Assembly (NCBI GenBank): GCA_035532215.1
Contig: DATKRK010000301.1
Location: forward strand, 1,181 to 65,180
Length of the DNA: 64,000 nucleotides
Reading direction: 5' to 3'
Origin: Pirellulales bacterium
Lineage (GTDB): Bacteria > Planctomycetota > Planctomycetia > Pirellulales > JAICIG01
The notes under the pieces: model-generated
Databases searched by the model: none
The model's input: the letters and a program-made list of their open reading frames with translations, nothing else
What the model was told of the DNA's origin: nothing
Made by a program: the position numbers and the translations under genes
Shown here: positions 1 to 64,000 of the stretch, in pieces
Position numbering within the stretch: the first letter of the stretch is position 1
How the letters are laid out: every line of letters starts with the position of its first letter

Positions 1-1
1 G

Positions 2-199
2 CAGGAGCAGCACCCCAGTTACCTGGCGTATTTCGGCGCCGCAATTCCCGATGAGGAACTGAGATATCGACCGATTTCCGGCGCCGACCGGAGGTACTTT
101 GCGCACGCCGCATCCAACAGCCGGATGCCTCCCATCGAGGCCGCCTGCGACGAAAACGGCGACCTTGCGAATCAGCAACTACGGCGGGCTAGCGCGTGA
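2..199 (+). CDS. 3' end of an upstream gene (last 65 codons; product unknown)
   Basis: Frame 2 is open from the window edge to TGA at 197-199. Translation ...QEQHPSYLAYFGAAIPDEELRYRPISGADRRYFAHAASNSRMPPIEAACDENGDLANQQLRRASA has mostly G/C third positions like neighbouring genes. It is absent from the ORF track because it has no in-window start. Confidence 0.4.
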   Translation, partial: QEQHPSYLAYFGAAIPDEELRYRPISGADRRYFAHAASNSRMPPIEAACDENGDLANQQLRRASA

Positions 200-381
200 A
201 CCCTGTCAGATAGCACTTGAATTTTCTGGAATCGCTTGGCAACGAAGCGGACGAAACCAAAAAGGCGGCGATGGCGCCAGATTTAACGAAAGCGCGGGTT
301 ACGAACGTCCGAAGCAAATCGATACGGCAAGATTGGCGTCCAGGGGATCGATCGGTTCGGTTGGCAACCTATCTTTAAACG

Positions 382-1578
382 ATGTGGTCTTTCGCTTTAC
401 GAACACTGTTGGCCGACCGCGGCAAGCTTGCGACTGCCTTGGTAGGGGTCGTGTTCTCGGTCGTATTGGTGAACGTGCAAGGCGGCCTGTTTGTCGGCCT
501 GCTGAGAAAGGCCAGTTTGCTTGTAGATTTTGGGCAAGCCGACGTCTGGGTCGGGCACAAGCGGATGCACAACGTGGATTTTCCGCGAGATATTCCGCAA
601 CGTTGGCTTTGGCGAATTCGAGGCGTACCGGGCGTGGCGTCCGCCGAGAGCTACGTGGTCGGTCATAGCACGATGACCCTGCCCAGCGGCGCGTTCGAAC
701 AGGTCGTAGTCGTCGGCAGCGATCCGGCGACTTTGCTGGGCAATGCCTGGACGTCCGGAGACAACAGTCCCGCCGCGGACGGCGATACGCTGTCGCTGCT
801 TGATCCGTCTTTTTATGCCTGGACGTCCGGAGACAACAGTCCCGCCGCGGTTCGCCGTTCCGACGGGATTCTGGTGGACGAATTCGAAAGCGAGAAGCTC
901 GAAAACCCGCGAATCGGCGACGTACGCGAAATCGGCGGACGCCGTGCGAAGATTGTCGGGCACAGTCGGGGCATTGTCGGCTTCTTGGTAACGCCTTACG
1001 TGTTCACGACGCTCGGACGCAGCTTGCAATATCTCGGCAAACCGCCAGACAAGTGTTCTTATTTTCTGGTCAAGCTGGAACCGGGAGCGAACGCCGAAGA
1101 AGTATGCGCCGCGATCAACCGCTGCGCCCCCGAATTGGATGCCTTGCCCCGCAACGCCTACGCCCGTAAAAGCGTCAATTACTGGCTCACTCGCACGGGG
1201 CTGGGCATCAGTTTCGGGGCAGCGACGTGCTTGGGGCTGTTGGTCGGCCTGATCATCGTGGCGCAAACGCTCTACGCTTCGGTCCTCGACCGCTTGAGCG
1301 AATTCGGCGCGCTCAAGGCGATCGGCGCTCGCGAGCGGCAGATTTACGTCGTGCTATTTTTTCAAGCCAGCACAATGGCCCTGGCAGGCGCGGCCATCGG
1401 ACTAGCGTTCGTGTGGGCGATCGAGCGAGGGTTTGCGACGCCGCATGCGCCCATCGTCGTGCCCTGGTGGATGTCGTTCGGCAGTTGCGCCCTGGTGTTG
1501 GCGATCTGCCTGGGCTCGTCGCTGCTTCCGTATCTCCGCATCCGGAAAGTGGACCCCATGATTGTTTTGCAGACTTGA
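382..1578 (+). CDS. ABC exporter permease, FtsX/MacB/DevC-like
   Basis: 398-aa ORF with an N-terminal TM helix (LATALVGVVFSVVLV), a large extracytoplasmic loop and a C-terminal FtsX-type TM bundle (GISFGAATCLGLLVGLIIVAQTLYASVLDRLSEFGALKAIGA). The cognate ATPase starts 12 nt downstream. The loop contains an in-frame duplication (see findings). Confidence 0.85.
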   Translation: MWSFALRTLLADRGKLATALVGVVFSVVLVNVQGGLFVGLLRKASLLVDFGQADVWVGHKRMHNVDFPRDIPQRWLWRIRGVPGVASAESYVVGHSTMTLPSGAFEQVVVVGSDPATLLGNAWTSGDNSPAADGDTLSLLDPSFYAWTSGDNSPAAVRRSDGILVDEFESEKLENPRIGDVREIGGRRAKIVGHSRGIVGFLVTPYVFTTLGRSLQYLGKPPDKCSYFLVKLEPGANAEEVCAAINRCAPELDALPRNAYARKSVNYWLTRTGLGISFGAATCLGLLVGLIIVAQTLYASVLDRLSEFGALKAIGARERQIYVVLFFQASTMALAGAAIGLAFVWAIERGFATPHAPIVVPWWMSFGSCALVLAICLGSSLLPYLRIRKVDPMIVLQT

Positions 1579-1590
1579 GATCGGAATCGA

Positions 1591-2325
1591 ATGCCTCACG
1601 ACACGATCGTCGCGCGCGACCTGTACAAAGGCTACCAACGCGGCGGAACGCTGACCCCCGTGCTCTGCGGCGTCAATCTGACGGTCCGCGGCGGCGAATT
1701 CACTTATCTGGTCGGTCCCTCGGGCAGCGGTAAGACCACTTTGCTCTCCATCCTGGGCTGCATTTTGACTCCCGATTTCGGAGATTTGCGGATTCTTGGA
1801 GAGGATCTGCTGCAACTCAGCGAGGCGCAGCGAGCGGACTTGCGCCGAGAACGAATCGGCTTCGTATTTCAACGCTTTCACTTGATTCGGGGCTTGAACG
1901 CCGCGGAAAACGTCGCAGTTCCGTTGACGCTCGGCGGCGTGGCGCCCCGAGCGGCTCGGCAGCGATCGTTGGAACTGCTTGAAGCCGTGGGCTTGGCGGA
2001 CCGAGCCAAATCACATCCCGCCCGACTGAGCACCGGACAGTGCCAGCGGATCGCCTTGGCCCGAGCGCTTGCAGCGGGCCCCGATCTGATTCTGGCCGAC
2101 GAGCCGACCGCCTCGCTGGACGCAGAAAACGGACAGGAAGCCATGCGTCTGCTGCGCCGGCTGACGGCGGAACAGGGCAAGACGGCGGTGGTAGTCACGC
2201 ACGATCATCGAATCTTCGAATTCGCCGATCGCATCCTACACTTGGATGCGGGCCGGATTCGCGGCGTTTCGACGGATGATGCTCCGGAATTTCGCCAACG
2301 GTCGTTATCGGCCGCAGGAGGATAA
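1591..2325 (+). CDS. ABC transporter ATP-binding protein (MacB/LolD/DevA-like)
   Basis: Walker A GPSGSGKTT, signature LSTGQCQRIALARA, Walker B LILADEPTASLD, H-loop VVVTHD. Confidence 0.95.
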   Translation: MPHDTIVARDLYKGYQRGGTLTPVLCGVNLTVRGGEFTYLVGPSGSGKTTLLSILGCILTPDFGDLRILGEDLLQLSEAQRADLRRERIGFVFQRFHLIRGLNAAENVAVPLTLGGVAPRAARQRSLELLEAVGLADRAKSHPARLSTGQCQRIALARALAAGPDLILADEPTASLDAENGQEAMRLLRRLTAEQGKTAVVVTHDHRIFEFADRILHLDAGRIRGVSTDDAPEFRQRSLSAAGG

Positions 2326-2329
2326 TGAG

Positions 2330-3385
2330 ATGCTAAAAGTCGTGTTGGCGACGCTGGGCATCGCCGTCTTGGCCGCGCTAGGAGTGGTCATCGACGCGGA
2401 CTCTCGTCAAAGCTCCCGGGTCGAGCCCGAGGAATCGTCGTCGAACTGGATTTACGCACCCGGCCGCGTCGAAGGCGCCACCGAGGAAATCGAGTTGCGC
2501 CCTCAACTTCGCGACCGGATCGTCGAAATACTCGTGCGAGAGGGGGACGTCGTCGACGCCGGAACGGTCTTGCTGCGACTCGATGGGACGACCCAGCATC
2601 ACGAGTGTGCCATGGCCGAGGCCGAGTTGGAGATTGCCTCGGCGGAACTCGAAAAACTCGAAAACGGGGCCCGCTACGAGGAGCTTCGCGAGGCGCAGGC
2701 GGAACTTCGGGCGATGGAGGCGCGGCTTACCGGAGCTCAAGACCGATTGAAGCGCACGGGCAACCTGCGGCAGCGCGGAGCGACCAGCCAACTCGACGTG
2801 GTGGCCGATTCAACGGAAGTCCAAACGCTCTCCGCGCAGGTCGAGGCGGCTCAAGCGCGGCTTGACTTGCTGCAGGCCCCGCCGCGCGATGATGATTTGC
2901 GCCGCGCGCGCGGGCGAGTCGCCGGCGTTCGAGCCCGCTTGAACCTGGCGCGTCGCGACCTGGAAAAGACGTCGCTCCAAGCGCCGTGCGCCGGGCAGGT
3001 GCTGAAAGTCCATCCTAAGGTCGGCGAACTGGCAGGGCCGGATACCGCGGAGCCAGCCGTGATCATGGCCGACACTTCGGCGACGTGCGTGCGTGCGTTC
3101 GTCGAGGAACTCGACGCCCCGCGGATGACCGCCGGCTTGCCCGTGACCGTCGACGCCGATGGCCTGCCGGGTCGGTATTTTCGGGGCCGCGTAACGCGAC
3201 TCGCTCCGCGGATGAGCCGCAAACGGCTTTGGACCGACGACCCCGCCGAGCAATTCGACAGCAAGGTCCGCGAGCTCTGGATCGAATTGGAAGATGCGAA
3301 AGCTCTGATCGTGGGCCTTCGGGTCGATGTGCGAATTCAATTAAACCCGCCGCCAGAAAAGGCAAGCCAAGGATTACCGCGATGA
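2330..3385 (+). CDS. HlyD/DevB-type periplasmic adaptor (membrane fusion protein)
   Basis: The ATG at 2330 follows GGAGGA and lies 4 nt after the ATPase stop. The product has an N-terminal TM (MLKVVLATLGIAVLAALGVV), a coiled-coil segment (AELEIASAELEKLENGARYEELREAQAELRAMEARL...) and a beta-barrel C-terminus. The track ORF start at 2246 overlaps the ATPase and is rejected. Confidence 0.85.
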   Translation: MLKVVLATLGIAVLAALGVVIDADSRQSSRVEPEESSSNWIYAPGRVEGATEEIELRPQLRDRIVEILVREGDVVDAGTVLLRLDGTTQHHECAMAEAELEIASAELEKLENGARYEELREAQAELRAMEARLTGAQDRLKRTGNLRQRGATSQLDVVADSTEVQTLSAQVEAAQARLDLLQAPPRDDDLRRARGRVAGVRARLNLARRDLEKTSLQAPCAGQVLKVHPKVGELAGPDTAEPAVIMADTSATCVRAFVEELDAPRMTAGLPVTVDADGLPGRYFRGRVTRLAPRMSRKRLWTDDPAEQFDSKVRELWIELEDAKALIVGLRVDVRIQLNPPPEKASQGLPR

Positions 3386-4545
3386 CGCCGCAGAGTGTTG
3401 CCGAGCAGGCCCTTGGTTTTGCCGAACGCCCCGCGGGCGAATCGGGCGCCATTCGGCCGGCCAGCGACTTGCTGGTCGTGGAATTGGTGCGAGCCGCAAC
3501 GCTGGCGCCTTCGCCCGACAATAATCAGCCTTGGCGCTTCGAATTCCGCGAGGGGCGATTGTTGGTTTTCGCGGATGCCAGCCGGGGATTGCCGTCGGAC
3601 ACGGACGGCATGTTCTGCCTGTTGGCGTTAGGGGCCGCTGTCGAGAATATTTGCCTTGCGGCCCGCGCGATGGGGTATGCGCCGACCGTCAAATGCCTTG
3701 TGGAGAAACCGCCGCTCGGCGCCGCCGCAGCCTGCCCGCCGGTCGCCGAGGTCACATTTCAGCCGTCCGATGCCGAACGCGACCCGCTGGTCGACCAACT
3801 AACGCTTCGCTGCACCTGCCGGCGGCCGTTTGACGTGCGCGCGATCGGGCCGGAAAAACTAGCCCGACTGTCTGCCGCAGCCGCCGAGGCGGGCGACGTG
3901 CGCGTCGATTGGCTGTTGAGACGCGAAGAGCTCGATTCCGTGGCGCAGTTGGTGGCTGCCGGCGATCGCATTCGTTTCGAATATCAACCGTTCCACGCCG
4001 AGTTGTATCGGCAATTGCGTTTCCGTCGTGCCGAGGCCGAACAGACGCGCGACGGCTTGGACCTGCGCACGCTCGAACTACCTCCAGGCGGCGGCCTGAT
4101 GTTGCATCTGCTGCGTTCATGGACGTTTTTGTCGGCGCTCAATCGGCTGGGGTTTAGCCGTTTGCTAACGTTGTCGGCGGCAAAACTCGTGCGTTGCTCC
4201 GGCGCCATTGGCGCACTCAGTGTACCTGAGTGCGAGGGCGCTGCCGCCATGGCCCATTACCTGGCCGCGGGACGGGCGTTCCAGCGGCTTTGGCTGACGA
4301 CGCACAGCGAAGGCCTGGCGCTGCATCCCCTAGGCAGTCTCCCGATCTTCATGCGCCCCAGCGCGCAGCGAGCGGCTTTGCCGCGACATCGACGGTTGGC
4401 CGAAAAGATCACGCGGGAGTTTGCGGCGCTTGTGCCGGAGACCAGCCAACGAGTCACGACGATTCTCTTTCGAATTGGGCATGCCAAGCCGCCTGACGTC
4501 CGGTCCTTGCGTCGAAGTCCCGAGGACGTACTAGAACAGTTCTGA
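3382..4545 (+). CDS. nitroreductase-fold protein, double-domain (Acg / Rv1355c C-terminal-like)
   Basis: The ATG at 3382 overlaps the adaptor stop (ATGA). It carries the motif LAPSPDNNQPWRFEF typical of the nitroreductase superfamily. A 387-aa length fits a tandem nitroreductase-like fold. The track ORF start at 3085 lies inside the adaptor gene. Confidence 0.6.
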   Translation: MTPQSVAEQALGFAERPAGESGAIRPASDLLVVELVRAATLAPSPDNNQPWRFEFREGRLLVFADASRGLPSDTDGMFCLLALGAAVENICLAARAMGYAPTVKCLVEKPPLGAAAACPPVAEVTFQPSDAERDPLVDQLTLRCTCRRPFDVRAIGPEKLARLSAAAAEAGDVRVDWLLRREELDSVAQLVAAGDRIRFEYQPFHAELYRQLRFRRAEAEQTRDGLDLRTLELPPGGGLMLHLLRSWTFLSALNRLGFSRLLTLSAAKLVRCSGAIGALSVPECEGAAAMAHYLAAGRAFQRLWLTTHSEGLALHPLGSLPIFMRPSAQRAALPRHRRLAEKITREFAALVPETSQRVTTILFRIGHAKPPDVRSLRRSPEDVLEQF

Positions 4546-4584
4546 TCCGGAGCCGGGTTTTACGGCGACAGAGGAGTTTTTTGC

Positions 4585-5517
4585 ATGGCAACTGTTTTCG
4601 AGCCTTCCAGCGGCATTCAGGCGGAGAGGGCTGACGACGCCGCCTGGCGCTACGAAGAAGCGTTCAGCCGCAACCTGGGATTGATCTCGCCTGAAGAGCA
4701 GTCGAGGCTGCGACGATCCCACGTCGCGATCCCTGGCATGGGCGGAGTAGGCGGCATGCACCTGTTGACGCTGGCTCGTATGGGCATCGGGCGATTTACG
4801 ATTGCCGATCCCGACGCGTTCGAGATGGCGAACTTCAACCGCCAGGCAGGCGCCCACGTCCACACCTTGGGTCGCGGAAAGGCCGAGGTGATGGCCGAAC
4901 AGGCCCTGGCGGTCAATCCGGAACTCGAGCTGCGAGTTTTTCGGGAAGCGGTCACCGAGGAGAATATCGACCAGTTCCTCCACGGCGTCGACTTAGTCGT
5001 CGATGGGATCGACTTCTTCGCTATCGACGCCCGCCGCCTGTTGTTTCGCGAGGCGCGGCGTCGCGGCATCTGGTGCGTCACGGCCGGCCCGATCGGATTC
5101 AGCGCGGCTTGGCTGGCGTTCGATCCGGAGGGCATGAGTTTCGACGAGTATTTCGATCTTTGCGACGACCAGCCTCGTATCGAGCAACTGATCGCCTTTG
5201 CCGTCGGCCTAACTCCCAAGGCGACGCACCTGCGGTATCTCGACTTGTCGCGGGTCAATCCCGATTCGGGCGCCGGTCCTTCGGCGTCGCTGGCCTGTCA
5301 GCTTTGCAGCGGTGTGGTCGCCGCCGAATCGCTGAAGATCTTGCTGGGACAACAAGACGTTCGTCCGGCACCCTATTATTTCCAGTTTGATGCATGCCGC
5401 CGAAAGCTAGTCCGCGGCGTATTGCGCAGAGGAAACCGGGGTCCCATGCAGAGGGCCAAGCGAGCGTATCTTCGCCGCCGACTTAGCGCCCCTCGCCGCG
5501 GCGAGCGAGAGGCGTAA
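4585..5517 (+). CDS. ThiF/MoeB/HesA-family E1-like adenylyltransferase
   Basis: Nucleotide-binding loop HVAIPGMGGVGG, followed by FTIADPDAFEMANFNRQ and DLVVDGIDFF, the E1-like Rossmann pattern. Confidence 0.85.
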   Translation: MATVFEPSSGIQAERADDAAWRYEEAFSRNLGLISPEEQSRLRRSHVAIPGMGGVGGMHLLTLARMGIGRFTIADPDAFEMANFNRQAGAHVHTLGRGKAEVMAEQALAVNPELELRVFREAVTEENIDQFLHGVDLVVDGIDFFAIDARRLLFREARRRGIWCVTAGPIGFSAAWLAFDPEGMSFDEYFDLCDDQPRIEQLIAFAVGLTPKATHLRYLDLSRVNPDSGAGPSASLACQLCSGVVAAESLKILLGQQDVRPAPYYFQFDACRRKLVRGVLRRGNRGPMQRAKRAYLRRRLSAPRRGEREA

Positions 5518-5558
5518 GTCCCCCGATTTCATCACGCTCCGCTCCGCGCATACAAAGA

Positions 5559-5590
5559 CCCAGTTCCGAGCACGAGGGCTCGGAACTGGG
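5559..5590. terminator. stem-loop between convergent genes (13-bp perfect stem, 6-nt loop)
   Basis: cccagttccgagc (5559-5571) pairs with gctcggaactggg (5578-5590). It lies between the ThiF stop (5517) and the PEP-CTERM gene stop (5619). On the minus strand it is followed by tctttgta. Confidence 0.5.
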
Positions 5591-5618
5591 CCAAATTCGG
5601 AAACAACGCGGGGGCGTC

Positions 5619-6569
5619 TTAGCCTGCTCGGCGCCGCCGGAACAAGCAGAGCGAAGTCCCCATCAGCCCCCAAAGGGCCAGCGAGGCGGGCTCCGGAACC
5701 GCATGCACTTGAACCGGATCTTGCGTTACCAGCGGCCACTGACTGGTGATGCCAAAGTCTCCGTTGGCCGTCGTGCTGCCTTTAATTATCACTTGGTTCA
5801 GGATGCCGTTGAGTTGTGCATTCGAGAAGCCAAAATTGTCGGCAGCCGCACTCGGCGGCACGTGCTGGTCCGGAATGAAAGTCAGCCCTGTGTTGTTGAA
5901 GATCATGCCCAGCGACCCGGTGAACGTCGTGGTGGCGTTGGCGTTGGCGGCCACCGTATTCGGACCTAGGGCCTGCCAATAGTAGCCGCTGCCCCACGTT
6001 CCCGTAGCCCCGACGCCGGCGTAAAATGTGCCAGTCTCGGCGTTGGCGATGCCCTGCGCAATCGTACCCCCGTCGCTGAAATTCACTGTGTTTCCGACGA
6101 ACAGTCCGATCATCGTGTTTTGCAAATTCGACGAAGTGCCGCCAGCCGCCTGCACATTCGACAAAACGGCGAGTGTGTTGGCAAACGAAGTCGTGGGAGT
6201 GATTTGGAAGCTCGTGGCGCCGTCTGAGCCTGCAACAGCGTTCACCGTGACGTCATACACACCCGTCAATTGAAAACCAACGGGTGAAAGGCTGTTGTTA
6301 CCGCTAGTCGTTTGGGACGTGGTCACGTTCAAAATACCGATGAAGCGATCACCAACGCCGATCGTGGCGTTACTCGAAAGCTCGTTACCGCTCGAGTCAA
6401 CGACCTCTTCAAAGCTGGTAATCTTGAACTGTGTGATTTGGTTTCCGCCGGTTTGGTAAAGATCGCCGACGCTCGAGACAGGGCCGGCCAACGACAGCGA
6501 AGGCAGCGCAAAAACCGCGGCGCTGTAAATCAGTGTTCGCAGCGCAGCTCTTGTATTCAAAAACCTCAT
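5619..6569 (-). CDS. PEP-CTERM sorting-domain protein (exosortase cargo)
   Basis: The C-terminus VPEPASLALWGLMGTSLCLFRRRRAG is PEP motif + TM + basic tail. The start was moved to the ATG at 6569, giving signal peptide MRFLNTRAALRTLIYSAAVFALPSLSLAGP. The body is T/S/N/G-rich. Confidence 0.85.
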   Translation of the reverse strand: MRFLNTRAALRTLIYSAAVFALPSLSLAGPVSSVGDLYQTGGNQITQFKITSFEEVVDSSGNELSSNATIGVGDRFIGILNVTTSQTTSGNNSLSPVGFQLTGVYDVTVNAVAGSDGATSFQITPTTSFANTLAVLSNVQAAGGTSSNLQNTMIGLFVGNTVNFSDGGTIAQGIANAETGTFYAGVGATGTWGSGYYWQALGPNTVAANANATTTFTGSLGMIFNNTGLTFIPDQHVPPSAAADNFGFSNAQLNGILNQVIIKGSTTANGDFGITSQWPLVTQDPVQVHAVPEPASLALWGLMGTSLCLFRRRRAG

Positions 6570-6722
6570 GATCAAAATCCCTCGTAAGAAAAACCCGTCC
6601 AGCCACCTGGGTCGCCGAGCGCCGCGCAGCGCTCTTGCAGAGCGACTCACCAAGTGGTCCGGCCCGATTCTGCGCCTGCATGTCGGGAAGGCGCAAATTG
6701 AAATCGGCCGTCAAACCACGGA

Positions 6723-7250
6723 CTAAAGAGGGATTGCGCGAGGAGGCCGGAAGAAGCGGTCTTCCAGAGGAGAGGGAAGCGAGATACGGCTGCAGAGAGT
6801 GAGCCGCGAAACTAAATTGCTCTGCGCCGTGGTCGGCGCTTCGCTGGCAAGAGCTGCCAAGCCGGCGCTGGGGCCGACACTTGGCGGTTGAGATCCAGCG
6901 CCCCCAGCGTTGTTCGTCACGCTCGGCGGCAAGGAGGGTTGCTGGCGGTCGCGGATAAGAGGCATCGCCGGCTGCGGATCGACGGGCCGCTGCGGGGCAG
7001 CCATTTCGCCGCTCAGCACCGCATCACAGTTGACGATCACGCCCGCAGTGGCATCGCCAAGCGATACCAGCCAAACGACCAACGCGGCCCCGGCGACGCA
7101 CATGGCGCGAAAGCCAGAGGCTCGGCAGGATCGGTGCTCGCGGTGGCAGGTCATTGCGGCTTTGACTCCGGCCTCGCACTTGGAGGCCCTGGAACCCAAT
7201 AGTCCAACAGTGCCGATCATAACCAGCGAAGCGGCCGCGTCAAGCATCAT
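6723..7250 (-). CDS. hypothetical protein (possible membrane-anchored, Pro/Ser-rich)
   Basis: 175-aa ORF with acceptable G/C third-position bias and a hydrophobic segment MCVAGAALVVWLVSLG. No recognisable domain. Overlapping + strand ORFs look worse. Confidence 0.35.
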   Translation of the reverse strand: MMLDAAASLVMIGTVGLLGSRASKCEAGVKAAMTCHREHRSCRASGFRAMCVAGAALVVWLVSLGDATAGVIVNCDAVLSGEMAAPQRPVDPQPAMPLIRDRQQPSLPPSVTNNAGGAGSQPPSVGPSAGLAALASEAPTTAQSNLVSRLTLCSRISLPSPLEDRFFRPPRAIPL

Positions 7251-7380
7251 TTCGAAAAAATGGAAAAAACCGCAGGGACGCCCAGTCGCGGCTTTTGACC
7301 GGGCCAGGCAGTGATGCCTGAGATCGAATGTCCATTATTTCCGGCGCCCGCGTGCGTCGCCCCGCAGCCTCCCGCACTAA

Positions 7381-7510
7381 CCCGGATTATTCATCAGCCC
7401 ACGCCAACCCGAAGCGCAAGCGAGGCGGAGCAACGCACTTACCTCGCTGGCGCTTCGGGTTTGTATGGAGCGCTTTGTCAAGTAATAGCTGGGCTGATGA
7501 ATAATCCGGG
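7381..7510. repeat. 130-bp nested-palindrome element
   Basis: Outer perfect 20-bp inverted repeat: cccggattattcatcagccc (7381-7400) with gggctgatgaataatccggg (7491-7510). Inner 20-bp inverted repeat: aacccgaagcgcaagcgagg (7406-7425) with cctcgctggcgcttcgggtt (7442-7461), 1 mismatch. Confidence 0.75.
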
Positions 7511-7581
7511 CTAACGCTGCGGCTCTTGAAGAACGCCTACGCCAAAGGATCGGGCGCGTGCCATAGGGCCTATTTTCAGAT

Positions 7582-7875
7582 GTGACTGCGAAGTCCAACT
7601 CGGCCTTCGATCTGCCCTTTCCAAGAGGGGATGTTGATTGGTTTCTCACGCGACAGCTCGCTGGAGTTTACCTGCCGCCGACGAAATACGCACAACGGCG
7701 TATCGACAGCGCCGGATTCGGTCGTATCATGGCCCGCAGTTCAATTGAGTTCCGGAAGAAATACGGGGCCGTGGCGCGCGGCGAAAGAAAAAACGGGAGC
7801 TTGACGGCACTGGGGCGCCAATTAGTATGGGACTCGTTGCATCGGCAAGCCCAACCGAGAGGGGTAAGCAGGTAA
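7582..7875 (+). CDS. hypothetical small protein (weak)
   Basis: 97-aa GTG-initiated ORF in an otherwise gene-free 665-bp stretch. Codon bias is moderate and no motif was recognised. Confidence 0.2.
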   Translation: MTAKSNSAFDLPFPRGDVDWFLTRQLAGVYLPPTKYAQRRIDSAGFGRIMARSSIEFRKKYGAVARGERKNGSLTALGRQLVWDSLHRQAQPRGVSR

Positions 7876-8067
7876 ATTCGAGCGATATAGAAACGAGCAT
7901 CCGGCCGTAGAGGGTGCATGCCGCAGAGGTGCGGCCGCCCAGGCTGGCAGGCAGACGAACAAGCATTCGCTGCTTGAGGTTAGATGCGTGCCGAGACGGC
8001 ACGATATGGGCGGCGCTCATTTGCGAGGCGTCGCTTGTGGCACTAAGCGCCGGGTGAACATTTCTCT

Positions 8068-8096
8068 GTCACCCATGGGGACGGAGTCCGCCCGAG
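8068..8096 (+). repeat. 29-nt motif copy 1 (gtcacccatggggacggagtccgcccgag), 80 nt upstream of the exosortase start
   Basis: Identical 29-mer also at 18910-18938. It contains CCATGG and the small palindrome GGAC-gga-GTCC. Confidence 0.8.
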
Positions 8097-8175
8097 TGAG
8101 GCAGCGTTTGGCAGACAGCGTGTTCTGGTTCCGTCCCTGTCGTGTTTTGCTCTCTTCCCGAGTGACGATTCGTCC

Positions 8176-9219
8176 ATGAAACGTGGAAATAGGCGCAAAA
8201 CGGCGTCGGTTCGGGATGTTGTCGCCCGAAGTTCGCGGTCTGCAGCGTGGGAAATCGCTCGACCTCAGGGCGATGTGGCAAGCGAATTGGTCGATGCCGC
8301 GGCGAACGCGGAGGCCTGGCGCGCAAAGATCGGAAACCCGGTCTTTTTAGCGGGTATCGCTATCGTCGCCGCCACGTTTGGTTGGTCCTACTGGCCAATC
8401 GCCTGCGAACTGGTTCGCATCTGGAATCACGAGCCCGACTACTCGCACGGGTATTTTGTCGTTCCGGCGGCGCTGTATTTTCTTTGGTTTCGCCGCGGCA
8501 GTCTGCCGGCGCCCAGCGATCGGCTGCAATGGGGCGGAATGGTTTTGCTGGTGTTGAGTGGGGCGATACGCTTTGCCGGCAGTCTTTGGTATATCGACGC
8601 ACTCCAAGCTTGGTCGATTCCGTTTTGGGTGGCCGGTACCTGCTGGCTCTTTGGCGGTTGGCGACTGCTATGGTGGAGCCTGCCCTCGGTTGGTTTTCTG
8701 GCGTTCATGATTCCGCTGCCCTTTCGGGCGGAACATTTGCTCAGTTTTCCGTTGCAACGCGTGGCCACGAAGCTCAGTTGCTGGCTGTTGCAGTCGCTCG
8801 GGCGTCCCGCTGTGGCCGAGGGCAATGTGATTTATTTGAACGACATCACCCTGGGCGTCGCCGAGGCGTGTAGCGGGCTGCGCATCTTCATGTCGATTGC
8901 CGCGTTGGCTTACATTTACATGGTGCTAGCCAAACGCGATTGGTGGATGAAGGCGATCCTGTGCGCCAGCGTGTTGCCTGTCGCCTTGTTGACCAATGCC
9001 GTGCGGATCGTCGCCACAGCGCTTCTGCACGAATGGGTTTCCGGCGAGGCTGCCCATAAGTTTTCTCACGATTTAGCGGGCTGGCTGATGGCGCCGCTGG
9101 CCGCCGGACTGTTGGGGCTAGTGAGTTGGTACCTCGGCCGGCTGTTGGTCGATGTGGAAATCGTTTCTCCAGGCGAACTGATGTTCGGAGTACATGGCGA
9201 CGGCAAAAGCAAACGATAA
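8176..9219 (+). CDS. xrtA: exosortase (XrtA/EpsH-like)
   Basis: N-terminal motif WNHEPDYSHGYFVVP, catalytic-Cys motif GVAEACSGLR and Arg motif LTNAVRIV in a polytopic membrane protein. The neighbourhood (EpsI, PEP-CTERM-locus-type glycosyltransferase, deacetylase, AsnB-type and FemAB-like genes) matches the XrtA-type system as I recall it. Confidence 0.9.
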   Translation: MKRGNRRKTASVRDVVARSSRSAAWEIARPQGDVASELVDAAANAEAWRAKIGNPVFLAGIAIVAATFGWSYWPIACELVRIWNHEPDYSHGYFVVPAALYFLWFRRGSLPAPSDRLQWGGMVLLVLSGAIRFAGSLWYIDALQAWSIPFWVAGTCWLFGGWRLLWWSLPSVGFLAFMIPLPFRAEHLLSFPLQRVATKLSCWLLQSLGRPAVAEGNVIYLNDITLGVAEACSGLRIFMSIAALAYIYMVLAKRDWWMKAILCASVLPVALLTNAVRIVATALLHEWVSGEAAHKFSHDLAGWLMAPLAAGLLGLVSWYLGRLLVDVEIVSPGELMFGVHGDGKSKR

Positions 9220-9349
9220 GCCTACCGTTCTGCTTTTTCCGTCCCATGGCGGGGCCCCTTCAAGATTGATCGCGACAGGAAACTGACGCGTTTCCGCCGC
9301 CTTTAAACACCGCAGCCGCGCAGTTACCGATATTACCGAGCCGAATTCC

Positions 9350-11650
9350 ATGCACGAACCCGGAAAACAGCCGTCGGCGGGCGTTTTGGCGCCTATCGCA
9401 GCACGAGGGCATTTGGCTTCGTGGTCCACGGCGCCCGCCGTACATTCGGTCGCGGCGTTCAGCCTCGGAGACGTTTGGCGCACGGCACGACGCTGGTGGT
9501 GGCAGTGTACTTTTGCAGGTCTAGTGCTGGCAACCGCGGCCTGTGCTGCCGTGTGGTTCCTTTTCGAACCGGTTTATGTGGCGTCGTCCTGGTTGCTCAT
9601 CAAGAGCCAGCAGCCGCATATCGTGTACGCGACAAGCGGCGATTCTCGCTTGTTCGCAGAAACGCAATTGCAAACGATCCGCAGCCCGGTTGTGCTATCC
9701 AGAGTGCTTGCCAGCCAGCCCGAGATCGCCAAGTCGCCGGAAGGCGAACGATTTAACTCGCACCTGACATGGCTTCAGCAAGGGCTCCGCGCCAACTACG
9801 TGGGCCAGTCGGAACTTTGCGAAATCAGCTTTCGGGCGAGTAATTCTTCGATGGCCGCCAAAGTCGCGAACGCCATCATCGAGTCCTATTTGACGCTGCA
9901 TCGGGATAAAACCGGAGAGCAGGCGAGTCGCATCGTCGAGCTGTTAAACGAGGAGAAACGCAGCCGGGAACAAGAGGTGGAATATCTGCGCAACCAAGTG
10001 CGCGATCTGGCGCGCAAGATTACCGGCCACGAGCCGGCGTTCGTCGGCGGCGATCGGGACTTAGTATTGCACGAGTCCCCCTTGAGTCAGTTCGAGCAGC
10101 AGCGCAATCAAGCCGAAGTGGAAAAAGCTTATCTAGAGGCGAAGCTAACCGCTTACCGCGAATCGGTTGAAGCCGACGATGACGAAATACCGGCCGCTGA
10201 TTTGGAGAAGGCCCTCGCTGCACACCCGGGCATTCAGCGATTGCAGTCGCAGATCGCTATGTTGAAGGCGCAGCACGCAGAATATAAGCGTGTCGCACGT
10301 GGGAAGAGCGCCGATCGTTTGCCGCAACTTGTCGAGCGTATCGAGGAAGCCGAAGGATATCTGACGCGCCATTCCGATGAATTGCGCCCCGATGTCGAGA
10401 AGGAATTGCGGAAGGCCCTCAAGGAAGGTGCGGTCCGGGCCATCGCCGGGCTGAAGATGAACATCCGGAACCAACAGGAACTGATGAATCTGTGGCAGTC
10501 GAAAGTCGACGAGCACCGCAAGGAGTTGGAAAAAACGGGCGACGAAACGTTGCAGTTGGAATTCGCGCGAGCCGACTTGCTGCGTTCGGAGGAAGTGTTG
10601 GATCGCATTTCCGATCGGATCATGGCTTTGCGAACCGAACGAAAGGCGCCGGAGCGAGCGGAAATACTTCAACTTGCCGCTCCTCCCGCCGCCCCGTTAG
10701 AGGCGTTGCCGTATAAGAAGCTTGGAATGGCCGCCTTGGGAGCGTTTTGCATTCCTTTCGGCTTGGCATTCCTCTGGGAACGATGGGTCCGGCGGATTTC
10801 CGACGCGGGGCAAGTATCTATGGAAGCGAATCTGCCAGTGCTGGCCGAAATCTCGGCTTTACCGACGCGAAGCAGCATGGCGAGTCGGCTTACCGCCAAC
10901 CGTTTTGCACGCGACAGAGCCACGTTCGAAGAAAGCATCGACGCTTTGCGCGTGAACTTGATGCTGGCGCCAGAATCCAAGGATCTGCGAACGCTCGTCG
11001 TGACGAGCGCGGTGAGTCGAGAAGGAAAAACAAGTTTGGCGGCTTCCTTGGCGGCCAGCTTGGCGAGGTCTTTGCGACAGCCAACCTTGTTGATCGATGC
11101 CGATATGCGGGCGCCCGACTTGCACGAGATGTTCGACGCCGCGTTGGAGCCCGGCTTGGCAGGCGTACTGGATGGCGCATGCAGCCTTGACGACGCCTTG
11201 ATTACTGACGTCAATCGAAACGTGCATTTCTTGCCGGCGGGACGTCTGACGGTCAGCCCGCATCTGCTGTTACACAGCAGTCGATGGACGTCTTTGCTAT
11301 CCCAGGCGAGCTCGCGCTATCGCTATGTGATCATCGACGCGCCCCCGGTGCTCGCCGCCAGCGAGTCGCTCATCCTGGCGAGCGCGGCGGAAGGCACTTT
11401 GGTGTGCGCCATGCGGGATATCAGCCGCGGTCCTCAGTTGCGTACGGCCTGCGAGCGATTGAGAAATGCGGGAGCGCGAATTCTAGGCACCATCATCAGC
11501 GGCGTTCCAACACAAACATGGGCCTATAAATACGGCGGCTACGGTTATGGCCGGGAGCTTTACGCCGAAGGTTCCGGCGCCGTTTCGGATGAGGCGTCCT
11601 ATTCAAAGGAAGGGCATCCTGAGCCCGGGGAAGCGCGCCAAGGTTTCTAA
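9350..11650 (+). CDS. fused polysaccharide chain-length determinant / BY-type tyrosine autokinase (GumC/Wzc-like)
   Basis: N-terminal TM plus a long coiled coil and a second TM (LGMAALGAFCIPFGLAFLW). C-terminal P-loop VVTSAVSREGKTS, Walker A' LLIDADMRAP, Walker B YVIIDAPPVLA, Tyr cluster WAYKYGGYGYGRELY. Confidence 0.9.
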   Translation: MHEPGKQPSAGVLAPIAARGHLASWSTAPAVHSVAAFSLGDVWRTARRWWWQCTFAGLVLATAACAAVWFLFEPVYVASSWLLIKSQQPHIVYATSGDSRLFAETQLQTIRSPVVLSRVLASQPEIAKSPEGERFNSHLTWLQQGLRANYVGQSELCEISFRASNSSMAAKVANAIIESYLTLHRDKTGEQASRIVELLNEEKRSREQEVEYLRNQVRDLARKITGHEPAFVGGDRDLVLHESPLSQFEQQRNQAEVEKAYLEAKLTAYRESVEADDDEIPAADLEKALAAHPGIQRLQSQIAMLKAQHAEYKRVARGKSADRLPQLVERIEEAEGYLTRHSDELRPDVEKELRKALKEGAVRAIAGLKMNIRNQQELMNLWQSKVDEHRKELEKTGDETLQLEFARADLLRSEEVLDRISDRIMALRTERKAPERAEILQLAAPPAAPLEALPYKKLGMAALGAFCIPFGLAFLWERWVRRISDAGQVSMEANLPVLAEISALPTRSSMASRLTANRFARDRATFEESIDALRVNLMLAPESKDLRTLVVTSAVSREGKTSLAASLAASLARSLRQPTLLIDADMRAPDLHEMFDAALEPGLAGVLDGACSLDDALITDVNRNVHFLPAGRLTVSPHLLLHSSRWTSLLSQASSRYRYVIIDAPPVLAASESLILASAAEGTLVCAMRDISRGPQLRTACERLRNAGARILGTIISGVPTQTWAYKYGGYGYGRELYAEGSGAVSDEASYSKEGHPEPGEARQGF

Positions 11651-11659
11651 CGAGGCGCA

Positions 11660-14600
11660 TTGATTCAGAGTTCGATGCAAACTGCGACCATCAACCGCGG
11701 CGTGGGCCAACCGGCTAAACAGGCTAGACTGCGCCGGCGGGTCTTGAACATTCGGCTATTGGTGCGAAGCGCCGCCGCGACGGCGGTTATGGCGATATTG
11801 GCTTATTTTTGGCATGGGTTCCAAATAGACCGCAATGCAACCGCGTTACTGGACCGTGCGGCCCAAATGGAACAGAGCGAGAATTGGCTCGGGGCAGCGC
11901 AAAGCATCCACCGCTTCTTGCGCTTGCGTCCTGACGATGTCGATGCCAAGATTCGCCTGGCTGAAGATTTCGATCAGGCTGCCGCGACGACGCGTGACAA
12001 AACACGGGCCGTGGAATTATATGCTACCGCGATCGGCCTGGCGCCGGAACGAGCGGATCTGCGGAATCGCCATCTGACGTTGCTCTTGGAATCGGGCGAT
12101 TACTCGGCGGCCCTGCGGTACGCCGACGAAATGCTGGAACGTGAGCCGGAAGGGGCTCCTGCATTGCGGGTCCGCGCGCTTGCCCAGCTTGATCAATTGC
12201 AGATTCGCGGCGACGTGGCCGCGAATGAGGTCGCCAAGTCGCTTGAGGCGGCTATCGAGCTAAATCCAAACGATATCCAACTCGGCGCCAACCTGGCCCG
12301 CCTTTACAGAGCGAGTCTTCAATCGGGCGACCAAGGGGATCAGGTCATGGATCGTCTTGTCGAGCGGGCGGGCGACCAGGCCGCAGCGTTGCTCGCAAGA
12401 TACGCCTACCGCAGGCAATTTGGGTTGCCCGGCGCCGACGACGACCTCGACCTGGCTCTGGCAAAAGATGTGGATGCAAAGGACCTGGACATTCGTTTGG
12501 CGGCTGCGATCCGAGCCCAAGAGGCAGAGGACTGGGGGCAGTCCCTGAAATACTATCAAGACGCGGTCAGAATCGACAAAAGAGACCGGCGAGGTTACTT
12601 GGGCTTGGGCTTGGCATATCGTGAGCAAGGCAAGATCAAAGAGGCGCTCGTCGCTTGGCGGTCAGGGCTGTCGAATATAGGCGGACCCGATTTAGTGATG
12701 CTGACTCAAATCGCCGCGGCCGAGATTGAACTGCGGCAATGGGAGGCGGCCCAAAAAAACCTGAAGAGCATCGAACGGTTGGTTGAAGGCATCTTCGGTC
12801 GGGAGCAATCGGCTTGGCTGGCAACGATCGATTCTCTGCAAGCGGAGATGCTCATCGCCCAAGACGAGTGCCGAGAGGCGATACCGCTTCTGAAGAAGGC
12901 GATTATGCTCCGACAAGCGGGCGCCGAAACGAAAGCGAGCATTGCCGCAGACGCGAAGTTCTATGCCGCGTTGGGCCAATGCCATGCCAGGCTGATGCAG
13001 TGGGATCAGGCCGCGACGAGCTATCAGAAGGCCGCGGACTTGCGACCTTCGGAAACAGTTTATCGAATTTCGGCTGCGGCAGCATGGGCTTCGGCCGGAC
13101 GCTTAGATGAAGCTTCGCGACAATATGAACAAGCTTTGTCCGGCGATCGCGGGACAGCGAGTGCGTGGGGCGCCTACGCCCAGGTCGCGTTTCGACAGCA
13201 ACTTACTGCGTTGGAGCCCAACTGGCCGGAATTCGAACGAATTCTGGCCCAGGCGCAAGCCAAGACCGCCGACTCCAACGCCGGGCCGGAGGAAATCTTG
13301 GCTCTGAAGTTGCTCGATGCCGAATTTCTGCTGCACCGACAAAAATTCGAAGAAGCGTTTGCGCTGCTTAAGACGGTAGAAACTGAATTCGCAGCTGCAC
13401 CGGAGTTAGCCGCGCGATTGATCTTCGATTACGAGCGTCTGGGCCGGCAAAACGACGCCGACCGCGCGCTTGGCGAATTTGAAAAGAGGCCCGAAAACAG
13501 CTTGCGGTCCGTTTACGTTTGGGCGGATCTTTTGACAAGCAGGAAGCAATTTGACAAGGCGGAACGCCGTCTGTCAGATGCGTTGGCCGCGAAACTAACC
13601 AATGAAGAGCGGTTTGGCCTCGTTTACCGGCTCGCCATCCTCGATCTTTCCCAGGGCAAGAGCGACGCGGCGCGGAAAAAGCTTGAAGAACTCGCCGGCG
13701 CCGCACCTAAAGATCGACGCGTGCCAGCCTTGCTTGCGGAAATGGCGCTTGCGCGAGGCGATTTGCCGAATGCGGAGAAGTGGGAGCAGCGACTTCGTGA
13801 TATTCTAGGGGAAGAGGATGCGCTGTGGCGATATTATCGCGCCCAGCGTCTGATATATCAGTTCGCGAAAACAGCTCCAGACGATCAAAAAGCAAGACAG
13901 CGGCTGATTGATGAAGCCACTAAGCTGCAGGCAGAGGCGGAGCGGCTTCGCCCTAACTGGGGAGCAGCCTATTTGCTCAAGGCGAAATTGGCGCTGTTGG
14001 GCAGGCAGCCTGATTCCGAAGCGGCGGTTCGCGCCTATATCCAATCGATCCGGCTTGGCGAAACGCGTTTGCAAGTGTATGAGTCTCTGATCTCCCTGCT
14101 TTATCAGCAAAATCGCATCGCGGAAGCGGCAACTTATTTGAATCGACTGCGTGACGCGACGGAACTGCCGGCAGAGTTGACCACGATGGCGATGGCCATT
14201 GATGTTCGACAAGGCAATCTAGCTCGCGCTCTCGAATCGGCGCGGCGTGAGGTGGAACAGCATCCAGACGACGCTACGCGTCGCTTATGGTTGGGGCAGT
14301 TGTTAGCGCTTGAGTCGCCGGCCGATGACGACGCGGAAAAAGGCAAGCAAAAAGAAGAAGCCGAAGCTCAGATTAAACGAGCCAAGGAGTTATCGCCTAA
14401 GGACTTGCGTACGTGGTCTGCGTTGTTGTCATTTTATGCTGGCACGAAGCAGGTCGACGCCGGCCGCAAATTGCTCGCTGAACTCGAACAAAGCGACACG
14501 GTCGCTGATAGCGAACAAGCCTTCGTTTTAGCCCAAGGTTATGCTCTTTTGGGCGACCGCGACCGAGCTAAGTCGCTGTATCTTGACGCCGTTAAGAGGA

Positions 14601-16048
14601 ACACGGATTCCGTATACGTCCAATTGCAAGCCGCTGGCTATTTCCTACAAACGGATCTTGACTTAGCAAAGCAATGCGTCAACCGAGTCCTGCAACTCGA
14701 ACCGAATCACGAAACGGCACGAAACCTTTCGGCATTGTTGCGGTTCAGCGAGGGTGGAACCGAGGAGGAGCTGGAGGAAGTTTACAAGTTACTCGATAGG
14801 AACCGTGACGACGACGCACTCAGCGTTTCGGGGCAACGCCTGAAAGCACTAATGCTTGTGCGGCGTGGCGGCGAGAACTCTCGCCGCCGTGCTCGTGAAG
14901 TCCTAGAAGCCTTAGTGGATGTCGAGGGGACGCCAACAGACATAGACCGTCTGCTATTGGCTCGGCTCTACGAGGCGCAAGGACAAACAGTTGCCGCAGC
15001 CGAGCAATTGAAGGCCTTGGTAAACCGGGATAAGCCCTCTGCCAGCCACTTGGTGGCGTATGTCGACTTTTTGCTGCGAACCGAACAGGCAACGGAGGCT
15101 GGCTACTCGCTTGACCAGCTTGCGAAGCTTGAACCCGAGGGTGCGAATTGGCGAACCTTAACGCTCCGGGCGCGATGGCTGAAGGCCCGTGGCGAAGCCC
15201 CCAAGATTCCCCCTTTGGTTCAACGATTTCTCAACCAAACGCTGGCAAATGCGAACGATCCCGCTCAGCAAGCTACGCTGTGGCTCAACGCCGGCAAGCT
15301 TTATTCTTCGCTAAGTCTGGAGCCGGAGGCTGAATCTTCTTATCGCGAGGCCGTGCAACTCGAGCCCAGAACGCTGCCGGCGCTCGCAATGTGGTTGGCG
15401 CAGCATGGGAAGTCTGCCGAGGCCATTCGTTCGTGCATTGCTTCGGCAAAATCGGATCTGACCTCTCAGACAGCCAGGACGCTCAGCAGTATTCTAGTTA
15501 TTGCACCCCTGCCCGCCGAATTGCGCACCGATGCGGAGGCCGTACTATCTGCCGCTCTCGAGCGGCATCCCGAGGACGCTCAACTGCTCTTCGACATCGC
15601 AACCTTGCGGCTGTTCAAAGGCGACAACGGCCAAGCGATCCGTCTACTGCGGCAAACGCTCCAATTCGACCCGAAAAACTTGCAGGCGATGAACAATCTG
15701 GCGATCTTGCTTGCCGGTCAACCGCAAGGCCATGCGGAAGCGATCGAGTACATTGATCGGGCAATCTCATTAGCAGGCATGCATCCTGAGTTGCTGGACT
15801 CGAAAGCGTGGATTCTGCTCTGCCACGGTGAAGCAGCGGCAGCCGAGACGTTGCTCCACGACGCCCTCTCCATTCCGCCTGGCGATGCTCGCCATCACTT
15901 CCATCTGGCACTGGCTTGCCAATTGCAAGGCAAGCTCGACGACGCCCGGAATTCGCTTCAAAAGGCGAGAGACGGCAAGTTGCCGGTCAACCTGCTAATG
16001 CCGGACGAGCTTTCGCGTTTACACTCGCTCGAGCAAGCGCTCCGCTGA
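11660..16048 (+). CDS. giant TPR-repeat protein (PrsT-like, PEP-CTERM-system associated)
   Basis: 1462-aa ORF with an N-terminal TM (AATAVMAILAYFW), then tens of TPR-like helical repeats (for example AIRLLRQTLQFDPKNLQAMNNLAILLA). The track start is TTG 11660; ATG 11675 is an alternative. Confidence 0.85.
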   Translation: MIQSSMQTATINRGVGQPAKQARLRRRVLNIRLLVRSAAATAVMAILAYFWHGFQIDRNATALLDRAAQMEQSENWLGAAQSIHRFLRLRPDDVDAKIRLAEDFDQAAATTRDKTRAVELYATAIGLAPERADLRNRHLTLLLESGDYSAALRYADEMLEREPEGAPALRVRALAQLDQLQIRGDVAANEVAKSLEAAIELNPNDIQLGANLARLYRASLQSGDQGDQVMDRLVERAGDQAAALLARYAYRRQFGLPGADDDLDLALAKDVDAKDLDIRLAAAIRAQEAEDWGQSLKYYQDAVRIDKRDRRGYLGLGLAYREQGKIKEALVAWRSGLSNIGGPDLVMLTQIAAAEIELRQWEAAQKNLKSIERLVEGIFGREQSAWLATIDSLQAEMLIAQDECREAIPLLKKAIMLRQAGAETKASIAADAKFYAALGQCHARLMQWDQAATSYQKAADLRPSETVYRISAAAAWASAGRLDEASRQYEQALSGDRGTASAWGAYAQVAFRQQLTALEPNWPEFERILAQAQAKTADSNAGPEEILALKLLDAEFLLHRQKFEEAFALLKTVETEFAAAPELAARLIFDYERLGRQNDADRALGEFEKRPENSLRSVYVWADLLTSRKQFDKAERRLSDALAAKLTNEERFGLVYRLAILDLSQGKSDAARKKLEELAGAAPKDRRVPALLAEMALARGDLPNAEKWEQRLRDILGEEDALWRYYRAQRLIYQFAKTAPDDQKARQRLIDEATKLQAEAERLRPNWGAAYLLKAKLALLGRQPDSEAAVRAYIQSIRLGETRLQVYESLISLLYQQNRIAEAATYLNRLRDATELPAELTTMAMAIDVRQGNLARALESARREVEQHPDDATRRLWLGQLLALESPADDDAEKGKQKEEAEAQIKRAKELSPKDLRTWSALLSFYAGTKQVDAGRKLLAELEQSDTVADSEQAFVLAQGYALLGDRDRAKSLYLDAVKRNTDSVYVQLQAAGYFLQTDLDLAKQCVNRVLQLEPNHETARNLSALLRFSEGGTEEELEEVYKLLDRNRDDDALSVSGQRLKALMLVRRGGENSRRRAREVLEALVDVEGTPTDIDRLLLARLYEAQGQTVAAAEQLKALVNRDKPSASHLVAYVDFLLRTEQATEAGYSLDQLAKLEPEGANWRTLTLRARWLKARGEAPKIPPLVQRFLNQTLANANDPAQQATLWLNAGKLYSSLSLEPEAESSYREAVQLEPRTLPALAMWLAQHGKSAEAIRSCIASAKSDLTSQTARTLSSILVIAPLPAELRTDAEAVLSAALERHPEDAQLLFDIATLRLFKGDNGQAIRLLRQTLQFDPKNLQAMNNLAILLAGQPQGHAEAIEYIDRAISLAGMHPELLDSKAWILLCHGEAAAAETLLHDALSIPPGDARHHFHLALACQLQGKLDDARNSLQKARDGKLPVNLLMPDELSRLHSLEQALR

Positions 16049-16073
16049 CTCCAAACTGGCGCCGCTATTTCAG

Positions 16074-16769
16074 ATGACAGAAACTGTTGCTAATCGCCGA
16101 ATGCGCATGAGTGTCGCAATGGCAGGCTTATTATCGGTTGTTGGATTAACCGTTGCGTCCGGCGGGGTCTCCGGTTGGTTGGATAATCGCTGGGGCCAGC
16201 CTGTCGACCTATTGGCGGCAGGAAAGAATCTGGAACGGGCGCCAAGCCAGGTCGGCGACTGGCTTCTGGAGAACTCAAAGCCATTGAGTGCCGAGGTTAC
16301 GGACGTTCTGCAATGTAGCGGAAGCACGCAGCGCGTTTACCGCAACCAGAAGACCGGCGATGTGGTTACTTTGGCGCTGATCGTCGGCCCTCCCGGCCCG
16401 ACCTCCGTGCATACCCCAGAAGTTTGTTATTCTAGTCGCGACTACAAGACCATTTCGGCGCCCCAGCGGTTTCGAGCCATTGACGCGGGCTCCCGTTTCT
16501 GGGGGATGACCCTGGAAGCGACCGATCTCGAAGGCGGAAGGTTGAGCGTGGCTTACGCCTGGAATGACGGACACGGGTGGGTCGCCCCCGATCAACCTCG
16601 GTTTCAATTCGGCGGCGCCAAGTTGCTCTACAAACTGCAATTAGCCGCCCCCATGGATCGCGGTAATCCAGCCGAAAAGAGTAACCCCTGCCAAACTTTT
16701 CTGCGTGAATTCTTACCAGCGCTGGACTCTGTTCTTTTCCAGCAGCAGTCGTCAGCAGAGAAAACATGA
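16074..16769 (+). CDS. epsI: EpsI-family exosortase-associated protein
   Basis: N-terminal TM, then the SVHTPEVCYSSRDY motif (the H-x-P-E-x-C-Y pattern of EpsI-family proteins). Its position in the locus also fits. Confidence 0.8.
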   Translation: MTETVANRRMRMSVAMAGLLSVVGLTVASGGVSGWLDNRWGQPVDLLAAGKNLERAPSQVGDWLLENSKPLSAEVTDVLQCSGSTQRVYRNQKTGDVVTLALIVGPPGPTSVHTPEVCYSSRDYKTISAPQRFRAIDAGSRFWGMTLEATDLEGGRLSVAYAWNDGHGWVAPDQPRFQFGGAKLLYKLQLAAPMDRGNPAEKSNPCQTFLREFLPALDSVLFQQQSSAEKT

Positions 16770-17779
16770 TTAAACGATTGCGACCTTCTCCTCTTAAAAC
16801 GACCATTCCGGGAGCTAACAACATGAGTTTTGCCATTCGCCAGGCCCGTCGGCGAGAGCGATTAGCTATCGAAGACGACGTCTGCGCCGACGCTTCCTCT
16901 CGGAGTGTTGCGGCCGCCTATTTCGAATGGAAAGACTATGGCGGGAGATGCCTGGCGATCGTGCTTTTCATTGCCGGGTTGCCCATCATGGCTGCTACAA
17001 TGTTGTTGGTGCGATTGACGTCTCGTGGCCCCGCGATCTACCGTCAAATCCGCGTTGGTCGGAACGGACGAACATTCAGGATGTACAAGATCCGCACGAT
17101 GCGAGTCGATGCCGAAGCCGCTACTGGTCCAGTGTGGACTCAGCTACACGACCCGCGTATCACTCGCGTCGGATGGTGGCTCCGTAAACTCCATCTCGAC
17201 GAGTTGCCCCAAATAGTCAATGTACTTCGAGGCGAAATGGCCCTCATCGGCCCTCGTCCGGAGCGTCCCGAGTTTACTCGTCGCTTGGCGTTGGAAATCC
17301 CTGGCTATCTCGATCGACTGGCCGTGCGTCCGGGCATCACTGGCCTCGCTCAAATTAACCTCCCGCCCGATACAGACACTGAAAGCGTGCAGCGCAAGCT
17401 TGTTTTGGATCTCCTCTACGTGTGCGAAGGGAGTCTTTCGCTCGACCTCAAGATTCTGGCTTGCACCTTCGCACGACTTTTCGGCATCAAAGGTCGCCGT
17501 ATCACGCGATTATTTCGGCTCGATTATACATTCCACCTGTCGCAGCCGATTTCATTGGCTTCCCCATCGGCGAAAGGAAACGCGAATCTCCCTTTCGATG
17601 CATACCGCGACAACGGGCAGGTGAACGGCACATTGCACGCGTCTGCTCGTGGAGAGGCGATCAAGGGCGAGAGAAACCGGGGCGACGACGGGTTTACAAG
17701 CGATGCCCAATGTCGGCTAGATTGCGCCGTCGAGGGGAGCGAAGCGCCGATGAATCCGCAACGACGACTCCCGCGTTGA
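16766..17779 (+). CDS. undecaprenyl-phosphate sugar phosphotransferase (bacterial sugar transferase, WbaP/EpsB-like priming enzyme)
   Basis: RLTSRGPAIYRQIRVGRNGRTFRMYKIRTM...DPRITRVGWWLRKLHLDELPQIVNVLRGEMALIGPRPERPEF. The ATGA overlap with the epsI stop supports 16766; ATG 16823 is an alternative. Confidence 0.9.
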   Translation: MIKRLRPSPLKTTIPGANNMSFAIRQARRRERLAIEDDVCADASSRSVAAAYFEWKDYGGRCLAIVLFIAGLPIMAATMLLVRLTSRGPAIYRQIRVGRNGRTFRMYKIRTMRVDAEAATGPVWTQLHDPRITRVGWWLRKLHLDELPQIVNVLRGEMALIGPRPERPEFTRRLALEIPGYLDRLAVRPGITGLAQINLPPDTDTESVQRKLVLDLLYVCEGSLSLDLKILACTFARLFGIKGRRITRLFRLDYTFHLSQPISLASPSAKGNANLPFDAYRDNGQVNGTLHASARGEAIKGERNRGDDGFTSDAQCRLDCAVEGSEAPMNPQRRLPR

Positions 17780-17841
17780 GGGTTGGAGATGCTTGACTCT
17801 TCGCCGTCTGAACGCCCCGCGTTGACAACGCATACGATAAT

Positions 17842-18762
17842 ATGGAAATCTTGAACGCATTAACCGTCGACGTCGAGGACTATTACCACGTCTCGGCCTT
17901 CGAGCGACACATCACCCGCGAACGTTGGCACGATTTCGACAGTCGCGTCGAGGCCAGCACGCGGCGATTGCTCGACATTCTGGCGGAAGCCGACACTCGC
18001 GCCACGTTTTTCGTCCTGGGCTGGGTCGCACGGCGCCATCCGGAACTGGTGCGGGAAATCCATGACGCAGGGCACGAGCTAGGCTCGCATAGCTTTTGGC
18101 ATAGGCTGGTGTTCGAACTTTCTCCCGAAGAATTCCGGAATGACCTGCGCGACTCTCGAGCGGTCCTGGAAGACGCCGCGGGACAGCCAATCACGGCTTA
18201 TCGGGCGCCTAGCTTTTCCATCACCCGTCGCTCGCAATGGGCGCTTGAGATTCTGGCCGAAGAGGGGTTCAATGTTGATTCCAGCATCTTTCCGATTCGG
18301 CACGATCGCTACGGCATCCCTGATGCGAATCCGCATTTGCACGAGATTTCGACGCCGGCCGGGCCTTTGCAGGAGTTTCCGCCTTCGGTCGTTCGTTTTG
18401 CACGCATGAACTTTCCTGTCTCCGGCGGCGGATACTTTCGGCTGTACCCGCTTTCTTGGACCGTCCGCGGCCTATCTCGCGTCAACGGCAAGGGGCGGCC
18501 GTTCATGTTTTATATTCACCCTTGGGAATTGGACCCCGATCAACCCCGGCTGGCCGCCGGCTCTCGGCTATCTCGGGCGCGGCATCGAGTGAACCTGGCG
18601 TCGACTGCGGAAAAGTTGAGGCGCCTGTTGGGACGATTTCGCTTTGGCCGCATGGACGAATCGATCGAAGCAACGCTCCGCGCAAACAACGGCGGCTCGG
18701 GCGGCGGCGAACGATGTTTACGAAAGGCAACGAAGCGTTGCGAAAGCGCCACGATCGAATGA
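17842..18762 (+). CDS. polysaccharide deacetylase (XrtA-system type, NodB fold)
   Basis: LTVDVEDYYHVSAFE..., ATFFVLGWVA, GHELGSHSFWH, RAPSFSI. Confidence 0.9.
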   Translation: MEILNALTVDVEDYYHVSAFERHITRERWHDFDSRVEASTRRLLDILAEADTRATFFVLGWVARRHPELVREIHDAGHELGSHSFWHRLVFELSPEEFRNDLRDSRAVLEDAAGQPITAYRAPSFSITRRSQWALEILAEEGFNVDSSIFPIRHDRYGIPDANPHLHEISTPAGPLQEFPPSVVRFARMNFPVSGGGYFRLYPLSWTVRGLSRVNGKGRPFMFYIHPWELDPDQPRLAAGSRLSRARHRVNLASTAEKLRRLLGRFRFGRMDESIEATLRANNGGSGGGERCLRKATKRCESATIE

Positions 18763-18909
18763 CAGGCATCGGACGACTGGAGCGGTCGGTGCGCTCGTAG
18801 CGACTACAAATGCGGCTCAATTGTTTTCTTCGCACCTCCGCCGCGCGGCGGCAAGTGCTTTGCATAACAGCGTCCGGTCGATGAGCAGATGGTTGGCTGG
18901 CGAGCTACA

Positions 18910-18938
18910 GTCACCCATGGGGACGGAGTCCGCCCGAG
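18910..18938 (+). repeat. 29-nt motif copy 2 (identical to 8068-8096)
   Basis: Exact match read in sequence. It lies in the gap between the deacetylase and the next glycosyltransferase, 29 nt before the hairpin element. Confidence 0.8.
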
Positions 18939-18967
18939 CTCTGTCCCCAGCCCATCAGTTCGCGGTC

Positions 18968-19078
18968 AGCATCGAGGATTAAATAACCTCCCAAATTCGG
19001 GCAAAGTCGCCGCAAATCCGCCCCACTATTGGGGTTCCGAGCGGGTGTGTGTAGGGAAGTTATTTAATCCTCGATGCT
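18968..19078. repeat. 111-bp inverted-repeat (MITE/REP-like) intercistronic element, copy 1
   Basis: 25-nt arms agcatcgaggattaaataacctccc (18968-18992) and gggaagttatttaatcctcgatgct (19054-19078), 24/25 complementary. The right arm is identical to that at 37637-37661. Confidence 0.8.
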
Positions 19079-19080
19079 CA

Positions 19081-20388
19081 GTGAAGTCGAGATTTAAGCA
19101 GATCGGCTTCCATCAGATTCCCGACGTTATTTCCTGTTCGACCTGCCTGACGCCGCCTCACTTGAATCTCTTGTACCTAGTTCATCGAATTCCCTACCCG
19201 CCAAACCGCGGTGATCGAATTCGTTCGTATCATTTGTTGAGGTTCCTCGCGGCGCGGTACGACGTGTATTTGGCTTGCCTGGCCGATGAGCCGGTACCGC
19301 CGGCACACGAGGCGGCGCTCCGGGAGTTTTGTCGGCGGCTCGCCATCGTTCCGTTGGGACGCAAAACTCGCTGGCTTAATGCGGCTGCAAAACGGATCCT
19401 GGGCCGATCAGCCACTGAAGGGCTTTTTGAGTCGCCAGCGTTACGAAGAATCGTAAGCGACTGGGCCGGTCAAACGCGATTCGACGTCGTCTTCGCATTC
19501 TGTTCAAGCATGGTCCCCTACCTCGAATTGCCGGCCCTGCGCGATGTCCCGGCGCTCATCGACTTTGTCGACGTCGACAGCCAAAAGTGGTTCGATTATG
19601 CCGAGACCGCGACCGGGTTGAAGCGCGCCCTCTTTGCCAGCGAGGGCCGCCGCGTGCGGCGACTCGAAATCGACGCGGCGCGCCGCGCTCGCGCTGTAGC
19701 AGTCGTTAGCGAAGCGGAGGCGGAACTTTGCCGCGAGCATTGCGCTCCGACTCCGGTTTATGGAATCGGCAACGGCGTCGACCTCGACTATTTCGGCGCC
19801 GTCTCGCCCCCGGAAGATTCGGCAGACCAGCCCCATTGCGTATTTGTCGGCGCCCTGGATTATCGGGCGAACGTGGACGGCATCACGTGGTTTTGCCGCG
19901 AGGTCTGGCCCGAAATGCGGCGGCGATATCCACAAGCTACGTTCACCGCGGTAGGCCGTAACCCGTCGGCAGTCGTATGCCGACTGGCCGATTTGCCGGG
20001 CGTACAGGTCGTTGCCGACGTGCCCGACGTGCGGCCTTACCTGGCACGTGCGTCGGCGGTCGTGGCGCCCTTGAGAGTCGCTCGCGGTATTCAAAACAAG
20101 GTGCTCGAAGCCCTGGCGGCGCGCCGCGCCGTTGTTGCTTCGAGCGGCGCTTTGGACGGGCTCGACGTAGAAGCGGGGCGTCATGCTTTGTGCGCTGATT
20201 TGCCCAGCGAATGGATTACGGCCTTGTCGCGGCTGTTCGACGACGCCGCCTTGCGAAACGAGTTCGGCGCTTCCGGCCGCGCCTTCGTCGAATTGCACCA
20301 TGGCTGGGCGCCCCGGCTGGCGCCGTTCGGCGATTTGCTTTCGAACTTAATCACCCAGCGGCGTGCCGTCGCAGCCAGTTGCCAATGA
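19081..20388 (+). CDS. glycosyltransferase, PEP-CTERM/EpsH1-system-associated type (GT4-like)
   Basis: LLYLVHRIPYPPNRGDRIRSYHLLRFLA is the characteristic N-terminus of this family. There is no ATG: candidate starts are GTG 19081 (3 nt after the repeat) or TTG 19162 (giving M-NLLYLVH). The track start 18889 reads through the repeats and is rejected. Confidence 0.85.
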   Translation: MKSRFKQIGFHQIPDVISCSTCLTPPHLNLLYLVHRIPYPPNRGDRIRSYHLLRFLAARYDVYLACLADEPVPPAHEAALREFCRRLAIVPLGRKTRWLNAAAKRILGRSATEGLFESPALRRIVSDWAGQTRFDVVFAFCSSMVPYLELPALRDVPALIDFVDVDSQKWFDYAETATGLKRALFASEGRRVRRLEIDAARRARAVAVVSEAEAELCREHCAPTPVYGIGNGVDLDYFGAVSPPEDSADQPHCVFVGALDYRANVDGITWFCREVWPEMRRRYPQATFTAVGRNPSAVVCRLADLPGVQVVADVPDVRPYLARASAVVAPLRVARGIQNKVLEALAARRAVVASSGALDGLDVEAGRHALCADLPSEWITALSRLFDDAALRNEFGASGRAFVELHHGWAPRLAPFGDLLSNLITQRRAVAASCQ

Positions 20389-21290
20389 CACAAGACCTAA
20401 CCCTCATTCCGCCCGCAGATACTCCCTCGGTTTCCCCCGAAGCCGCTACGCCCGCCTCGGCGCCCGAGTTACCCGTCACGATCATCGAGCGGCGGCCGGG
20501 CTGGAAATTCGTCGACCTGGGCGAAATGTGGCGCTACCGCGAGTTGCTCTATTTTCTCGTCTGGCGCGACGTGAAGGTTCGCTATAAGCAAACCGTCCTC
20601 GGCGCCGCTTGGGCCATCCTGCAACCGTTGACGATGATGATCGTGTTCAGCCTGTTTCTCGGCCGACTGGGCAACATGGCGCACGGCGACTGGCCGTATC
20701 CATTGTTCGTGTTCGCGGGCTTGCTGCCTTGGACATTTTTTGCGACCGCCATCGCTCAGGCGGGCTCGAGCGTTATCGGAAACCAGAACCTGGTCACCAA
20801 GGTCTATTTTCCGCGGCTGTTCATCCCCTTGGGCGCGGTTGGCGCGGCGCTGGTCGATTTGGCGATCGCCTGCGGGATGCTTGCGGTGTTGATGCTCTAC
20901 TACGGCGTCTGGCCGGCGGGCGCCGTGGTATTGCTTCCAGTATTGGTGTTGATGTTGGCCGTGGCGGCGACAGGCGTGGGCGTCATGCTCTCGGCCCTCA
21001 CGGTGGCATACCGCGACTTCCGCTACGTGGTTCCTTTCCTGGTGCAGATCTGGATGTTCGCCACGCCCACCATCTACATGCAAGCCGACAAAGTCGTCAG
21101 CCCCAAGTGGCACAGCGTGCTTCCGCTCAACCCGGTCTTCGGCCTGATCCTCAATTTTCGCCAGGCCGCGCTCGGCGGCCCCCTCGACTGGTACGCCTTT
21201 ACTGTTTCGTCGGCCGTTTCGCTCGTGCTGCTCTTAGTCGGCTGCTTGTATTTCCGCAGAGTAGAGCGAAGCTTCGCGGATATCATTTGA
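20385..21290 (+). CDS. wzm: ABC-2 type polysaccharide export permease (Wzm-like)
   Basis: The ATG at 20385 overlaps the upstream stop (ATGA). YRELLYFLVWRDVKVRYKQTVLGAAWAILQP is the ABC-2 signature, followed by 6 predicted TM helices. Confidence 0.85.
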   Translation: MTQDLTLIPPADTPSVSPEAATPASAPELPVTIIERRPGWKFVDLGEMWRYRELLYFLVWRDVKVRYKQTVLGAAWAILQPLTMMIVFSLFLGRLGNMAHGDWPYPLFVFAGLLPWTFFATAIAQAGSSVIGNQNLVTKVYFPRLFIPLGAVGAALVDLAIACGMLAVLMLYYGVWPAGAVVLLPVLVLMLAVAATGVGVMLSALTVAYRDFRYVVPFLVQIWMFATPTIYMQADKVVSPKWHSVLPLNPVFGLILNFRQAALGGPLDWYAFTVSSAVSLVLLLVGCLYFRRVERSFADII

Positions 21291-21326
21291 AACCAGTAGC
21301 CCAGGTTCTGCGAGGACATATACACC

Positions 21327-22250
21327 ATGCCGCCATTTTCAACACCCGCAGTCGCCCATGCCACACAAACAACGGTTTCCTCCATTCTCCGTCGCGCTCG
21401 GCTGACGTTTGAAGATACGATCCGCAACACGCGGTTGGCTGAGCATCCGCCGAGCCATGTGCTAGTCGTGATGCCCGCGTACAACGCTGCAAGGACTTTA
21501 GAGCAGACGGTGGCCGATATTCCGACCAATGCGCTCACCGAGATTGTTGTCGTCGATGACTGTAGTCGCGACGAGACCGTGCAAGTGGCGGAGCGGCTGG
21601 GGCTGCACGTCCTTCGCCATGCCAACAATCGAGGTTATGGAGGAAATCAGAAAACTTGCTATGAGTATGCACTGTCCACCGCAGCGGACGTCATCGTCAT
21701 GCTACACCCCGACTACCAATACGATAGCCGCGTGGTTCCCCTTGCGGTCAAGCTAATCGAGTTGGGTATCTGCGATGTCGTACTTGGGTCGCGTATCCGG
21801 ACACGTGCCGAGGCTTTGGCCGGCGGCATGCCGCTGATCAAGTACATTGCCAACCGCGTTTTGACCACGATTCAGAATATTAGCCTGGGCCAGAATCTCG
21901 CCGACTTCCACAGCGGCTTTCGGGCCTACCGCCGCGAGGTTCTTGAACGAGTGAATTCCGACGTTTGCAGCGACGATTTTGTCTTCGACGGCCAGTTTTT
22001 AGTCCAATGCGTGAACCTTGGATTCCGGCTGGGCGACCTACCGGTGCCGGTGCGATACTTTGATGAGGCGTCGAGCATCAATTTCCGCCGTAGCGCGATC
22101 TACGCCCTCGGCTGTCTATATTGGATCGCTCGCTGGCATTTGCACCGGCTCCGAGTATGGCGCAGCCCCTTGTTCACGGAACTCGAGGAGAATAAAGAGC
22201 AGGCCTCGTCCGGAGAGTCGCGGCCAGGGCGGCCTCGCCAACCTCGCTGA
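21327..22250 (+). CDS. glycosyltransferase family 2
   Basis: [16 protein letters not shown]...[11 protein letters not shown]...MLHPDYQYD. Confidence 0.9.
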
Positions 22251-22281
22251 TCGTCGTACGGTCGGAAGTGCTTCATCTACA

Positions 22282-23721
22282 ATGACTGGCGCCCGGATGA
22301 ATATGAAAGCGGCCGTCATACCAGCCCTCGTCTGCCTGGCGGTCAACGCCGCTTTGTTCGCCGCTGTCGCCGTCCGGCGGCCGCAGTATCTCGCCGATTA
22401 CGGTCAAAACGCCAATCCGGATGCCAAGCACTACGTGCTGCTCGGTCGCAATCTCATCGAGCATCACCACTACTCGCGCTCGTCCGGCCCCCCCTACCAG
22501 CCTGACATGCTTCGCACGCCGGTTTATCCGCTGTTCGCCGGGTTTCTGGATTTGCTCGGCGGAGCGGGGTGCATCTATGTCATGCAGGCGCTGTTGCAAG
22601 CAGTCTCGTGTTTAATCTTGTTCCAAATTGTCTCGCGGTGCTTCGGTCCAGTCGCCGGGGGGACGGCTGCGCTGCTGTTCGCCACGGATCTGATGCTGGC
22701 GGCTTCGAATTTCGAGGCGATGTCTGAGCCGCTGTGTAGCTTTCTCGTAGTGGCAGGATTGTTTTACTGGTTGAAAGCGTTTCATGCCGAATTTAGCTCG
22801 ACCGGGAGCTTTTGGTCGGCGGCGGCATCAGGCATATTCCTCGCCGCTGCCATCCTGACGCGTCCCGCCACGCTTTACCTGACGGGGCTGTTTGCTGTCG
22901 TAACCATTTTGGCGCCCGCGGAACGCGTCAGCGGGCGACAGCGTGGTTTGATGGCCGCCGTCATACTCGCTTCATCATTCGCGCCGGCCGGTCTTTGGAT
23001 TGCCCGCAACTATGCGGTGCATTCCCTTGCGCGGTTGAGCCCAGTGGATGCTACCATCATGGTTTACTTCGCAGGCGCCGGGGCATACCAGGTGGAGCGC
23101 GGAATCACCCTCGAGCAAGCGCAAGAGGCGATCTCCGAGGAGTTTCACCTACCGCCACATGTCGTCGTGCAAAACGACTTCAAGTCGAAGCGCACCGTCG
23201 CGGAAATGGACGCAGCCCTGCGCCGCGCCCGCTGGCCGGTGTTACTTAAGTATCCCAAGGCTCTGGTCATCTCATCCACGCTCGGCGTGGCCAAGGCGCT
23301 CGTGTCACATAACGTCGGCAACTGGGCTAACTTGTTGGCTCTGAAGTGGTCGCCTCCAGGCATGGGGAACCTGCTGCGGCTTCGAGGCGAGGGATTCCAA
23401 GCGTTGCTAGGGAACCCGCCCCTGCTTGTGGCCGTGTTCGCGTGGGAGTTACTGCACACGGCGGCAGTGCTCCTGTTGGCATTGATTGGAATCCTGTTCT
23501 CGCTGAAGCGCAGGGCGTTTCAACTCGCGCCGGCAGTGCTGCTGGCTGGATTCGCTTACTTCATTGTCATGATCGCGCCGTTCGGATTGGAAGCCTATTA
23601 TCGTTGCCGGGCTCCAGCAGCTCCATTTCTTTGTGCCTTTGCCGGTTGCGGCGCGGCTGCGCTCGTTAACGCACTAAGTCGGCGAAAAGAAAGCCTTACG
23701 CCCTCGCCCCTGAGTACATGA
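22282..23721 (+). CDS. polytopic GT-C-like glycosyltransferase (ArnT/PMT-like)
   Basis: About 12 predicted TM helices, with a first-loop sequence NPDAKHYVLLGRNLIEHHHY...YQPDMLRTPVYPLF reminiscent of the ArnT/PMT_2 family. The start was chosen after the upstream stop; ATG 22297 and 22303 are alternatives. Confidence 0.6.
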   Translation: MTGARMNMKAAVIPALVCLAVNAALFAAVAVRRPQYLADYGQNANPDAKHYVLLGRNLIEHHHYSRSSGPPYQPDMLRTPVYPLFAGFLDLLGGAGCIYVMQALLQAVSCLILFQIVSRCFGPVAGGTAALLFATDLMLAASNFEAMSEPLCSFLVVAGLFYWLKAFHAEFSSTGSFWSAAASGIFLAAAILTRPATLYLTGLFAVVTILAPAERVSGRQRGLMAAVILASSFAPAGLWIARNYAVHSLARLSPVDATIMVYFAGAGAYQVERGITLEQAQEAISEEFHLPPHVVVQNDFKSKRTVAEMDAALRRARWPVLLKYPKALVISSTLGVAKALVSHNVGNWANLLALKWSPPGMGNLLRLRGEGFQALLGNPPLLVAVFAWELLHTAAVLLLALIGILFSLKRRAFQLAPAVLLAGFAYFIVMIAPFGLEAYYRCRAPAAPFLCAFAGCGAAALVNALSRRKESLTPSPLST

Positions 23722-25019
23722 AGGGACTGCTGTTTACTTATGCCCTGACTTACGGGGGAGCGGTTGTCTCGCTCTTCAGTCCATGGTACGGGTTGTTGGT
23801 TTACGTTTGTTTCGCGATCATCAGGCCCGACTGGCTGTGGTTCTGGGCGGTGCCTCCCGGAAATTACAGTCGCATCGTCGCCATCGGGCTGCTTGCGGGC
23901 TGGTTCTTTCGAGGATTTGGCGATTGGCGTTTTGGCCGCGCGACGCCCAGCGTAGCATGTATAGCAGCGTTCATGTTCTGGACGGCGGCGAGCGCCGCCG
24001 GCGCCGTAGGCGATTCAGAGGCGGCGTGGCGCTTTGTCGAGGACCTCTCGAAAATCGTCTTGCCCTTTGTTGTCGCCATGACGCTCATCGAGTCAGTCGC
24101 CCAGCTCAAGCAATTGGCGTGGGTTATCGTGCTGAGCACAGGCTACGTGGCGTTCGAACTTAACCTGTCGTACTACCAGGGGTACAACCGGGCTCGAGAG
24201 GAGGGCCTCGGGCCGCTGGACAACAACGGCGCAGCCTTAATGATGGTCACCGCTGCCAGCGTAGCGCTGTTCCTCGCACTCGGCGAATCCCGTTGGTGGC
24301 GTCGCTTCTTGGCACTCGCGGCAGCCGGATTGATGGTCAATTGTGCCATGTTTTGCTTCTCGCGAGGCGGAATTCTAGCGCTGATCGTGACTGCGGTTGT
24401 CGGCTTCCTCGTAGTTCCCAAGCGAGGCGTACACTATTTACTCTTCCTGTTGGCGGTGCTTGCCGGATTTCGCCTGGCAGGCCCCGAGGTCGTAGATCGC
24501 TTTATGACGGTGTTTGCCGAAAAGGAAGAACGCGACGCGTCGGCCAGCAGTCGCATGGAGCTTGCGGCAAATTGCCTGGAACTCATGAAGGAACATCCTT
24601 TGTTCGGTATCGGTCCCATGCAGTTTCCGTTTGTATCTCATCGGTTCGGATGGCCGGAGGGAAAGCAAGCTCACACCATGTGGCTGCAAGTCGGCGCCGA
24701 ACAAGGAGTCCCCGGACTGGGATTGTTGTTGGGCTTTTACGGCGCCACGATAATCGGTCTCTGGAGATTCAGACGCCAACTGCTGGAGCGCGACCCATGG
24801 CTGCTCGACGTAGCGAGGATGGTCACGGCGTCCCTGGCAGGGTTTGGAGTCGCGGCGCATTTCTTGAGCGTGCAAACCGTTGAATTGCCTTACTACATCG
24901 CACTTTTAGGCGCGGGAGCCTTGAAGTGCGCAACATCGACCGGGGGCGCTCGCCTGGAAACGACGACGCGCGGAGGCAATTCCACCGTCTTTCTGCACAG
25001 TATTGCGGCGCCTTTATAA
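23718..25019 (+). CDS. O-antigen ligase/polymerase-like membrane protein (Wzy_C domain)
   Basis: Polytopic protein with CAMFCFSRGGILALIVTAVVG, the Wzy_C-type loop and helix pattern. Its ATGA overlaps the upstream stop. Confidence 0.8.
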   Translation: MKGLLFTYALTYGGAVVSLFSPWYGLLVYVCFAIIRPDWLWFWAVPPGNYSRIVAIGLLAGWFFRGFGDWRFGRATPSVACIAAFMFWTAASAAGAVGDSEAAWRFVEDLSKIVLPFVVAMTLIESVAQLKQLAWVIVLSTGYVAFELNLSYYQGYNRAREEGLGPLDNNGAALMMVTAASVALFLALGESRWWRRFLALAAAGLMVNCAMFCFSRGGILALIVTAVVGFLVVPKRGVHYLLFLLAVLAGFRLAGPEVVDRFMTVFAEKEERDASASSRMELAANCLELMKEHPLFGIGPMQFPFVSHRFGWPEGKQAHTMWLQVGAEQGVPGLGLLLGFYGATIIGLWRFRRQLLERDPWLLDVARMVTASLAGFGVAAHFLSVQTVELPYYIALLGAGALKCATSTGGARLETTTRGGNSTVFLHSIAAPL

Positions 25020-25141
25020 ATATATCTTATCGGAATGCAATTGCTTTTCGATTGACGCGAATGCACTTCGAACGAGTTTGCCTTGATACACTTCACTTTG
25101 AAATGAACATGCCGCGCGGCTCAGCCCAAACGTAAACTGAT

Positions 25142-26449
25142 ATGGAATCAACTATTCGCGTTCAAGGCCTCTCGAAGCAATATCGCCTCGGCGCCTCGCA
25201 AGGCGCCGGCTACCGGACGCTGCGCGAGTCGCTCTCGCACGCCGCCCAGCGAACGTGGGGCCGCGTCCGGCGCGTTTCACGTTCAGCGGACGCTAGCGAA
25301 GCCGCCACGCCCGACCGCTTCTGGGCCCTCGACGACGTGTCGTTCGACGTTCAGCCGGGCGAAGTGGTGGGCATCATCGGCCGCAACGGAGCGGGCAAAT
25401 CGACGTTGCTCAAGATTCTCAGCCGGATCACCGAGCCCACCCACGGCCGCGCAACCATCCGCGGCCGCGTCGGCAGCCTGCTCGAAGTCGGCACCGGCTT
25501 TCATCCCGAGCTGACCGGCCGCGAAAACATCTACATGAACGGCAGCATCCTCGGCATGGGCCGCCGCGAGATCGCCCGACGGTTCGACGAGATCGTCGCT
25601 TTCGCCGAGACCGAGCAGTTTCTCGACACGCCGGTGAAGCGATATTCGAGCGGGATGTACGTCCGCTTGGCGTTTGCCGTGGCAGCGCATCTTGAGCCAG
25701 AGATCCTTATAATAGATGAAGTCCTTGCGGTTGGCGACGCCTCGTTTCAGAAGAAGTGTCTAGGAAGGCTCGATGAGGTTGCACGCGGGGGACGGGCGGT
25801 ACTCTTTGTTAGCCATAACATGGCCGCCGTTATACAGGTATGTAACCGTGCATTAATGCTTAAGCGAGGTCGCGTCGACTCCGACGGCGCGCCGGCCACG
25901 ATTGTTCGACGCTATCTTTCATTGCAGAAATCTGCCCAAGATGATGAGGTAAATCTCGCCGTCCAACGGCGACCTTGCACAGTACGAGGTACGGCAATAC
26001 TTGACTCGTGCCGATTGGAGACGCCAAGCGAAGGCGATCCGTGGACGATGCCATATGGCGGTGTACTCGCATTCCGCGTCGGCGTCACTGTTCGCGCCGC
26101 TCTCGAGGATCTTGAACTCGGAATCGGCCTCTTTACAGCTTCGGGGTTTGAGGTTGCATCGGTACTGAGTACTGACGTGCTACAGTCGCGACCGATCGCG
26201 CCCGGCTGCTATGTCTTCTCTGTTTCATACCCGCGATTGTGCCTTATGCCGGGTTCTTACTACCTGGGGATCGGACTGCGATCGCGTGGCGCGTTCGAGG
26301 ATTATATTCCCGATGCGGTCCACTTTGAGATTCAATTGAATGAACGGTCTGCTCGGAATAACATCCATCTGCGAAAGGGATCGGTCGTTCCAGAGTTTAA
26401 ATGTACCATGTCACGTTGTTACACAAGCAACGTGGGCAATTCGGAGTAA
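25142..26449 (+). CDS. wzt: polysaccharide ABC exporter ATP-binding protein with C-terminal extension (Wzt/TagH-like)
   Basis: Walker A GIIGRNGAGKSTLL, signature YSSGMYVRLAFAVA, Walker B ILIIDEVLAVGD, then a C-terminal domain of about 190 aa as in Wzt glycan-binding modules. Confidence 0.9.
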   Translation: MESTIRVQGLSKQYRLGASQGAGYRTLRESLSHAAQRTWGRVRRVSRSADASEAATPDRFWALDDVSFDVQPGEVVGIIGRNGAGKSTLLKILSRITEPTHGRATIRGRVGSLLEVGTGFHPELTGRENIYMNGSILGMGRREIARRFDEIVAFAETEQFLDTPVKRYSSGMYVRLAFAVAAHLEPEILIIDEVLAVGDASFQKKCLGRLDEVARGGRAVLFVSHNMAAVIQVCNRALMLKRGRVDSDGAPATIVRRYLSLQKSAQDDEVNLAVQRRPCTVRGTAILDSCRLETPSEGDPWTMPYGGVLAFRVGVTVRAALEDLELGIGLFTASGFEVASVLSTDVLQSRPIAPGCYVFSVSYPRLCLMPGSYYLGIGLRSRGAFEDYIPDAVHFEIQLNERSARNNIHLRKGSVVPEFKCTMSRCYTSNVGNSE

Positions 26450-26452
26450 GTT

Positions 26453-27127
26453 ATGATTCGCCTGCCGAGAATAAAGCGTCGCCAACTTAAGTATCCCTGG
26501 CTGCCTAGTTGGGCTGACATCCGGAAGGAAAGTGTTGTCCATCCCCATGTCGAACAAGAATGCGCCCACTTGTTTGACGCCTTCAACACCGGAACCACAG
26601 AGCTTGAAGTGTTGAATTGGTTGCACGCTACAATCATGGCTTTGAAGCCGCGGCTGGTACTCGAAACCGGGGCAGCAAATGGGCTCGGTACAATAGCGCT
26701 TGCAAGCGCCTGTCGCGCTAATGGCTTCGGAAAGGTCCACTCGGTGGAGCTTGACGGCTCGCTCTGCGATGCTCTAGCGTCAAAGCTAGCGGCTCAGCAT
26801 CTTCGCGAGTATGTGGATATACATTGTTCAGATTCGCGCGACTTCCTGAGGAAGAATGAGCGAGTGTTCGATATTGGTTTTTTCGACAGTATGTGTGAAA
26901 TTCGAGCAGAAGAGTTTCGTATTTGCCTCGATCGCGGAACGGTTCAACAACTAGCCATGTTTCATGACACGTCCCCTATAAGGTGCGAGAGCCTCAAGGG
27001 GTGGCCGTCTGATGAGCAGCATGCCGAGTATCGTGAGCAGCTTCGCGAGTTCGCAAGTCACCCTCGATGTTCCGGAATGTTCGAGTCGACGTTGTCTAGG
27101 GGATTCGTGTGCCTCTTTCTTCGTTAA
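26453..27127 (+). CDS. class I SAM-dependent methyltransferase (O-methyltransferase-like)
   Basis: LVLETGAANGLGTIALA (motif I region), HSVELD, FFDS. Starts 4 nt after the wzt stop, inside the lower-GC patch. Confidence 0.6.
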   Translation: MIRLPRIKRRQLKYPWLPSWADIRKESVVHPHVEQECAHLFDAFNTGTTELEVLNWLHATIMALKPRLVLETGAANGLGTIALASACRANGFGKVHSVELDGSLCDALASKLAAQHLREYVDIHCSDSRDFLRKNERVFDIGFFDSMCEIRAEEFRICLDRGTVQQLAMFHDTSPIRCESLKGWPSDEQHAEYREQLREFASHPRCSGMFESTLSRGFVCLFLR

Positions 27128-27196
27128 GAGGCCGTAACAAAACCCTCCGGGAGCCCTGGGAAAGCTGGGTAAACATCCGGTTTTGTTACGGCCTCT
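27127..27196. terminator. 70-nt long hairpin immediately after the methyltransferase stop
   Basis: agaggccgtaacaaaacc (27127-27144) pairs perfectly with ggttttgttacggcctct (27179-27196). There is no T-tract, so terminator function is uncertain. Confidence 0.45.
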
Positions 27197-27344
27197 AAGG
27201 GTTGAGCGTCCTTCCAATCTCGACGCTAATCTTCACGTGATTGCCGCCGCCTTCGAACGCGTCGGGATGGGCGGTAGTGGCTTATATCGGCTGCGCTGAG
27301 CGTCGCTAGGCCAATTAGGGGGTGTTAGATCTTCGCTGCTACGG

Positions 27345-28262
27345 ATGCGATTGCTCAAACAGTTCGTGCGTAAGGCGTACGCTGGCACGACCCTTCGATT
27401 TGGGGGTGGCTTGGGAGACCAGCTTCTGTGCACCACGGTCGCGCATGAGCTTTCGGTGCGAGGCCACGGGCGGATTTGGATCCTTTCGGAACATCCAGAA
27501 ATCTTCCGAGGAAATCCCGCTGTTACGGGAAGCGTCCCTCCAAAGAGTATTCGAGCAGGGGTAGTTGAGAAGCTCACGGGTTATGAACGTTCATTTTATT
27601 TGCAGTATGATATGCGCGATGTGCGAGCGGATGTATCGTGCCCGCCGACCGAACACATAATTGCAACTATGTGTCGGCAGGCGGGGGTTAGAGGTGATGT
27701 TAGGATCCGACCTTATCTATTCCTAAACAAGTCGGAAATAGCTGTTGCCGGATCCTACCGTGGATATTTGGCAATTCAGAGCAGCGGATTGAGAGCTAGG
27801 CACCCGATTCCGAACAAAGAATGGTATCCAGACCGATTTGCGGAGGTAGCTAAAACGTTGTTAAAGCGCCGCGATATAGTGCAGATCGGATCCGCTTCCG
27901 ACCCGGCCGTGCCTTGCTCAATTGATTTGCGGGGAAAGACGAGTATTCGAGAGTTGGCAGCGGTGCTGGCTAACGCGAGACTGTTGGTCGGTCTGGTAGG
28001 CTTTCCAATGCACTTGGCTAGGGCGGTTGGCTGCCCTGCGGTTGTTGTATATGGTGGCCGCGAGAGACCGGACCAGTCCGGATATTCGTGTAATGTCAAT
28101 CTCTACAACGCGGTACCGTGTGCCCCATGCTGGGCTTACTCGCGGTGTGATTATGAGCGAAGGTGTATGGCCGAGATTCAACCGTCGGACGTTTTGGCCG
28201 GCGTTGCTGCATTGCTCGAGCGCCCCACGGGCGAGTTGGCGTGTGACATAGTGCAATTGTGA
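27345..28262 (+). CDS. glycosyltransferase family 9 (heptosyltransferase-like)
   Basis: C-terminal pattern LLVGLVGFPMHLARAVGCPAVVVYGGRERPDQSGY...NAVPCAPCW, the GT9 donor-domain signature with the terminal C-x-P-C. Confidence 0.75.
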   Translation: MRLLKQFVRKAYAGTTLRFGGGLGDQLLCTTVAHELSVRGHGRIWILSEHPEIFRGNPAVTGSVPPKSIRAGVVEKLTGYERSFYLQYDMRDVRADVSCPPTEHIIATMCRQAGVRGDVRIRPYLFLNKSEIAVAGSYRGYLAIQSSGLRARHPIPNKEWYPDRFAEVAKTLLKRRDIVQIGSASDPAVPCSIDLRGKTSIRELAAVLANARLLVGLVGFPMHLARAVGCPAVVVYGGRERPDQSGYSCNVNLYNAVPCAPCWAYSRCDYERRCMAEIQPSDVLAGVAALLERPTGELACDIVQL

Positions 28263-29422
28263 GCCACAGAAACGGTACTGCGTATTTGGTCATGAATTGG
28301 TACTTTCTCTATCGGGGACGGTCGACGCCCAGCGGCGGCCACAAGCAAGTCCGGCTGACGGTTGAGCTACTGAACGAATTAGGCGTGCGCGCAGAGTTGC
28401 TGGTCGACGGAGAGATGGCCGATCAGCAGCTTTACGGTCTGGATACGCCGGTGGCTCCCTTCGGTTTCGCGGAGGCCGCTCGTAGAGTTCAGCCGGACGA
28501 CGTCGTGGTTTTCCCTGAAGCAAACTTGCAGCGGTACATTGAGGCGTCTGCAACGTGGGTCTGTCGAAAGGCGGTGACGAATCAAAATGCGTTTTATGCG
28601 ATCCGCAATCGCATTCCGGGAGGATACCGCCAGGCTGGCGTTGAATTCGCCATCGCGAATTCTCGATTCGTGTCGGATGTGACCGCTAGCTATCTGGGCC
28701 TGGCGCCAGAGCGCGTGTTTCTTGTGCCGCATTGGATTGTGCGCGGGCCGTTCGTGCCTGCCGAAGTTGATGGCGAGAAGCGACGCCTGGCAGTGTGCTA
28801 CATGCCGCGCAAGCTGCCGGATATTGTCCGCCGGGTGCGCGAAGCGGTGCAAGAAACAGAGCCCGACGTGCCCTGGGTGGAAATCGATGGCATGCCCGAG
28901 AACGAGGTGGCCCGTTGCTTCAAGACGAACGCCATCTTGTTCTCGTCGCAGGACCAAGAGGGCTGTCCGCTGCCGGCCCTTGAAGCGATGGCCTGCAACT
29001 GCATCATCGCCGGATTTCGCGGGACAGCGAACTTCCCGCATCCTTACGCCACGGGCGAGAACGGGTTTTGGGCTGCTGATCGTTCGGTTTCCGAAGGGGT
29101 CGCCAAGGTGTTGGATGCCATTCGGACCGTGCGAGAGAAGAGTGCGGAATTTGAAAAAGCAAGGGCCGCAGGCCGGTCGACGGTTCGGGCATTTTCCCAC
29201 GCGGCCGTCAGCGCAGCGCTCTCGGAGATGGTGGATGTCGTGACGCAGCAATCCTATGCCGAGCGGCAGATTTCGCCCGCTCCGTTGGATTGGAAGAGCC
29301 GCGCGGGCGTCCGACGGCTGATGCTTGGCGACAGCTATGCGGATTGGCTCGCCAGGACGCGGGCGAAGCTAAGCAGAATCCTTCGGGGGCCCAGCGGCGC
29401 CCGCGAAGAAAGGGTCGTTTGA
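28259..29422 (+). CDS. glycosyltransferase, GT-B fold (GT4-like)
   Basis: FSSQDQEGCPLPALEAMACNCIIAGF is the E-x7-E region. GTG 28259 overlaps the upstream stop (GTGA); ATG 28292 is an alternative. Confidence 0.65.
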   Translation: MSHRNGTAYLVMNWYFLYRGRSTPSGGHKQVRLTVELLNELGVRAELLVDGEMADQQLYGLDTPVAPFGFAEAARRVQPDDVVVFPEANLQRYIEASATWVCRKAVTNQNAFYAIRNRIPGGYRQAGVEFAIANSRFVSDVTASYLGLAPERVFLVPHWIVRGPFVPAEVDGEKRRLAVCYMPRKLPDIVRRVREAVQETEPDVPWVEIDGMPENEVARCFKTNAILFSSQDQEGCPLPALEAMACNCIIAGFRGTANFPHPYATGENGFWAADRSVSEGVAKVLDAIRTVREKSAEFEKARAAGRSTVRAFSHAAVSAALSEMVDVVTQQSYAERQISPAPLDWKSRAGVRRLMLGDSYADWLARTRAKLSRILRGPSGAREERVV

Positions 29423-29430
29423 GAGGGATT

Positions 29431-30267
29431 ATGGAACCGCAAGTCCTTCCTATTTTGATTAAGACCTGGGCCGGTCGGCAGCGGCACGACTTCCGCTATA
29501 TCCGCCGGAGTTTGCCGAGCCTGTTGGCGAGCGCCCTGCCGGAGGGCGCGCGCGTCGTGATTGTCAACGATCAAAGCACCGACCCGCGGCTGGAGCCGTT
29601 TCTGAAACAGTTGGCGGCTGGCGACGCAAGGGTCGAGTTGTGGACGAATCCGGAGCGGATGGGGCCGAACCGGGGCCAAGCCTACAACTTTCCGCGGATC
29701 TTGGAACGCTTTCCCAATGCCAAGCTCTTCGGCCTGTGCGACGACGACATCGTCTACCACCCGGGCTGGCTACAGCGGCTGGTGCGCGTGTCGGAGGAGG
29801 CCGCGGAGGCAGGATTGAGCGGCATTTTCAGCGCGATCAACTTTCCCACTCGGCCGTGCTACGCGTCCGTGCAGTTGCCGACGAGCGAGGTGCTGCTGAA
29901 AGAGCGGCAGGCTGCGTTCAATTGGTTGGTGCCGCGCGACATCTACGAACGGGTGGGGCCGTTTCGCGACGCCGGGGTGGCATTCGATACGGACTACGCC
30001 AACCGGATGGCGCCGCTGGGAATACCGGTCATCTGCCTGAAGCCCAGCTTCGTGCAAAACATCGGTTACCTGGGAGCGTACCAGTCCGACAACAGCCACA
30101 CCGCCAGGGACTACGTTGGCAATGTCGGGTGGTATCTCCGGGCCCACTCGATGGCTTGGACGATGCGCGGGTATGCTGCCCGGCTGGCGCGCGGGGCGAC
30201 GCGCCGCGTTAGTCGGATCGCGCGGGCCTACGCGAGGCCCGCCGAAAGGGCCTCCGGAGGCGAATAA
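29431..30267 (+). CDS. glycosyltransferase, GT-A fold (GT2-like)
   Basis: VVIVNDQSTDPRLEPFL and the DxD-like GLCDDDIVYHPGW. The start was moved to ATG 29431, after the upstream stop. Confidence 0.6.
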   Translation: MEPQVLPILIKTWAGRQRHDFRYIRRSLPSLLASALPEGARVVIVNDQSTDPRLEPFLKQLAAGDARVELWTNPERMGPNRGQAYNFPRILERFPNAKLFGLCDDDIVYHPGWLQRLVRVSEEAAEAGLSGIFSAINFPTRPCYASVQLPTSEVLLKERQAAFNWLVPRDIYERVGPFRDAGVAFDTDYANRMAPLGIPVICLKPSFVQNIGYLGAYQSDNSHTARDYVGNVGWYLRAHSMAWTMRGYAARLARGATRRVSRIARAYARPAERASGGE

Positions 30268-30325
30268 CCGCGCCGTGCGGAATTCGCCCACAGGCGCGGC
30301 GCGAGCTCGGATTTAGGAAAACGCA

Positions 30326-31174
30326 ATGGTCATTGAAAAAGACGAGATTTCCCGCTGGTTCCCGGATACGGTTTATTACAGGCAGCACGCCGAGCGGCTG
30401 GCCTATTCCTTTTCTCGCTTGCCGGCGTTGAAGCCTGGGTTCAGTTGCCTGAGCATTGGGTCATGGGGGGCCGAATCGCCGTTGCTGACGAATGTGCTGG
30501 GGGCGGAGCGCGTCGTTTGCGTGCGGGCGCCGGACCAGGGCGTTCCGCGTCGCGAGCGACGAATCATTCAAGCGCCCAACGCGTTGGGCGAGTGCGAGGC
30601 GGAACTGCACGCATTGAACCTCGAGACCGAGCCGTTGCCAGCCGATCTCGAAGCGTTCGACATGGTCCTGATGTGGGAAGTGATCGAGCATCTCTGCATC
30701 GACCCGGCATTCATGGTTGCACAGGCGATCAAGGCCCTCAAACCGCGCGGCGTGATTTCGATCACGACTCCCAATGCGCTGTGGCACGTCTACACGACGG
30801 CCCAACTTTTCGGCGTCAACGCGCTGGGCCTGAAATTGCAACATCACAAGCCCTTTGCCACTCATTGGAGACTGTACTCTCCCGCTGAGGTCGCCGAACT
30901 GACTGAAAGGATGGGTTGCGAGCTTGGCTGCGTGGATAGCTTTTTGAACGAGGCGCCGTTTTCGCTCAAATCGCGCATCCTGCAACATGCGCTGCAGTTC
31001 ATGCGGCGCAAATCCGGGAACGGACGATGTTCGTTTGGACAATTCGTCTACGTGCTTGCCGAAAAGCATCGGGATGCCGAGATTTACCGTCCCCAGTGGC
31101 TGTATCCCAGGACGGGCGACGAGGGCGGGCAAGTCCACCTCCGTCAGCATGCGCCTGCCGTGACAATCGCCTGA
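30326..31174 (+). CDS. class I SAM-dependent methyltransferase
   Basis: CLSIGSWGAESP (motif I-like), FDMVLMWEVIEHL, LKPRGVISITTPN. Confidence 0.75.
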   Translation: MVIEKDEISRWFPDTVYYRQHAERLAYSFSRLPALKPGFSCLSIGSWGAESPLLTNVLGAERVVCVRAPDQGVPRRERRIIQAPNALGECEAELHALNLETEPLPADLEAFDMVLMWEVIEHLCIDPAFMVAQAIKALKPRGVISITTPNALWHVYTTAQLFGVNALGLKLQHHKPFATHWRLYSPAEVAELTERMGCELGCVDSFLNEAPFSLKSRILQHALQFMRRKSGNGRCSFGQFVYVLAEKHRDAEIYRPQWLYPRTGDEGGQVHLRQHAPAVTIA

Positions 31175-31178
31175 ACGT

Positions 31179-32264
31179 ATGGTTTCTCCGCGAGAACTTG
31201 TTCGCAATGCTTTGTTCGCTTTCGTGCGAAAAATTTCCCGCACCCAGGACGCGAGAGAGATGGCGTGCCAGACGCTCTCTGGGCTGCTCGATGGGCGGCC
31301 GAGGCTGGCAGAGCGAAACGGGCGAGTGCTGTTGACGCAATTGCCATACGACGACCTCGGCCGTGCGACCGAAGGCCAGGCGGCGAATCAGCGCGACGAC
31401 GTTGTGTTCATCACGGCGCGGTTCCGCAGCGGCTCGACGCTGTTGTGGAACCTGTTTCGCAACGTGCCCGGCTGCACGGCTTATTACGAGCCGTTCAACG
31501 AGCGGCGTTGGTTCGACCCCGATGCTCGCGGCAATCGGATTGACCGCACGCACAAACAGGTCGAGGAGTATTGGCGCGAATACGATGGCCTGGACGAACT
31601 AGGCCGCTATTACCGCGAAGCGTGGATCGACAAGAACTTGCTGATGGAAGCCGATTTTTGGGCGCCGGAGATGAAGCGTTACATCGAGTTGCTCATCGAA
31701 CGCGCGCCCGGCCGGCCGGTGCTGCAATTCAACCGCGTCGATTTCCGGCTGCCCTGGCTGCGACGCCATTTTCCCAACGCCAAGTTCATCCATTTGTACC
31801 GGCACCCTCGCGATGAATGGTGTTCGACGTTGATGGGCATTAGGTGCTTTCCGAAGGACGCATCGCCGGCGGAATTCAAGAAGCACGACAAATTCTATTT
31901 GCTGCGGTGGGCGCACGACTTGAAGTTCCATTTTCCGTTCCTGGAGCAGGCGCTCGAGCGGCACCCCTACGAGGCGTTTTATTACATCTGGCGGCTGTCG
32001 TACCTTTATGGCACGGCTTACGCCAATCACTCGATCTGTTTCGAACGGCTCGTCGAGGAGCCGGACGAGGAATTGACGAAATTGCTGGGGTTTACCAAGA
32101 TCGACGCATCATGCCACGACGCCCTGCGCCGCGTGATCGAAAGGCCGCGGATCGGGCAGTGGCGGGATTACGCCGATGATGCGTGGTTCCGCAATATCGA
32201 AGCGCGCTGTGAAGCGGTATTGCAGGAATTCTTGAACCGGGAGGCCGTGTGCGCCCAACGGTGA
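31179..32264 (+). CDS. sulfotransferase-family protein (PAPS-dependent)
   Basis: 5'-PSB-like loop VVFITARFRSGSTLLWN and 3'-PB-like FIHLYRHPRDEWCS. Confidence 0.75.
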   Translation: MVSPRELVRNALFAFVRKISRTQDAREMACQTLSGLLDGRPRLAERNGRVLLTQLPYDDLGRATEGQAANQRDDVVFITARFRSGSTLLWNLFRNVPGCTAYYEPFNERRWFDPDARGNRIDRTHKQVEEYWREYDGLDELGRYYREAWIDKNLLMEADFWAPEMKRYIELLIERAPGRPVLQFNRVDFRLPWLRRHFPNAKFIHLYRHPRDEWCSTLMGIRCFPKDASPAEFKKHDKFYLLRWAHDLKFHFPFLEQALERHPYEAFYYIWRLSYLYGTAYANHSICFERLVEEPDEELTKLLGFTKIDASCHDALRRVIERPRIGQWRDYADDAWFRNIEARCEAVLQEFLNREAVCAQR

Positions 32265-33484
32265 AGGCGATCCGGTCCGTCGCCAGGTTAATTGGGATCG
32301 TTGCGGCGGCGGCGCTCAAGGCCGCGCGTGCTTTGCTATGCGGCGACCGCGAAGCCGCCGCCATGCACGTTCGCGTGCTGACGCTGGCGCTGCTCGACGA
32401 TGCGTCGCAGGCGCTGGTCCGCGCGCAGCGAACGTTCTTTGGCCCGCTGCGGCCGGACGAGATCGATCGCATTTTGATCGTCAAGCTCGACCGGATCGGT
32501 GATATGGTGACGACCACGCCGGTGTTCGATGCGCTGCGAGCAAAGTTCCCCTCGGCCCGGCTCGATATCGTCGCTCATCCGGCGCCGCTGTCATTGCTGG
32601 CCGACGACGAACGGATCGGCCAGCGGATCGCTTACCGTTCGTGGCTTTATCATCCGCTCGCCATCCTGCCGCCGGGACCGCGCACCTGGGGGCTGGTGCT
32701 GCGGCTGATGTGGCGCAGGTATCCGCTCGTAGTCTGTTTGCGGGGCTCGTTTTCCTTCCTGCCGCTCGGCCTGGTCTCGCGGATGACGGCCACGAAGTTC
32801 ATCGAGGGCGAGCCAGTGATTCGGCGGTACTTGCGCTCGATCGAAGAACTGCTCGGCCCGCTGAGTGATCCGCCGCCGCGGCTGCGCGTATCGGCGGAGA
32901 ATCGCCGCTTCGCCGCGGAATTGTTCGCCGGCGGCGAGGCCGACGGCCCGCGGGTCGCGATCCACGCCACTGCCAGCTCGCAGGCCAAAATGTGGCCAGC
33001 CGAGCGGTTCTCCGCGCTGGCTGACGCGTTGCGGGACGAGCATGGCGCGGCGGTACACTTCCTGGGCGCCCCGAGCGATCGGGGCGCGCTGGATGCCATT
33101 GCCCGGCACGCGCGGCACGAGCATGCCTACCATATGTCGCTCAGCCTACCGCAGGTGGCGGCCGTGATTGAAGCTGCGGACGCATTCATCGGCAACGACT
33201 CGGGATTGGCCCACATAGCCGCCGCCGTGGGCACGAGGATGGCGGTGATCTGGGGCGCCCCGAATTTGAGCATGGCTCGCCCCAGGGCCGACGAGCAAAC
33301 TTGTACTATCCTTTATCACGACCTGCCTTGCCGGCAAGGCTGTCCAGAGTTCCGCTGTAACAATCCGAACCGGCTCGAGTGTTTGCTGAGGACGGAAGTC
33401 TTGGATGTGTTCGGTGCGGTCTCCGAACTGCTGGCTCGCGGGGCCGAAGCGACAGAGAAAGAAGCATGCAGCCGGCCGACCTGA
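32249..33484 (+). CDS. glycosyltransferase family 9 (heptosyltransferase-like)
   Basis: ILIVKLDRIGDMVTTTPVFDALRAKFP (GT9 N-domain) and FIGNDSGLAHIAAAVGTRMAVIWG (GT9 C-domain). The GTG start is uncertain. Confidence 0.85.
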   Translation: MRPTVKAIRSVARLIGIVAAAALKAARALLCGDREAAAMHVRVLTLALLDDASQALVRAQRTFFGPLRPDEIDRILIVKLDRIGDMVTTTPVFDALRAKFPSARLDIVAHPAPLSLLADDERIGQRIAYRSWLYHPLAILPPGPRTWGLVLRLMWRRYPLVVCLRGSFSFLPLGLVSRMTATKFIEGEPVIRRYLRSIEELLGPLSDPPPRLRVSAENRRFAAELFAGGEADGPRVAIHATASSQAKMWPAERFSALADALRDEHGAAVHFLGAPSDRGALDAIARHARHEHAYHMSLSLPQVAAVIEAADAFIGNDSGLAHIAAAVGTRMAVIWGAPNLSMARPRADEQTCTILYHDLPCRQGCPEFRCNNPNRLECLLRTEVLDVFGAVSELLARGAEATEKEACSRPT

Positions 33485-34929
33485 GCCGAGTTCGTACGAT
33501 TCCGCTGGAGACGCGGGCCAACAAAGTCGCGCTGGAGCGTTTCGCGCGTCCGCCGCGCGCGGGGGCTTCCTTCGCCGACTTTGCCGCATCGCTGCCCGCG
33601 ATCTTGGCGGGAGAAGAATTCCGCCAGGTCGTCCAAGCGATCACGGCAGCCTGCCGACGCCGGCGGCCCGTGATTCTGGCCATGGGCGCCCACGTCATCA
33701 AGTGCGGGCTGAACCCGGTGGTGATCGACTTGATGCGGCGAGGCGTCGTGACTGGCTTAGTGCTGAACGGTTCAGGGGCGATCCACGACTTCGAGATCGC
33801 GTTGGCGGGCGAGACTTCGGAAGATGTGGCCGCGGGGCTGCGAGACGGAACGTTTGGCATGGTCCGAGAGACGGGCCAGTTGATGAACGAAGGGATCAAC
33901 TGCGTGAAGCAATCGCCCGAGAGTGGGCTGGGGATGCTTCTGGGCCAGCAGTTGGAAGCCATTGGCGCGCCCAATCAGGACCAGAGCCTGCTGGCGATGG
34001 GGAGAAAGTTGGGCGTGCCTGTCACTGTCCACGTGGCGATCGGCGCCGACATCATCCACATGCACCCTTCGGCCGACGGGGCGGCGATCGGCCAAGCCAC
34101 GTTCAACGACTTCCGCATCCTATGCGCTGAGCTAGGCGAGCTATCGGGCGGGGCGTATCTGAACGTCGGCTCGGCAGTCGTTTTGCCCGAAGTGTTTTTG
34201 AAGGCGTTCACGGTGGCCCAGAACTTGGGCGCGGACCTGCACGACTTCACGACCGTCAACATGGACATGATTGCCCACTATCGGCCAGGTGAAAACGTTG
34301 TGCGGCGGTTGGCGCCGATCGGGGGCGGGAGCTACACGCTGCTCGGGCGGCACGAGTTCATGGTTCCGCTGCTGGCTCAAAGCATCGTCGAGTCACTGGC
34401 GGATGATGCGGTCGATTCGGCGGCGGCGCCCTCGGGCTCTGGCGGCAAGCTTGTCGGTTTGGATGAGTTGTTGCGGCTGCGCAACGACTGGCGGAGACAG
34501 GGCCGCCGGGTTGTTTGGACGAATGGCTGCTTCGACTTGTTCCATGTCGGCCACCTCCGCAACTTGCAAGCGGCGCGGCAACACGGCGACGTGCTGGTCG
34601 TAGGCGTCAATAGCGACGCGTCGGTACGGCAACTGAAAGGGCCGGAGCGCCCTGTTATACCGGCAGTGGAGCGTGCAGAAATCATTGCCTCGCTGGGTTG
34701 CGTGGATTGCGTGACAGTGTTTGACGAAGCGACGCCCGAGCCGCTATTGCGGCGACTACAGCCCGATGTTCATTGCAAGGGCGCCGAGTACGCCCCCCCA
34801 TACGGAAAACCGATTCCCGAACGAGAGACGGTCCAGGCGTACGGCGGTCGCATCGAGTTTATCCCGCTGGTGCCTGGCATATCGACTACGGATGTTCTGG
34901 AGCGGATAAGGCTGGAAGCGAAAGACTGA
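33466..34929 (+). CDS. fusion: N-terminal deoxyhypusine-synthase-like domain + C-terminal heptose-1-phosphate adenylyltransferase (RfaE domain II / HldC-like)
   Basis: C-terminus VVWTNGCFDLFHVGHLRNLQAARQHGDVLVVGVNSD carries the HxGH cytidylyltransferase-fold motif. The N-terminal part of about 345 aa (VILAMGAHVIKCGLNPVVIDLMRRGVVTGLVLNGSGAIHDFEIAL) parallels the DHS-family pattern by eye. The start was moved to ATG 33466. Confidence 0.8.
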   Translation: MQPADLSRVRTIPLETRANKVALERFARPPRAGASFADFAASLPAILAGEEFRQVVQAITAACRRRRPVILAMGAHVIKCGLNPVVIDLMRRGVVTGLVLNGSGAIHDFEIALAGETSEDVAAGLRDGTFGMVRETGQLMNEGINCVKQSPESGLGMLLGQQLEAIGAPNQDQSLLAMGRKLGVPVTVHVAIGADIIHMHPSADGAAIGQATFNDFRILCAELGELSGGAYLNVGSAVVLPEVFLKAFTVAQNLGADLHDFTTVNMDMIAHYRPGENVVRRLAPIGGGSYTLLGRHEFMVPLLAQSIVESLADDAVDSAAAPSGSGGKLVGLDELLRLRNDWRRQGRRVVWTNGCFDLFHVGHLRNLQAARQHGDVLVVGVNSDASVRQLKGPERPVIPAVERAEIIASLGCVDCVTVFDEATPEPLLRRLQPDVHCKGAEYAPPYGKPIPERETVQAYGGRIEFIPLVPGISTTDVLERIRLEAKD

Positions 34930-34943
34930 CGGAGTTGAGGTAC

Positions 34944-35921
34944 ATGGCGACCCAAAACGATATTGTCGAGATTGCCGAGCGCTTCCGCGGCCGGCGGATT
35001 CTGGTTGTGGGTGATGTGATGCTAGACGAGTACATATGGGGAAGCGTCGAGCGCATCTCGCCCGAAGCGCCGGTACCGGTGGTTCAGGTGCAGCGGCGGA
35101 GCCACGTTCCCGGTGGGGCCGCAAACACGGCCGCCAACGTGGCCAGTCTTGGCGGTCTACCGATATTGGGCGGCGTAGTAGGCCACGACCTCTACGCGGA
35201 ACTGCTTCGCGAGAAGCTCGGGGAAAGCAGCGTGGAAGCCTCGGGGTTAGTTGCCGACGCGCAGCGCCCCACGACCTGCAAGACGCGCATTGTCGCCCAC
35301 GACCAACAGATCGTGCGAGTCGATTGCGAACAGCGAAATACGTTGCCGGCCGATGTCGAGGAGTCGTTGCTTGCGTGGGCCCGCGAGCAGATCAAAGATG
35401 TGGATGCCTGTATCCTTTCGGACTATGCGAAAGGAGTCGTCTCGCCGCGGCTGGCCCAGGGACTGATCCAGGCGGCCCGCGCCGCCGGCAAGCCGTTGAT
35501 CGTGGACCCTAAGCCCGACGGCTTCGCGAAGTACCGGGGGGCTACGCTGGTTAAGCCTAACCTGCTGGAGGCCGAGCGCGTCTGCAATCGTCGCCTCGAT
35601 GGGGATGAGCAGTTGCGCGCGGCAGGGAGCGCGTTGTGTGAATTGCTGGAGGGTAGCGCTGTGTTGATCACGCTCGGCTCGCGCGGCATGATGCTCTTCC
35701 GCCCCGGTGTGGCGCCGGTCGGCGCGGCGGCCACCCAGCAGCAGGTTTTCGATGTGACCGGCGCCGGTGATACCGTAGCCAGCGCGCTGGCAATGGGTCT
35801 GGCAGCCGGCATTTCGCTCGACGAAGCGGCGCGCCTGGGCAATCGCTGTGCGGGAATCGCCGTCGGCAAGGTGGGGACGAACACGGTTACGCTTGACGAG
35901 TTGCTGGCTGATCATTGTTGA
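34944..35921 (+). CDS. heptose-7-phosphate kinase (RfaE domain I / HldA-like, PfkB family)
   Basis: ILVVGDVMLDEYIWGSVERISPEAPVPVV and the PfkB motif DVTGAGDTVASAL. The start was moved to ATG 34944. Confidence 0.85.
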   Translation: MATQNDIVEIAERFRGRRILVVGDVMLDEYIWGSVERISPEAPVPVVQVQRRSHVPGGAANTAANVASLGGLPILGGVVGHDLYAELLREKLGESSVEASGLVADAQRPTTCKTRIVAHDQQIVRVDCEQRNTLPADVEESLLAWAREQIKDVDACILSDYAKGVVSPRLAQGLIQAARAAGKPLIVDPKPDGFAKYRGATLVKPNLLEAERVCNRRLDGDEQLRAAGSALCELLEGSAVLITLGSRGMMLFRPGVAPVGAAATQQQVFDVTGAGDTVASALAMGLAAGISLDEAARLGNRCAGIAVGKVGTNTVTLDELLADHC

Positions 35922-36649
35922 TCGGGCGTGATTTCATTCGGGACAACCTGGTGATCAAGGGCTTTTTGAAATCGTTTGCTAATGTTGTAGCGACAGTTGT
36001 CGTGCTGCCCTGTTGGGCGGCGTACTGGATTTCGGCGGCCGCGTTAGGACCAAGGGAGGCCTTTGCCGGCTGGTCGCAGGCATTCAGCCTGCTGCCAGGT
36101 CTGTGTGGCGTGTACCTGCGGCGGGCATTTTACAAGTTGGTCTTGGCTGAATGCGGTGACGGAGCCTGCATCACTTTCGGCACGGTCATCTCGCACCCAT
36201 CGGCGCGAATCGGCCGCAACGTCTACGTAGGGGCCTTTTGCGTGCTGGGCGACGTGACGCTGGAAGAAGACGTGTTACTTGGTTCAAATGTGTCGATCAT
36301 TAATGGCGGCCGGCAACATGGAATCGAGCGACTCGACCTTCCCGTGCGCGAACAGCCCGGAGAGTGGCCCCGCGTAACGATCGGCCGCGACAGTTGGATC
36401 GGCGACCGCGCGTTGGTGATGGCCGACGTCGGCCGGCATTGCGTGGTGGCGGCCGGCGCCGTCGTTACCAGGTCCGTGCCGGATTATACGATAGTTGCCG
36501 GTGTACCGGCGCGCATCATCGGCCGTCGTGGCGCTGCGAGCGGCGAACCGAACCCGATTGAGCAGACCGCGGCCATCGTCAACGCACATCAGGTACGTGG
36601 CGAAGTCGCTCCAATCAGCGTCCGGAACATACCACCGGTCAACCGCTGA
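35915..36649 (+). CDS. membrane-anchored hexapeptide-repeat (LbH) acyl/acetyltransferase
   Basis: Two N-terminal hydrophobic helices, then hexapeptide repeats VGAFCVLGDVTLEEDVLLGSNVSIING...IGDRALVMADVGRHCVVAAGAVVTRSVPDYTIVAGVPARIIG. The TTG start is uncertain. Confidence 0.8.
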   Translation: MLIGRDFIRDNLVIKGFLKSFANVVATVVVLPCWAAYWISAAALGPREAFAGWSQAFSLLPGLCGVYLRRAFYKLVLAECGDGACITFGTVISHPSARIGRNVYVGAFCVLGDVTLEEDVLLGSNVSIINGGRQHGIERLDLPVREQPGEWPRVTIGRDSWIGDRALVMADVGRHCVVAAGAVVTRSVPDYTIVAGVPARIIGRRGAASGEPNPIEQTAAIVNAHQVRGEVAPISVRNIPPVNR

Positions 36650-36726
36650 GACAACATAAGAACGCAAGCGCATCGCAAAGGCATGTTCGCCAGCCATAAC
36701 AACTCAAGCACTTTCTGGGATGTATA

Positions 36727-37548
36727 ATGCCTTCTGACCTTGAACAGTTGCGATCGACCCAACTTCGAGAACGGATCGATTCTGAGCGCAGTTATCATGA
36801 CGATTACTACCGAGCCCTCCAAGAGCCTCTCGCCATCCCATTCGATCTGGCAAACAGCACACAACGGCGTCCGCATAACCTGACGTGGGCTTTTTACGAC
36901 GCCATCTTGGAGCACTTCGGCCGCCAACTTAATGGTAAGCGGATCCTAGAAATCGGCTGTGGAACCGGCTCCGTGACACTAAACCTATCAAGGAACGGCG
37001 CTTATGTCGACGCATTCGACGTTAGCGAGGAAGCGGTGGCTATTTGCATGCGGCGCGCTGCTTACAATAACGAGGAGAAGGCAAAGTTCCTCGTATCGGC
37101 CATGGAGGATTTAGATCAGCCTGAGAATTACTATGATGCAGTTGTGGGGCACATGGTGCTGCATCATCTCGATATTTCAGCGGCGATGGAAAAGGTCTAT
37201 CGGTACCTCAAACCGGGCGGCTTGGGCGTTTTCGCCGAATGGAAGGAGTATGCTGTTGTTGACCGTGTGCGACGCACAGCATTGCTACAATGGCTGTTCC
37301 GACCTGGCGGCGTGACGGGGTATGCGACCGAGTACGAGCGAAAACTTTCACGTCGCGACTTTCAGGTGATTCGCCGCCGGTTCCCTAATTTGACCGTCGA
37401 ATGCCGCTACTGTCTGCGAGGAAAAGTCGAATACTTCAGCCCCAGGATCGCGGCAAAGCTCGAACGATTCGACTGTCGGCTCTTGCAACTGCTTCCATGC
37501 CTCAATCCATTCACCGACGGCGCCGTGTTGTGTGTGACAAAAGAGTAA
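36727..37548 (+). CDS. class I SAM-dependent methyltransferase
   Basis: ILEIGCGTGSVTLNLSRNGAYVDAFDVSEEAV, YDAVVGHMVLHHL, LKPGGLGVF. Spot line counts give a locally lower GC of about 48-57%. Confidence 0.85.
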   Translation: MPSDLEQLRSTQLRERIDSERSYHDDYYRALQEPLAIPFDLANSTQRRPHNLTWAFYDAILEHFGRQLNGKRILEIGCGTGSVTLNLSRNGAYVDAFDVSEEAVAICMRRAAYNNEEKAKFLVSAMEDLDQPENYYDAVVGHMVLHHLDISAAMEKVYRYLKPGGLGVFAEWKEYAVVDRVRRTALLQWLFRPGGVTGYATEYERKLSRRDFQVIRRRFPNLTVECRYCLRGKVEYFSPRIAAKLERFDCRLLQLLPCLNPFTDGAVLCVTKE

Positions 37549-37661
37549 GCATCCAGGATTAAATAACCTCCCAAACTCAAATGTCGTTGGGGTCGTAAAC
37601 CAGCCTTGCGAAAGCGGTTGCAGCGGAAGCAGTATGGGGAAGTTATTTAATCCTCGATGCT
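37548..37661. repeat. 114-bp inverted-repeat (MITE/REP-like) intercistronic element, copy 2
   Basis: Arms agcatccaggattaaataacctccc (37548-37572) and gggaagttatttaatcctcgatgct (37637-37661). It starts on the last base of the upstream TAA and ends 12 nt before the next ATG. Its interior is unrelated to copy 1. Confidence 0.8.
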
Positions 37662-37673
37662 AAAGGCCCAATC

Positions 37674-38801
37674 ATGGCATTTAAGGGCAGCGGTACGAAA
37701 GCACTGATCGTTGAACGCATGGCACTACGAACCATCCTAGTTGGCTGCGGTGCGGTGGCCGGGACGCTTTACCGCAAGCCTTTGCAAGAACTGGAACGCC
37801 AGAGCGTGCTGCGCGTCGTCGCGCTCGTTGACAGTAAGCTGGATCACGCCGAGGCAATGCGCTCACGGTTCAGATCGGCCAGCGTCTGGAACGATTTAGC
37901 CCTAGCGTTGCAATCGCAGCAGCCGGACTTGACTCTGATTCTCAGCCCGCCGCATCTGCACTGCGACCAAGCGGTTCTGGCTCTGGAGCACCAAAGCCAT
38001 GTACTTTGTGAAAAGCCGATGGCGGCGTCGACCGCTCAATGCGCCGAAATGATTCGCGTCGCACGGGAAAGCAAGCGTGTTCTAGCTATCGGCATGATCC
38101 GCCGGTTTTTTCCCGCTTTCGCGCAACTCAAAACATTACTCGACACGGGCGAATTGGGAGAGATTCGCTCCTTTTGCTATCGTGAGGGCCGGGTGTTCGA
38201 CTGGGACGTCCGGACGCCCGCGCTCTTCGCCCGACAGCCTTCCGGCGGCGCCGGGCTGTTGTTCGATATCGGCTCGCACGCCCTGGACTACTTGCACTGG
38301 TTGTTTGGCGATTTGAGCGTGGTCTCGTATGCGGACGATGGCTACGACGGCGTGGAGGCCAATGCCTTACTCGAGCTGGCCGCGCCAAGCTGCCGTGGCA
38401 GGATGCAATTATCCTGGGATTCGCCCTTGCTGTGTGAGCTGCGCGTGACCGGCACAAAGGGCGAGGCCATCCTGCGTGTCGATCACCTCGACAAGCTCGC
38501 AGTCAAATGGAAAGGAGATTTCCAGGAAGTCGCGGTTCATCACTGCTATCCCGCAGATGTGCGCAATCCTAGTCTCAAGGCGATTGCACCAAGACTTTAC
38601 GCCGAAAGCATCTACTGTCAGCTAATCCAGCTCGTCCGCGCCATCGAATTGGCAGAGGCGCCCGCCGTGGACGGAGTCCAGGGGCAAGCCTGCGTCAGCC
38701 TCATCGAGGCGGCACGTCGTCGTGCCCGGCCGCTTGACGTTCCCTGGCTCGATCCCGAGCAGCAAGCGATGCATCAAGCTCTTCACTGGACGAACGCATG
38801 A
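37674..38801 (+). CDS. Gfo/Idh/MocA-family NAD(P)-dependent oxidoreductase
   Basis: ILVGCGAVAG...VVALVD (Rossmann) and the family motif VLCEKPMA. ATG 37719 is an alternative start. Confidence 0.85.
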   Translation: MAFKGSGTKALIVERMALRTILVGCGAVAGTLYRKPLQELERQSVLRVVALVDSKLDHAEAMRSRFRSASVWNDLALALQSQQPDLTLILSPPHLHCDQAVLALEHQSHVLCEKPMAASTAQCAEMIRVARESKRVLAIGMIRRFFPAFAQLKTLLDTGELGEIRSFCYREGRVFDWDVRTPALFARQPSGGAGLLFDIGSHALDYLHWLFGDLSVVSYADDGYDGVEANALLELAAPSCRGRMQLSWDSPLLCELRVTGTKGEAILRVDHLDKLAVKWKGDFQEVAVHHCYPADVRNPSLKAIAPRLYAESIYCQLIQLVRAIELAEAPAVDGVQGQACVSLIEAARRRARPLDVPWLDPEQQAMHQALHWTNA

Positions 38802-39919
38802 GCGGGCCGATCGCAGTCATTGGGGCGGGCGGTTTCGTCGGAACTCGCCTCATCGAATCGCTGGTTCTCGACGGCGACGCCGAAATCCGGGCCATCGTCC
38901 GCGCCTATCGGAGCCTGGCCGGCCTGTCGCGGTTCGGCTCCGCCGTCACTTGGAGAATAGCGGACGCAGAGAACCCGGCGGCGCTCGTGCCGGCGCTGCA
39001 AGGGGCAAGCGTGGCGGTCAACCTTACCACCGGTCCGCAGGCCAGTATTGTCCGCTCGACGCGCAGCATCCTGGAGGCGTGCCTGGCTGCCAAAGTCCCG
39101 CGACTCATTCATTTGAGTTCGGCCGTGGTGTTTGGCGAGGTCGCCTCGCCGGCCATCGACGATGACTCCCCGCCGCTGAGGCGCCATTGGATGCCGTACG
39201 CGCGTGCCAAGGCCGCGGCGGAAGTCTGGCTGCGAGAGCGTTTGCACTCGACGCCCTGCCAAGTCGCCGTCTTGCGCCCGGGCATCGTGTGGGGAGTGCG
39301 CTCGCCCCATACGCTGCAGGCTGTCAAGGCGCTTTGGAATAAAAACGCCTATCTCGTGGGCCGCGGAGACGGAATATTCAATTCGATTTATATCGATAAC
39401 TTGGTGGCATGCATCCGCGCCTGCGGCGCGCATCAGGGACCAGTTGCAGGCTTCTACAATATTGCCGATCGAGAGACCATCACCTGGCGCGAGTTTTATG
39501 CAGCACTTGCTTCCTCATTCGATTACGATATGGATCAGATGCCTGCGGTCAGTGGCGAATATTTCCCCTGGTCAACGCGCGCAGTGATCGAATACATCCA
39601 ATTGTTGCCTGGGGTCAATGGGCTCTACCATCGCTTAAAGACCGCTTTGCCGGACGCTCTCAAATCACGCCTCAAGGCTCTATTGGCGGGCAGTTACGCC
39701 TACGGACAGGCGGCGAGCGCCTACCGTCGGAATCCCGTCGTGGATCGCGAGGTCTGGCATCTGCAAAAAGTGAGGCGCAAGCTTCCAACGGCGAAATTCA
39801 GCGAACATTTCGGTTTCACGCCGCCGGTGACGTTTGAGGATGGCGTCCGCCGCACCATGGCCTGGATAGAGTTTCTGGGTTATGAATCCTTGTCCCGTCA
39901 GTTAGTAAGGGCCAGCTAG
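38798..39919 (+). CDS. NAD-dependent epimerase/dehydratase (extended SDR)
   Basis: IAVIGAGGFVGTRLIESL and a YxxxK-type centre (MPYARAKAAAE). Its ATGA overlaps the upstream stop. Confidence 0.85.
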   Translation: MSGPIAVIGAGGFVGTRLIESLVLDGDAEIRAIVRAYRSLAGLSRFGSAVTWRIADAENPAALVPALQGASVAVNLTTGPQASIVRSTRSILEACLAAKVPRLIHLSSAVVFGEVASPAIDDDSPPLRRHWMPYARAKAAAEVWLRERLHSTPCQVAVLRPGIVWGVRSPHTLQAVKALWNKNAYLVGRGDGIFNSIYIDNLVACIRACGAHQGPVAGFYNIADRETITWREFYAALASSFDYDMDQMPAVSGEYFPWSTRAVIEYIQLLPGVNGLYHRLKTALPDALKSRLKALLAGSYAYGQAASAYRRNPVVDREVWHLQKVRRKLPTAKFSEHFGFTPPVTFEDGVRRTMAWIEFLGYESLSRQLVRAS

Positions 39920-41146
39920 ATGGGCGTGCTCGGAAACCGCAGGAAAAAGATTAACGTCGTCCATTTGAGGAGCAGCCGGGGTACAGGCGGCGGGCCCGAT
40001 AAGACACTTCTCTTTTCCGCACTTGAGGGAGACCGTGAAGCATTTAACATGCACGTAGTCTATCTCAAGAGCGAAAATGACCCTGAGTTTGATCTCGATG
40101 AACGTGCCAGAAAGCTCGGCGTCGAGAGCTTCACTGCGATAGGCGAGCGGTCGCGATTCGATTTGCGCGCAATTAAAACGCTGTTGGGCGTGCTTCGGGA
40201 CAAGCAAGCCGATATCCTGAGCTGCCATTGTTACAAATCGGATTTGTACGGTCTGATCCTATCTCGCCTTTACCCGATGAAACTACTTGCAACAGTTCAC
40301 GGGCCCATTCCCGAAAAGGCGCACCGGTGGTCGCGGTCCAACTGGAAGGTGCGTTTTATTTATGACCAGCTCGACCTGCGCTTGTTGCGTTACTTCGATC
40401 ATGTGATCATCGTAGCAGAATCAATGCACCAGGCTGTCATGCGTTACGGCGTCAAGCCGCAGAGAATTACCTGCGTGCGAAACGCCATCGACGCCAACTA
40501 TTTTTGTAAGACGGGCAGTGGAGATCTGAGACGCCGTTTGAATATCCCCACGGAGGCTCGCGTCATCGGGGCGGTTGGTCGCCTCGACCAGCAGAAAGAC
40601 TACCCAAACTTGATGGCCGCCGCGCGGATTCTTCTCGCTGAAGGTCACAACGTGTTCTTCGTCGTCGCCGGCCTAGGGCCCCAGGAGCGGGAGTTGCGGG
40701 AGCAAGTGCATGCCCAAGGCATTGACCAGCGGTTTCTTTTTTTGGGCCATTTTCAGGACGTTCGCGAAGTCTTCGAGATAATGGACGTTTATGTTTTGCC
40801 CTCCATAACCGAGGGACTTCCAAATACAGTGCTCGAGGCGATGGCCTTGAACGTGCCCGTAGTTTCTACTCAGGTGGATGGCGTAGGAGAGGTGCTCACT
40901 CAAGAGCGAGAAGGCTTACTGGTCCCCAACCGCGACTCGACGCGGCTGGCGGCGGCCATTCGTAGGTTGCTGTTGGATCCCGTTTTAGCTCGGGAACTGG
41001 CAGAGGCGGCGCGTGCCAGGATCGAGCGCGATTTCAGCTTCGCGACCCGCATGCGCCGGGTGGAGAGTATCTATCGCGAGCTCTTAGGCGCGGGCGGCCC
41101 GCCGCCTAGGTATGAGAGCGCGGGCCTGGCAGAAGCCCAGACGTAA
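39920..41146 (+). CDS. glycosyltransferase family 4 (GT-B)
   Basis: VLPSITEGLPNTVLEAMALNVPVVSTQVDGVGEVL. Paralogous to the gene at 48403-49524. GC is lower than its surroundings. Confidence 0.9.
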   Translation: MGVLGNRRKKINVVHLRSSRGTGGGPDKTLLFSALEGDREAFNMHVVYLKSENDPEFDLDERARKLGVESFTAIGERSRFDLRAIKTLLGVLRDKQADILSCHCYKSDLYGLILSRLYPMKLLATVHGPIPEKAHRWSRSNWKVRFIYDQLDLRLLRYFDHVIIVAESMHQAVMRYGVKPQRITCVRNAIDANYFCKTGSGDLRRRLNIPTEARVIGAVGRLDQQKDYPNLMAAARILLAEGHNVFFVVAGLGPQERELREQVHAQGIDQRFLFLGHFQDVREVFEIMDVYVLPSITEGLPNTVLEAMALNVPVVSTQVDGVGEVLTQEREGLLVPNRDSTRLAAAIRRLLLDPVLARELAEAARARIERDFSFATRMRRVESIYRELLGAGGPPPRYESAGLAEAQT

Positions 41147-41259
41147 ATCCAGTTTGTCTTTTTGCGGCTGAGCGGGCGCCACCGCTGGGTTGTCGACGGT
41201 ACGCATGAGGTCATTTAATCCATCGGCTGTGTTGGTTCATCTAATTGTAGGTCGCTCGA

Positions 41260-43200
41260 ATGTGTGGCATCGCAGGAATCTTGTACGCTGACGCAGCGCG
41301 GCCGATTGACCGCGCTACGCTAAAGCGCATGGCCGACGCCATCGCCCATCGCGGGCCCGATGCGGAAGGGTATTGGAGCGCGCCGGGCGTGGGGCTGGCC
41401 CACCGCCGGTTGTCGATCATCGATCTGGCGGGCGGCGATCAACCGATCGGCAATGAGGATGGTTCCATTCAGGTCGTATTCAACGGCGAGATTTACAACT
41501 ACCGCGAGTTACGCGACGAGTTGCTCGCCCGCGGCCACCGCTTCCGCACCAACAGCGACACTGAAGTGCTGGTGCATTTGTACGAGGAGCGGGGCGAGCA
41601 ACTGGTCGAACGGCTGCGTGGGATGTTCGCCTTCGCCCTCTGGGACTCGCGCCAGCGGCAACTGCTGTTGGGACGCGATCGCGTGGGAATCAAACCTCTC
41701 TACGTTTATCGCGACGGCGAGAAACTGCTTTTCGGATCGGAATTGAAGGCGATTCTCGCTTGTCCTGGCGTGCCTCGCGAGGTGGATGCGGAGGCGCTCG
41801 AGGACTACTTGGCGTTGGGCTTCGTGCCCGGCGGCAAAGCCATCTTCCGCAGGACGGAGAAGCTGCCGCCCGCACACGTGCTGGTGGTGAAGCCCGACTC
41901 GCTTGGCTCTCAGGCGCGGCGTTACTGGCAACTGCACTTCGAGGCCGACCACCGGCTGAGCGAAGGCGAGTGGCGCGAGGCGATCCAAGCCAAAGTGGCC
42001 GAGACCGTAAAGAGACATTTGATCGCCGACGTACCAGTGGGCGCATTTCTGAGCGGTGGATTGGATTCGAGCTTGGTGGTGTCGGAAGCGGCCCAGTTCT
42101 CGGCGAAGCGCTCTGGAGTTGCGCCGGGATCTTCCCCAGCGCCGCTTCAGACGTTTTCAATGGGATTTCGCGAGACGGAGTTCAGCGAATTGCCGTTTGC
42201 CGTCCAGGTCGCCGAGCGATTCGGCACGCGGCACGTCGAGGAAATCGTAACGCCCGACGCAGTGAAATTGGTCGATGAGTTGGCATACTACTACGACGAA
42301 CCGTTCGCCGACTCGTCGGCCGTGCCGACGTTTCTGGTGTCCCGATTGGCGAGGCGGAACGTGAAGGTGGTCCTATCGGGCGACGGAGGCGACGAGGGCT
42401 TTGGCGGTTATGCGCGCTACGCCCACGATTTGTGGGAGGCCGGTTTGCGAGGACGGCTGCCGCGTTGGCTGCGACAAGGCGCACTAGGACCTTTGGCGCG
42501 CGTTTGGCCGAAGTTGGATTGGCTTCCTCGCCCGCTCCGGGCCAAGATGCTGTTGCACAACTTAGCGTTAGAAGCCGACGCGGCTTATGCCAACACGGTC
42601 ACGCTCTGTCGCATGCCGTTGCGGCGGCGTTTGCTGGCGACCGACATTGCCGCGCAACTCAACGGACATTTGCCGGAAATCTGCGTGCTTCGTGGGTTTG
42701 CGACGGCCCCCGCGGGCGACGCCTTGGCTGGCATGCAGGCGGCCGACATCGGATTGCTTTTACCCGATGATTTTCTGACCAAGGTCGACCGGGCAAGCAT
42801 GGCTAGCGGCTTGGAAGTGCGGCCGCCGCTGGTCGACCACGAGTTGCTGGAGTTGGCGGCCCGCGTGCCCTCGAAATGGAAGGTGCGGCGGGGCGAGACG
42901 AAGTGGATTCTGAAACGTTGCTACGACAGTCGGCTGCCTCGCGATGCCGTGTGGCGGGCGAAACACGGATTTGAGATTCCAGTGGACGCCTGGCTGCGGG
43001 GGCCGCTCAGGGACATGTTCGAATCGAGCGTGTTGGCGCCAAACAGTCGAGTCGCCGAGTTGGTTGATCAGCCGACCGTGGCACGGCTCTACCGCGCGCA
43101 TTTGGCCAAAGTTGGGCGGCACGGCGGGATCCTGTGGGCTATGCTGGCATTGGCCCGCTGGGCGGACCGTTACTTGAGCAACAGCGCCGCAGCGGGGTAA
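41260..43200 (+). CDS. asnB: asparagine synthase (glutamine-hydrolysing) family amidotransferase, XrtA/PEP-CTERM-system type
   Basis: Ntn start MCGIAGILY, PP-loop FLSGGLDSSLV, 646 aa. Confidence 0.95.
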   Translation: MCGIAGILYADAARPIDRATLKRMADAIAHRGPDAEGYWSAPGVGLAHRRLSIIDLAGGDQPIGNEDGSIQVVFNGEIYNYRELRDELLARGHRFRTNSDTEVLVHLYEERGEQLVERLRGMFAFALWDSRQRQLLLGRDRVGIKPLYVYRDGEKLLFGSELKAILACPGVPREVDAEALEDYLALGFVPGGKAIFRRTEKLPPAHVLVVKPDSLGSQARRYWQLHFEADHRLSEGEWREAIQAKVAETVKRHLIADVPVGAFLSGGLDSSLVVSEAAQFSAKRSGVAPGSSPAPLQTFSMGFRETEFSELPFAVQVAERFGTRHVEEIVTPDAVKLVDELAYYYDEPFADSSAVPTFLVSRLARRNVKVVLSGDGGDEGFGGYARYAHDLWEAGLRGRLPRWLRQGALGPLARVWPKLDWLPRPLRAKMLLHNLALEADAAYANTVTLCRMPLRRRLLATDIAAQLNGHLPEICVLRGFATAPAGDALAGMQAADIGLLLPDDFLTKVDRASMASGLEVRPPLVDHELLELAARVPSKWKVRRGETKWILKRCYDSRLPRDAVWRAKHGFEIPVDAWLRGPLRDMFESSVLAPNSRVAELVDQPTVARLYRAHLAKVGRHGGILWAMLALARWADRYLSNSAAAG

Positions 43201-43256
43201 CAGCCGTCGTCGCCCCCGCAAAACATCGAAATCCCAGGGTAAAATAGCTTTAAAAC

Positions 43257-45926
43257 GTGGCCGAAAACACCCCAACACAGATCGTGAACTCGACAAGCGT
43301 CGAGAACAATCCCGTCGCCGTTCCAGGTGGGGCAATGCAGGAATCGGTAACGATTCGCGTCCGCCGCCGCACTTCAGGAACGGAGCCGCTGACGTTCGGC
43401 GTGCCTTGGCCTAAAGGCGCGCTACGCGATGTCGACAAGCTCGCGCTGCTCGACGAGTCTGGTTCTCCGTTGCCGCTGCAGACGCAGTCGCTCGCTCGTT
43501 GGTCGGACGGCAGCGTCAAGTGGCTGCTGGTCGATTCGCTGATCGAAAATCGACCTGAACAAGCGGCAAACCTGGTGTTGACGGCGCGCGATAGGTGCGA
43601 CCGCGAGTTTCCCTCTGGCGACGTTGCCAGGGGGATTAAGGTCCAAACAACGAAGCAACGGTTTCAAGTTGCCGTTGGGGAAACATTCTTTGAAGTCGCC
43701 CGGAGCGGTACGGGACCGATCGGGCAGGCCCTGTCGGCCGCTGTCGTGCAACCGGCTTGTTTGTCGGTTGTCTTGCGGCTCACCGATGTCCGCGGTCGGA
43801 GATGCGAGGCACGGGTGGAACGGTCGCAACTGGAGACGTTAGGCCCGGTGCGAACGACGATTTTGCTGGAAGGGGTCTTTGCACGCTGCCGAGGGCTGCG
43901 GTTCCGCTGTCGTCTGTGCTTTTTCGGGACCAGGGGGCTTGTGCGAGTCCGTTTAACGCTGCACAACCCGAATCGGGCCCGACACCGCGGCGGGCTCTGG
44001 GATCTGGGCGATCCCGGATCGATTCTGTTCCGCGATTGCTCTTTGTTGGTCTTAATGCCTAAGGGCGACGAGCGAGTGGTTTGGCGCACGGAGTCGGAAG
44101 CGAAGCCAAGCACGGCTGAATCAGGAGTTGAGATCTACCAGGACTCGAGCGGCGGCGAAAATTGGCGCAGCCCTAACCACGTCAATCTTAAAGGCCGCGT
44201 ATCGTGCCGCTTTCGCGGCTACGAAGTGCGAACAAGTTCCGATGTGACTCGCGGGCTGCGAGCCAGTCCCGTGCTGGCCTGGAGCGACGGTGTCAGCGCG
44301 GTGTCGGCGGCGATTCCCGAATTCTGGCAGCAGTTTCCCAAGCTCCTTGCCGCTGAGCCCGGGCAGCTCCGGTTCGGCTTGTTCCCCGATGCATGGGACG
44401 ACCTGCACGAGTTGCAAGGCGGCGAGCAAAAGACGCACGCGGTTTGGTTGCACTTTGGGCCGCATGACGCAGATCCGCTGAGCTCCTTGGCCTGGGTTCA
44501 TGCGCCGAGCCAAGCTGCGGCTGACCCGTACTGGATCGAGCGCAGTGAAGCAGTCAAGCCCTTTATATCCGTACTGAACGAGCCCAGGTTGCAAGCATTG
44601 CTCACGGAGGCAGCCGCTGGCGAGAAAAGTTTCGCGGCGCGGCGAGAAGTGGTTGATGAGTATGGTTGGCGGCACTATGGCGAAGTGTACGCGGACCATG
44701 AGAACGCATACTACCAAGGCTCCAAGCCGGTTGTCTCTCACTACAACAACCAGTACGATCTGGTCTACGGCATGCTGTTGCAGTGGCTGCGAACGGGCGA
44801 CCCGGCCTGGCGCGATCTGGCGGATCCGCTAGCCCGCCACATCATCGATGTGGATATCTATCACACCACGCAAGATCGCTCTGCCTACAATGGCGGATTG
44901 TTTTGGCATACCGACCACTATCTAGATGCCGCGACTGCGACGCATCGCACTTTTTCTCGCGAGAATCTTCCATGCGGAGGCGGCCCATACGGCGGCGGTC
45001 CGGGAAACGAACACAACTACACGACCGGCCTCTTGCACTATTATTACGTGACCGGCGACCGACAAGCGATGGATGCCGTACTCGGCTTGGCCGACTGGGT
45101 AGTTCGAATGGACGACGGTTGGCGGAATATCTTGGGACTGGTCGATGAAACTTCTACTGGTCGAGCAACGGCGACTGGCGAAGCGAAATACCACGGGCCG
45201 GGACGCGGAGCCGGCAACTCGATCAATGCGTTGCTCGACGGCTGGCTGGCCAGCTCGCATCGTTCCTATCTGGACTATGCAGAAACGCTGATTCGGCGCG
45301 TGGTCCATCCAGAAGACGACATTTCGAGTCGCGAGCTGCTCGACATCGAGCGGCGCTGGAGCTATCCGGTGTTTTTCACCGCCCTGGCAAGATATCTTGA
45401 CCTGAAGGCGGAGGCCGGCGAACTCGACGAAATGTATGCTTACGCTCAAGCGTCGCTAGTTCGCTACGCGGTGTGGATGCAGGAGCATGAGCGGCCTTAT
45501 CTCGACCGGCGAGAGGAATTGGAGTTTCCGACCGAGACCTGGGCCGCGCAGGAATTGCGGAAAGCAAATGTCCTGCGCATGGCATCCGGTTTCGTCGACG
45601 ACGTCAAGCTGCGGATGAAGTTATTCCAATGCGGCGCCGCGCTGGCCGAGCGAGCCTGGGACGATCTCATGAAGTTCGAATCGCGTCTTTGCACGCGACC
45701 GCTGGCGATCCTAATGATTGAAGGACTTCGCGACAGTCTTTTCCGATCGCAGTTGCCGTCGCAAAACCCTCGATGCGCCCCGTTGGATCGTCTCGCGCCG
45801 CCTGTCGAATTTCTTGGGCAAAAGGAGCGCTTCGAAAACAGCCTTCGAAGGCCGGCGGGCTTGGTGCGCATGGCCGCGAGGGCAGTAAACCCTGCGCGCT
45901 GGCTGCACGTGCGCTGGAGGACGTAG
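43257..45926 (+). CDS. large uncharacterised protein; N-terminal RIFT-barrel-like (YetA/PcRGLX-like) region + alpha/alpha-toroid-like C-terminal region
   Basis: LTFGVPWPKGALRDVDKLALLDESGSPLPLQTQSLARWSDGSVKWLLVD resembles the N-terminus of YetA/exo-rhamnogalacturonan-lyase-like proteins (by eye). Later NGGLFWHTDHY and GNEHNYTTGLLHYYYVTGD. No signal peptide. GTG start; ATG 43335 is an alternative. Confidence 0.55.
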   Translation: MAENTPTQIVNSTSVENNPVAVPGGAMQESVTIRVRRRTSGTEPLTFGVPWPKGALRDVDKLALLDESGSPLPLQTQSLARWSDGSVKWLLVDSLIENRPEQAANLVLTARDRCDREFPSGDVARGIKVQTTKQRFQVAVGETFFEVARSGTGPIGQALSAAVVQPACLSVVLRLTDVRGRRCEARVERSQLETLGPVRTTILLEGVFARCRGLRFRCRLCFFGTRGLVRVRLTLHNPNRARHRGGLWDLGDPGSILFRDCSLLVLMPKGDERVVWRTESEAKPSTAESGVEIYQDSSGGENWRSPNHVNLKGRVSCRFRGYEVRTSSDVTRGLRASPVLAWSDGVSAVSAAIPEFWQQFPKLLAAEPGQLRFGLFPDAWDDLHELQGGEQKTHAVWLHFGPHDADPLSSLAWVHAPSQAAADPYWIERSEAVKPFISVLNEPRLQALLTEAAAGEKSFAARREVVDEYGWRHYGEVYADHENAYYQGSKPVVSHYNNQYDLVYGMLLQWLRTGDPAWRDLADPLARHIIDVDIYHTTQDRSAYNGGLFWHTDHYLDAATATHRTFSRENLPCGGGPYGGGPGNEHNYTTGLLHYYYVTGDRQAMDAVLGLADWVVRMDDGWRNILGLVDETSTGRATATGEAKYHGPGRGAGNSINALLDGWLASSHRSYLDYAETLIRRVVHPEDDISSRELLDIERRWSYPVFFTALARYLDLKAEAGELDEMYAYAQASLVRYAVWMQEHERPYLDRREELEFPTETWAAQELRKANVLRMASGFVDDVKLRMKLFQCGAALAERAWDDLMKFESRLCTRPLAILMIEGLRDSLFRSQLPSQNPRCAPLDRLAPPVEFLGQKERFENSLRRPAGLVRMAARAVNPARWLHVRWRT

Positions 45927-45950
45927 TTGAGGCGCGCGACTGCCATCACC

Positions 45951-47117
45951 ATGACTTCGGAACCAGCGTTGGCACGGCCGCAAAGCGACGCTCCCACTCG
46001 GCGCCCGACGGTCTGCCATTTGTTGCACAGCTTGACGGTTGGCGGCGCCGAGGTTCTGGCAATGCGCTTTGCACAAGGCCTGCACAGTCGATTCCGCTTT
46101 GTGTTTGCGTGTCTGGACGAATTGGGCCCCCTGGGAGAACGGTTGCAAAGCGAGGGGTTCGCAGTATACGTGTTGGGACGACGGCCGGGACTTGACTGGC
46201 AATGTTCGCGGCGGTTGAGGGCGCTGTTGCGCCGGGAGAATGTGGAACTTATTCACTCCCACCAGTACACGCCGTTCTTTTATGCTGCGATGGCTCGCTG
46301 GCCGCTGAAAGATTGGCCAATTGTGTTCACGGAGCACGGACGGACGTTCCCCGATTACCCCAGAAGAAAACGGATCGTAGCCAACCGCCTGCTGCTCGGA
46401 AAACGCGACCGAGTCGTCGGCGTCGGCCGCGCAGTACGGGAGGCGCTGATCGCCAACGAAGGCTTGCCCGCGAAGCGGGTCGACGTGATTTACAACGGCG
46501 TCGATTTGGCGCCCTTTAGAGCAAGCGCCAAGCGTGGTCGTGCAGCGGCGCGGAAGGAGCTTCTGTGGGCTCCAGAAGAGTTCGTGGTGATCCAGGTGGC
46601 GAGGCTGGATCCGCTGAAAGATCATCTCACGGCGATACGTGTCATGGCTCGCGTGCGAGAGGCTTGTTCGCATGCGCGTTTGGTCCTGGTGGGCGAAGGA
46701 GCGGAACGCGCATCGATCGAGGCGGAAGTGAAAAGGCTGGCTTTGACGGCTCATGTGACGCTGCTCGGGCAGCGGCATGACGTTCCGAGGTTGTTGGCAG
46801 CATCTGACCTGTGCCTCTTGTCCAGCCGGAGCGAGGGGATACCGCTAACGTTGATCGAGGCCATGGCTGCCGGAGTTCCGGTCGTTGCAACGAACGTCGG
46901 GGGAGTCGGCGAGGTGATCAATGACGGCGAGACGGGATTGCTTGCGCCAAGCGGGGACGACGAGGCGTTGGCGGCTGCTGTTCTGCGCATTACGAGAGAA
47001 GCATCGTTGAGGGACCGGTTGGTGGCTGCGGCATATCTGAAGGCAAACAAAGGCTATTCCGAAGAGAAAATGCACGGCGCATATGCAAGGCTTTATGAGG
47101 AGGTGCTCGGTGAATAA
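45951..47117 (+). CDS. glycosyltransferase family 4 (GT-B)
   Basis: VCHLLHSLTVGGAEVLA and LLSSRSEGIPLTLIEAMAAGVPVVATNVGGVGEVI. The ATG at 45951 is preferred over the track TTG at 45927. Confidence 0.9.
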   Translation: MTSEPALARPQSDAPTRRPTVCHLLHSLTVGGAEVLAMRFAQGLHSRFRFVFACLDELGPLGERLQSEGFAVYVLGRRPGLDWQCSRRLRALLRRENVELIHSHQYTPFFYAAMARWPLKDWPIVFTEHGRTFPDYPRRKRIVANRLLLGKRDRVVGVGRAVREALIANEGLPAKRVDVIYNGVDLAPFRASAKRGRAAARKELLWAPEEFVVIQVARLDPLKDHLTAIRVMARVREACSHARLVLVGEGAERASIEAEVKRLALTAHVTLLGQRHDVPRLLAASDLCLLSSRSEGIPLTLIEAMAAGVPVVATNVGGVGEVINDGETGLLAPSGDDEALAAAVLRITREASLRDRLVAAAYLKANKGYSEEKMHGAYARLYEEVLGE

Positions 47118-48309
47118 CGCCGAGGGCCGGCGTTCGCCTCTGTTGGTGTTTGCCGACGACTGGGGACGGCACCCCTCGAGTTGCCAACACCTCGTGCGGG
47201 AACTACTGCCGAGGCGCGAGGTGCGCTGGGTCAATACGATCGGCATGCGCCCGCCCCGGATGGATGCCGCTACGCTACGGCGAGCCGCGCAAAAACTGCA
47301 TGATTGGACCAAGCCGCGCCGCCGGAGCGCTGCCGGAATGCCGACGGGGTTGCAAGTGTGCAATCCGCGCATGTGGCCCTGGTTTCGCAGACGCTTCGAC
47401 CGACGCTTGAACCGACGGCTGCTCGTGAGTCAACTGCGCGGCGTAATCCAAGCCTTAGCCGAGTCGCCGATCGGGGTCACCACGTTGCCGATCACGGCCG
47501 ACTTGATGGGGGCGTTGCCCGTCGTTCGCTGGGTTTACTATTGCGTCGACGATTTCAGCCAGTGGCCAGGCCTCGATCAAAAGCCGTTGGCGGAGATGGA
47601 ACGGGAGGTCGTGCAGCGCGCCGATCGCATTATTGCGGCGAGCGAAGCGCTCCGAGAGCGGATTGCAGGTTGGGGCCGAGAGTCGCACTTGTTGACGCAC
47701 GGCGTGGACCTCGAACATTGGCGCCTCGGCGACTCGCGACCGAGCGAGGCGCTCAAGGAGTTAGAACGGCCGCTCGTTTTGTTTTGGGGACTGATCGACC
47801 GACGCATTGACGTCGAATTCGTACGGCGGGCCGCCTCGGCATTAACACAGGGAACTGTTGTGCTGCTGGGTCCGGAACAGGATCCGGCCCCAGACTTGTA
47901 TCGCTCGCCGCGCGTGGCCAGAGTGCCGGCAGTCGGATACGATGAGCTGCCTGTACTGGCGCGAGAAGCGGCGGCGTTGATTATGCCTTATGCAGATCAG
48001 CCGGTCACGCGGGCAATGCAACCCTTGAAGTTGAAGGAGTATTTGGCGACAGGCAAACCGGTCGTCGCCCGCGACTTGCCCGCGGTTTGCGAATGGGCCG
48101 ACTGCCTTGATGTGGTGGCCACAGCGGACGAATTCGCCGCTGTCTTGCGACAGCGGCTCGATGGGTTGTTGCCCGAAAGCCAAATGCTGGCCCGAAGGCG
48201 GTTGGCCGAGGAAAGTTGGGCGGCTAAAGCTCAACGCTTCGAAGAAGTGCTCACTGGAAGCGACGAGGGGGCGATTGCGGTTGCTGCGCCGCGAGGGAAC
48301 GCCCAGTGA
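47083..48309 (+). CDS. glycosyltransferase, GT-B fold (TuaH-like)
   Basis: LLVFADDWGRHPSSCQHLVREL and the C-terminal QPLKLKEYLATGKPVVARDLP. The start is uncertain (ATG 47083 or 47095, GTG 47110). Confidence 0.65.
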   Translation: MQGFMRRCSVNNAEGRRSPLLVFADDWGRHPSSCQHLVRELLPRREVRWVNTIGMRPPRMDAATLRRAAQKLHDWTKPRRRSAAGMPTGLQVCNPRMWPWFRRRFDRRLNRRLLVSQLRGVIQALAESPIGVTTLPITADLMGALPVVRWVYYCVDDFSQWPGLDQKPLAEMEREVVQRADRIIAASEALRERIAGWGRESHLLTHGVDLEHWRLGDSRPSEALKELERPLVLFWGLIDRRIDVEFVRRAASALTQGTVVLLGPEQDPAPDLYRSPRVARVPAVGYDELPVLAREAAALIMPYADQPVTRAMQPLKLKEYLATGKPVVARDLPAVCEWADCLDVVATADEFAAVLRQRLDGLLPESQMLARRRLAEESWAAKAQRFEEVLTGSDEGAIAVAAPRGNAQ

Positions 48310-48402
48310 GCGCCTCGCACCGAGTAGCGTGCTCCGAAAACGGTCCTGCAGGAAGCGTGCCCGTGGTCGCCGCCGTGACGGACGGCCAAGAGACTGACAG
48401 AC

Positions 48403-49524
48403 GTGGGGTTGTCCTCCATGCGCGCGTGGTTACTAAATCGGGTGGGGGGGCCCGACAAGACAATCCTGAATTCTCCAAGGTTCTTGGAGCCATACGGCTA
48501 TCGTGCCATCTGCGCTTATATGCATCCGCCCGGCGACCCGGGATTCGATACGCTGCGCGGGCGGGCTGTTGCCCTGGGCGCTCGCTTGGAAAGCATTCCT
48601 GACAGGCAGGCGCTCGACTGGCGCGTGTTGCGCGAAATGCTGCGATTGTGCCGGCGCGAGCGAGTGGCGATCTGGCACGGGCACGACTACAAGAGTAACC
48701 TGCTGGGGATTTTGCTGGCTCACTTTTGGCCCATGCGGCTGATCACGACCGCTCACGGCTGGGTGGAGCAAACGGCGCGCACGCCATTTTACTATGCCGT
48801 CGATCGCTGGGCGCTGCGGCGTTACGAGCGCGTGATTTGCGTTTCGGAGGACTTGTTCCAGCAGTGCATGGAGGCGGGCGTGCCCCGCTCCGCCTGCCGA
48901 TTAATCGAAAACGCCATTGATACCGAGCAATTCAGTCGAACGGCGGATCGCGATGAGGCCAAGCGTCGGCTGGGATTCACGCTGGGACGAATATTGATTG
49001 GCGCCGTCGGGCGCCTTTCCGGCGAGAAAGGTTTCGATCGACTGATTGCAGCAGTCGACCGTTTGCTGAATGAGGGGCTCGACCTTGAACTGTGCATTGT
49101 CGGCGAAGGCGGCGAGCGAGGCAACCTGGAGCGACTGATTGCGAAGCTCAGGCGGCAGGATCGCATTCGCTTGGCGGGGTTTCAGTCCGACACGCTCGAA
49201 TGGTACCACGCGATGGACGTGTATGCCCTGAGCAGCCTGCGCGAAGGGCTTCCCAACGTGCTGCTGGAGGCGATGGCGCTCAAAGTGCCCGTAGTAGCGA
49301 CGCGCGTAGCTGGCGTGCCCAAGTTGGTACGCGATGGCGAGAATGGCCTACTTGCAGAAGCGGACGATGTCGAGGGACTGTGCCGAGCGTTGCGAACGCT
49401 TGCGAGCGAAGGGGCGCTACGATTACGACTGGGCGAGGCGGGCCGGGCTACGGTGGAAAAAAGCTACAGCTTCGCGGTCCGCATGGAAAAGATTCGGTCG
49501 ATTTACGACGAACTGCTGGGCTGA
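48403..49524 (+). CDS. glycosyltransferase family 4; the N-terminus is apparently displaced by a frameshift in a G7 run (intact reading would start near 48306-48375)
   Basis: ALSSLREGLPNVLLEAMALKVPVVATRVAGVPKLV. Frame 0 upstream encodes ...GVVLHARVVTKSGGG, which aligns with paralog 39920 (INVVHLRSSRGTGGGPDKTLL) and joins PDKTILNS only if one G of 48444-48450 is removed. Confidence 0.85.
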   Translation: MGLSSMRAWLLNRVGGPDKTILNSPRFLEPYGYRAICAYMHPPGDPGFDTLRGRAVALGARLESIPDRQALDWRVLREMLRLCRRERVAIWHGHDYKSNLLGILLAHFWPMRLITTAHGWVEQTARTPFYYAVDRWALRRYERVICVSEDLFQQCMEAGVPRSACRLIENAIDTEQFSRTADRDEAKRRLGFTLGRILIGAVGRLSGEKGFDRLIAAVDRLLNEGLDLELCIVGEGGERGNLERLIAKLRRQDRIRLAGFQSDTLEWYHAMDVYALSSLREGLPNVLLEAMALKVPVVATRVAGVPKLVRDGENGLLAEADDVEGLCRALRTLASEGALRLRLGEAGRATVEKSYSFAVRMEKIRSIYDELLG

Positions 49525-49528
49525 GCAC

Positions 49529-50515
49529 ATGTACTTCACTGTAACTGTTGATACCGAGGAGGAGTGGGACTGGGGGGACGGCTGGCCTACCAGTCGGCCG
49601 CAGGTTACAAACATTCAGGCGTTGCCCAGGTTCCAGCAGCTTTGCGCGCGATACGGCGCGAGGCCGACTTACTTCGTCAACCTCGCAGTGCTCGAGGATC
49701 CGAAGGCCTGCGCGGTGATCCTTGACTTGGCGTCGCGCGACGACTGCGAAATCGGGATGCACATTCACCCGTGGAACACTCCGCCTATCTTGGATCATCG
49801 GCCCGCCACCGCCCGCGACACGTTTCTTCACAACCTGCGAGAGGACCTGATCACTGCAAAGCTGACCAGCGTCTACAACCGGTTTCTTGAACTCGGCTTG
49901 CGACCGACAAGCTTCCGCGGAGGCCGCTATTCAAGCGGCGGCCAGGTTACCCAGTTCTTGCAAGATCATGGCTTCAAGGTGGATGCCTCGGTACTGCCCA
50001 TGACCACCTGGCCTGACGACGGGGCTCCGGATTATCGGCGGCGAGACCTGCTGCCTCGACGTCTTGCGCCGTCGCGCGAGGGCGAACTGCCGCTTTGGGA
50101 AATTCCCTTAACCTTGGGCTTTACGCGTAAGCCGCTAGCATTCTGGCGCCGGTGGTACGAGGCCATCGAAGCGAGTTGGCTGAGCAAACTGCGCTTGATT
50201 GGAATCGGAGAGCGATTGGGCATCGTTCGTCGCGTCTGGCTGAACTTCGAGTCCCCACTGGGGGAACACATGCTGAAGTTCCTTCCGCTGCTCCGGAAAA
50301 TGCAAGTGCCCTGCGCATGCTTCACGGTCCACAGCTCGTCGCTGGTGGCGGGGCCGGGACCGTACACCCGCACGTCGCAAGACGAAGATCGGATCTTCCG
50401 ACAAATAACTGGCGCCTTTCAATGGGTCGCCACTAACGCGGATTTCATTCCTACGACTATGACCGACCTAGCCCATCAACTGGAGGGCGAATACCATGCG
50501 TGTACTAGGAATTAG
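49529..50515 (+). CDS. polysaccharide-deacetylase-like protein (WalW/WbmS-type)
   Basis: MYFTVTVDTEEEWDWGDGW...ARPTYFVNLAVLEDP...EIGMHIHPWNTPP. The start was moved to ATG 49529, just after the upstream stop. Confidence 0.6.
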   Translation: MYFTVTVDTEEEWDWGDGWPTSRPQVTNIQALPRFQQLCARYGARPTYFVNLAVLEDPKACAVILDLASRDDCEIGMHIHPWNTPPILDHRPATARDTFLHNLREDLITAKLTSVYNRFLELGLRPTSFRGGRYSSGGQVTQFLQDHGFKVDASVLPMTTWPDDGAPDYRRRDLLPRRLAPSREGELPLWEIPLTLGFTRKPLAFWRRWYEAIEASWLSKLRLIGIGERLGIVRRVWLNFESPLGEHMLKFLPLLRKMQVPCACFTVHSSSLVAGPGPYTRTSQDEDRIFRQITGAFQWVATNADFIPTTMTDLAHQLEGEYHACTRN

Positions 50516-52370
50516 CCCTTTGGATAAAGACTCGACGGCCTCCTTCCTGGAAGACGGACGCGTCGTGTTCGCCTGCGCCGAAGAACGACTCTCGAGAGTC
50601 AAGCTGCAGGACGGATTCCCGCATCGTGCCGTTCGATTGGGACTGGAACGCACCGGGTGGGATCCGGCATCCATCGATGTCGTGGCCTACGCGTTCTTCG
50701 ACGGCGACGAGGAGGCCAGGCTGATCGGGGCGGCGGTGACACTTGACGGCGAAAGGCACTCGCCAACTGCGACCAGCTCATCGTTGAAGAGACTAAGAGA
50801 AGCCCGACAGGGCTATCGAATGGACCGCAGCATGCGCGTGCATGGCATCGAAAGCGAACGAGACGAGTTTGTGCCTCCAAAGCCATTGGCCAAGCGCATG
50901 GTCTATGAGCTGCTGTCAAGGCTTCCGCGACTTGATCACTGGGCCCACCGGCGCTTATTGCGAACATGGGAGCGTGAAGCGGCCGCTGATCATCGGTTGC
51001 GAACGCAGCAACTCGAAGCGGGATTGGCAGAGTACGGCCTGACAGGCAAGCTGCGTCGCTTCCAGCATCACGACACACATGCTGCTAACTCGTTCTTCGC
51101 CTCGGGCTACGACGAGGCATTGCTGGTCACCTTCGACGGCTACGGTTCAGGTAAATGCGGCGGAATCTACGTCGGCGATAGCAGCGGCATCCGCCTACTG
51201 CACCGGTTCGACTTTCCCAATTCGCTCGGCAATTTCTACGAGCATGTGACCAGCGGTCTGGGATTCCGCGCCGGACGGCACGAGGGCAAAATCGTCGGGC
51301 TGGCCGCGTACGGCAACCCCGACATTCTGAAGCCGGCCCTTTTGGAGCGATTCGATTGCCGTGACGGCGACATCGTGATGAAAGGAAGCCAGAACTACTT
51401 CTTTACGCGGGCCCTCGCGCAGCATTTTGCCAAGCGCGACGTGGCCGCCGCTTATCAGCGAGTCCTAGAGGAGGTCGGGGCCAAAGCGGTCGCCTATTGG
51501 CTCAAGCAGACGGGTATAAGAAACGTAGCAGTTTCCGGCGGCGTCCACGCGAATGTGAAGTTCAACCAGCGGATTCGGGAGGTCGATGGGGTGGAGTCGG
51601 TATTCGTCTATCCAAACATGGGAGATGGCGGTTGCGGAACAGGCGCCGCGATGCTCGCATTTGAACCATCGAGCTTCCGCCAGCGGCCGGTAGCCAACGT
51701 ATACCACGGTCCCGACTACTCGGAGGATGAAATCGCGGCCGAGTTGAACAAGAGCGGCCTAGCGTTCGATCGTTCGGACACCATTGAAGTGCAGGTGGCT
51801 CGCTTGCTGGACGACAACCGGATTGTGGGGCGGTTCGAGGGTCGCATGGAGTACGGGCCGCGAGCCTTGGGCAACCGTTCGATTCTCTATCCCGCGGGCG
51901 ATCCCGAGGTCAATCAATGGCTTAACCATCAACTGGGACGCACGGAGTTCATGCCTTTTGCGCCAGCGGTGCTGCAGAGCGAGGCGCATCGTCTGTTCAA
52001 GAACCTCGAGGGGTGCGAAAAGACGGCTGAATTCATGACAATTACCTTTGATTGCACCGACGAAATGATTCGCATGTGTCCCGCCGCCGTCCACGTCGAC
52101 GGCACGGCCCGGCCACAGCTCGTCAGCGAGCGCACAAATCCGAGCTTTCATCGAATTCTTTGCAGCTACTATGAGTTGACCGGAATACCCGCCGTCATCA
52201 ACACGAGTTTCAACATGCACGAAGAACCCATCGTCTGCTCGCCGGCGGATGCCGTACGCGCCTTTTTGCAAGGCAGACTCGACTATCTCGCCATCGGTCC
52301 GTTTCTCGTTCCACATCCGCGGTTGAGCGACATCGAGCGAGAGCGAGAAAGCCTTGCCGTCAAGGCGTAG
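50496..52370 (+). CDS. carbamoyltransferase (NodU/CmcH family)
   Basis: MRVLGISPLDKDSTASFLEDGRVVFACAEERLSRVK is the Carbam_trans N-domain pattern, and FMPFAPAVL...NTSFNMHEEPIVCSP is the C-domain pattern. Confidence 0.9.
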   Translation: MRVLGISPLDKDSTASFLEDGRVVFACAEERLSRVKLQDGFPHRAVRLGLERTGWDPASIDVVAYAFFDGDEEARLIGAAVTLDGERHSPTATSSSLKRLREARQGYRMDRSMRVHGIESERDEFVPPKPLAKRMVYELLSRLPRLDHWAHRRLLRTWEREAAADHRLRTQQLEAGLAEYGLTGKLRRFQHHDTHAANSFFASGYDEALLVTFDGYGSGKCGGIYVGDSSGIRLLHRFDFPNSLGNFYEHVTSGLGFRAGRHEGKIVGLAAYGNPDILKPALLERFDCRDGDIVMKGSQNYFFTRALAQHFAKRDVAAAYQRVLEEVGAKAVAYWLKQTGIRNVAVSGGVHANVKFNQRIREVDGVESVFVYPNMGDGGCGTGAAMLAFEPSSFRQRPVANVYHGPDYSEDEIAAELNKSGLAFDRSDTIEVQVARLLDDNRIVGRFEGRMEYGPRALGNRSILYPAGDPEVNQWLNHQLGRTEFMPFAPAVLQSEAHRLFKNLEGCEKTAEFMTITFDCTDEMIRMCPAAVHVDGTARPQLVSERTNPSFHRILCSYYELTGIPAVINTSFNMHEEPIVCSPADAVRAFLQGRLDYLAIGPFLVPHPRLSDIERERESLAVKA

Positions 52371-52388
52371 AAGTACGTTTGGATCTCG

Positions 52389-52478
52389 ATGAAAGGCAAG
52401 AAGCACAACGCGGAACAGATCGTCAAGAATCTCTACGAAGCGGACGCGACGCTTGCTGACGGCAAGACGATCGGCTAG
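52389..52478 (+). pseudogene. remnant of an IS3-family transposase OrfA N-terminus
   Basis: The 29-codon ORF MKGKKHNAEQIVKNLYEADATLADGKTIG* resembles IS3/IS911 OrfA N-termini (xxFSxEQIvxiLrEaexxxaxGktv); VCQ follows in frame after the stop. No intact transposase or inverted repeats are seen. Confidence 0.45.
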
Positions 52479-52496
52479 GTCTGCCAAACTTCATCT

Positions 52497-52823
52497 ATGA
52501 GTCAACGTCCCACCACGTTCGGGCAACTGCTCCGACGTCTTGTATCGCCTCGCGCCGCTGCTTCCCAGAATCATGGACCTTTGATCGCCACGGCGACGGA
52601 GGTCGCCGCGCCGTCTGACGCAGACAAATCGCCGCTGTGGGTGATCCTGCACAGCATCACTGATTCAGACGTGCGGCTGATTCACCCCCGTCCCGTGGCC
52701 GCGAGCGAATTGGCGATACAGATCCAGGGGGATAGCGGAGAGATCCTCCGCGTCACGCTGGCGATGGCCGGATCGCAGAAAATGGGCGAGTTATACGAAT
52801 CGACAGCCCAATTTCTACAGTAG
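52497..52823 (+). CDS. hypothetical small protein
   Basis: 108-aa ORF in the same frame as the IS remnant, with reasonable codon bias and no recognised motif. Confidence 0.35.
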   Translation: MSQRPTTFGQLLRRLVSPRAAASQNHGPLIATATEVAAPSDADKSPLWVILHSITDSDVRLIHPRPVAASELAIQIQGDSGEILRVTLAMAGSQKMGELYESTAQFLQ

Positions 52824-52971
52824 AATAATACGGCAAATACAAGCCGCTGGCCGCGTTGGCGGGCGTTTGTTGCTCGCGATCGTCACTTCATTGCAGTGCG
52901 GCGAACCCCAGGCCGGGCGTTGGATGGCCAAGACGCTGCTATCCAAAGTCCCTGATCCAATTGATATCCTG

Positions 52972-53565
52972 ATGCAAATCGTACCGACTGAACTCGAAGG
53001 CGTGGTGATCGTCGAGCCAAAAGTCTTCGCCGACCCACGCGGCCTCTTCTTGGAAACCTGGAACGCCGAGCGCTACGCCGAAGCGGGCCTGCCCGCCGCG
53101 ATGGTCCAGGATAACTTGTCCAGCTCCGCGCGGGGCGTGCTGCGCGGCCTGCATTATCAGTCCCCCGAACCGCAAGGAAAGCTTGTCTACGTCCTCGCCG
53201 GCGCCGTGCTCGACGTGGCGGTTGACATTCGCTTCGGCTCGCCGACGTTCGGCCGCTGGACGGGCGTGGAACTATCCGCGGACAACCATCGCCAGCTCTT
53301 CGTTCCCGCGGGTTTTGCTCACGGTTTCTGTGCGACCAGCGAGCAGGCGCTGGTGGCCTACAAGTGTACGCACCCCTATCGCCCGCAGTACGACCGAGGC
53401 GTCGCCTGGAACGACCCCGAAATCGGCATTCGCTGGCCGACGGGCGCTCCGCTCCTTTCGGAAAAAGACTCCCGGGCGCCGTGGCTTTCGGACATCCCCG
53501 CCGAGTTGTTGCCGCGCTGGACGCCGGCCGAAACCGCCCGCCTCGGCTGTAAAGAGCAGGCATGA
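52972..53565 (+). CDS. rfbC: dTDP-4-dehydrorhamnose 3,5-epimerase
   Basis: MQIVPTELEGVVIVEPKVFADPRGLFLETW...LRGLHYQ...KLVYVLAGAVLDVAVDIR...FVPAGFAHGF. The start was moved to ATG 52972 to match the family N-terminus. Confidence 0.9.
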   Translation: MQIVPTELEGVVIVEPKVFADPRGLFLETWNAERYAEAGLPAAMVQDNLSSSARGVLRGLHYQSPEPQGKLVYVLAGAVLDVAVDIRFGSPTFGRWTGVELSADNHRQLFVPAGFAHGFCATSEQALVAYKCTHPYRPQYDRGVAWNDPEIGIRWPTGAPLLSEKDSRAPWLSDIPAELLPRWTPAETARLGCKEQA

Positions 53566-54626
53566 TCTTGTCGGCCTCCCAACGCATGGAAATCGAAGTC
53601 AGCGACGCCGCGCCCGCGGAGGACCAGATCCTTCGGCTATGCCGCTTGCCCGAGACTGCCGAGCTGCCGCCCAGCCGATTGCCCGCCTGGCCGGCGGTGT
53701 TGCGCGACGGACTGGGCCATCAGCCCTATTGGCTCACGGCGCGAGAAAATGGGCGCGTGGCGGGCGTTTTGCCGCTGTCGTTCGTTCACAGCCGGTTGTT
53801 CGGCCGCTTTCTCGTCAGCCTGCCCTATTTGAACTCGGCGGGCGTCGCGGCGACGAACGAGCAGGCTGCTACGATGCTCGTCGATCGGGCGGTGTCGCTG
53901 GCCGACGAATTGGACGTCCGCTACCTGGAACTACGCCAAGAACGGCGAATCGAGCACCCGGCGCTCGGCAGCGAAACCGCGAGCAAGGTCCACATGCGGC
54001 TGGCGCTGCCTGACTCGGCCGATTCGCTTTGGAATCAGCTCAAAGCCAAGGTGCGCAATCAGGTCCGCAAAGGCCGCGAGCCGGGCTTCGCCGTCGCTTG
54101 GGGAGGCGCGGAACGGCTCGACGAGTTTTACGCCGTTTTCAGCCGCAACATGCGCGACCTGGGCACGCCGGTCTACGGGCGCGGACTGTTTGCGGCGATC
54201 GTCAAACATTGCCCAGACGCGGCGGAGTTTTGCATCGTTTCGCACGACCAAAAGCCGATCGCCGCGGCGTTACTCGTGCATGGCGGCGGCATCACCGAAG
54301 TGCCCAGCGCCAGTTCGCTGCGCGAGTACAATTCGGCCAACGCCAACATGCTGATGTACTGGCATTTGCTAGAGCGGGCCATCGAGCGCGGCCAGAGCGT
54401 GTTCGATTTCGGCCGCAGCACGGTCGATGGCAACACGTATCGCTTCAAAAAGCAGTGGGGCGCCGAGCCCCATCCCGCCATTTGGCAATATTACGTGCGC
54501 CGCGGCGCCGTCGGCGACATGCGGCCCGAAAGCGCCCGCTACCAGCGCATGATCCGCCTCTGGCAGCGGCTGCCGGTGTGTGCCACGCGCTGGCTCGGCC
54601 CGGTGATCGTGCGCGGGATTCCGTAG
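53562..54626 (+). CDS. FemAB-related (GNAT-fold) protein, PEP-CTERM-system-associated type
   Basis: Size and the C-terminal FDFGRSTVDGNTYRFKKQWGAEP pattern. Its ATGA overlaps the rfbC stop. Confidence 0.8.
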   Translation: MILSASQRMEIEVSDAAPAEDQILRLCRLPETAELPPSRLPAWPAVLRDGLGHQPYWLTARENGRVAGVLPLSFVHSRLFGRFLVSLPYLNSAGVAATNEQAATMLVDRAVSLADELDVRYLELRQERRIEHPALGSETASKVHMRLALPDSADSLWNQLKAKVRNQVRKGREPGFAVAWGGAERLDEFYAVFSRNMRDLGTPVYGRGLFAAIVKHCPDAAEFCIVSHDQKPIAAALLVHGGGITEVPSASSLREYNSANANMLMYWHLLERAIERGQSVFDFGRSTVDGNTYRFKKQWGAEPHPAIWQYYVRRGAVGDMRPESARYQRMIRLWQRLPVCATRWLGPVIVRGIP

Positions 54627-54702
54627 CAGCGATTGATTCGCTCCTGATCCCGGAAGGGCGGGGCTTCGCGGTTGCACTGGGTACTGGGCCGCCGTCATCT
54701 TC

Positions 54703-54840
54703 GTGGCGCTGATCGCGGCGGCGTATTACCTGATCAGCCGCCGCGAAGCGGCTCAAGTGCTCGAAGAGGTCGAGCACGACGCGGCACATGCCGGCCCCGC
54801 GCAAGCGGAGGCGGGCCTCATCGCGATCGCGAACTCTTGA
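54703..54840 (+). CDS. possible small membrane protein or gene remnant
   Basis: This frame is open over 54637-54840 with strong G/C third-position bias and encodes ...GYWAAVIFVALIAAAYYLISRREAAQVLEEVEHDAAHAGPAQAEAGLIAIANS*. The only canonical start is GTG 54703, inside the hydrophobic helix. Confidence 0.3.
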   Translation: MALIAAAYYLISRREAAQVLEEVEHDAAHAGPAQAEAGLIAIANS

Positions 54841-55192
54841 CGGGGCCATCGATCGCCTTGGCTTCAAATCGTCTCGCGTCGGCATCTGCGGTTGCGTGAT
54901 GTCGCCTTTCGAGCGAGTCGCGCCGTCGGCGCCGCTGACTTTGTCTTACTGAAGCGGCGAGTTGGACTCGCTTCACGGCTCTTCATCCTCTTTCTGCTAT
55001 GGCGGCTCCTTTTGTCCCGCGCCCAAGCGAGCAACGGTCGTCCCCGACCCCTTGGACCAGACAGCCGGGTGCAGTTAATCTAAAAGCTCAGGCCCCGGAA
55101 GTCGCCGGGTACCCGGCTCACTCGGACGGCGAAGGTCCGGCGGCGCCCTCGGGGTCGAGTGCTTTTAGGCGTCACGCGAAGATCGGTCGAGT

Positions 55193-58100
55193 ATGAACTT
55201 TCATAAGCGCCTGAACCCCGCAACGGATCGCAGGGATGCGCCAGGGGACGTCTGCGGGCGTCGTCGCGCGCTGGCGGCGCAGGCCCTTTCGCTCGCGCTC
55301 GTGCTGCTGGCCGCGACCGGTTGCAATCCCCCGCCGAACGCCGGCCCGCGGTTTCTGCGGCAGATTGAGTGGGTCGGTCGCGGCACGTGGCTCAAGGCCG
55401 ATACGCACGTGCATACGCAGTTTTCCGACGGGGCCCATACCGTCTCGGAAGTCGCCGCCAAGGCCTCGGAGTTCGGCTGCGATGTGCTGGCGATCACCGA
55501 CCATGCCGATCGCGAATTGGGCGCCGGCACGCATGAGTATATCGAGGCCATCGCCGCGGCCCGCCGCGAGTTTACCGAACTGACGATTCTGGCCGGCATC
55601 GAGTGGAACATCCCGCCTTGGGGCGGCGACGAACACGCCGTGGTGCTGTTGCCGCCCGGCGATCGCGAAGGGCAATTGCTGGCCGAGTTCAAGGCGCGGT
55701 TCGACGACCTGGGGCGCGAGGAACACGACCCTGCGCTGGCCGACGAAGGGCTCGAATGGCTGGCTGGTCAGGCGGCGGAGGGCGTCGGCCCCGTAGCGAT
55801 TTACGAGCACCCCGGCCGCAAGCGACCGCGCGCCGGGCAGGTCCTCGGCGAATTGCGGCGTTGGCGGGCCGTGAACGACGTGATGGTCGGCTTTTCCGGT
55901 GCACCGGGGCATCAGGCCATGCAGCCCTTGGGCGCGTATCGCGGGACGCTCAAGCCGGTCGATCGCTGGGACCCGGCGGCGGCCAGCGTAGGCGACGCCT
56001 GGGACCGCTTGCTCCAGCAGGGCATCGATGTCTGGGCCGCGTATGCGCCGTCTGATTTTCACGACGACCGCGGCGACGGCTTGGGCGATTATTGGCCGGG
56101 CGAGTTTTCCGAGACTTGGCTTTACGCCCCCGAGCGCTCGGCGGCCGGCGCCCTGCAAGCGCTGCGGGCCGGAACGTTCTTCGGCGTACACGGCCACATC
56201 GCCCGCGACGTGGAGTTGCGCGTTGAAGCCACCGGCTTGCCTCGCGCCGCGGTTGCAGGCGAAGCGATCGAAGCGGCGCCGGGAACCGAGTTGACCGTCG
56301 AACTATCAATGCTGACCGCCGACGTCGATTGGCAGGGCCGGCCCAGCCGCATCGACGAGATCGAGCTGATCGGCATCACGCCGAGCGGCGCGAAAACGCT
56401 GGCCAGTTGCCCGCCTGACGCTGGCGGCCGTACGCGATTGATAACCATCGATACGCCAGCCGACGGAATCGTACTCAGAGCCCGCGGCCGGCGGATCGTC
56501 GAAGACGGCCCCGATTTGATGTTCTATACCAACCCAATCCGCGTGACGACGACCGCAGGCTCGAATCGGCGTCTCGATCGATTCGCCGCTTCCGGCGTCA
56601 ATCGATTCGCGGCGAGCGCCGCCGCCCGGCCAGCGCCGCAGGGCGATTCGCCGTCGGCGCGCAGCGCCAATCGGTCGCTGTTGCAGTTCTTGTTTCGACC
56701 GGTGGCGCTAGTCAACGTGGGCGGCTTAGCGATCGGCGGCGCAGTGCTGCTCTTGTTGGGAGGGACGCGGCGCAGCGCGCGCGGCGCTCCCGCGAATCGC
56801 CCGGCTTCGGGCGCAATCGATTCCGGCGCGCCAGCTCCTGCGCGGACGACGGTCGCCGCCCCGCGACCCGGCCACTTCTTCTTCGCCTGGCTGGGCTTCG
56901 CGGCGTTCGCGGTTTACGGATCGTGGGTGCCGCTCAATTTTCGGCCCTTGCCGTGGGCGGAAGCCGTGACTCGCTTTCGAGCGATACCTTTCTTGCACCT
57001 GTCGATCGGATCCCGCGCCGACTGGGTTGCGAATATTCTACTGTTCGTGCCGATCGGCTTTTGCGGCTTGGGCGCGTGCGTCTGCGATCGCCGCGGTCGG
57101 CTGTTGAAAATGGGCGCGACCCTGGCCGTGATTGGCCTTTGCGTGGCGCTGAGCGTATCCGTCGAATTCAGCCAGCTCTGGTTTCCCGGGCGAACGGTCT
57201 CGCAGAACGATATCGTGGCGGAAACGATGGGCGGCACGGCCGGAGCCGCGTTATGGCTGTTCGTCGGCGAGCGGTTAACCGCCTGGCTTCGCTCGTTCGC
57301 CGTCCGCAAGGACAGCGGGCGGCAGTTTGATTGGCTGCTGCAAGCGTATCTGCTGGGGCTCGTTCTGTATTCGTTGTTCCCCCTTGACCTGACGATCAGT
57401 CCGGCCGAACTCTGGCATAAATACCGCGAGGGCAAGTTCCGCCTGCTTCCGTTCGCCGACGTGCAGTTTACCGTCGAAGGCTGCTTCGCGCTGGCCAGCG
57501 ACGTCCTGCTGTTCCTGCCGGTCGGCATGCTGGCCCCGACCGCCTTTCGCAGTCCTGACCGCCCGGTCCGTTCGCTCTTCCGAAGCCTTATCGCCGGCTT
57601 GGCAGTGGCGGGGGGGATTGAACTCGCCCAGACGTTCGTCTATAGCCGTTACGTCGACGTGACGGAGTTGATTACAGCCGCAATCGGCATCGCAGCGGGC
57701 GCCGCCTGGCGGCGAAGACGGCTCGCGCGGCCGGGCGATTCGCCGTTGTCCCGGACGAGCCGAAGGTGGTTGTGCGCCGTGCATCTGCTGGCATTTGTCG
57801 CCTATGCGGCGTTTTTGGCCGCGTTTTTCGTGCTGCCGTTCGATTTCATCGAAGATGCCGCGCGAATTGAGCCCCGCTGGCAGAATTTCTTCGGCGTCCC
57901 GTTGAGTAGTTTATATTTCAGCACGGAATACAACGCCCTGACACAAGTCTTGCGCAAAGGGCTGCTGTTTGCGCCGCTGGGTTATCTCGCCGTTCGCATC
58001 ACCGCCTTGGGGCGCCTGGGCGGCTGGGCGCGGATGGCGGCGCTGGCGTTGTGTTTGGGCGCGGCTTTCGCTTTGGCGTTTGGCATCGAGTACGCCCAGA

Positions 58101-58993
58101 TCTGGCGCGACGACACGACGGCCAACTTTACGGACGTGCTGCTTTGCACCTTCGGCGCCGCCGCGGCGCTGGCCTTGACGCTGCGCGTCGAAAACGCGTC
58201 GCAGCACGCCCCTAGGCGGTCTTCGTCGACCGCGCCCGAGCCAGCAGCGACGAATCGCGGGCTGGCCCGGCTCCCCCTTGCCAGCGCCGGCTGGATACTA
58301 ATGGCAGGGGGCGTGCTGCTGGTCGGCTCCGGGCTGAGCGCCGCGTGGGGCGGCGCCAATTGGCAAGGAGTTGGCCGCCCTGCGAGCGAGGCGGATACGG
58401 CGTCCCCTGGATCGTATACTTCGCCCTCGTCCGATCCGAACCTGGTCTTCACGCGTCTGCCCGCCGAACCTCATCGCGCGCCGGAACTGACGGCGATTGA
58501 ATTGCCGACGTTTGCGGGAGCCTATGCGATCTGGGGCGCCAGCGGGCGCGACGATCGCGGGCATATCTGGCTGGGCGTCAGCGCGGCGGGCGTGGAGCAG
58601 CCTTCGGCCCATCTCATGGAACTGGATCCTGACAGCGGCGCCGTGTTCGATCGCGGCGACGCGCTGGACCAACTGCGCCGGGCCGGCCTGCTGCGGCCGG
58701 GCGAGGGGCAGATGAAAATCCATTCCAAGATCGTCCAGGCAGCCGATGGCACGCTCTATTTCGCCTCGATGGACGAACAGGGGGAAAGCGACTCGGCCCG
58801 ACGTCTGCCACGCTGGGGTTCGCACTGCTGGCGGCTGCGCCCCGGCGACGAAACTTGGGAGCACCTGTTCGCGGCGCCCGAGGGCCTGATCGCCGTCGCC
58901 GAAGCAGGAACGCAGGTCTACGCCTTGGGATATTTCGACCATGTGCTCTATCAAACCAGATCCGGGTTCGTCGTCGATTGGGCGATGACCTGA
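55193..58993 (+). CDS. 1266-aa fusion: signal/lipobox + PHP-family phosphoesterase domain + three VanZ-like membrane modules + C-terminal beta-propeller-like domain
   Basis: LVLLAATGC (lipobox-like). PHP motifs DTHVHTQFSDG and LAITDHA. VanZ-like motifs occur three times (LLFVPIGF...EFSQLWFPGRTVSQNDIVAETMGGTAGA; LLFLPVGM...ELAQTFVYSRYVDVTELITAAIGIAAGA; LLFAPLGY...EYAQIWRDDTTANFTDVLLCTFGAAAA). The C-terminus reads DGTLYFASMDEQ...QVYALGYFDHVLYQ. Confidence 0.8.
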   Translation: MNFHKRLNPATDRRDAPGDVCGRRRALAAQALSLALVLLAATGCNPPPNAGPRFLRQIEWVGRGTWLKADTHVHTQFSDGAHTVSEVAAKASEFGCDVLAITDHADRELGAGTHEYIEAIAAARREFTELTILAGIEWNIPPWGGDEHAVVLLPPGDREGQLLAEFKARFDDLGREEHDPALADEGLEWLAGQAAEGVGPVAIYEHPGRKRPRAGQVLGELRRWRAVNDVMVGFSGAPGHQAMQPLGAYRGTLKPVDRWDPAAASVGDAWDRLLQQGIDVWAAYAPSDFHDDRGDGLGDYWPGEFSETWLYAPERSAAGALQALRAGTFFGVHGHIARDVELRVEATGLPRAAVAGEAIEAAPGTELTVELSMLTADVDWQGRPSRIDEIELIGITPSGAKTLASCPPDAGGRTRLITIDTPADGIVLRARGRRIVEDGPDLMFYTNPIRVTTTAGSNRRLDRFAASGVNRFAASAAARPAPQGDSPSARSANRSLLQFLFRPVALVNVGGLAIGGAVLLLLGGTRRSARGAPANRPASGAIDSGAPAPARTTVAAPRPGHFFFAWLGFAAFAVYGSWVPLNFRPLPWAEAVTRFRAIPFLHLSIGSRADWVANILLFVPIGFCGLGACVCDRRGRLLKMGATLAVIGLCVALSVSVEFSQLWFPGRTVSQNDIVAETMGGTAGAALWLFVGERLTAWLRSFAVRKDSGRQFDWLLQAYLLGLVLYSLFPLDLTISPAELWHKYREGKFRLLPFADVQFTVEGCFALASDVLLFLPVGMLAPTAFRSPDRPVRSLFRSLIAGLAVAGGIELAQTFVYSRYVDVTELITAAIGIAAGAAWRRRRLARPGDSPLSRTSRRWLCAVHLLAFVAYAAFLAAFFVLPFDFIEDAARIEPRWQNFFGVPLSSLYFSTEYNALTQVLRKGLLFAPLGYLAVRITALGRLGGWARMAALALCLGAAFALAFGIEYAQIWRDDTTANFTDVLLCTFGAAAALALTLRVENASQHAPRRSSSTAPEPAATNRGLARLPLASAGWILMAGGVLLVGSGLSAAWGGANWQGVGRPASEADTASPGSYTSPSSDPNLVFTRLPAEPHRAPELTAIELPTFAGAYAIWGASGRDDRGHIWLGVSAAGVEQPSAHLMELDPDSGAVFDRGDALDQLRRAGLLRPGEGQMKIHSKIVQAADGTLYFASMDEQGESDSARRLPRWGSHCWRLRPGDETWEHLFAAPEGLIAVAEAGTQVYALGYFDHVLYQTRSGFVVDWAMT

Positions 58994-60912
58994 ATCGGAT
59001 AGGTCCCGCCTTGCGTGCCAGACGCCGGAGTGACGGTCACTTTTCCAGTATGGTCGATCGTCACTGTCCAACCCGGCGGCGCGTTGGCCGTCAGGTTGTA
59101 TGTGTCGGCGAAACTGGTTTGGACGTTGGCGTCGAACGAGACCGGCGTATTCTGGTCCGTCGAAAGCGCAGCGGGGCTTGGCGCCACCGTCAGCAAGTTG
59201 GCCACATTGCCGTTGAGCGTCACGGCGTCCGTGCCATCGCCATTGGCCGAAACATCGATCGTGCCGTCATAGCCGGTCAACGTCGTTTCGTTAGCGGTGT
59301 CGAGGGGCGCTCCGCCCACGCTCAAATTGCCGGTCCCCGGCCCAAGCTGAACCGTGCCGCCGCTGGCCGTAATCGAAACTGAGCCGGCGAAATTGGGCGA
59401 CGTCGTCAGTCCGCTGCCCGAGAGCGAGGCCGAATTGGTTGCGATCGTATACGTGCCCGCGGGCAGCGGTTGGCCGTTGAGCGTCAGCGCTCCGTCGGGT
59501 ACGGTCAGCGATATCGATAGGTTTCCAGTGGCGGTCGCGGAATAACTTTCCCAATTGCCGCTGGCGCCGACGTTAGATTCGGCCGGACCGTAGAACGACA
59601 AGCTGCCGCTGCCATTGATCGCGTACGAGCCGTTTCCAACTATCAATACGGCAGAGGCTGCCGTGGTCGAAACTGCAACTTCGCCTGTACCTAGATTTGC
59701 GCCCCCCAGGGCCCGCCAACGCGGCAGCAGACGCGTGGAGCGAGGATGCAAGAAAACCGGCGGCTACGTCGCTCGCCCAGGATGCTGTGATTTGGCCCGC
59801 AGCCACTGCGCGAGGCGCTGACAGGGCGCCGCGGACTTGGCCGGCCGCCTGAGTCGGACTGAGTCCAGTTTTCCTACCGGCCGAATTCGGAGGCGTATTC
59901 GGAAAGGGAACGTTCAGACCTGTTGTCATCGTCGCCAATGGCGGGTCGATAGGCAACCGCGGAGCAACAAACGCGTCGAAGCCGGCATTCAGGACTGTGG
60001 AGATGATGCCGGCGATTAAAATCTCCTCGATAAAGAATCCGACCAGAGCCCCAAACAAGAGACCCTCCACGATGCCTTTGGCAATGTCTACGTTTGTCGG
60101 CCCTCCCTTGGCGGCGGTGGATAGTTGAGTGAAGACAACGCCCGTGCCGTAGATGGCGACATAGAGCGCAATGCCTTGATATTCGCCGCTCTGGCTCTCG
60201 GCAATTGTTTCCCCAGTGACGGGATTGAAGTCGAACCAAGCGACCGTGGGCGTCCCGTCGACCTGAACCGACTTTGTCGGGACGACCACGGTCAGACCGC
60301 TCTGGATCGCTGCCGTGATTCGGGCGGTGGCGTCGGGCGTGCTGGCCAACAGCGCGGGAGCGATCGCCGTCGAGCGCAGCGTGGCGGGCGCGGTCGTCCA
60401 AAAACCATGCCTGCGTCGAGCGTGCCGTAGGCCGCAGCCCCCGTGTCGAGCGTCGTGGGAATTGGATCGGCGAGGGACACCGTGAGCGTCACGCTCGCGC
60501 GATCGTATGGCTGGATCGTCCCCAAGCTCCAGGCCAACTGCTGGCCGTTCTGGTCGGGCAGTTGCGACGCGCTGGAAAATGTCACGCGCGAAGCGAGCGT
60601 ATCCGTCAAGAGTACGCCCGTAATTGGATTCGCCGCCTGGTTGTAGACCGTGAGCGTGAGCGTCTTCTGGTGATTCTGCACGTCGGGGACGTCATAGGCC
60701 GAAAGGGTGCGGCCGACGACGATCGTCGGCGGGGCGGCGCCGCCGATATCGAGCATCAGCCGCGGTTCCAGCGGTTGAAACAGGGAAGTTCGCATCTCGA
60801 GCGAGCCGAAAAGCGCTTCGCGTCGCCTTCGCCTTGCCGCCGGCGATCCGCTCCCGAAACGCCCCCACGCATTACGTCGCCCCCGGAATCTTCTCATGAA
60901 GCGCCATGACAT
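58951..60912 (-). pseudogene. secreted surface/adhesin-like protein gene interrupted by two compensating frameshifts and apparently lacking its 3' end
   Basis: Three consecutive minus-strand ORFs (60292-61170, 59573-60349, 58951-59751) read as one protein: MSWRFMRRFRGRR...LEPRLMLD signal-like N-terminus, a DUF11-like repeat (TLTLTVYNQAANPITGVLLTDTL...), then Gly/Thr/Asn-rich beta-strand repeats. The frame changes occur at the A5 run 60400-60404 and the C6 run 59702-59707. Confidence 0.7.
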
Positions 60913-61775
60913 CGTTCTCCGTACAGGCTCTCGCAGCCGATGACCGTAACCGCAAACAGATGCACCCCACATTCGTCCTCTGTCAAATTGACGCGAAACC
61001 AAGCCATCCATGACCTCCCTGCCAACGCCTCGCCATCCTCCTCGACGGCGACAGAATAGCCTTGTACAACAAATTGAAAAGCAGCGGAACACTTCATTCA
61101 TCGCCGCGAGGGGTATAAAGTCGCCTGCACATGATGCTCGAATGGCGTTCGCGGAGGGCCGGCGGCGCATTCAAGCGCGGCGAGCGCGGCCGCCGCGTCC
61201 AAGCCGGGCGCATGACCTCCGCCGAATCTCTTGAAGCGGCCCCCGAGGATCGCGCGCTGGCGGTCGAGTGCGAACCGCTGTCTAGCGCGTGGGACTATTG
61301 CGGCGGGATGAGAGCCGCCGCCAGGCGAACGTCGCGACGCGGCAGACGCCGCTGGGCATCAAGTCGCCTTTTTTTCGCTTGGCTGCGGATGGCGGTTTCC
61401 GCTTCGCCGGGCAGAGAACGCTTTGGATCGACTCGCCGCGCACGTGGCTGCGTCGGCGCGGGCCTGGTTCGGATCGTCAGCCGGAAAGGCTCCCTGCGCA
61501 ATTCGAAGGCGCCGGCCGCGAGCCGCCGGGTCGCCCGCCCGGCGGCTCGATGGTTCAATGACACCAAGTTGCCAAAGAGCGACGCATCCGAAGTTAGGCT
61601 CGGGGATATCGAAGCCGCTGGGAGCGGCAGGCCCTCCGCCCGCCGCCCCGAGCCGAGACCGGCGACGGCGGCCCCCGCGCGGGCTCCGTGCGCAGGATGC
61701 GCCTTGGCCCGTGGCACATCCGCCCCAGGCGATCGCGTGCTGCACGACGCAGGACATGCGCCGCGACGAGGCCGA

Positions 61776-62096
61776 CTAGGCCAGCTTTTCGCCGAGTCTG
61801 GCGAGATTGCCGAACGCGGAGGCCGCCGACTTGAGCAGCTTGAGCCTTTCGCCCGGATCGGCGATTTCCAACGCTGCCGGCCTTGCGGCGTTCACGACGA
61901 GGCCGCTCAGCTCCAGCGATTCGGCGCCAGCCGCGCTCAACAGCGCCTGCTTCGGATCGGGTTTTTCCAACGCACTTGCCGACAACTCCTGCAGGCGTTG
62001 GGCCTTGCGCGTCTGCAGGTCTGGCCGCGTCTCGGCCGGCGTCGATTCCGCCGTAGCGGCGGATTCGGCATTTCTGTTCGGAGCGATGTCCGACAT
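61776..62096 (-). CDS. hypothetical acidic/Ala-rich protein
   Basis: The ATG at 62096 is preceded by GGAGGT. 106 aa, MSDIAPNRNAESAATAESTPAETRPDLQTRKAQRLQEL..., with good codon bias and no recognised domain. Confidence 0.5.
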   Translation of the reverse strand: MSDIAPNRNAESAATAESTPAETRPDLQTRKAQRLQELSASALEKPDPKQALLSAAGAESLELSGLVVNAARPAALEIADPGERLKLLKSAASAFGNLARLGEKLA

Positions 62097-62101
62097 AACT
62101 A

Positions 62102-62505
62102 TTACCTCCTGTAATGGAAAGTAGAGAAACAGAGACATTCAATAACTTCGCCGAACATGGGGCTCCTCCTCTGCTCGACGGCTTTGAGCGGCGTCGGCGG
62201 CGCAGGCGCAGGCCGTGCAAATACAGCCCTTGCTCCGCCAACACGGCCCCCAAGCGTTCCGGGAGCTGGCGAAAAAAGATTTTGACCAGCGCCAGCACGG
62301 CTCGCAGTCGACGGACCGCGCGACGATCGCCTTGCAGCTCCGTCAACTCGCGAGCCAGCCGGGCGGCCGCGTCCGGGCAAGTGAGGATCCGCCGCTCGAG
62401 GCTCGATGGCGCCGGCGGGAACTGTCCCGGCGGCGATTGCTCCCCGCTCGCCTCGTCCCACAGCCGCTCGTAGATTCTGCGAGAACTTGCGGTGGCGTCA
62501 GGCAT
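62102..62505 (-). CDS. hypothetical protein, 3' reading frame ambiguous
   Basis: The ATG at 62505 overlaps the upstream stop by 8 nt. About the first 105 codons (MPDATASSRRIYERLWDEASGEQ...LVKIFFRQLPERLGAVLAEQGLYLHGL) look coding. That frame then runs on without a stop across the next gene, while a second frame with better codon bias (...LKAVEQRRSPMFGEVIECLCFSTFHYRR*) ends at 62102. Confidence 0.35.
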
Positions 62506-63376
62506 CGCTTGCGCCTCCTGCGGCGACGCCTAGCTCGCGGGCCGGCAGATCGGGAAATTTTTGGTGCAACTGCTCCAGCACCTCTGGCCCGGGCGGGACG
62601 CCGGTCTGCTGCCAAGTCATCAATTCGTGGGCTCTCAATTCGCCGCTGCCAGTGAAATACGGCCTCTCTTCGGGGGGCATATCCTCCGGTTTCGAGCGCG
62701 GGCCGAACTTCGCGCATGCAAGGATCTCTCTGACCATGCGTTCGTATTCATAGAGAGTGTCGTCGCGCTGGGTGGCGGCTTGCCGGCGAACGCGCTGCAC
62801 CAGTCCCTCCAGCGCCACCTTATCGCTGACGGCGGGTTGCGCGAGCAGCGCCACATGCTTCAGAAACACGACCAGGCCATCGTTGCTCTGATCGATGTGG
62901 GGGAGCACGTCGGCGAGCTTCTCGGTTTGCGGACGCGGGATCCCCAAGATCCCTGCGAGGACGCGGGGACCGCCGAGGTAAGCGGCCAGCTTCACGGCGG
63001 CTTCCGCGGGACTCGCGGCGGCCGACAACGAGGCGCCGGCAAGGATGACGCGGCGGACAATATAATCAGGCCGCGCGAGACGATTCCAAACGTCGAAAAA
63101 GCACGCATGATACGCCCCGATCTCGGCGGCCGGCAGCCCCGAGCGCGCGAAGATCTGCGAGAGCGGCGCTGCGGCCAGCAGATAGGCCTCGACCACCGAT
63201 CGTAGCGCATCGCCGCCGGCGTGCAGCTCGAGCGCCGTAGCGATCGCAGAGTCGCGGCAATCACCTGCGGCTTGAGCGAGGGTTCCCGCGCCTCGCCGGC
63301 GCGATCTCAGATAGCCGAGCAGTCGCCGGGTCGCCAGATCGTCGCTGCGGAGCGATGCAGGCCGGTGACTGGCCAA
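62498..63376 (-). CDS. hypothetical protein
   Basis: 292-aa ORF with good codon bias (…AYHACFFDVWNRLARPDYIVRRVILAG…YEYERMVREILACAKFGPRSKPEDMPPEERPYFTGSG…). It has a TTG start, and an overlapping upstream ORF (63261-63518) may be its true N-terminus in another frame. Confidence 0.55.
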   Translation of the reverse strand: MASHRPASLRSDDLATRRLLGYLRSRRRGAGTLAQAAGDCRDSAIATALELHAGGDALRSVVEAYLLAAAPLSQIFARSGLPAAEIGAYHACFFDVWNRLARPDYIVRRVILAGASLSAAASPAEAAVKLAAYLGGPRVLAGILGIPRPQTEKLADVLPHIDQSNDGLVVFLKHVALLAQPAVSDKVALEGLVQRVRRQAATQRDDTLYEYERMVREILACAKFGPRSKPEDMPPEERPYFTGSGELRAHELMTWQQTGVPPGPEVLEQLHQKFPDLPARELGVAAGGASDA

Positions 63377-64000
63377 GCAGCTCGAGCGCCCGCCGATAAC
63401 GCCAGTCGGGCGGCCGTAGCAAGTTCAAAAAAGATGTCAGCGTGCCGCGCAGCATGCAGTCCTCCATGACTGTTCGATCGTCGGGCATCCGTGCCGACGG
63501 CGCGTCGATTACTCCCATAACCTATACGCCGAACTTCGGAAAAGATCTAGTCTCCTGCGCCAAATATGTTTGTCTTTTCTCAGCCGCAAGCCAGCGCGAG
63601 AGCGAAACAATTCCAGCCGTCTCTTGGCGCCCAGCCGCCACGCGCCGGCGAACAATTTGCTTGCGTAGAATCCTAGATCCGCGTTGGCGAGTTTGCAATT
63701 TGGCGACCGCGCCGTTTGGCAAGCTGCGAAGGCGAGGAGGTCGGCGTTGGAAAAAATCCTCATGCTAGCATGCGAGGCCGCTCGCGCTGGCCCGCTGGCG
63801 CCAAGGATCGTGCTCGTCGCCCATGCCGATGGGCCGCGTTGCCTTGGCTTAATATTTGGCGGAAATGCGGCACATTAGGCGAAGGCAACGGTTTACGTCC
63901 GCCGTAGCGGGTCGCCGTTTGAGTCTTGAGCGCGTCGATCCGCGCGCCGGCCGTGCTAGAAATCAGCCCTGCTGCCAATTGGCCCTGCCCGTTCCAGTTG

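Follow-up and report, generated by a model that had tools for sequence, protein, structure and literature searches.

A six-gene operon, the last five genes of which occupy positions 382-5517 of the window (the whole stretch of 64,000 nucleotides analysed here), was found to be best explained, with a probability of about 80%, as making and exporting an N-acyl amino acid-derived lipid. The oxidase and the ThiF-like protein encoded in it are the predicted split form of an oxazolone synthetase, a link provided by NCBIfam models, fusion proteins and Stieleria homologs. The enzyme chemistry is already known, and the new element is a modest twist, namely an envelope pump built into the operon. The earlier note on this DNA had held the function of the five genes to be unassignable and the system undescribed. 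This claim of novelty fails because a known pathway, that of the characterised oxazolone synthetases (OxzB, TyzB/TyzC and TrzS), accounts for the pair, and because it is not always accompanied by a DevCAB-like exporter, although the general idea of making and then exporting a product was right.

Organization of the operon

The features of the locus, with the Pfam and NCBIfam profile matches of the genes, were as follows.

1-199, + strand: 3′ end of a FeeM-like N-acyl amino acid synthase gene (OxzA/TyzA/NasY role; Logan contig L001, PF21926)
382-1578, + strand: ABC permease of the DevC/MacB type, combining a periplasmic domain with a C-terminal FtsX domain (FtsX, MacB_PCD, TIGR01185)
1591-2325, + strand: DevA/MacB-NBD/LolD-type ABC ATPase (PF00005, TIGR02982)
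2330-3385, + strand: HlyD/DevB-type periplasmic adaptor (HlyD_3, HlyD_D23, TIGR02971)
3382-4545, + strand: Acg-type monomeric double-nitroreductase-fold flavin-dependent oxidase, 387 aa (NF005901, NF011424, NF047509)
4585-5517, + strand: ThiF-like ATP-dependent cyclase, 310 aa (NF006077, NF011424, NF011425, PF00899)
5557-5592, no strand: hairpin rich in G+C (15-bp stem), between the ThiF stop codon and the convergent PEP-CTERM gene
5619-6653, - strand: PEP-CTERM-anchored secreted protein (PF07589 and TIGR02595 at residues 318-342), convergent with the operon
8176-9219, + strand: exosortase (PF09721, 208 bits; TIGR02602, 151 bits against a cut-off of 105.6)

The five same-direction open reading frames from 382 to 5517, their domain calls and their junctions, all described previously, were confirmed from the sequence and from the Pfam and NCBIfam matches. 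The first junction was found to contain a 12-nt gap (TGA 1576-1578 to ATG 1591) and the second a 4-nt gap (TAA 2323-2325 to ATG 2330, with AGGAGGA just 5′), followed by the presence of an ATGA overlap at 3382-3385 and of a 39-nt gap (TGA 4543-4545 to ATG 4585, with GAGGAG upstream). The five frames are real genes and not chance frames, since homologs of the ThiF-like protein (60-70% identity) and of the oxidase (45-52%) were found in the thousands. The operon begins upstream of 382: with the FeeM-like synthase gene it has six members, of which the five genes are the downstream ones. The hairpin marks the operon end and is likely a bidirectional terminator.

The upstream FeeM-like synthase

The synthase gene lies directly 5′ of the other operon genes and runs past the window edge, which is why this third component was missed in the earlier note. 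Logan contig L001, which is identical to the window from its position 1070 onward, was found to contain the PF21926 FeeM frame at 505-1131. The called frame encodes 208 aa and stops at window position 62, whereas the conserved C-terminal tail was found in a different frame ending at TGA 197-199. Frame +1 (L001 505-1020) aligned to residues 1-173 of a synthase homolog, followed by the alignment of frame +3 (L001 1026-1217, equal to window 1-148) to residues 150-216, so that, in the window as in the contig, the tail has left the frame of the core and about 24 residues are present twice. The gene thus looks damaged; the first step may be impaired, a paralog elsewhere may supply it, or the damage may be an assembly artefact.

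The frame change and duplicated segment, seen in the window and in an independent contig, together with a 72-nt insertion variant of the DevC gene, would fit a decaying, non-functional remnant in which the synthase is a pseudogene. This reading is improbable, as the 158-position FeeM Pfam core was found entire within one frame and all five downstream genes were full-length, with invariant catalytic motifs and without internal stops. Moreover, both assemblies may share source samples, and a collapse of tandem paralogs is possible.

The ThiF-like protein

The gene at 4585-5517 is predicted from its sequence to adenylate the carboxylate of an N-acyl amino acid and to close an oxazolone ring, the role of TyzB and of the N-terminal part of OxzB. 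Its product matched PF00899 with 160 bits, NF006077 with 423 bits (cut-off 266), NF011424 at positions 22-299 with 380 bits and NF011425 at positions 312-595 with 313 bits, and was 63% identical to the homolog of Stieleria nitratireducens JC645. The best PDB match of its model was ThiF 1ZUD (E 2.3e-17), whereas TcdA was the closest solved relative by sequence (E 6.5e-18). The residues G51/G53/G54/G56 of the P-loop, R86-Q87, K99 and D140/D143 aligned with GLGGLG, R70-Q71, K83 and D124/D127 of E. coli ThiF, and the DxxD motif (D140/D143) was invariant here. The equivalent motif of TrzS carries D217, part of the ThiF adenylation motif, and its D217A replacement abolishes cyclisation (PMC12856293).

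The ThiF Pfam domain and weak matches to ThiF (91.5 bits), MoeB (77 bits) and the 6A-MBL cap2_3 defence model (45 bits) could suggest a classical ThiS/MoaD or ubiquitin-like activating enzyme of cofactor biosynthesis or anti-phage conjugation. These scores were far below the cut-offs (275, 449 and 320, respectively), and the zinc-binding CxxC pairs of ThiF, the four cysteines of ThiF/MoeB, were absent from the protein. No rhodanese, E2 or JAB partner was found, and positions 1-9000 contained no Gly-Gly-ending frame of the ThiS/MoaD/ubiquitin-like kind except for the ABC ATPase and a 54-codon frame at 6727-6891 that has no support. This reading is the least probable of all.

The Acg-type oxidase

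The gene at 3382-4545 is the predicted Cα/Cβ desaturase, in the role of TyzC and of the C-terminal parts of OxzB and TrzS. It matched NF005901 (Rv1355c family; TrzS) at model positions 371-719 with 202.6 bits, the link to Rv1355c-type ThiF-nitroreductase fusions drawn in the earlier note being correct, followed by NF011424 at positions 325-674 with 180 bits and NF047509 (Acg family) with 171 bits. The AlphaFold model (pLDDT 90.6) gave Acg 2YMV as its best PDB match (E 3.5e-15); the closest solved structures of the pair, Acg 2YMV and E. coli ThiF, are the same as those reported for TrzS and TyzBC. The oxidase shared 41% identity with the S. nitratireducens JC645 homolog and 33% with the C-terminal domain of a ThiF-oxidase fusion protein.

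Fusions and conservation of the enzyme block

NF011424 (679 aa) was found to span ThiF followed by the oxidase, and NF011425 (989 aa) to span the FeeM-like synthase (43-224), ThiF (312-595) and the oxidase (825-985). The three separate proteins of the locus each match the corresponding segment of these fusion models, and such Rosetta-stone fusions link the synthase, ThiF and oxidase as components. The ThiF profile retrieved 80 genome loci, 22 of them from Planctomycetota. In these, the oxidase was found to adjoin or to be fused to ThiF in 60 and a synthase was found in 53, the latter scored as FeeM-type or as TIGR03694 'PEP-CTERM/exosortase-associated acyltransferase' type (216-269 bits, cut-off 112). 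ThiF-oxidase fusions were present in 26 of the 80 loci, two of them being synthase-ThiF-oxidase triple fusions. Of the 43 loci flanked on either side by 5 kb or more, 37 contained the oxidase and 34 a synthase.

A RiPP azoline/azole maturase module (an E1-like protein for docking or as cyclodehydratase partner, with a SagB-type dehydrogenase), the ribosomal peptide of which would be exported by the ABC system, is very improbable. Azole RiPP pathways do combine E1-like and nitroreductase-fold proteins, and some RiPPs use MacB-type exporters; the ATPase reaches 175.5 bits against the darobactin DarD model, short of its cut-off of 375. However, a YcaO gene and a precursor peptide were absent, as noted earlier, and no SagB-type model was among the NCBIfam matches of the oxidase, which is of the Acg/Rv1355c type. 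The gaps of 38-44 nt between the synthase and DevC in three loci (L031, L032 and L034) leave no room for a conserved precursor frame, no conserved small frame was seen beside the pair across loci, and the conserved partner is an acyltransferase that is at times fused to the pair.

The DevCAB-like pump, a candidate exporter

The permease matched Pfam FtsX (66.7 bits) and MacB_PCD (27.2 bits), with DevC as its best NCBIfam family (TIGR01185, 90.8 bits where the cut-off is 290), and orthologs of 46-64% identity were found in the same position of planctomycete loci. The ATPase matched PF00005 (106.6 bits), with DevA as its best family (TIGR02982, 218.8 bits against a cut-off of 295.8), and the adaptor matched HlyD_3, HlyD_D23, PRK03598 and the DevB model TIGR02971 (109 bits against a cut-off of 129). 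No outer-membrane channel or factor gene was found in the operon or nearby. By its position within the operon, the ABC pump is a candidate exporter for oxazolone or dehydro-amino-acid lipids.

The pair might instead be an oxazolone synthetase that merely shares a transcript with an unrelated pump, for macrolide or lipid efflux or as a part of the exosortase-polysaccharide system. A DevCAB-like pump was scored in only 10 of the 80 ThiF loci, nine of them among the 22 from Planctomycetota, so that the constant company of such an exporter, proposed for checking in the earlier note, was not borne out. Likewise, 20 of the 43 complete loci were without any transporter, MacB-type pumps are common housekeeping genes and a large envelope-biogenesis locus adjoins the operon. 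This reading is nevertheless unlikely, although the least so of the alternatives. The synthase gene stands on one side of the pump genes and the ThiF/oxidase genes on the other, with junctions that are overlaps or gaps of 4-12 nt. Several planctomycete lineages (L004, L012, L019, L031, L032 and L034) keep the order synthase-DevC-DevA-DevB-(oxidase or methyltransferase)-ThiF, and L011 and L018 have the same DevCAB-containing order without a detected synthase. A lipid-type transporter was contiguous with the enzyme block in 27 of the 80 loci, and unrelated lineages place LolCDE-like (with LolA-like) or HAE3/MMPL lipid transporters directly against the same enzymes. The S. maiorica cluster was also found to contain RND pumps between its synthase genes.

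Proposed pathway

In the oxazolone lipid pathway, the FeeM-like synthase would put a fatty acyl group on an amino acid, probably an aromatic one by analogy. The ThiF-like protein would then use ATP to adenylate the free carboxylate, and attack by the amide oxygen would close the 5(4H)-oxazolone (azlactone) ring. The Acg-type oxidase would use O2 to desaturate the Cα/Cβ bond, giving a tyrazolone-type unsaturated oxazolone and, on hydrolysis, a stieleriacine-type N-acyl-2,3-dehydro amino acid. The DevCAB/MacAB-like tripartite ABC machine (382-3385) would finally transfer the amphiphile from the cytoplasmic membrane or periplasm toward the surface or medium. The present evidence comes from homology, fusions of the domains, conserved gene neighbourhoods and the retention of ATP-binding residues, and the chemistry of the first three steps from the literature on OxzAB, TyzACB and TrzAS; the amino acid specificity, the acyl-chain specificity and the pump substrate are inferred. 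OxzB turns N-acyl tyrosine into tyrazolones (bioRxiv 10.1101/2020.06.11.147165), while TyzB performs the ATP-dependent cyclisation and TyzC the O2-dependent desaturation (PMC10404671). Export is not general to the oxazolone pathway, because the oxazolones of M. tuberculosis and Rhodococcus occur mainly in cells and not in the supernatant (PMC10404671, PMC12856293).

Comparison with known systems

In Mycobacterium tuberculosis, N-acyl tyrazolone biosynthesis (PMC10404671) likewise uses three separate proteins, TyzA/TyzB/TyzC (Rv2336, Rv2338c and Rv2337c): a FeeM/AHL-synthase-like N-acyltransferase, a stand-alone ThiF-like ATP-dependent cyclase and, encoded beside it, a stand-alone monomeric Acg-like flavin oxidase. 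The present operon belongs to another phylum, has the oxidase before ThiF, and contains the DevCAB/MacB-type tripartite ABC system inside the operon instead of the adjacent MmpL gene mmpL9. The domains and predicted chemistry are shared with OxzA/OxzB of Pseudoalteromonas rubra (bioRxiv 10.1101/2020.06.11.147165) and TrzA/TrzS (Rv1356c/Rv1355c, TrzS being from M. tuberculosis; PMC12856293), whereas OxzB and TrzS are single ThiF-oxidase fusions and no exporter is reported in their operons.

The stieleriacine (N-acyl dehydrotyrosine) clusters of Stieleria maiorica, S. neptunia and S. nitratireducens (PMC7293339, PMC12479983, PMC12254169) are of the same phylum and share the split ThiF/oxidase pair, already described there (PMC12479983, PMC7293339), the FeeM-like synthase, a PEP-CTERM gene, transporters within the cluster and a neighbouring exosortase/polysaccharide locus. 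They contain 1-4 synthase genes and a methyltransferase, whereas here one apparently frame-shifted synthase and no methyltransferase were found, and the pumps of S. maiorica are of the RND (CzcA-like) type with adaptors instead of the DevCAB type. The locus of Stieleria (Roseiconus) nitratireducens JC645, a strain reported with a stieleriacine-type cluster (PMC12254169), has three synthase genes together with ThiF, the oxidase and genes for a UbiE-like methyltransferase and a PEP-CTERM protein.

The pump resembles DevBCA (the heterocyst glycolipid exporter) and MacAB-TolC in its FtsX/MacB-type permease with a periplasmic domain, separate ATPase and HlyD-type adaptor, and the known substrates of those systems are lipids or amphiphiles, the substrate here being inferred only. 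It differs from DevBCA in that all three scores fall below the curated cut-offs and in the missing outer-membrane factor. TcdA (tRNA t6A cyclodehydratase) also performs ATP-dependent cyclodehydration on an N-acylated amino acid moiety; unlike TcdA and E. coli ThiF, the ThiF-like protein has a small lipid as its predicted substrate instead of tRNA or protein, lacks the zinc site and contains, after the nucleotide-binding core, a family-specific insertion about 25 residues long.

PEP-CTERM and exosortase surroundings

A homolog of the PEP-CTERM protein was found to adjoin the ThiF/oxidase genes in several planctomycete loci. The exosortase is the first gene of an XrtA-type polysaccharide locus reaching at least position 25019. 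The operon heads a PEP-CTERM/exosortase polysaccharide locus, an association that is already published.

Organisation of the operon

The complete operon was found to have the order synthase-DevC-DevA-DevB-oxidase-ThiF, since an ORF with a FeeM domain lies directly upstream of DevC on L001, a Logan contig whose sequence from position 1070 onwards is identical to the window. The five genes contained whole in the window run in one direction in the six-frame ORF list, the starts at 2330 and 3382 each being an internal ATG of a longer ORF.

382-1578, + strand, DevC, permease
1591-2325, + strand, DevA, ATPase
2330-3385, + strand, DevB, adaptor
3382-4545, + strand, Acg-type flavin oxidase
4585-5517, + strand, ThiF-like protein
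5557-5592, hairpin (stem of 15 bp) separating the stop codons of ThiF (5515-5517) and of the convergent PEP-CTERM gene

By direct reading of the sequence, the DevC-DevA junction was found to be a 12-nt gap and the DevA-DevB junction a 4-nt gap preceded by AGGAGGA, followed by an ATGA stop/start overlap at 3382-3385 between DevB and the oxidase and a 39-nt gap containing GAGGAG between the oxidase and ThiF. The ORF list, the junction reading and the Pfam and NCBIfam matches agree with the five genes, junctions and domain assignments of the earlier note, which was made from the sequence alone; its gene set lacked the third enzyme component, as the window begins inside the synthase gene. No riboswitch or leader was found by an Rfam scan of 1-9000. 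A sigma-70 scan gave no promoter in the operon or in the upstream bases held by the window, and the terminator-like sites of the same scan were as numerous as in shuffled sequence, the scan being uninformative for a planctomycete.

The upstream N-acyl amino acid synthase

The window comes from a metagenome-assembled genome of the Pirellulales. L001 was recovered by searching for exact matches to the ThiF protein and adds 1069 bases upstream of the window; the exact look-up with the 398-aa DevC of the window returned no record, and that with the oxidase gave the same two short contigs and nothing else. The 208-aa ORF directly upstream of DevC (L001 505-1131) was found to match the Pfam family FeeM (PF21926, N-acyl amino acid synthase) and to align to positions 43-197 of NF011425, the N-terminal segment of this triple-fusion model. 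A synthase is encoded beside the ThiF/oxidase pair, with its C-terminal tail out of frame. The gene (L001 505-1268; window 1-199) switches frame near its 3′ end, where about 24 residues are encoded twice: homolog residues 1-173 align in the first frame at L001 505-1020, followed by residues about 150-216 in a second frame at L001 1026-1217 (window 1-148). Judged by its sequence, the synthase gene appears damaged. The frame change could stem from tandem paralogs that recombined out of frame, or tandem copies could have been collapsed in the assembly; two or three tandem synthase copies are present in close relatives, and no second synthase gene was found within the 64-kb window.

The ThiF-like protein and the Acg-type oxidase

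The ThiF protein was found to match NCBIfam NF006077 with 423 bits (cut-off 266). It also aligns to NF011424 (679 aa), in the N-terminal half of that model, and to NF011425 (989 aa), in its central part, and its Pfam ThiF match covers positions 2-223 of 238. The residues G51, G53, G54, G56, R86, Q87, K99, D140 and D143 were invariant in 20 ThiF homologs and align with G35/G37/G38/G40, R70-Q71, K83 and D124/D127 of Escherichia coli ThiF, so that the adenylation site (Gly-rich loop, Arg/Gln, Lys and DxxD) is intact. The same alignment gave no counterparts of the zinc-binding CxxC pairs of E. coli ThiF (C169/C172 and C240/C243), and the window protein was found to contain a family-specific insertion relative to the E. 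coli enzyme. The nearest solved structure to its AlphaFold model (pLDDT 83.8) in a PDB fold search was E. coli ThiF (1ZUD, E 2.3e-17), and the nearest solved relative by sequence was TcdA, the tRNA t6A cyclodehydratase.

The oxidase, an Acg-like protein of the double-nitroreductase fold encoded 39 nt from ThiF, was found to match positions 371-719 of NF005901 ('Rv1355c family') with 202.6 bits, NF011424 with 180 bits and the Acg family with 171 bits; its alignments to NF011424 and NF011425 both fall in the C-terminal half of the model. Its RxTxR motif (R143/T145/R147) was invariant in 25 oxidase homologs and probably corresponds to the site at which nitroreductase-fold proteins typically bind the flavin phosphate. 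The AlphaFold model (pLDDT 90.6) was found to be nearest to Mycobacterium smegmatis Acg (2YMV, E 3.5e-15) in the PDB fold search. The altered frame of the synthase might point to a decayed, non-functional locus; with the adenylation site intact and the oxidase motif preserved, we consider such decay improbable.

Affiliation of the enzymes

The synthase, ThiF and the oxidase match successive segments of NF011425, and the three are therefore fused in that order in single polypeptides elsewhere. Such enzymes have been characterised: OxzA/OxzB of Pseudoalteromonas rubra make N-acyl tyrazolones, OxzB being a ThiF-nitroreductase fusion (bioRxiv 10.1101/2020.06.11.147165). In Mycobacterium tuberculosis, TyzA acylates tyrosine, the ThiF-like TyzB carries out an ATP-dependent cyclisation and the Acg-like flavin oxidase TyzC an O2-dependent desaturation (PMC10404671). 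TrzS (Rv1355c) makes tryptazolones; its D217A change in the ThiF adenylation motif and its R540A change in the oxidase each abolish the respective activity, and cyclisation and desaturation follow an obligate order in TrzS and either order in TyzBC (PMC12856293). In the Planctomycetota, the stieleriacine clusters of Stieleria contain a split ThiF and nitroreductase pair with synthase genes (PMC7293339, PMC12479983), and a cluster of this type has been reported for Stieleria (Roseiconus) nitratireducens JC645 (PMC12254169). The JC645 locus (L006 of our survey) was found to contain three FeeM-like genes, ThiF, the oxidase, a UbiE-like methyltransferase and a PEP-CTERM gene; the window proteins are 63% (ThiF) and 41% (oxidase) identical to those of JC645. 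The nearest solved structures, Acg 2YMV and E. coli ThiF, are also the references reported for TrzS and TyzB/C.

On these matches the locus is assigned to the oxazolone / N-acyl dehydro-amino-acid lipid pathway, as a probable planctomycete member in the split TyzB/TyzC-like form, its link to the characterised members being indirect, through the NCBIfam model named for Rv1355c and the homology to the Stieleria pair. The synthase/ThiF/oxidase triad being already characterised in OxzAB, TyzACB and TrzAS, the suggestion that the genes form an undescribed system did not hold, and the locus brings no new enzymology. It does expose an annotation gap, because the best-fitting curated models (NF006077, NF011424 and NF011425) all still carry the name 'hypothetical protein' in NCBIfam as released in June 2026, so that the established oxazolone function is missing from genome annotation. 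The role of the ThiF protein was termed 'enigmatic' in the stieleriacine work (PMC12479983).

Other readings of the pair were rejected. An azoline/azole RiPP maturase (SagBCD / TOMM) was discarded as Pfam and NCBIfam gave neither a YcaO nor a SagB-type match; a conserved small precursor ORF was also absent, and the orthologous intergenic gaps are too short to hold one. The earlier note had likewise seen no YcaO and no convincing precursor ORF, which the Pfam/NCBIfam and ORF searches confirmed. A ThiF/MoeB sulfur-carrier adenylyltransferase was discarded on TIGR02356 (91.5 bits against a cut-off of 275) and the absent zinc tetracysteines, and sulfur-carrier or ubiquitin-like activation in general, including ubiquitin-like defence, on scores far under the family cut-offs and the lack of a zinc site. 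The search for a ThiS/MoaD-like partner ORF with C-terminal Gly-Gly within 1-9000, or for a precursor ORF, was negative.

The DevCAB-type pump

The pump was found to have the MacB-type tripartite architecture in contiguous genes: an FtsX permease with a MacB periplasmic core (PF02687 and PF12704, best family DevC), an ATPase (PF00005, best family DevA) and an HlyD-type adaptor (PF13437/PF16576; DevB, PRK03598). Within 1-9000, no gene for an outer-membrane factor was detected. The scores fall below the DevBCA family cut-offs (TIGR01185, 90.8 against 290; TIGR02982, 218.8 against 295.8; TIGR02971, 109 against 129 bits), and the pump resembles DevBCA in architecture and is not a family member at NCBI thresholds.

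A repeat search found an exact 36-nt direct repeat within DevC (743-778 and 815-850, at 72-nt spacing), which Tandem Repeats Finder missed. L001, otherwise identical to the window, lacks one repeat unit, its DevC having 374 aa against 398 aa. This length difference, which falls in the periplasmic domain, reflects variation either between strains or between assemblies.

Gene neighbourhoods of ThiF homologs

A ThiF-family profile was used to collect 80 loci from species-representative genomes of Planctomycetota, Desulfobacterota, Alpha-, Beta- and Gammaproteobacteria, Bdellovibrionota and others; ORFs were labelled by iterated profiles and representative neighbours were checked in Pfam and NCBIfam. 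The oxidase was found next to or fused with ThiF in 60 of the 80 loci. ThiF-oxidase fusions were present in 26, including two synthase-ThiF-oxidase triple fusions in Desulfobacterales genomes (L037 8895-11459 and L038 9257-11965), and a reversed oxidase-ThiF fusion, counted separately from the 26, was found in an Aureliella genome (L009 8822-10867), so that both domain orders exist. The synthase, of the FeeM type or of the TIGR03694 'PEP-CTERM/exosortase system-associated acyltransferase' type, was present in 53/80 loci. Where at least 5 kb was available on both sides (n=43), the oxidase was found in 37 and the synthase in 34 loci.

A DevCAB-like set was scored in 10 of the 80 loci (nine of the 22 Planctomycetota and one Pseudodesulfovibrio), and the pair does not always travel with such an exporter, a question that the earlier note had raised. 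In the Planctomycetota the set lies upstream of ThiF and, where a synthase was detected, directly 3′ of the synthase gene, except for L014, in which DevA and DevB come after the oxidase. DevC identity in these loci is 46-64%, and the shortest synthase-to-DevC gaps were 38-44 nt. A co-location of the pump with the enzyme genes by chance would agree with the low overall count; given the repeated planctomycete arrangement, we consider it improbable.

In 27/80 loci some transporter adjoined the enzyme block, with no gap exceeding 400 bp. LolC/E-like permease pairs were found to adjoin ThiF/oxidase in Betaproteobacteria and others (L063, L064, L066, L068, L069, L074, L047, L061 and L062; around 7000-18000), accompanied in L047, L061, L062 and L066 by a LolD-like ATPase and a LolA_like (PF17131) protein. 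Such sets resemble machinery of the lipoprotein-release type and seem to be reserved for the ThiF/oxidase cluster. In Desulfobacterota an HAE3/MMPL (HpnN-like) transporter abuts the fused ThiF-oxidase gene (L021, L026, L028, L029, L030 and L036). Outer-membrane-type proteins of the DUF1302/AMIN kind were present in nine surveyed loci. In the published S. maiorica cluster, two RND pump/adaptor pairs sit among the synthase genes, and tyzACB adjoins mmpL9 (PMC10404671). Taken with the survey, these two cases indicate that a lipid transporter, built in or adjacent, is a recurrent and not an obligatory accessory of the pathway, of which DevCAB is the planctomycete version.

Proposed route and exosortase surroundings

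In the proposed route, the synthase would acylate an amino acid, ThiF would adenylate the carboxylate, followed by closure of the oxazolone ring, and the flavin oxidase would desaturate the C-alpha/C-beta bond with O2. These steps rest on the published biochemistry of the homologs, on homology and on the fusions. The unsaturated oxazolone, or the N-acyl dehydro amino acid formed by its hydrolysis, would then pass to the MacB-type pump, which would remove the lipid from the inner membrane or periplasm; this export step is inferred from the conserved operon position.

Downstream of the operon the following features were found.

5619-6653, - strand, PEP-CTERM protein, convergent with the operon
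6723-7250, - strand, ORF of 175 aa between the PEP-CTERM gene and the exosortase, with no NCBIfam match
8176-9219, exosortase
8176-25019, complete-looking exosortase (XrtA-like) polysaccharide locus

The exosortase locus was found to contain genes for an AAA_31 kinase-like protein, a 1462-aa TPR protein, a DUF3485/EpsI-like protein and a priming sugar transferase (Bac_transf), together with a DUF3473 deacetylase, glycosyltransferases, an ABC-2 permease and a Wzy_C protein. The enzyme/pump operon stands at the head of this locus. Linkage of N-acyl amino acid synthases to PEP-CTERM/exosortase loci has already been published (Craig et al. 2011, as cited in PMC7293339).

The question addressed by these observations is the physiological role and cellular destination of the bacterial oxazolone / N-acyl dehydro-amino-acid lipids; whether and how tyrazolones leave the cell was raised explicitly in the M. 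tuberculosis work (PMC10404671). Tentatively, at a probability of about 0.4, these lipids may be envelope-destined or secreted, their clusters may repeatedly recruit dedicated lipid-extraction machines, and the proximity of PEP-CTERM/exosortase genes may reflect a surface function of the lipid. Planctomycetota would use pumps of the DevCAB type, Betaproteobacteria LolCDE-like permease pairs together with a LolA-like carrier, and Desulfobacterota transporters of the HAE3/MMPL type. If this is true, the window pump would become the first candidate for an exporter dedicated to such lipids, and a cell-surface role, for example in an exosortase-dependent matrix, would explain the persistent PEP-CTERM/exosortase adjacency. 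On this reading the reactive azlactone might conceivably also act as an acyl donor. The locus contributes a clean, operon-embedded exporter candidate to a set in which about one third of the related loci have a lipid transporter joined to the enzymes; the remaining interest lies in this candidate and in the repeated recruitment of different lipid transporters by different lineages.

Between the 175-aa ORF and the exosortase gene, a nested long palindrome was found at 7378-7513 (arms 7378-7425 and 7442-7513). It is present as a single copy in the window, has no Rfam match and folds as RNA with -81.4 kcal/mol (z = -8.4 against shuffles).

Follow-up and report, generated by a model that had tools for sequence, protein, structure and literature searches.

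A candidate cis-regulatory leader element of exosortase and exopolysaccharide operons in Planctomycetota

The 29-mer GTCACCCATGGGGACGGAGTCCGCCCGAG occurs at two intergenic positions of a planctomycete exopolysaccharide (EPS) locus, and variants of it lie beside exosortase and polysaccharide genes of related genomes. By analogy with ops/JUMPStart, it may be the conserved core of a cis-regulatory element of a planctomycete exosortase/EPS regulon, acting in co-transcriptional pausing and recruitment; this is the reading that we favour, tentatively, giving it somewhat less than an even chance. The sequence comparisons suggest that the motif marks an exosortase/polysaccharide regulon, at least in Pirellulales and Planctomycetaceae, and the motif probably serves to coordinate expression throughout the slime-synthesis locus. 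To our knowledge, the regulation of genes in Planctomycetota has hardly been studied, and we know of nothing on the control of exosortase/PEP-CTERM polysaccharide loci. The literature, searched both by topic and by sequence string, returned no prior description of the motif, which is apparently an undescribed regulatory element.

In the 64-kb stretch of DNA analysed here (hereinafter the window), the 29-mer has exact matches at positions 8068–8096 (copy 1) and 18910–18938 (copy 2), both on the + strand, and nowhere else. No further match appears in the window when up to three mismatches are allowed, so the first-pass annotation was right that the 29-mer occurs exactly twice. None of 100 dinucleotide shuffles contains any match to it. 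The covariance model R1 scores copy 1 at 46 bits and copy 2 at 42.9 bits; the next-best match in the window, at 15.3 bits, lies within a gene on the opposite strand. With the profile HMM, as with the covariance model, no third copy appears in the 64 kb.

Family-wide, about 13 of the 29 nucleotides show no variation or almost none, while the other 16 differ among genomes. The window pair shows 89% identity (0.89) in the variable columns, versus 48% between genomes. Within-genome pairs overall are barely more alike than between-genome pairs (0.57 versus 0.48 in the variable columns, p ~0.05), with the window pair at the upper extreme. Because 16 positions vary between genomes, the exact identity of the window copies implies, on this comparison, both family constraint and recent copying or gene conversion/homogenisation in this genome.

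Copy 1 lies in the leader of the exosortase operon. The distance from its end to the exosortase ATG at 8176 is 79 nt, in agreement with the ~80 nt given previously. The exosortase (8176–9219, + strand) is XrtA/EpsH-like, with matches to Pfam PF09721 (1.6e-61) and to NCBIfam exosortase models. The genes behind it (9350–18762, + strand) encode a tyrosine autokinase/chain-length protein, a 1462-aa TPR protein, EpsI, a sugar transferase, and a polysaccharide deacetylase. Copy 2 is flanked by the deacetylase and by a TIGR03087 PEP-CTERM/XrtA-system glycosyltransferase (19162–20388, + strand; NCBIfam TIGR03087, 4.8e-127). Specifically, it is located in a 399-nt gap after the deacetylase stop at 18762, and its placement in a gap upstream of a PEP-CTERM-type glycosyltransferase is confirmed. 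Polysaccharide genes on the + strand run from the glycosyltransferase to ~52.4 kb. The annotation of the window contains no regulator genes.

Translated from TTG 19162, the glycosyltransferase aligns over its full length with TIGR03087 (positions 1–395 of 397). Its predicted start is accordingly TTG 19162, and the longer open reading frame (ORF) from ATG 18889, which spans the motif, is judged an over-extension. The motif can thus correct gene calls, as the glycosyltransferase ORF is over-extended across it both in the window and in the related locus L026. The intergenic regions of the locus also hold real repeat elements, one at 18965–19078 that corresponds to 37545–37661, and another at 7378–7513. 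One public assembly breaks within these elements. The spacer of copy 2 has gained a 114-nt inverted-repeat element.

A consensus scan predicts a σ70-like promoter, TTGACG-16 nt-TAGTAT, at 7801–7828 on the + strand, ~250 nt upstream of copy 1. The site is kept as a block in the orthologous leaders L003, L004, and L005, where the surroundings diverge. Similar promoter-like sites are located 180–250 nt 5' of the motif in L026 and L029, and no promoter-like site was found between the motif and the exosortase gene. The exosortase operon is probably transcribed from TTGACG-16-TAGTAT. Because this conserved site lies upstream of copy 1, the motif is probably transcribed, being located ~230 nt into a ~340-nt leader. 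No promoter-like site was found upstream of the intercistronic copies, namely copy 2 of the window and its counterparts in L026 and L029. The motif had been proposed to coordinate two transcription units of the EPS locus; the coordination is retained here, while the missing promoter-like site speaks against copy 2 as a unit start, and copy 2 probably lies inside a read-through spacer.

Relatives of the motif were collected by pattern scans of public genomes and metagenomes, by a profile HMM, and from the loci around distant exosortases (49–62% identity). In ~190 kb of related loci, the covariance model finds 20 clear instances scoring at least 28 bits (28–46), with noise at or below 18.5 bits. 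The instances are spread over ~15 contigs, from Pirellulales and Planctomycetaceae metagenome-assembled genomes (MAGs). All 20 are intergenic, and they are in sense orientation to the following gene wherever that gene was identified; L029c, whose downstream gene is unresolved, is the exception to this count. The distance from the motif to the start codon varies from ~44 to 450 nt. Three loci (L011, L015, and L023) reach only 13–18.5 bits with the covariance model, and no convincing copy was found in the Thermoguttaceae exosortase locus L038.

The motif precedes an XrtA-like exosortase in the window and in L002–L005, L013, L025, L026, L029, L030, and L037, and a glycosyltransferase, after a deacetylase, in the window and L026. 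In L025 it also precedes a VPEID-CTERM protein followed by exosortase E (XrtE), and in L029 a small secreted protein, so that two instances stand before small secreted or sorting-signal proteins. Other instances precede a Wzc-like tyrosine kinase (L012), GDP-mannose dehydratase (gmd; L006 and L010), and GDP-fucose synthase (fcl) adjoining exosortase U (XrtU; L010 and L019).

Conservation at the same loci in relatives, which the first-pass annotation had named as a check, is found for both copies. In L002–L005, with exosortases 73–86% identical to that of the window, copy 1 is kept in the orthologous leaders; the core TG(T/G)CACCCATnnGGACGGAGT is retained upstream of the exosortase, while the adjoining leader has diverged. 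L005 has two tandem copies. L026, with an exosortase only 57% identical, keeps both window positions, the counterpart of copy 2 being at anchor 20933, and L029 also has a copy after the deacetylase (20232), with an unresolved gene downstream. Because both are kept in L026, the two window positions are, as judged from these alignments, ancient. The retention of both orthologous positions, and the occurrence of the motif only beside exosortase and polysaccharide genes, agree with the earlier suggestion of an operator or RNA motif for the EPS locus.

The exact 22-mer has no match in the genome collection. The pattern TGNCACCCATNNGGACGGAGT has 13 genome matches; four of them, of the TGT type and from planctomycete MAGs, are real members, and those from other taxa, such as Bordetella, Halosegnis, Bacteroidetes, and Actinomycetota, are attributed to chance. 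The metagenome scan yielded one new locus (L019/L021), its remaining matches being coincidences in coding sequence, and the viral scan gave coincidental matches only. The scan patterns required CACCCAT, which is too strict, so the spread of the family is underestimated. The family can also be described by the pattern CCCAYNNGGACGRAGTYYG with an upstream hairpin, or by covariance model R1.

The alignment defines the layout of the element, which consists of a variable hairpin (P1), a (U)CACCC-AY-NN box, the near-invariant 12-mer GGACGGAGTCYG that can form a GGAC-GGA-GUCY mini-hairpin (P2), and a GCGC tail. The invariant or near-invariant positions of the core alignment are G..CC.A...GGACG.AGT...C, and they read (U)G(U)CACCC-A(U/C)-NN-GGAC-G(G/A)A-GUC(C/U)-G-C. 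P1 potential is present in nearly every instance: its 3' arm is the conserved box, and its 5' arm and loop differ case by case. In copy 1, P1 (8052–8074, + strand) would pair GGGUGA (8052–8057) with UCACCC (8069–8074) across an 11-nt loop, with an anchored-helix energy of −7.3 kcal/mol (p=0.03). In copy 2, P1 (18894–18913, + strand) would pair UGGCUG (18894–18899) with CAGUCA (18908–18913) across an 8-nt loop, at −7.5 kcal/mol (p=0.08 alone). Other arms are GGGAC/GUCCC in L026b, UUGCGC/GCGCAA in L030, and GGUGAC/GUCACC in L019.

The flanks of the two window copies had been described as unrelated. In sequence this is correct, as no alignment of the flanks of copy 1 with those of copy 2 was obtained, and the P1 5' arms of the two copies are unrelated to each other. 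In structure it is not, as each copy has its own hairpin arm directly upstream. The anchored-helix test against shuffled upstream sequence gives a combined Fisher p of 8.5e-6 over 18 independent instances, which indicates that the unrelated window flanks still encode equivalent hairpins.

P2 is located at 8077–8092 in copy 1 (+ strand; GG-GGAC, GGA loop, GUCC-(G)-CC), with the 12-nt core GGACGGAGTCCG at 8079–8090. The same sequence forms P2 of copy 2 at 18919–18934 (+ strand), with the core at 18921–18932. In 22 aligned instances, the outer pair 35–45 is GC in 12 and GU in 10 and is never broken. The second pair, 36–44, is GC in 17, AU, CG, and GU in one each, and unpaired in two; two pairs are invariant. 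Compensatory two-sided changes occur in L030 (GAAC/GUUU) and L037 (GCAC/GUGC), and the covariation score is reached by only one of 500 shuffles. The GGAC-gga-GTCC mini-hairpin recognised in the first reading is therefore a conserved feature of the family, with two compensatory changes. The CCATGG palindrome listed beside it is not: relatives have CCATCG, CCATGC, CCACGG, or CCAAAG, and as a functional site it was rejected as incidental.

Two coding explanations were also rejected. A leader peptide could start at the ATG inside the motif, giving a 34-codon ORF that ends with ATGA at the exosortase start; this ATG is not conserved, relatives having CAC, CAT-C, or AAA at the position, and the ORF at copy 2 has 21 unrelated codons. 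A small ORF 3' of the motif (MRxRLAxSxFGF) is found in the closest relatives only, among which its C-terminal part occurs in two different frames; the leaders of distant exosortases lack it.

The sense orientation, the variable distance to the start codon, the placement in leaders and intergenic regions, and the short conserved core suggest that the motif is read during or after transcription by one factor. The P2 triloop is GGA in 19 of the 22 aligned instances and GAA in all three copies of L029, which points to one trans-acting reader of the loop. From the conservation, gene association, orientation, hairpin potential, and conserved promoter that we observe, we infer a scheme of pausing, factor, and outcome. 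The hairpin in the nascent RNA upstream would help RNA polymerase to pause at the 12-mer. One trans-acting factor, e.g. a specialised NusG-type elongation factor, would then recognise the mini-hairpin in single-stranded form and would render transcription processive through the ~45-kb gene cluster (processive antitermination). The second copy, before the glycosyltransferase block, may reload or re-check the complex.

Aligned in the pause register, the 12-mer and the ops sequence GGCGGTAGCGTG agree at 7 of 12 bases, only a weak statistical lead. A consensus pause has −10G, −1Y, and +1G (PMC10268239). The 12-mer has −10G in 20 of 22 instances, −1Y in all 22 (C in 12, T in 10), and +1G in 18. Several features speak against the pause model. 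L030 and L037 are without G at −10, the (U)CACCC-AY box is not accounted for, and P1 ends 16–19 nt before the putative pause position, compared with the usual 11–13 nt. Searches of the window and ~40 collected loci revealed no NusG paralogue or other candidate factor, and tblastn with E. coli RfaH, NusG, and CsrA gave no match in any of the collected loci.

An alternative is that the motif works as a leader RNA, in which P1, the linker, and P2 are bound by an RNA-binding regulator or an sRNA, or, less likely, by a small ligand as in a riboswitch. We regard this as possible and on balance doubtful, and we put no higher the accompanying mode of action, in which the core would switch between alternative pairings and so affect termination, stability, or translation of the polysaccharide genes. 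Such a reading fits the placement of the motif in a leader with a predicted promoter upstream, the support for the hairpins and their covariation, and the base opposite G35, which is always C or U. It also fits an alternative helix, YUYUGUC-CC/GGGACGGAG, in which pyrimidine-rich sequence ahead of the box would pair with GGGACGGAG; this helix is paired in 72% of cells, with C or U opposite G and without covariation. RNAalifold on five close leaders gives an alternative helix instead of P1/P2, again without covariation. The C/U alternation opposite G in P2 and the pyrimidines opposite G in the alternative helix suit RNA pairing as well as they suit pausing.

Both window copies have in addition a strong, tentatively assigned anti-core downstream. 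That of copy 1, UGGUUCCGUCCCUG (8126–8139, + strand), is complementary to the core, with a duplex energy of −20.1 kcal/mol (p=0.02), and forms a long hairpin in the fold of 8050–8145. That of copy 2, AGCUCUGUCCCCA (18937–18949, + strand), gives −22.8 kcal/mol (p=0.01) and a 12-bp hairpin in the fold, with a z-score of −2.9. However, across the family such partners are marginal, and many instances lack them. The single-sequence fold z-scores (−1.5 and −2.9) are modest, and there is no terminator-like site downstream of the motif. Like translational operators, the motif stands before single genes within operons (fcl and gmd in L010), and its GGA triloop recalls CsrA/RsmE sites, in which GGA lies in a short hairpin (ACGGAUG in the hcnA example). 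But with ~44–450 nt to the start codon and no second GGA at start codons, a bound regulator is unlikely to block the ribosome site directly, and the GAA loop of L029 speaks against CsrA as well as against a fixed ligand pocket. The element is also small and conserved mainly in primary sequence, unlike most riboswitches. Rfam 15, whose families include riboswitches, EAR, c-di-GMP-I/II, and mini-ykkC, has no gathering-score match in the window and nothing relevant at E up to 10 around either copy; in eight related loci it has no relevant match at E up to 5.

A signal at the level of DNA, either a promoter for an ECF-type alternative sigma factor or an activator or repressor site that marks the starts of co-regulated polysaccharide units, is in our view unlikely. 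TGTCAC-16 nt-YGCGC does have the geometry of an ECF promoter, of which TGTAAC-N17-CGAC is an example; the orientation is strictly sense, and ~44–450 nt to the start codon is compatible with 5' UTRs. GGAC-NNN-GTCC is palindromic, and palindromic half-sites may also co-vary. An ECF-like sigma gene (weak Sigma70_r2 match, E=2e-4) lies divergently beside the L030 exosortase operon, with a homologue in L038, where a FecR-like protein is encoded nearby. Against this, the most conserved bases (GGACGGAGT) would sit in the free spacer, and the putative −35 and −10 parts are less conserved. No copy of the motif is found upstream of the ECF-like genes of L030 and L038, so the usual autoregulation is not seen. 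On these grounds the ECF-promoter variant was rejected. The upstream inverted-repeat arm lies at a variable distance (loops of 4–13 nt), unlike that of a dimeric operator, and a conserved σ70-like promoter already lies ~250 nt upstream. A σ54 promoter, as expected under PrsR-type regulation of PEP-CTERM loci and recognised by a −24 GG and a −12 GC (TGGCAC-N5-TTGC), was likewise rejected, since TGTCAC-CCAYN-GGGAC has GT in place of the −24 GG in 21 of 22 instances and no GC at −12. It is very improbable that the motif lacks a function and is either a small repeat of REP or MITE type or the product of a recent local duplication or gene conversion, placed by chance in two gaps. The window copies are identical even where genomes vary, and repeat elements occupy the same intergenic regions, as such an origin would have it; but the motif is kept at orthologous positions in relatives whose exosortases are 49–86% identical, and only in exosortase/polysaccharide contexts, in planctomycetes of three or more families. 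The other suggestion of the first reading, that of a generic repeat footprint, is contradicted by the count and placement: the 64 kb of the window hold two copies and the ~190 kb of related loci hold 20, each lying between genes in sense orientation and none in coding sequence. A dispersed repeat of REP/MITE type was rejected for the same reason.

At ~45 nt, the element offers a compact, testable handle and a bait for the trans-acting factor. It also makes a regulon computable, which comprises exosortases of three types, a tyrosine kinase, glycosyltransferases, and GDP-fucose synthesis. If the ops-like reading is true, dedicated processivity control of long polysaccharide operons reaches another phylum with an unrelated sequence, which bears on how often this solution to processivity control has evolved. 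A broader claim is conceivable, though we would not expect it to hold: that the family is the planctomycete counterpart of ops/RfaH or opsX/UpxY, a phylum-specific leader element (GGACGGAGTCYG plus a variable pause hairpin) that recruits a factor licensing exosortase-EPS operons and ties in gmd and fcl, or else a leader RNA of a new class that responds to a ligand or a protein.

Among known systems, c-di-GMP and other riboswitches are similarly conserved in polysaccharide leaders, with hairpins and possible alternative pairings. In contrast, the planctomycete element is very small and conserved mostly in primary sequence, has a genome-specific loop change, and shows no recognisable expression platform. 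CsrA/RsmA sites share a GGA in a short hairpin loop upstream of exopolysaccharide genes (ACGGAGU, compared with ACGGAUG of hcnA). However, ~25 nt are conserved around the planctomycete hairpin, no second site lies at the start codon, where CsrA/RsmA targets have another GGA that overlaps the ribosome-binding site, all copies of one genome carry GAA, and no csrA gene was found in the related loci. The eps-associated RNA (EAR) of Bacillales is likewise a conserved non-coding element between genes of an exopolysaccharide operon and is tied to read-through; EAR is a larger, complex structured RNA.

The JUMPStart/ops element, which acts with RfaH in Enterobacteria, is closer. Like it, the planctomycete motif is short, conserved, and in sense orientation, lies at a variable distance in the leaders of long polysaccharide or surface-structure operons, here with a promoter-like site ~250 nt upstream, and is common to several operons of one genome. 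The mini-hairpin is in the same register; the hairpin part of ops is GCGGTAGC (PMC11685472). The differences are that the planctomycete core GGACGGAGTCYG differs in sequence from the ops core GGCGGTAGnnTG and belongs to a different phylum, that conservation extends further, over ~25 nt in addition to a variable hairpin, that the motif also occurs between genes, and that an RfaH-like gene was not found in the related loci. In the opsX element of Bacteroides capsule operons, of ~40 bp, a variable pause hairpin in the nascent RNA is followed by a small hairpin in the non-template DNA that recruits a NusG paralogue (PMC11685472). The planctomycete element is similarly multipartite in polysaccharide leaders, with a variable hairpin directly followed by a conserved small hairpin. 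Bacteroides opsX operons start with their own upxY and upxZ, each with its own ops variant. Planctomycete operons do not: their first genes encode an exosortase, glycosyltransferase, gmd, fcl, or Wzc-like kinase, the window annotation has no NGN or KOW match, and within a genome one motif type is common to all units. We would class the element as a phylum-specific variant of the conserved leader elements of polysaccharide operons.

The leader between the 29-nt motif and the exosortase gene of the window contains a small open reading frame (ORF; 8096-8179), which is also found in the corresponding leaders of the four closest relatives (L002-L005). It starts 9 nt past the GGAG of the motif and its consensus peptide reads (M/V)RxRLAxS(V/I/L)F(G/W/E)F.... 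Leu codons of the small ORF vary synonymously (UUG, CUA, and CUG). Its C-terminal frames differ from subgroup to subgroup. In the window and in L003, the small ORF terminates in an ATGA that overlaps the exosortase start. The small ORF is confined to the closest relatives and is missing from the distant loci.

Upstream of the exosortase, a second σ70-like site, TCGACA-16-TATCAT (7703-7730; 10/12), precedes the conserved TTGACG-16-TAGTAT by ~100 nt, and TCGACA sites of a similar kind are also present in L005 and in the more distant exosortase locus L026. A nested perfect hairpin of 136 nt (7378-7513) lies in the 925-nt gap that precedes the exosortase leader; it has outer arms of 24 nt, inner arms of 27 nt, and a folding energy of −79.8 kcal/mol (z = −9.5).

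A second structured element, 114 nt long, occurs twice in the window (18965-19078 and 37545-37661) and was found in none of the related loci. Its inverted terminal arms of 25-28 nt, AGCATCGAGGATTAAATAACCTCCC ... GGGAAGTTATTTAATCCTCGATGCT, flank a variable centre, and it folds with −55 kcal/mol (z = −7.1). Genes start just downstream of both copies, namely the glycosyltransferase at 19162 and a GFO/IDH/MocA oxidoreductase at 37674; the 18965-19078 copy separates the glycosyltransferase from motif copy 2. Repetition of both the 136-nt hairpin and the 114-nt element in the genome is suggested by the public Logan contig L001, which begins within the former (7378-7513) and stops within the copy of the latter at 18965.

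The TIGR03087 glycosyltransferase is stretched upstream over the motif by ORF finders and by the public gene call (window, 18889-19161; L026, 20920). The family alignment supports TTG 19162 as its start in the window. Elsewhere in the window, an FtsX/MacB-like permease gene (382-1578) contains an exact direct repeat of 36 nt with 72-nt spacing (743-778 and 815-850), which implies a duplicated peptide segment.

All three motif copies of the more distant exosortase locus L029 (9686, 9154 on the minus strand, and 20232) have the loop GAA in place of GGA, and two of the three have CCGACGCGGACGAAGTCCGC in common. The GAA-loop core is a genome-specific variant in L029. A candidate motif, TGCCACCCATGCGGACGGAGT-gaa-ACTCCGTCC, is located at 4550-4582 of L011, a Planctomycetaceae MAG. 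It is flanked by a sugar transferase gene and, downstream, by an ORF, the N-terminus of which looks, by eye, like UDP-GlcNAc 2-epimerase. The candidate core pairs with a perfect 9-nt complement. With a score of only 13 bits against the covariance model of the motif, the candidate could be either a divergent relative or a chance match.

Small proteins are encoded divergently from the exosortase operon in the window (6723-7250, minus strand), in L029 (8595-9026, minus strand), where a motif copy precedes the gene, and in L037 (7977-8354, minus strand). No family match was obtained for these three proteins and their mutual similarity is weak; they have a common type of C-terminal tail, PP..F..RPP, possibly a sorting signal. 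In the exosortase loci L030 (8377-8991, minus strand) and L038 (Thermoguttaceae; 7075-7749, minus strand), the divergent upstream gene, which has no counterpart in the window, encodes an ECF-like σ factor, as assigned from a weak Sigma70_r2 match. The two proteins are 37% identical to each other, and in L038 a FecR-like protein is encoded near the ECF-like σ gene.

Follow-up and report, generated by a model that had tools for sequence, protein, structure and literature searches.

Two short elements with ISAzo13-family ends between genes of a Pirellulales exopolysaccharide operon

Described elements and the setting of the two copies

Insertion sequences of the ISAzo13 family (PF07592, 'Rhodopirellula transposase DDE domain'; NF033519) are about 1.3 kb long and code for a transposase of roughly 380 amino acids. 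Their inverted repeats, GCATCGAGGATTAAATAACTTCCC, are identical or nearly identical to those of the two elements described here (copies 1 and 2), a 3-bp duplication at TNA is common to both, and the host range (Planctomycetota, Chloroflexota, Gammaproteobacteria, and Cyanobacteria) matches as well, whereas the two copies are 109 and 112 nt long and non-coding, with interiors unrelated to the subterminal regions of the insertion sequences. Short elements of comparable build have been described in other lineages. The Correia repeat-enclosed elements (CREE) of Neisseria resemble the copies: they, too, are MITEs, roughly 100-150 nt in length and bounded by inverted repeats of some 25 nt, and are often co-transcribed with neighboring genes as long RNA hairpins. 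They are unrelated in sequence and host, and CREE duplicate TA, whereas the copies described here duplicate 3 bp (TNA). CREE have proven promoter and IHF functions. RUP of Streptococcus pneumoniae and ERIC/IRU of enterobacteria are likewise small, non-autonomous, intergenic, bounded by terminal inverted repeats, and thought to be mobilized in trans, RUP by an IS630-family transposase; they differ from the copies in ends, target duplication, and lineage. REPs are imperfect palindromes of 20-40 nt with a GTAG/CGTC head (PMC3733652). REP/BIME elements are also repeated, palindromic, and extragenic, and are unlike the copies in size, end motifs, duplications, and transposase type.

The window, i.e. 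the whole stretch of 64,000 nt that was analyzed, holds an XrtA/PEP-CTERM exopolysaccharide locus, and the same region is present in the JGI metagenome contig 3300031672, Ga0307373_10000476. All genes of the locus lie on the plus strand. They include an exosortase (8176-9219), EpsI, a TIGR03006 deacetylase (17842-18762), a TIGR03087 glycosyltransferase (ORF 18889-20388, with homology from residue 94, near nt 19168), a methyltransferase (36727-37548), a Gfo/Idh/MocA oxidoreductase (37674-38801), and many further sugar-modifying genes. Copy 1 lies upstream of the glycosyltransferase homology, and copy 2 is located between the methyltransferase and the oxidoreductase; both are in sense orientation and flanked by co-directional genes, and just two of the more than 20 gene junctions of the operon carry such a copy.

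Other repeats were observed in the window. The extended non-coding region that precedes the exosortase gene contains a second, unrelated MITE-like element (7377-7514). Its inverted repeats are 21 nt long (CCCGGATTATTCATCAGCCCA; 7381-7401 and 7490-7510), the 4-bp direct repeat CTAA flanks it on both sides (7377-7380 and 7511-7514), and a 27-nt palindrome is nested inside it (7399-7468). A Pirellulales contig (L063:5501-5522) matches this inner palindrome over 20-22 nt. At 743-778 and 815-850, with a spacing of 72 nt, the window also carries a direct repeat of 36 nt without mismatches, ATGCCTGGACGTCCGGAGACAACAGTCCCGCCGCGG.

Structure of the copies and of the copy 1 spacer

Copy 1 proper spans 18969-19077 (109 nt) and copy 2 proper spans 37549-37660 (112 nt), each bounded by near-perfect 24-nt terminal inverted repeats that follow the formula GCATC[G/C]AGGATTAAATAAC[C/T]TCCC. 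In copy 1, the left repeat (18969-18992, plus strand; GCATCGAGGATTAAATAACCTCCC) scored 45.3 bits and has the sequence of ISAzo13-family insertion sequence ends, the right repeat (19054-19077, plus strand) scored 41.0 bits, and the non-coding interior (18993-19053, plus strand) is 61 nt long. In copy 2, the left repeat (37549-37572, plus strand; GCATCCAGGATTAAATAACCTCCC) and the right repeat (37637-37660, plus strand) scored 41.7 and 43.0 bits, respectively, and enclose a non-coding interior of 64 nt (37573-37636, plus strand). The 17-nt core of the repeats, GGATTAAATAACYTCCC, occurs exactly four times in the window, where 0.08 occurrences would be expected at up to three mismatches.

A preceding sequence-only reading had described arms of 25 nt. 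The near-complementary repeats were recovered in both copies, and the outermost base of each arm proved to belong to a target-site duplication, which leaves repeats of 24 nt. With that base included, copy 1 (18968-19078) reads agcatcgaggattaaataacctccc ... gggaagttatttaatcctcgatgct and copy 2 (37548-37661) reads agcatccaggattaaataacctccc ... followed by the same right arm as copy 1; the 25-nt arms are then 96% complementary in copy 1 (18968-18992 and 19054-19078) and 92% complementary in copy 2 (37548-37572 and 37637-37661). The left arms of the two copies differ by a single base, and the right arms are identical at 25 of 25 positions, as had been reported. The placement given earlier was reproduced as well: counted with the outermost base, copy 2 begins with the final A of the TAA at 37546-37548, 12 nt separate its end from the ATG at 37674, and the GTG at 19081 follows the end of copy 1 after 2 nt.

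The interiors had been called unrelated, and this does not hold, as a global alignment gave 35 matches over 61 and 64 nt, a score reached by 2 of 1,000 shuffles. Each interior also has close relatives at other loci. The two interiors represent two diverged subfamilies (subfamily 1 for copy 1, subfamily 2 for copy 2), whose mutual similarity is weak but significant.

No coding capacity was found in either copy. The sole long ORF that crosses one of them is 18889-20388, which is free of homology before residue 94. This is the JGI glycosyltransferase call of 499 amino acids, whose frame starts at 18889 and stays open through copy 1. Since TIGR03087 homology begins no earlier than residue 94, the JGI start is probably over-extended; roughly 93 codons at the front of the call would be an artifact, and the true start would be found around 19163-19168. 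Contrary to the earlier description, copy 1 leaves much of its gap unfilled, the spacer from the deacetylase stop (18762) to the glycosyltransferase homology (about 19168) being roughly 400 nt long. The same spacer holds one copy of an exact 29-nt direct repeat, GTCACCCATGGGGACGGAGTCCGCCCGAG (18910-18938), 30 nt upstream of copy 1; about 80 nt separate the other copy (8068-8096) from the exosortase gene (8176) downstream of it, and the chance expectation for such a repeat is 0. It is absent from the other fetched loci except two (L150 and L151) that represent the same contig region. The repeat may serve as a regulatory or leader motif specific to this locus; if so, the spacer 18763-19160 would be an internal control region and no plain intercistronic gap.

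A degenerate third copy had been suggested at 41147-41225. A weight matrix of 28 nt, derived from 77 arms of the family, was used to score arm-like sites, and 20 shuffled windows served as the control. The best site in this interval (41201-41228, minus strand) scored 0.7 bits versus 41-45 bits for the real arms, and the maxima of all 20 shuffled windows (1.3-14.8 bits) were higher. The 17 nt at 41205-41221 (minus strand) have three mismatches to the core. In 41147-41225, a partner arm was lacking, BLAST gave no match to any element, and the fold was unremarkable (z = +0.26). The site was treated as a chance resemblance; a very decayed relic is conceivable, and the data do not support it.

Relatives, autonomous partners, and target sites

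Further copies were sought at other loci, and both types were found at unrelated positions in many genomes with 86-97% identity. A scan with the 17-mer over one genome per species returned at least 108 stretches. As the 17-mer contains one degenerate position, about 100 chance matches were estimated for the collection scanned, and counts were therefore limited to arms with an extended signature (G.A at -7 and -5). Among the matches listed, 65 of 118 arms carried this signature, and TAA or TTA preceded 43 of these 65 family arms. Family arms among the matches listed were clustered in Pirellulales, Thermoguttaceae, Gemmataceae, and other Planctomycetota, and were also present in Caldilineaceae, Anaerolineales, a gammaproteobacterial MAG, Symploca, and others. 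Relatives of copy 1 over the whole length, with 86-94% identity, were L100, L133, L118/L129, and L135; its interior was also detected in L140-L142, L146, and L149, for a total of at least nine other sites of the copy 1 type. The copy 2 type was present at two other sites, L119 (97% identity over the element) and L131 (88%). For both types, the relatives are similar within the element only, and their flanks are unrelated.

Two observations on assemblies were made along the way. A Logan contig of the same organism (SRR8554485_12599, L151) ends at about 18997, just past the left repeat of copy 1, which is consistent with copy 1 being repeated in the source genome. In the Thermoguttaceae MAG SMAG_U14240, at least eight contigs (L008, L022, L027, L044, L057, L065, L080, and L106) break about 100-130 nt into the element, many of the contigs of this MAG ending at about 115-130 nt, and share the identical subterminal sequence AAACTGTGGTATCCTGTCGGATGG...; these breaks indicate that the assembly is fragmented by an ISAzo13-type element of high copy number.

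The 24-nt ends of the window copies are identical to the ends of 1.31-1.34 kb Planctomycetota elements that code for an ISAzo13 DDE transposase. Full-length elements with matching ends, 1309-1336 bp in length, were found at nine loci (L007, L085, L114, L116, L121, L124, L127, L134, and L136). Two of these, L007 and L085, have paired arms 1.3 kb apart with an ORF between them; the ORFs matched PF07592 (DDE_Tnp_ISAZ013) with E = 8e-97 and 1e-93 (324 and 314 bits, cutoff 26.9) and NF033519 (ISAzo13 family transposase) with 335.7 and 347.8 bits (cutoff 200). Similarity of the ISAzo13 transposases to the IS630 model NF033545 was weak (E = 2e-9 to 5e-12). A scan of metagenomes with the complete 24-nt end returned 38 stretches, including six further elements of 1335-1336 bp with the exact right-arm sequence of the window at both ends. 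By tblastn, an ISAzo13-family transposase was detected in 12 fetched loci, together with one marginal match, and none was detected in the 64-kb window. Insertion sequences annotated by NCBI as ISAzo13 family in cultured organisms have related ends, GGAACTGTCCCGAAATAACTTCCC with TTA flanks in Thiothrix and GGATTAAATAAGATCCA in Nostoc, the flanks of the two together being TTA/TAA. No similarity was seen between the interiors of the copies and the subterminal sequence of the full-length insertion sequences, and therefore an origin of the copies as simple internal-deletion derivatives was rejected.

Target-site duplications had also been proposed as a check, and both copies have them. Copy 1 is flanked by TCA on the left (18966-18968) and on the right (19078-19080), the junctions reading gcggTCA/GCATCG ... 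CGATGC/TCAgtg. Copy 2 is flanked by TAA (37546-37548 and 37661-37663), the junctions reading gagTAA/GCATCC...CGATGC/TAAagg; the left triplet doubles as the stop codon of the methyltransferase gene, being the last triplet of a frame of 282 codons, and the right one lies 10 nt upstream of the ATG at 37674. The generality of the duplication was assessed in a non-redundant set of 28 complete elements (20 of them short, 8 of full length). Identical 3-nt flanks were present in 22 of the 28, versus 1 of 28 for the next 3 nt outward, which served as the control; the 22 comprised 17 of the short elements and 5 of the full-length ones. The matching triplet was TTA seven times and TAA six times, the others counted as fitting TNA were GTA (twice) and TCA, and those outside TNA were AGA, TTC, TTG, ATA, TAC, and AAA. 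In the remaining six elements (L119, L121, L127, L136, L005, and L120) the flanks were not identical: five of the six differed by a single base, in four of the five at the middle position (e.g. TTA/TAA, TGA/TTA, TTA/TCA), and mismatches elsewhere were at the first position (L136), the third position (L005), or two positions (L120). Such flanks fit recombinants or assembly chimeras of TNA-flanked copies and not an imprecise duplication.

The duplicated triplet was a stop codon in 27 arms, and in 6 of these 27 a frame of more than 150 codons ended exactly there, as compared with 1 of 54 control frames; one of the six is the full-length insertion sequence L085, which adjoins the stop of a 462-amino-acid gene. 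Removal of copy 2 together with one TAA restores ...GAG TAA AGGCCCAATC ATG with a 10-nt spacer. The reconstructed empty sites of the two copies read ...CAGTTCGCGGTCAGTGAAGTCGAG... and ...AAAAGAGTAAAGGCCCAATCATGGC.... Among the contigs of homologs of the upstream methyltransferase, no precise empty site was found, and the closest homologous loci were non-syntenic.

Because the ends are common to transposase-coding elements, the flanks are duplicated, and the copies belong to a multi-copy family distributed over many sites and genomes, copies 1 and 2 are best read as non-autonomous MITEs of the ISAzo13 family inserted between genes of the Pirellulales polysaccharide operon, a reading to which we assign a probability of roughly 0.93. 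Both are short and non-coding, carry the ends of autonomous insertion sequences, and have a duplication of the same length as that of the parent elements, and their relatives occupy many unrelated sites. In the mechanism proposed, an ISAzo13-family DDE transposase supplied by a full-length copy elsewhere would recognize the 24-nt repeats GCATCSAGGATTAAATAACYTCCC, excise or copy the element, and insert it at a triplet of the form TNA, in most cases TAA or TTA, and fill-in of the staggered cut would give the 3-bp direct duplication. The copies would be mobilized in trans by such a transposase, and an active one may be present in the source genome. Insertion into a TAA stop leaves the upstream gene intact and restores the sequence before the downstream gene, exactly as seen in copy 2: a TAA stop is a harmless landing site because the 3-bp duplication supplies the stop again on the left side and rebuilds on the right what originally preceded the next gene. 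Insertions into operon spacers would be tolerated, and copies would thus come to lie between co-directional genes.

Alternative readings and meaning

One alternative holds that the host retains the stems as RNase III processing sites or 3'-end stabilizers that set differential expression within the operon. The plus-strand folds of copy 1 (-58.9 kcal/mol, z = -7.1) and copy 2 (-44.8 kcal/mol, z = -3.8) speak for such a role, and both strands of both copies form long hairpins well beyond shuffled controls. Co-transcription would give RNA stems of 24-25 bp, which might plausibly serve as a substrate of RNase III or protect a 3' end. There is a precedent in the Correia elements of Neisseria, to which RNase III binds, either cleaving or protecting them (PMC2649163). 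The sense orientation of both copies amid co-directional genes also agrees with a role in RNA, but an orientation shared by two copies has a chance probability of 0.5. The stems are the ends recognized by the transposase, and since the transposase-binding sequence is required at both ends, their complementarity needs no selection at the RNA level. The same elements are found at many unrelated loci, and scans around both copies detected no sigma-70-like promoter or intrinsic terminator within either one. On balance, retention by the host for RNA processing is considered unlikely. A structured RNA family was also tried as an identity for the copies and rejected, as no Rfam match at the gathering threshold was obtained in the whole window.

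A broader form of this idea treats the family as a 'stop-codon lander', which would prefer TAA stops, insert there without a scar, and have its hairpins co-opted for processing or stability in Planctomycetota polysaccharide operons. We regard it as an improbable extension of the ISAzo13 MITE reading. The preference for TNA targets together with purifying selection against coding disruption explains the intercistronic position, and therefore a dedicated function is not needed.

The earlier reading had offered 'REP/BIME-type or MITE-type' elements without choosing between them. The MITE half of this stands, given the ends of autonomous insertion sequences, the 3-bp duplications, and the many loci, and the REP/BIME half falls on size and ends. 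Palindromes spread by a RAYT (IS200/IS605-like) transposase would likewise be palindromic, intergenic, and repeated, but the present units are about 110 nt long, as opposed to 20-40 nt, their terminal repeats measure 24 nt, their core is not palindromic, and their ends begin with GCAT or GGA and not with a GTAG/CGTC head. Moreover, 3-bp duplications and ends matching those of DDE-transposase insertion sequences point to a different mechanism, so that a REP/BIME identity is very improbable. Least credible of all, integron attC sites serving as cassette boundaries in the polysaccharide locus would share the imperfect inverted repeats, the variable centers, the co-directional neighbors, and arms with ...AAC / GTT..., but the arms AAATAAC / GTTATTT do not fit the RYYYAAC / GTTRRRY core sites, direct 3-bp duplications are present, the contexts across phyla are not those of cassettes, the ends are common to insertion sequences, and an element is carried by only two of more than 20 operon junctions.

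MITEs as such are well known, and the two copies are real but unsurprising; their use lies in annotation and in the description of ISAzo13. MITEs of this family break metagenome assemblies and mislead gene callers, as in the JGI glycosyltransferase call that runs through copy 1. Among the titles and abstracts searched in the ISAzo13 and Planctomycetes MITE literature, none was found that describes ISAzo13-derived MITEs. For the host, the copies would be relevant only if their hairpins change how the XrtA/PEP-CTERM polysaccharide operon is expressed. The ISAzo13 family itself, which is poorly characterized, gains the end consensus G[G/C]AYYSN-GGATTAAATAACYTCCC, a target of 3 bp (TNA), and evidence from several phyla that non-autonomous derivatives exist.

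Follow-up and report, generated by a model that had tools for sequence, protein, structure and literature searches.

The caps recognised by Wzt proteins are methyl, phosphomethyl or Kdo groups, and recognition takes place between the C-terminal carbohydrate-binding domain (CBD) and the hinge helix of the nucleotide-binding domain (NBD) (PMC9445017). For E. coli O8 and A. aeolicus it is established that Wzt CBDs read methyl caps (PMC9445017). A wzt-methyltransferase-glycosyltransferase operon of P. syringae, the 'TET' operon, is exchanged among lineages and sets the LPS type (PMC7820976). Cassette recombination is a known route to surface-coat change, and the TET operon and the WbdD/Wzt logic of E. 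coli are known precedents of the same kind; the probable exchange described here is in a planctomycete and involves different enzymes.

The stretch of DNA analysed (64,000 nucleotides, hereafter the window) comes from a member of the Pirellulales (Planctomycetota) and carries an exosortase-associated polysaccharide locus with a Wzm/Wzt ABC exporter. The locus is exosortase-linked, so it may make something other than an LPS O antigen. The gene for the ABC-2 permease partner of Wzt, wzm (20211..21290, + strand; PF01061 ABC2_membrane, 53 bits), lies 3.9 kb 5' of wzt and is part of the locus backbone, with a GC3 of 0.76. Also backbone are the ADP-heptose synthesis genes (33379..35921, + strand; NCBIfam TIGR02198, 371 bits against a cutoff of 345, and TIGR02199, 171 bits), ordered as rfaE domain II fused to a GSU2086-family domain and then the rfaE domain I kinase, which are the likely supply of donor sugar for GT9 enzymes. 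The closest backbone relative is another Pirellulales locus, L008, which is syntenic on both flanks of the region described below, with identities of 76% for Wzm, 72% for the rfaE/HldE region and 68% for a sulfotransferase.

Between these backbone genes lies a patch of lower GC, which a preliminary description had placed at 25690-28300 and read as an exchanged specificity cassette. When plain GC over positions 24000-30000 was segmented by likelihood with two change-points, the breakpoints fell at 25690 and 28310, with GC fractions of 0.599, 0.538 and 0.622 upstream of, within and downstream of the patch. The patch is real: it is the lowest-GC 2611-nt stretch in the entire 64 kb (minimum at 25701; 0.08% of sliding windows are equally low), 27 of its 44 60-nt lines have 42-55% GC, as had been said of most of them, and GC3 is 0.53-0.55 in all three of its parts against 0.60-0.82 in the remaining genes of the window. 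It contains the distal NBD, a Wzt-type CBD, a COMT-like O-methyltransferase (PF13578) and, as its final gene, a GT9-family glycosyltransferase, so that the genes originally named are all present, as is the hairpin at 27127-27196. The right-hand compositional boundary (27842..28774, + strand) is soft. This interval is the support for a GC3 change-point at 28214 (LLR 9.2, where permutations reached at most 8.5), and plain GC breaks at 28310; GC does rise here, but the 60-nt lines past 28321 read 52-67% rather than returning to about 65% at that point.

The left-hand edge falls inside wzt, which encodes ABC_tran and Wzt_C domains. GC3 drops from 0.82 to 0.53 with the best change-point at nucleotide 25673 (codon 178), a significant step (LLR 20.8; none of 2000 permutations exceeded 12.0) that follows the signature YSSGM (residues 168-172) and precedes the Walker B motif ILIIDE (residues 188-193), rather than coming right after the Walker B and H-loop region as first thought. 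The 2-LL support interval, taken as the crossover zone (25640..25691, + strand), codes for RYSSGMYVRLAFAVAAH, and no other stretch of near-invariant residues in the family is as long (alignment A1, columns 250-266). The 5' segment (25142..25672, + strand; residues 1-177), comprising the N-terminal extension, Walker A, Q-loop and ABC signature, is backbone-like, with a high GC3 of 0.82 (0.82-0.87 in its core). To this extent the NBD is native-like as proposed, but its last ~85 residues (25673..25927, + strand; residues 178-262), with Walker B, D-loop, H-loop (H225) and the hinge region, lie within the low-GC patch. GC3 in this distal part is about 0.5, yet amino acid conservation stays at 77%, and at the nucleotide level identity with L008 decreases from 0.82 to 0.69, whereas that of a control pair, L008 and L003, remains at 0.79. 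As residues 178-220 (77%) are about as conserved as residues 61-177 (84%), selection for codon accuracy does not explain the step; nor is the step intrinsic to the gene, since it is absent from the orthologous wzt of L001, L002 and L008, where GC3 is flat (LLR 1.9-3.5). A tree of residues 178-262 gives no resolved placement, so it is the GC3 profile that positions the crossover.

Judged by sequence, the two halves of wzt have incongruent nearest neighbours. The 5' segment is closest to P0034/L003 (82%), P0027, L008 (74%) and L010 (71%), all with C-terminal domains unrelated to the one found here, and residues 1-177 are sister to P0027/L003 in essentially all of 200 NJ bootstraps. Residues 263-435 (25928..26449, + strand) are sister to L001 in 200/200 NJ bootstraps, and residues 178-435 to L005/P0003/L001 (NJ). 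Residues 263-435 form the CBD (PF14524, 33.9 bits; cutoff 30.4), predicted to be a beta-sandwich (AF2 pLDDT 91.7), for which the top 17 PDB matches in Foldseek are all Wzt CBDs (6O14/8DKY, 2R5O, 5HNO), from A. aeolicus, E. coli O9a and R. terrigena. The closest sequences, those of L001, P0003 and L005, are only 42-45% identical.

Three nucleotides past the wzt stop codon begins MT24 (26453..27127, + strand; Methyltransf_24, PF13578, 35.8 bits; GC3 0.55), a class I SAM-dependent O-methyltransferase of the COMT/CCoAOMT-like type, with a predicted fold (AF2 pLDDT 94.5) that matches the cation-dependent O-methyltransferases 3TFW, 6JCL and 8C9T. The GT9-family enzyme (27345..28262, + strand; PF01075, 42.7 bits; GC3 0.55) is a putative heptosyltransferase with weak matches, under the cutoffs, to NCBIfam heptosyltransferases II and III. 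The block of Wzt_C, methyltransferase and GT9 is found at six other loci in at least two phyla. Orthologues of MT24 (50-67% identity) lie directly 3' of a Wzt_C-type wzt in L001, L004, L005, L087 (the complete genome of cultured Horticoccus luteus), L088 and the P0003 contig, and in the first five of these a GT9 orthologue (33-49% identity) lies 3' of MT24, with hldE in between in L001, L004 and L005. Among 80 loci fetched through NBD similarity alone, none has an MT24 homologue beside wzt.

The patch also coincides with a break in synteny. L008 shares no content from the Wzt NBD to GT2b, where homology restarts at 29290, and has at this position an acyltransferase, an oxidoreductase, an aminotransferase and a GT2. 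In L010, a further Pirellulales locus that is also syntenic, GC3 is 0.88 up to the wzt residues of the crossover zone and 0.53 beyond them (LLR 32.5), and its patch encodes a Wzt_C domain unlike the one here along with two FkbM/RfbT-like methyltransferases, RfbT being the terminal methylase family of V. cholerae O1. A GT1-family glycosyltransferase (28259..29422, + strand; PF00534, 28.8 bits; GC3 0.69) with no counterpart in L008, L010, L001 or L087 is in the variable region by synteny, while its composition is backbone-like. No integrase, IS or flanking repeats were found around the patch. The searched databases held no donor or near-identical copy (best matches 45% for the CBD, 67% for MT24 and 49% for GT9), and the patch is no closer than its flanks to any known lineage; we therefore infer its transfer from composition and synteny. 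Step, incongruent halves, fold and the comparison with L008 and L010 all support the exchanged specificity cassette of the preliminary description, with the amendment that the unit also takes in the distal third of the NBD.

Intragenic steps are present in other wzt genes. A significant drop was detected in 13 of 80, and a rise in none, and the drop is followed by 1.5-3 kb of low GC. Of 14 junctions, 12 fall at the signature-Walker B or H-loop blocks and only two at the domain boundary. Methyltransferases are common neighbours of wzt whether or not a GC step is present (11/14 genes with a step and 7/12 without).

The reading that we consider probable is that a cassette of about 2.6 kb was exchanged in wzt together with a linked function in termination and export specificity. 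A module running roughly from 25673 to 28260, and consisting of the distal third of the Wzt NBD, the CBD, the COMT-like O-methyltransferase and GT9, would have been acquired from a lower-GC lineage through homologous replacement. The left crossover would lie where the DNA codes for YSSGMYVRLAFAVAAHL, the longest peptide that is invariant in the family, after the ABC signature and before Walker B. Diverged alleles are most alike there. GT9 and the methyltransferase may together produce a modified non-reducing chain end; such a cap would halt elongation, and the CBD and adjoining NBD hinge would read it ahead of polymer loading into Wzm/Wzt. A swap of the whole block would then change termination chemistry and export specificity at once, with the co-adapted hinge and CBD kept in one piece.

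MT24 is a candidate chain-end capping enzyme, and gene linkage suggests that its cap is read by the CBD. It is possible, though rather unlikely, that the exchange is real and the methyltransferase is not a chain terminator, but methylates an internal residue or a nucleotide-sugar precursor, with the CBD recognising the GT9-added sugar, the repeat or something else. The dedicated capping enzyme first proposed was modelled on E. coli WbdD, and although MT24 does adjoin wzt it is not WbdD-like, having a generic COMT-like fold without a ruler/coiled-coil or a kinase. The residues that make up the methyl pocket in the A. aeolicus CBD (L300, T346, A348 and H350; PMC9445017) are not conserved and align to G, G, G and R here, and the locus has further methyltransferases at 30326-31174 and 36727-37548. 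Against this, the 3-nt gap couples MT24 translationally to wzt, no gene is linked more tightly than MT24 to this CBD subtype at the six other loci, MT24 is absent beside the 80 wzt genes bearing other C-terminal domains, the different CBD of L010 is accompanied by different, RfbT-type methyltransferases, and there is the established precedent of methyl-cap reading cited above.

A converse history, which we regard as improbable, would make the 5' part of wzt the imported piece: a gene-conversion tract of ~530 bp from a high-GC wzt allele or paralogue, perhaps through repeated GC-biased conversion on conserved NBD-coding DNA, would have replaced the beginning of a low-GC wzt already in place, the low-GC wzt-MT24-GT9 unit being older with edges at gene boundaries. 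The GC3 of the 5' segment does exceed that of its neighbours (WzyC 0.68, PMT2 0.68 and Wzm; neighbour range 0.66-0.76), and its closest relative, P0034, with 68% identity across the variable first 60 residues, comes from an unrelated locus. In L005 and L019 the entire downstream region is low-GC and the 5' NBD alone stands out, and at most step loci the plain GC of the 5' NBD is 0.03-0.08 above the upstream flank, an excess that is partly due to amino acid composition. However, low GC ends ~2.6 kb downstream, with genes beyond at GC3 0.69-0.79, the local minimum of the whole window is the patch and not the 5' segment, and the window contains no wzt paralogue. The wzt of L008 has high GC3 throughout, so that high GC3 is the lineage norm, and the synteny break with L008 and L010 is on the 3' side of the step, not the 5'.

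It is very unlikely that the patch is native, its low GC3 arising because its genes are poorly conserved or weakly expressed and so under little codon selection. Polysaccharide loci are usually compositionally ragged, as with the genes at 36727-37548 (GC 0.54) and 39920-41146 (GC 0.57), and the CBD is far less conserved than the NBD, but the step is abrupt (~50 nt) and lies inside the conserved NBD, 85 codons ahead of the poorly conserved domain. MT24 is well conserved across phyla despite its low GC3, the orthologous genes of L001 and L008 have uniform GC3 of 0.71-0.78 over wzt, MT24 and GT9 (the L002 wzt also being flat), and patch and synteny break coincide. A chimera of two organisms' contigs joined at the conserved wzt motif is highly improbable even for a metagenome-assembled genome with a junction in the gene's most conserved stretch, since both flanks are syntenic with the single relative L008 and two switches would be needed, the second in non-conserved DNA, while the wzt reading frame is intact, the CBD, MT24 and GT9 are a natural continuation of wzt as in Horticoccus luteus, steps are equally strong in the isolate assemblies of Synechococcus sp. 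GFB01 (L071, LLR 54) and Vacuolonema LEGE 07170 (L074), and the ~80% DNA identity of diverged alleles within the crossover block is too low for long exact k-mers.

Directly after the MT24 stop codon, at the position where relatives have hldE, lies a perfect 18-bp inverted repeat with a 34-nt loop (27127..27196, no strand assigned; dG -43.4 kcal/mol, z -3.8). It is single-copy in the window and matched no Rfam family. It belongs to a dispersed hairpin family: its arms are also present in at least seven unrelated metagenome contigs, among which L132 is 98.6% identical over 73 nt.

Two-breakpoint likelihood segmentation of plain GC between 24 and 30 kb returned breakpoints at 25690 and 28310, separating segments of 0.599, 0.538 and 0.622 GC in a window that averages 60.9%, and so recovered the lower-GC patch where the preliminary description had placed it. 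This 2.6-kb stretch has the lowest GC anywhere in the 64-kb window. It holds the 3' part of wzt (25142-26449), a Methyltransf_24 gene (MT24, 26453-27127) and a GT9 glycosyltransferase gene (27345-28262), all on the + strand, and these have a third-codon-position GC (GC3) of 0.53-0.55, against 0.60-0.82 for all remaining genes of the window. The left edge is sharp at third codon positions: within wzt, GC3 falls from 0.82 to 0.53 at nt 25673 (support 25640-25691), with an LLR of 20.8 compared with a maximum of 12 in 2000 permutations, which gives quantitative footing to the step suspected near 25.7 kb. The right edge is soft, with a GC3 change-point at 28214 (support 27842-28774) that hardly exceeds the permutation maximum. 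The step had been described as falling right after the Walker B and H-loop region, but its actual place is downstream of the ABC signature (YSSGM, aa 168-172) and upstream of Walker B (ILIIDE, aa 188-193). Because it lies before Walker B, about 85 residues of the nucleotide-binding domain (NBD) are inside the low-GC part; the NBD is therefore not native-like throughout, its high GC3 being confined to aa 1-177.

The GC3 step is not intrinsic to wzt genes, as GC3 is flat in the wzt orthologues of three loci fetched for comparison, L001, L002 and L008 (LLR 1.6-3.5). Stronger codon selection at conserved positions cannot explain why the step falls at residue 178, since residues 178-220 are nearly as conserved as residues 61-177 (mean identity 77% and 84%, respectively, in 119 Wzt homologues). 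The methyltransferase is low in GC3 despite its good conservation (50-67% across phyla). At the nucleotide level, identity to the wzt of L008 declines from 0.81-0.82 over aa 61-177 to 0.69 over aa 178-235; for the step-free pair L008 and L003 the same regions give 0.74-0.80 and then 0.79.

If the cassette had been exchanged, as proposed, the two parts of wzt should differ in ancestry, and their phylogenies are indeed incongruent. Neighbour-joining trees of the Wzt halves were built from 35 Wzt proteins with 200 bootstraps, the halves being compared with each other. Residues 1-177 of the window protein group with the homologues P0027 and P0034 (the latter from L003) in essentially all replicates, and the C-terminal domains of these proteins are unrelated; P0034 is 68% identical even in the variable first 60 residues, where the family mean is 29%. 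For residues 263-435 the grouping is with L001 (200/200 replicates), whereas residues 178-435 fall with L005, P0003 and L001, the MT24-linked set. Residues 178-262 alone give no resolved tree among these proteins, so protein phylogeny cannot place the crossover.

The patch is part of a single co-oriented polysaccharide locus that takes up about 8 to 52 kb of the window. To its left are genes for exosortase EpsH, a chain-length/AAA protein, a giant TPR protein, EpsI, a priming sugar transferase, a deacetylase and a GT4, followed by Wzm (20211-21290), a GT2 (21327-22250), a GT-C/PMT_2 protein (22018-23721) and a Wzy_C/WaaL-like ligase of the exosortase-associated type (23718-25019); to its right are GT1, GT2, methyltransferase, sulfotransferase, second GT9 and ADP-heptose synthesis genes. 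L008, from a Pirellulales MAG, is collinear with the window on both flanks, with amino acid identities on the left of 44% (TPR), 40% (EpsI), 61% (priming transferase), 66% (deacetylase), 63% (GT4), 76% (Wzm) and 50% (WzyC), and on the right of 60% (GT2b, the second GT2), 68% (sulfotransferase), 56% (GT9b, the second GT9), 72% (HldE) and 68% (hexapeptide transferase). Its Wzt is 74% identical over aa 1-177 and 67% over aa 178-262. Between the Wzt NBD and GT2b there is no homology to the window; the L008 cassette has a C-terminal domain that matches no Pfam family, plus genes for an acyltransferase, a GFO-type oxidoreductase, a DegT aminotransferase and a GT2.

A second relative, L010, from a Pirellulaceae MAG, has the left backbone of the window in common. 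Its wzt shows a stronger GC3 step (0.88 to 0.53, LLR 32.5) at the same residues (between ...YSSGMYVRLAFAV and AAHLEPEIL...), and the low-GC patch holds a different Wzt_C domain and then two FkbM/RfbT-like methyltransferases. Wzm (64-76%), WzyC (50%) and Hexapep (62-68%) are flanking genes common to all three loci, and GT2b, the sulfotransferase, GT9b and HldE are further shared by L008 and the window; L008 and L010 are distant relatives (50-76% amino acid identity), not strains of one species. Synteny and gene content together indicate that three related loci hold three different sets of carbohydrate-binding domain (CBD) and modifying enzymes at one position. Two of the three cassettes, those of the window and L010, start at the same point inside wzt.

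Loci picked by the most similar CBD or by the most similar methyltransferase converge on one gene arrangement. The order is Wzm-Wzt(Wzt_C)-MT24-HldE-GT9 in L001, L004 and L005, Wzm-Wzt(Wzt_C)-MT24-GT9-GT1 in L087 (the complete genome of Horticoccus luteus), Wzm-Wzt-MT24-MT24-GT9 in L088 and Wzt-MT24 on the contig encoding P0003. Of 80 loci retrieved from GTDB species representatives solely for their NBD similarity, none has an MT24 homologue beside wzt and only one has a recognisably similar CBD. This conservation implies that the patch, comprising the distal NBD, CBD, MT24 and GT9, shares its limits with a block that co-travels in at least two phyla. H. luteus (CP080507.1, 1871028-1885765) is a cultured verrucomicrobium with the gene order of the patch and identities to the window of 50% for MT24, 42% for GT9 and 36% for the CBD, and offers an experimental system for the terminator/exporter module. 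The Wzt_C-MT24-GT9 triad points to an uncharacterised terminator system, testable since it is present in a cultured organism.

Steps of this kind recur among wzt genes. A GC3 change-point with an LLR above 12 was found in 13 of 80 further wzt genes (L071, L019, L005, L010, L020, L026, L034, L074, L021, L050, L051, L038 and L048); all 13 are drops, in every case with low GC over the next 1.5-3 kb and a recovery after that, the profile in Synechococcus sp. GFB01 being 0.66 / 0.44 0.44 0.42 0.48 / 0.62. With the window included, 8 of the 14 support intervals overlap the signature-Walker B block (aa 168-193), four fall at 197-242 around the H-loop block and only two touch the NBD/CBD boundary. The support interval of the window coincides with the longest near-invariant residue run of the alignment, YSSGMYVRLAFAVAAHL. 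If diverged alleles exchange DNA by homologous recombination, junctions are expected where coding DNA is most conserved. The isolate assemblies L071 and L074 show strong steps as well, so the recurrent pattern is not a MAG artefact. The occurrence of the step in 13/80 wzt genes spread over many phyla suggests that surface glycans diversify by this route in general, with a bearing on phage, tailocin and immune escape. In annotation, wzt genes should not be taken as single evolutionary units. A methyltransferase gene beside wzt was rejected as a mark of step loci, being the first or second gene after wzt in 11/14 of these and in 7/12 step-free controls, from which it follows that the CBD-methyltransferase pairing is general to CBD-type wzt neighbourhoods and is not tied to the step.

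The translated Wzt contains the motifs GRNGAGKST, YSSGM, ILIIDE and VSHN together with a Q-loop; its NBD scores 84.6 bits against PF00005 and matches the Aquifex aeolicus Wzt structures 8DKU/7K2T at E 5e-72. The partner permease Wzm (ABC2_membrane) is encoded in the same locus, three genes lying between wzm and wzt. Within the last 180 residues of Wzt, aa 291-400 match Wzt_C (PF14524) at 33.9 bits, against a gathering score of 30.4. The AF2 model of this domain (pLDDT 91.7) is an all-beta jelly-roll/beta-sandwich, and Foldseek ranks 1-17 against the PDB are all Wzt CBDs (E 9e-8 to 1e-5). The matched entries are 8DL0, 8DKU, 6O14, 8DKY, 7K2T, 2R5O, 5HNO and 5HNP; A. aeolicus is the source of 6O14/8DKY, E. 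coli O9a of 2R5O and R. terrigena of 5HNO/5HNP. The carbohydrate-binding-like fold postulated for the C-terminal domain is thus borne out as a Wzt-type beta-sandwich. The A. aeolicus CBD structure 8DKY is a complex with 3-O-methyl-D-mannose (PMC9445017). CBD identity to A. aeolicus is 19-22%, and in this low-identity alignment the methyl-pocket residues L300, T346, A348 and H350 fall on G, G, G and R of the window protein. A conserved methyl pocket was therefore rejected and, because these residues differ, the ligand of the window CBD is probably not that of the A. aeolicus domain.

Wzt, a terminating-type methyltransferase and a glycosyltransferase are encoded by adjacent genes between 25142 and 28262, with a gap of 3 nt between wzt and MT24. 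MT24 is a class I SAM methyltransferase (PF13578) of 224 aa with the cation-dependent catechol/caffeoyl-CoA O-methyltransferase (COMT-like) fold, modelled by AF2 as a single compact alpha/beta domain (pLDDT 94.5). Its PDB sequence matches at E<=1 include no WbdD chain, and the model has no kinase domain, coiled-coil ruler/membrane anchor or long helix; a WbdD-type terminator was rejected on the missing kinase and coiled-coil and the different methyltransferase family. The GT9 protein matches PF01075 at 42.7 bits (cutoff 22), a match that spans only profile positions 102-236 in the C-terminal half, and every NCBIfam heptosyltransferase model scores far under its cutoff. The window has rfaE/hldE genes at 33379-35921, and hldE adjoins the GT9 orthologues in L001, L004 and L005. 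Because of the linkage to GT9 and HldE, a methylated heptose is a candidate for the CBD ligand, put forward with low confidence.

Mosaic composition, a break in synteny, a conserved module and the folds of its products are all seen in this region, and interpretation of the patch as an exchanged cassette is supported by the GC3 step, the incongruent halves and the CBD fold, in addition to the comparative evidence. ABC-dependent systems with a CBD use a terminal modification (methyl, phosphomethyl or Kdo) to halt elongation, and this group binds between the CBD and the hinge helix of the NBD ahead of export (PMC9445017). In the window, GT9 and MT24 would create a modified chain terminus and the CBD would read it. 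We infer, for the direction as well as the event, that the block was imported from a lower-GC lineage via homologous replacement, with the left crossover probably within the invariant motif of wzt. The distal NBD, including the hinge, would have been carried along with the CBD, keeping a co-adapted interface intact; such co-transfer is rationalised by the position of the A. aeolicus cap between these two elements. A crossover inside the conserved ATPase core, and not at the domain boundary, means that the recombinant keeps NBD hinge and CBD together, and export specificity and chain-end chemistry would be exchangeable as one unit.

A live alternative is that the 5' part of wzt was converted and the patch was not imported: the 5' segment has a somewhat higher GC3 than the neighbouring genes, but there is no wzt paralogue within the 64-kb window to act as a conversion source. 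For the import of the patch, a near-identical source was not found in the searched collections, where the best non-self match to full-length Wzt was 57%, the CBD alone gave three weak matches (<=41%) and MT24 gave <=67%. A GTDB species scan with Wzt revealed no close congener, the best matches being 56% (Opitutaceae) and 52% (Pirellulales). The proposal that the patch is closer to some lineage than its flanks are was rejected, as identities to L001, L004 and L005 are uniform. A mobile genomic island was also rejected, there being no integrase or transposase and no tRNA target within 20-36 kb and no direct repeats of note flanking the patch; the exchange is better modelled as homologous recombination.

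A more ambitious proposal, which we regard as rather improbable, is that Wzt-CBD, the COMT-like methyltransferase, (HldE) and GT9 form a cross-phylum, self-contained 'terminate-and-export' module with a new O-methyl-heptose cap and with NBD motif blocks as universal crossover sites. Were this true, the cap, a heptose that GT9 would add and MT24 would O-methylate, would be one not yet described for ABC-dependent glycans, and the signature-Walker B and H-loop blocks would let modules plug into unrelated polysaccharide loci of Planctomycetes, Verrucomicrobia, Cyanobacteria and other phyla.

The closest precedent of the window cassette is the CPA 'TET' operon of P. syringae, wzm-wzt-wbdD-wbdA (Jayaraman et al. 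2020; PMC7820976). In that operon wzt-wbdD-wbdA behaves as an exchangeable allele, setting the LPS type, and its phylogeny is incongruent with the core genome; the part up to wzm is conserved (PMC7820976). Both are ABC-exporter loci with a divergent wzt/O-methyltransferase/glycosyltransferase allele, and the logic of transport, termination and elongation is common to both. The window differs in its junction inside wzt, between signature and Walker B, whereas the P. syringae exchange is not described below gene level; in having a 224-aa COMT-like PF13578 methyltransferase in place of WbdD and a GT9 in place of the WbdA-type GT4; and in its planctomycete host and exosortase-linked locus with wzm and wzt apart, known from sequence alone.

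E. coli O8/O9a (Klebsiella O5/O3) likewise has a Wzt with an N-terminal NBD and a C-terminal beta-sandwich, and the window CBD matches the E. coli fold 2R5O (E 2e-6, TM 0.58-0.63) although identity is just 16-18%. The methyltransferase is also encoded in the cluster, and by analogy the cap would be expected to stop elongation and license export. However, MT24 has no kinase domain, no coiled-coil ruler and no detectable WbdD sequence similarity, and the window polymer probably contains heptose whereas that of E. coli is a mannan. In Vibrio cholerae O1 the terminal perosamine methylase RfbT, responsible for the Ogawa/Inaba switch, is a small stand-alone methyltransferase acting on the non-reducing end of an ABC-exported O antigen; it resembles the RfbT/FkbM-type enzymes of L010 and not MT24, which belongs to another methyltransferase family.

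A. aeolicus WzmWzt (6O14, 8DKY, 8DKU, 7K2T) is the best sequence and fold match to the window NBD and CBD; its cap is a methylated sugar, and the capping methyltransferase is not named in PMC9445017. The hybrid O-antigen cluster of B. cenocepacia IST439 similarly has a low-GC block inside an otherwise native cluster (56% versus 66-67% GC), which contains wzt, wzm, methyltransferase and glycosyltransferase genes and was read as a recombinational import (PMC5462993). In that case the donor, B. multivorans, is identifiable (79-96% amino acid identity) and whole genes were exchanged (PMC5462993), whereas the window patch has no donor in the searched collections and an intragenic left edge. Exchange at the intra-wzt level was not found in the literature searched, where exchange is described at gene level only. 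The novelty lies in the enzyme set (COMT-like methyltransferase and GT9), in the phylum and type of locus, and in an intra-wzt junction that recurs across phyla.

The genes surrounding the Wzm/Wzt exporter form an exosortase (EpsH/EpsI, PEP-CTERM-type) locus (8176-25019), in which the TPR protein has 1462 aa and the ligase best matches PEP_O_lig_1, the exosortase A system-associated O-glycosylation ligase (137 bits, under the 188-bit cutoff). Because of this association and ligase type, what the locus makes may be something other than a classical O antigen, and the glycan may be attached other than to lipid A-core. The split of wzm and wzt is common to the window, L008 and L010. The GT2 and GT-C pair is missing from L008; inserted into the backbone, it resembles periplasmic glycan-modification pairs of the GtrB/ArnT type. 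At 33379-34929 the rfaE domain II adenylyltransferase carries a GSU2086-family domain at its N-terminus as a fusion, and the domain I kinase is a separate overlapping ORF downstream (34773-35921), a domain order that is the reverse of E. coli HldE. The locus is mosaic elsewhere too: GT2b and the sulfotransferase, neighbours in L008, are separated in the window by a methyltransferase gene (30326-31174), and additional compositional lows occur at a methyltransferase (36727-37548; GC 0.54, GC3 0.60) and a GT4 (39920-41146; GC 0.57). An AT-rich spacer of 122 nt precedes wzt (25020-25141) and has no counterpart in L008, where the ligase stop overlaps the wzt start; a consensus scan of its + strand found no sigma-70-type promoter. 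Sigma-70 promoter and intrinsic terminator scans gave counts at or under shuffle expectation.

Finally, the MT24 stop codon is followed by a hairpin (27127-27196) belonging to a dispersed family. Its arms, AGAGGCCGTAACAAAACC and GGTTTTGTTACGGCCTCT (17-18 nt), occur as inverted pairs in at least seven unrelated metagenome contigs (L132 at 3262-3334, L137, L129, L097, L125, L122/L143 and L098/L147/L152), mostly directly 3' of a TAA or TAG stop. L132 matches the full 73-nt element at 98.6% and has nothing further in common with the window. No Rfam family was found for the hairpin, a scan of 24900-28400 giving solely a chance mir-624 match on it (E 0.21), and no conserved hairpin is present 3' of MT24 in relatives. 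The loops measure 16, 33, 34 or 65 nt; stems that keep their sequence while loops vary suggest a protein-recognised terminator-like or REP-like element.
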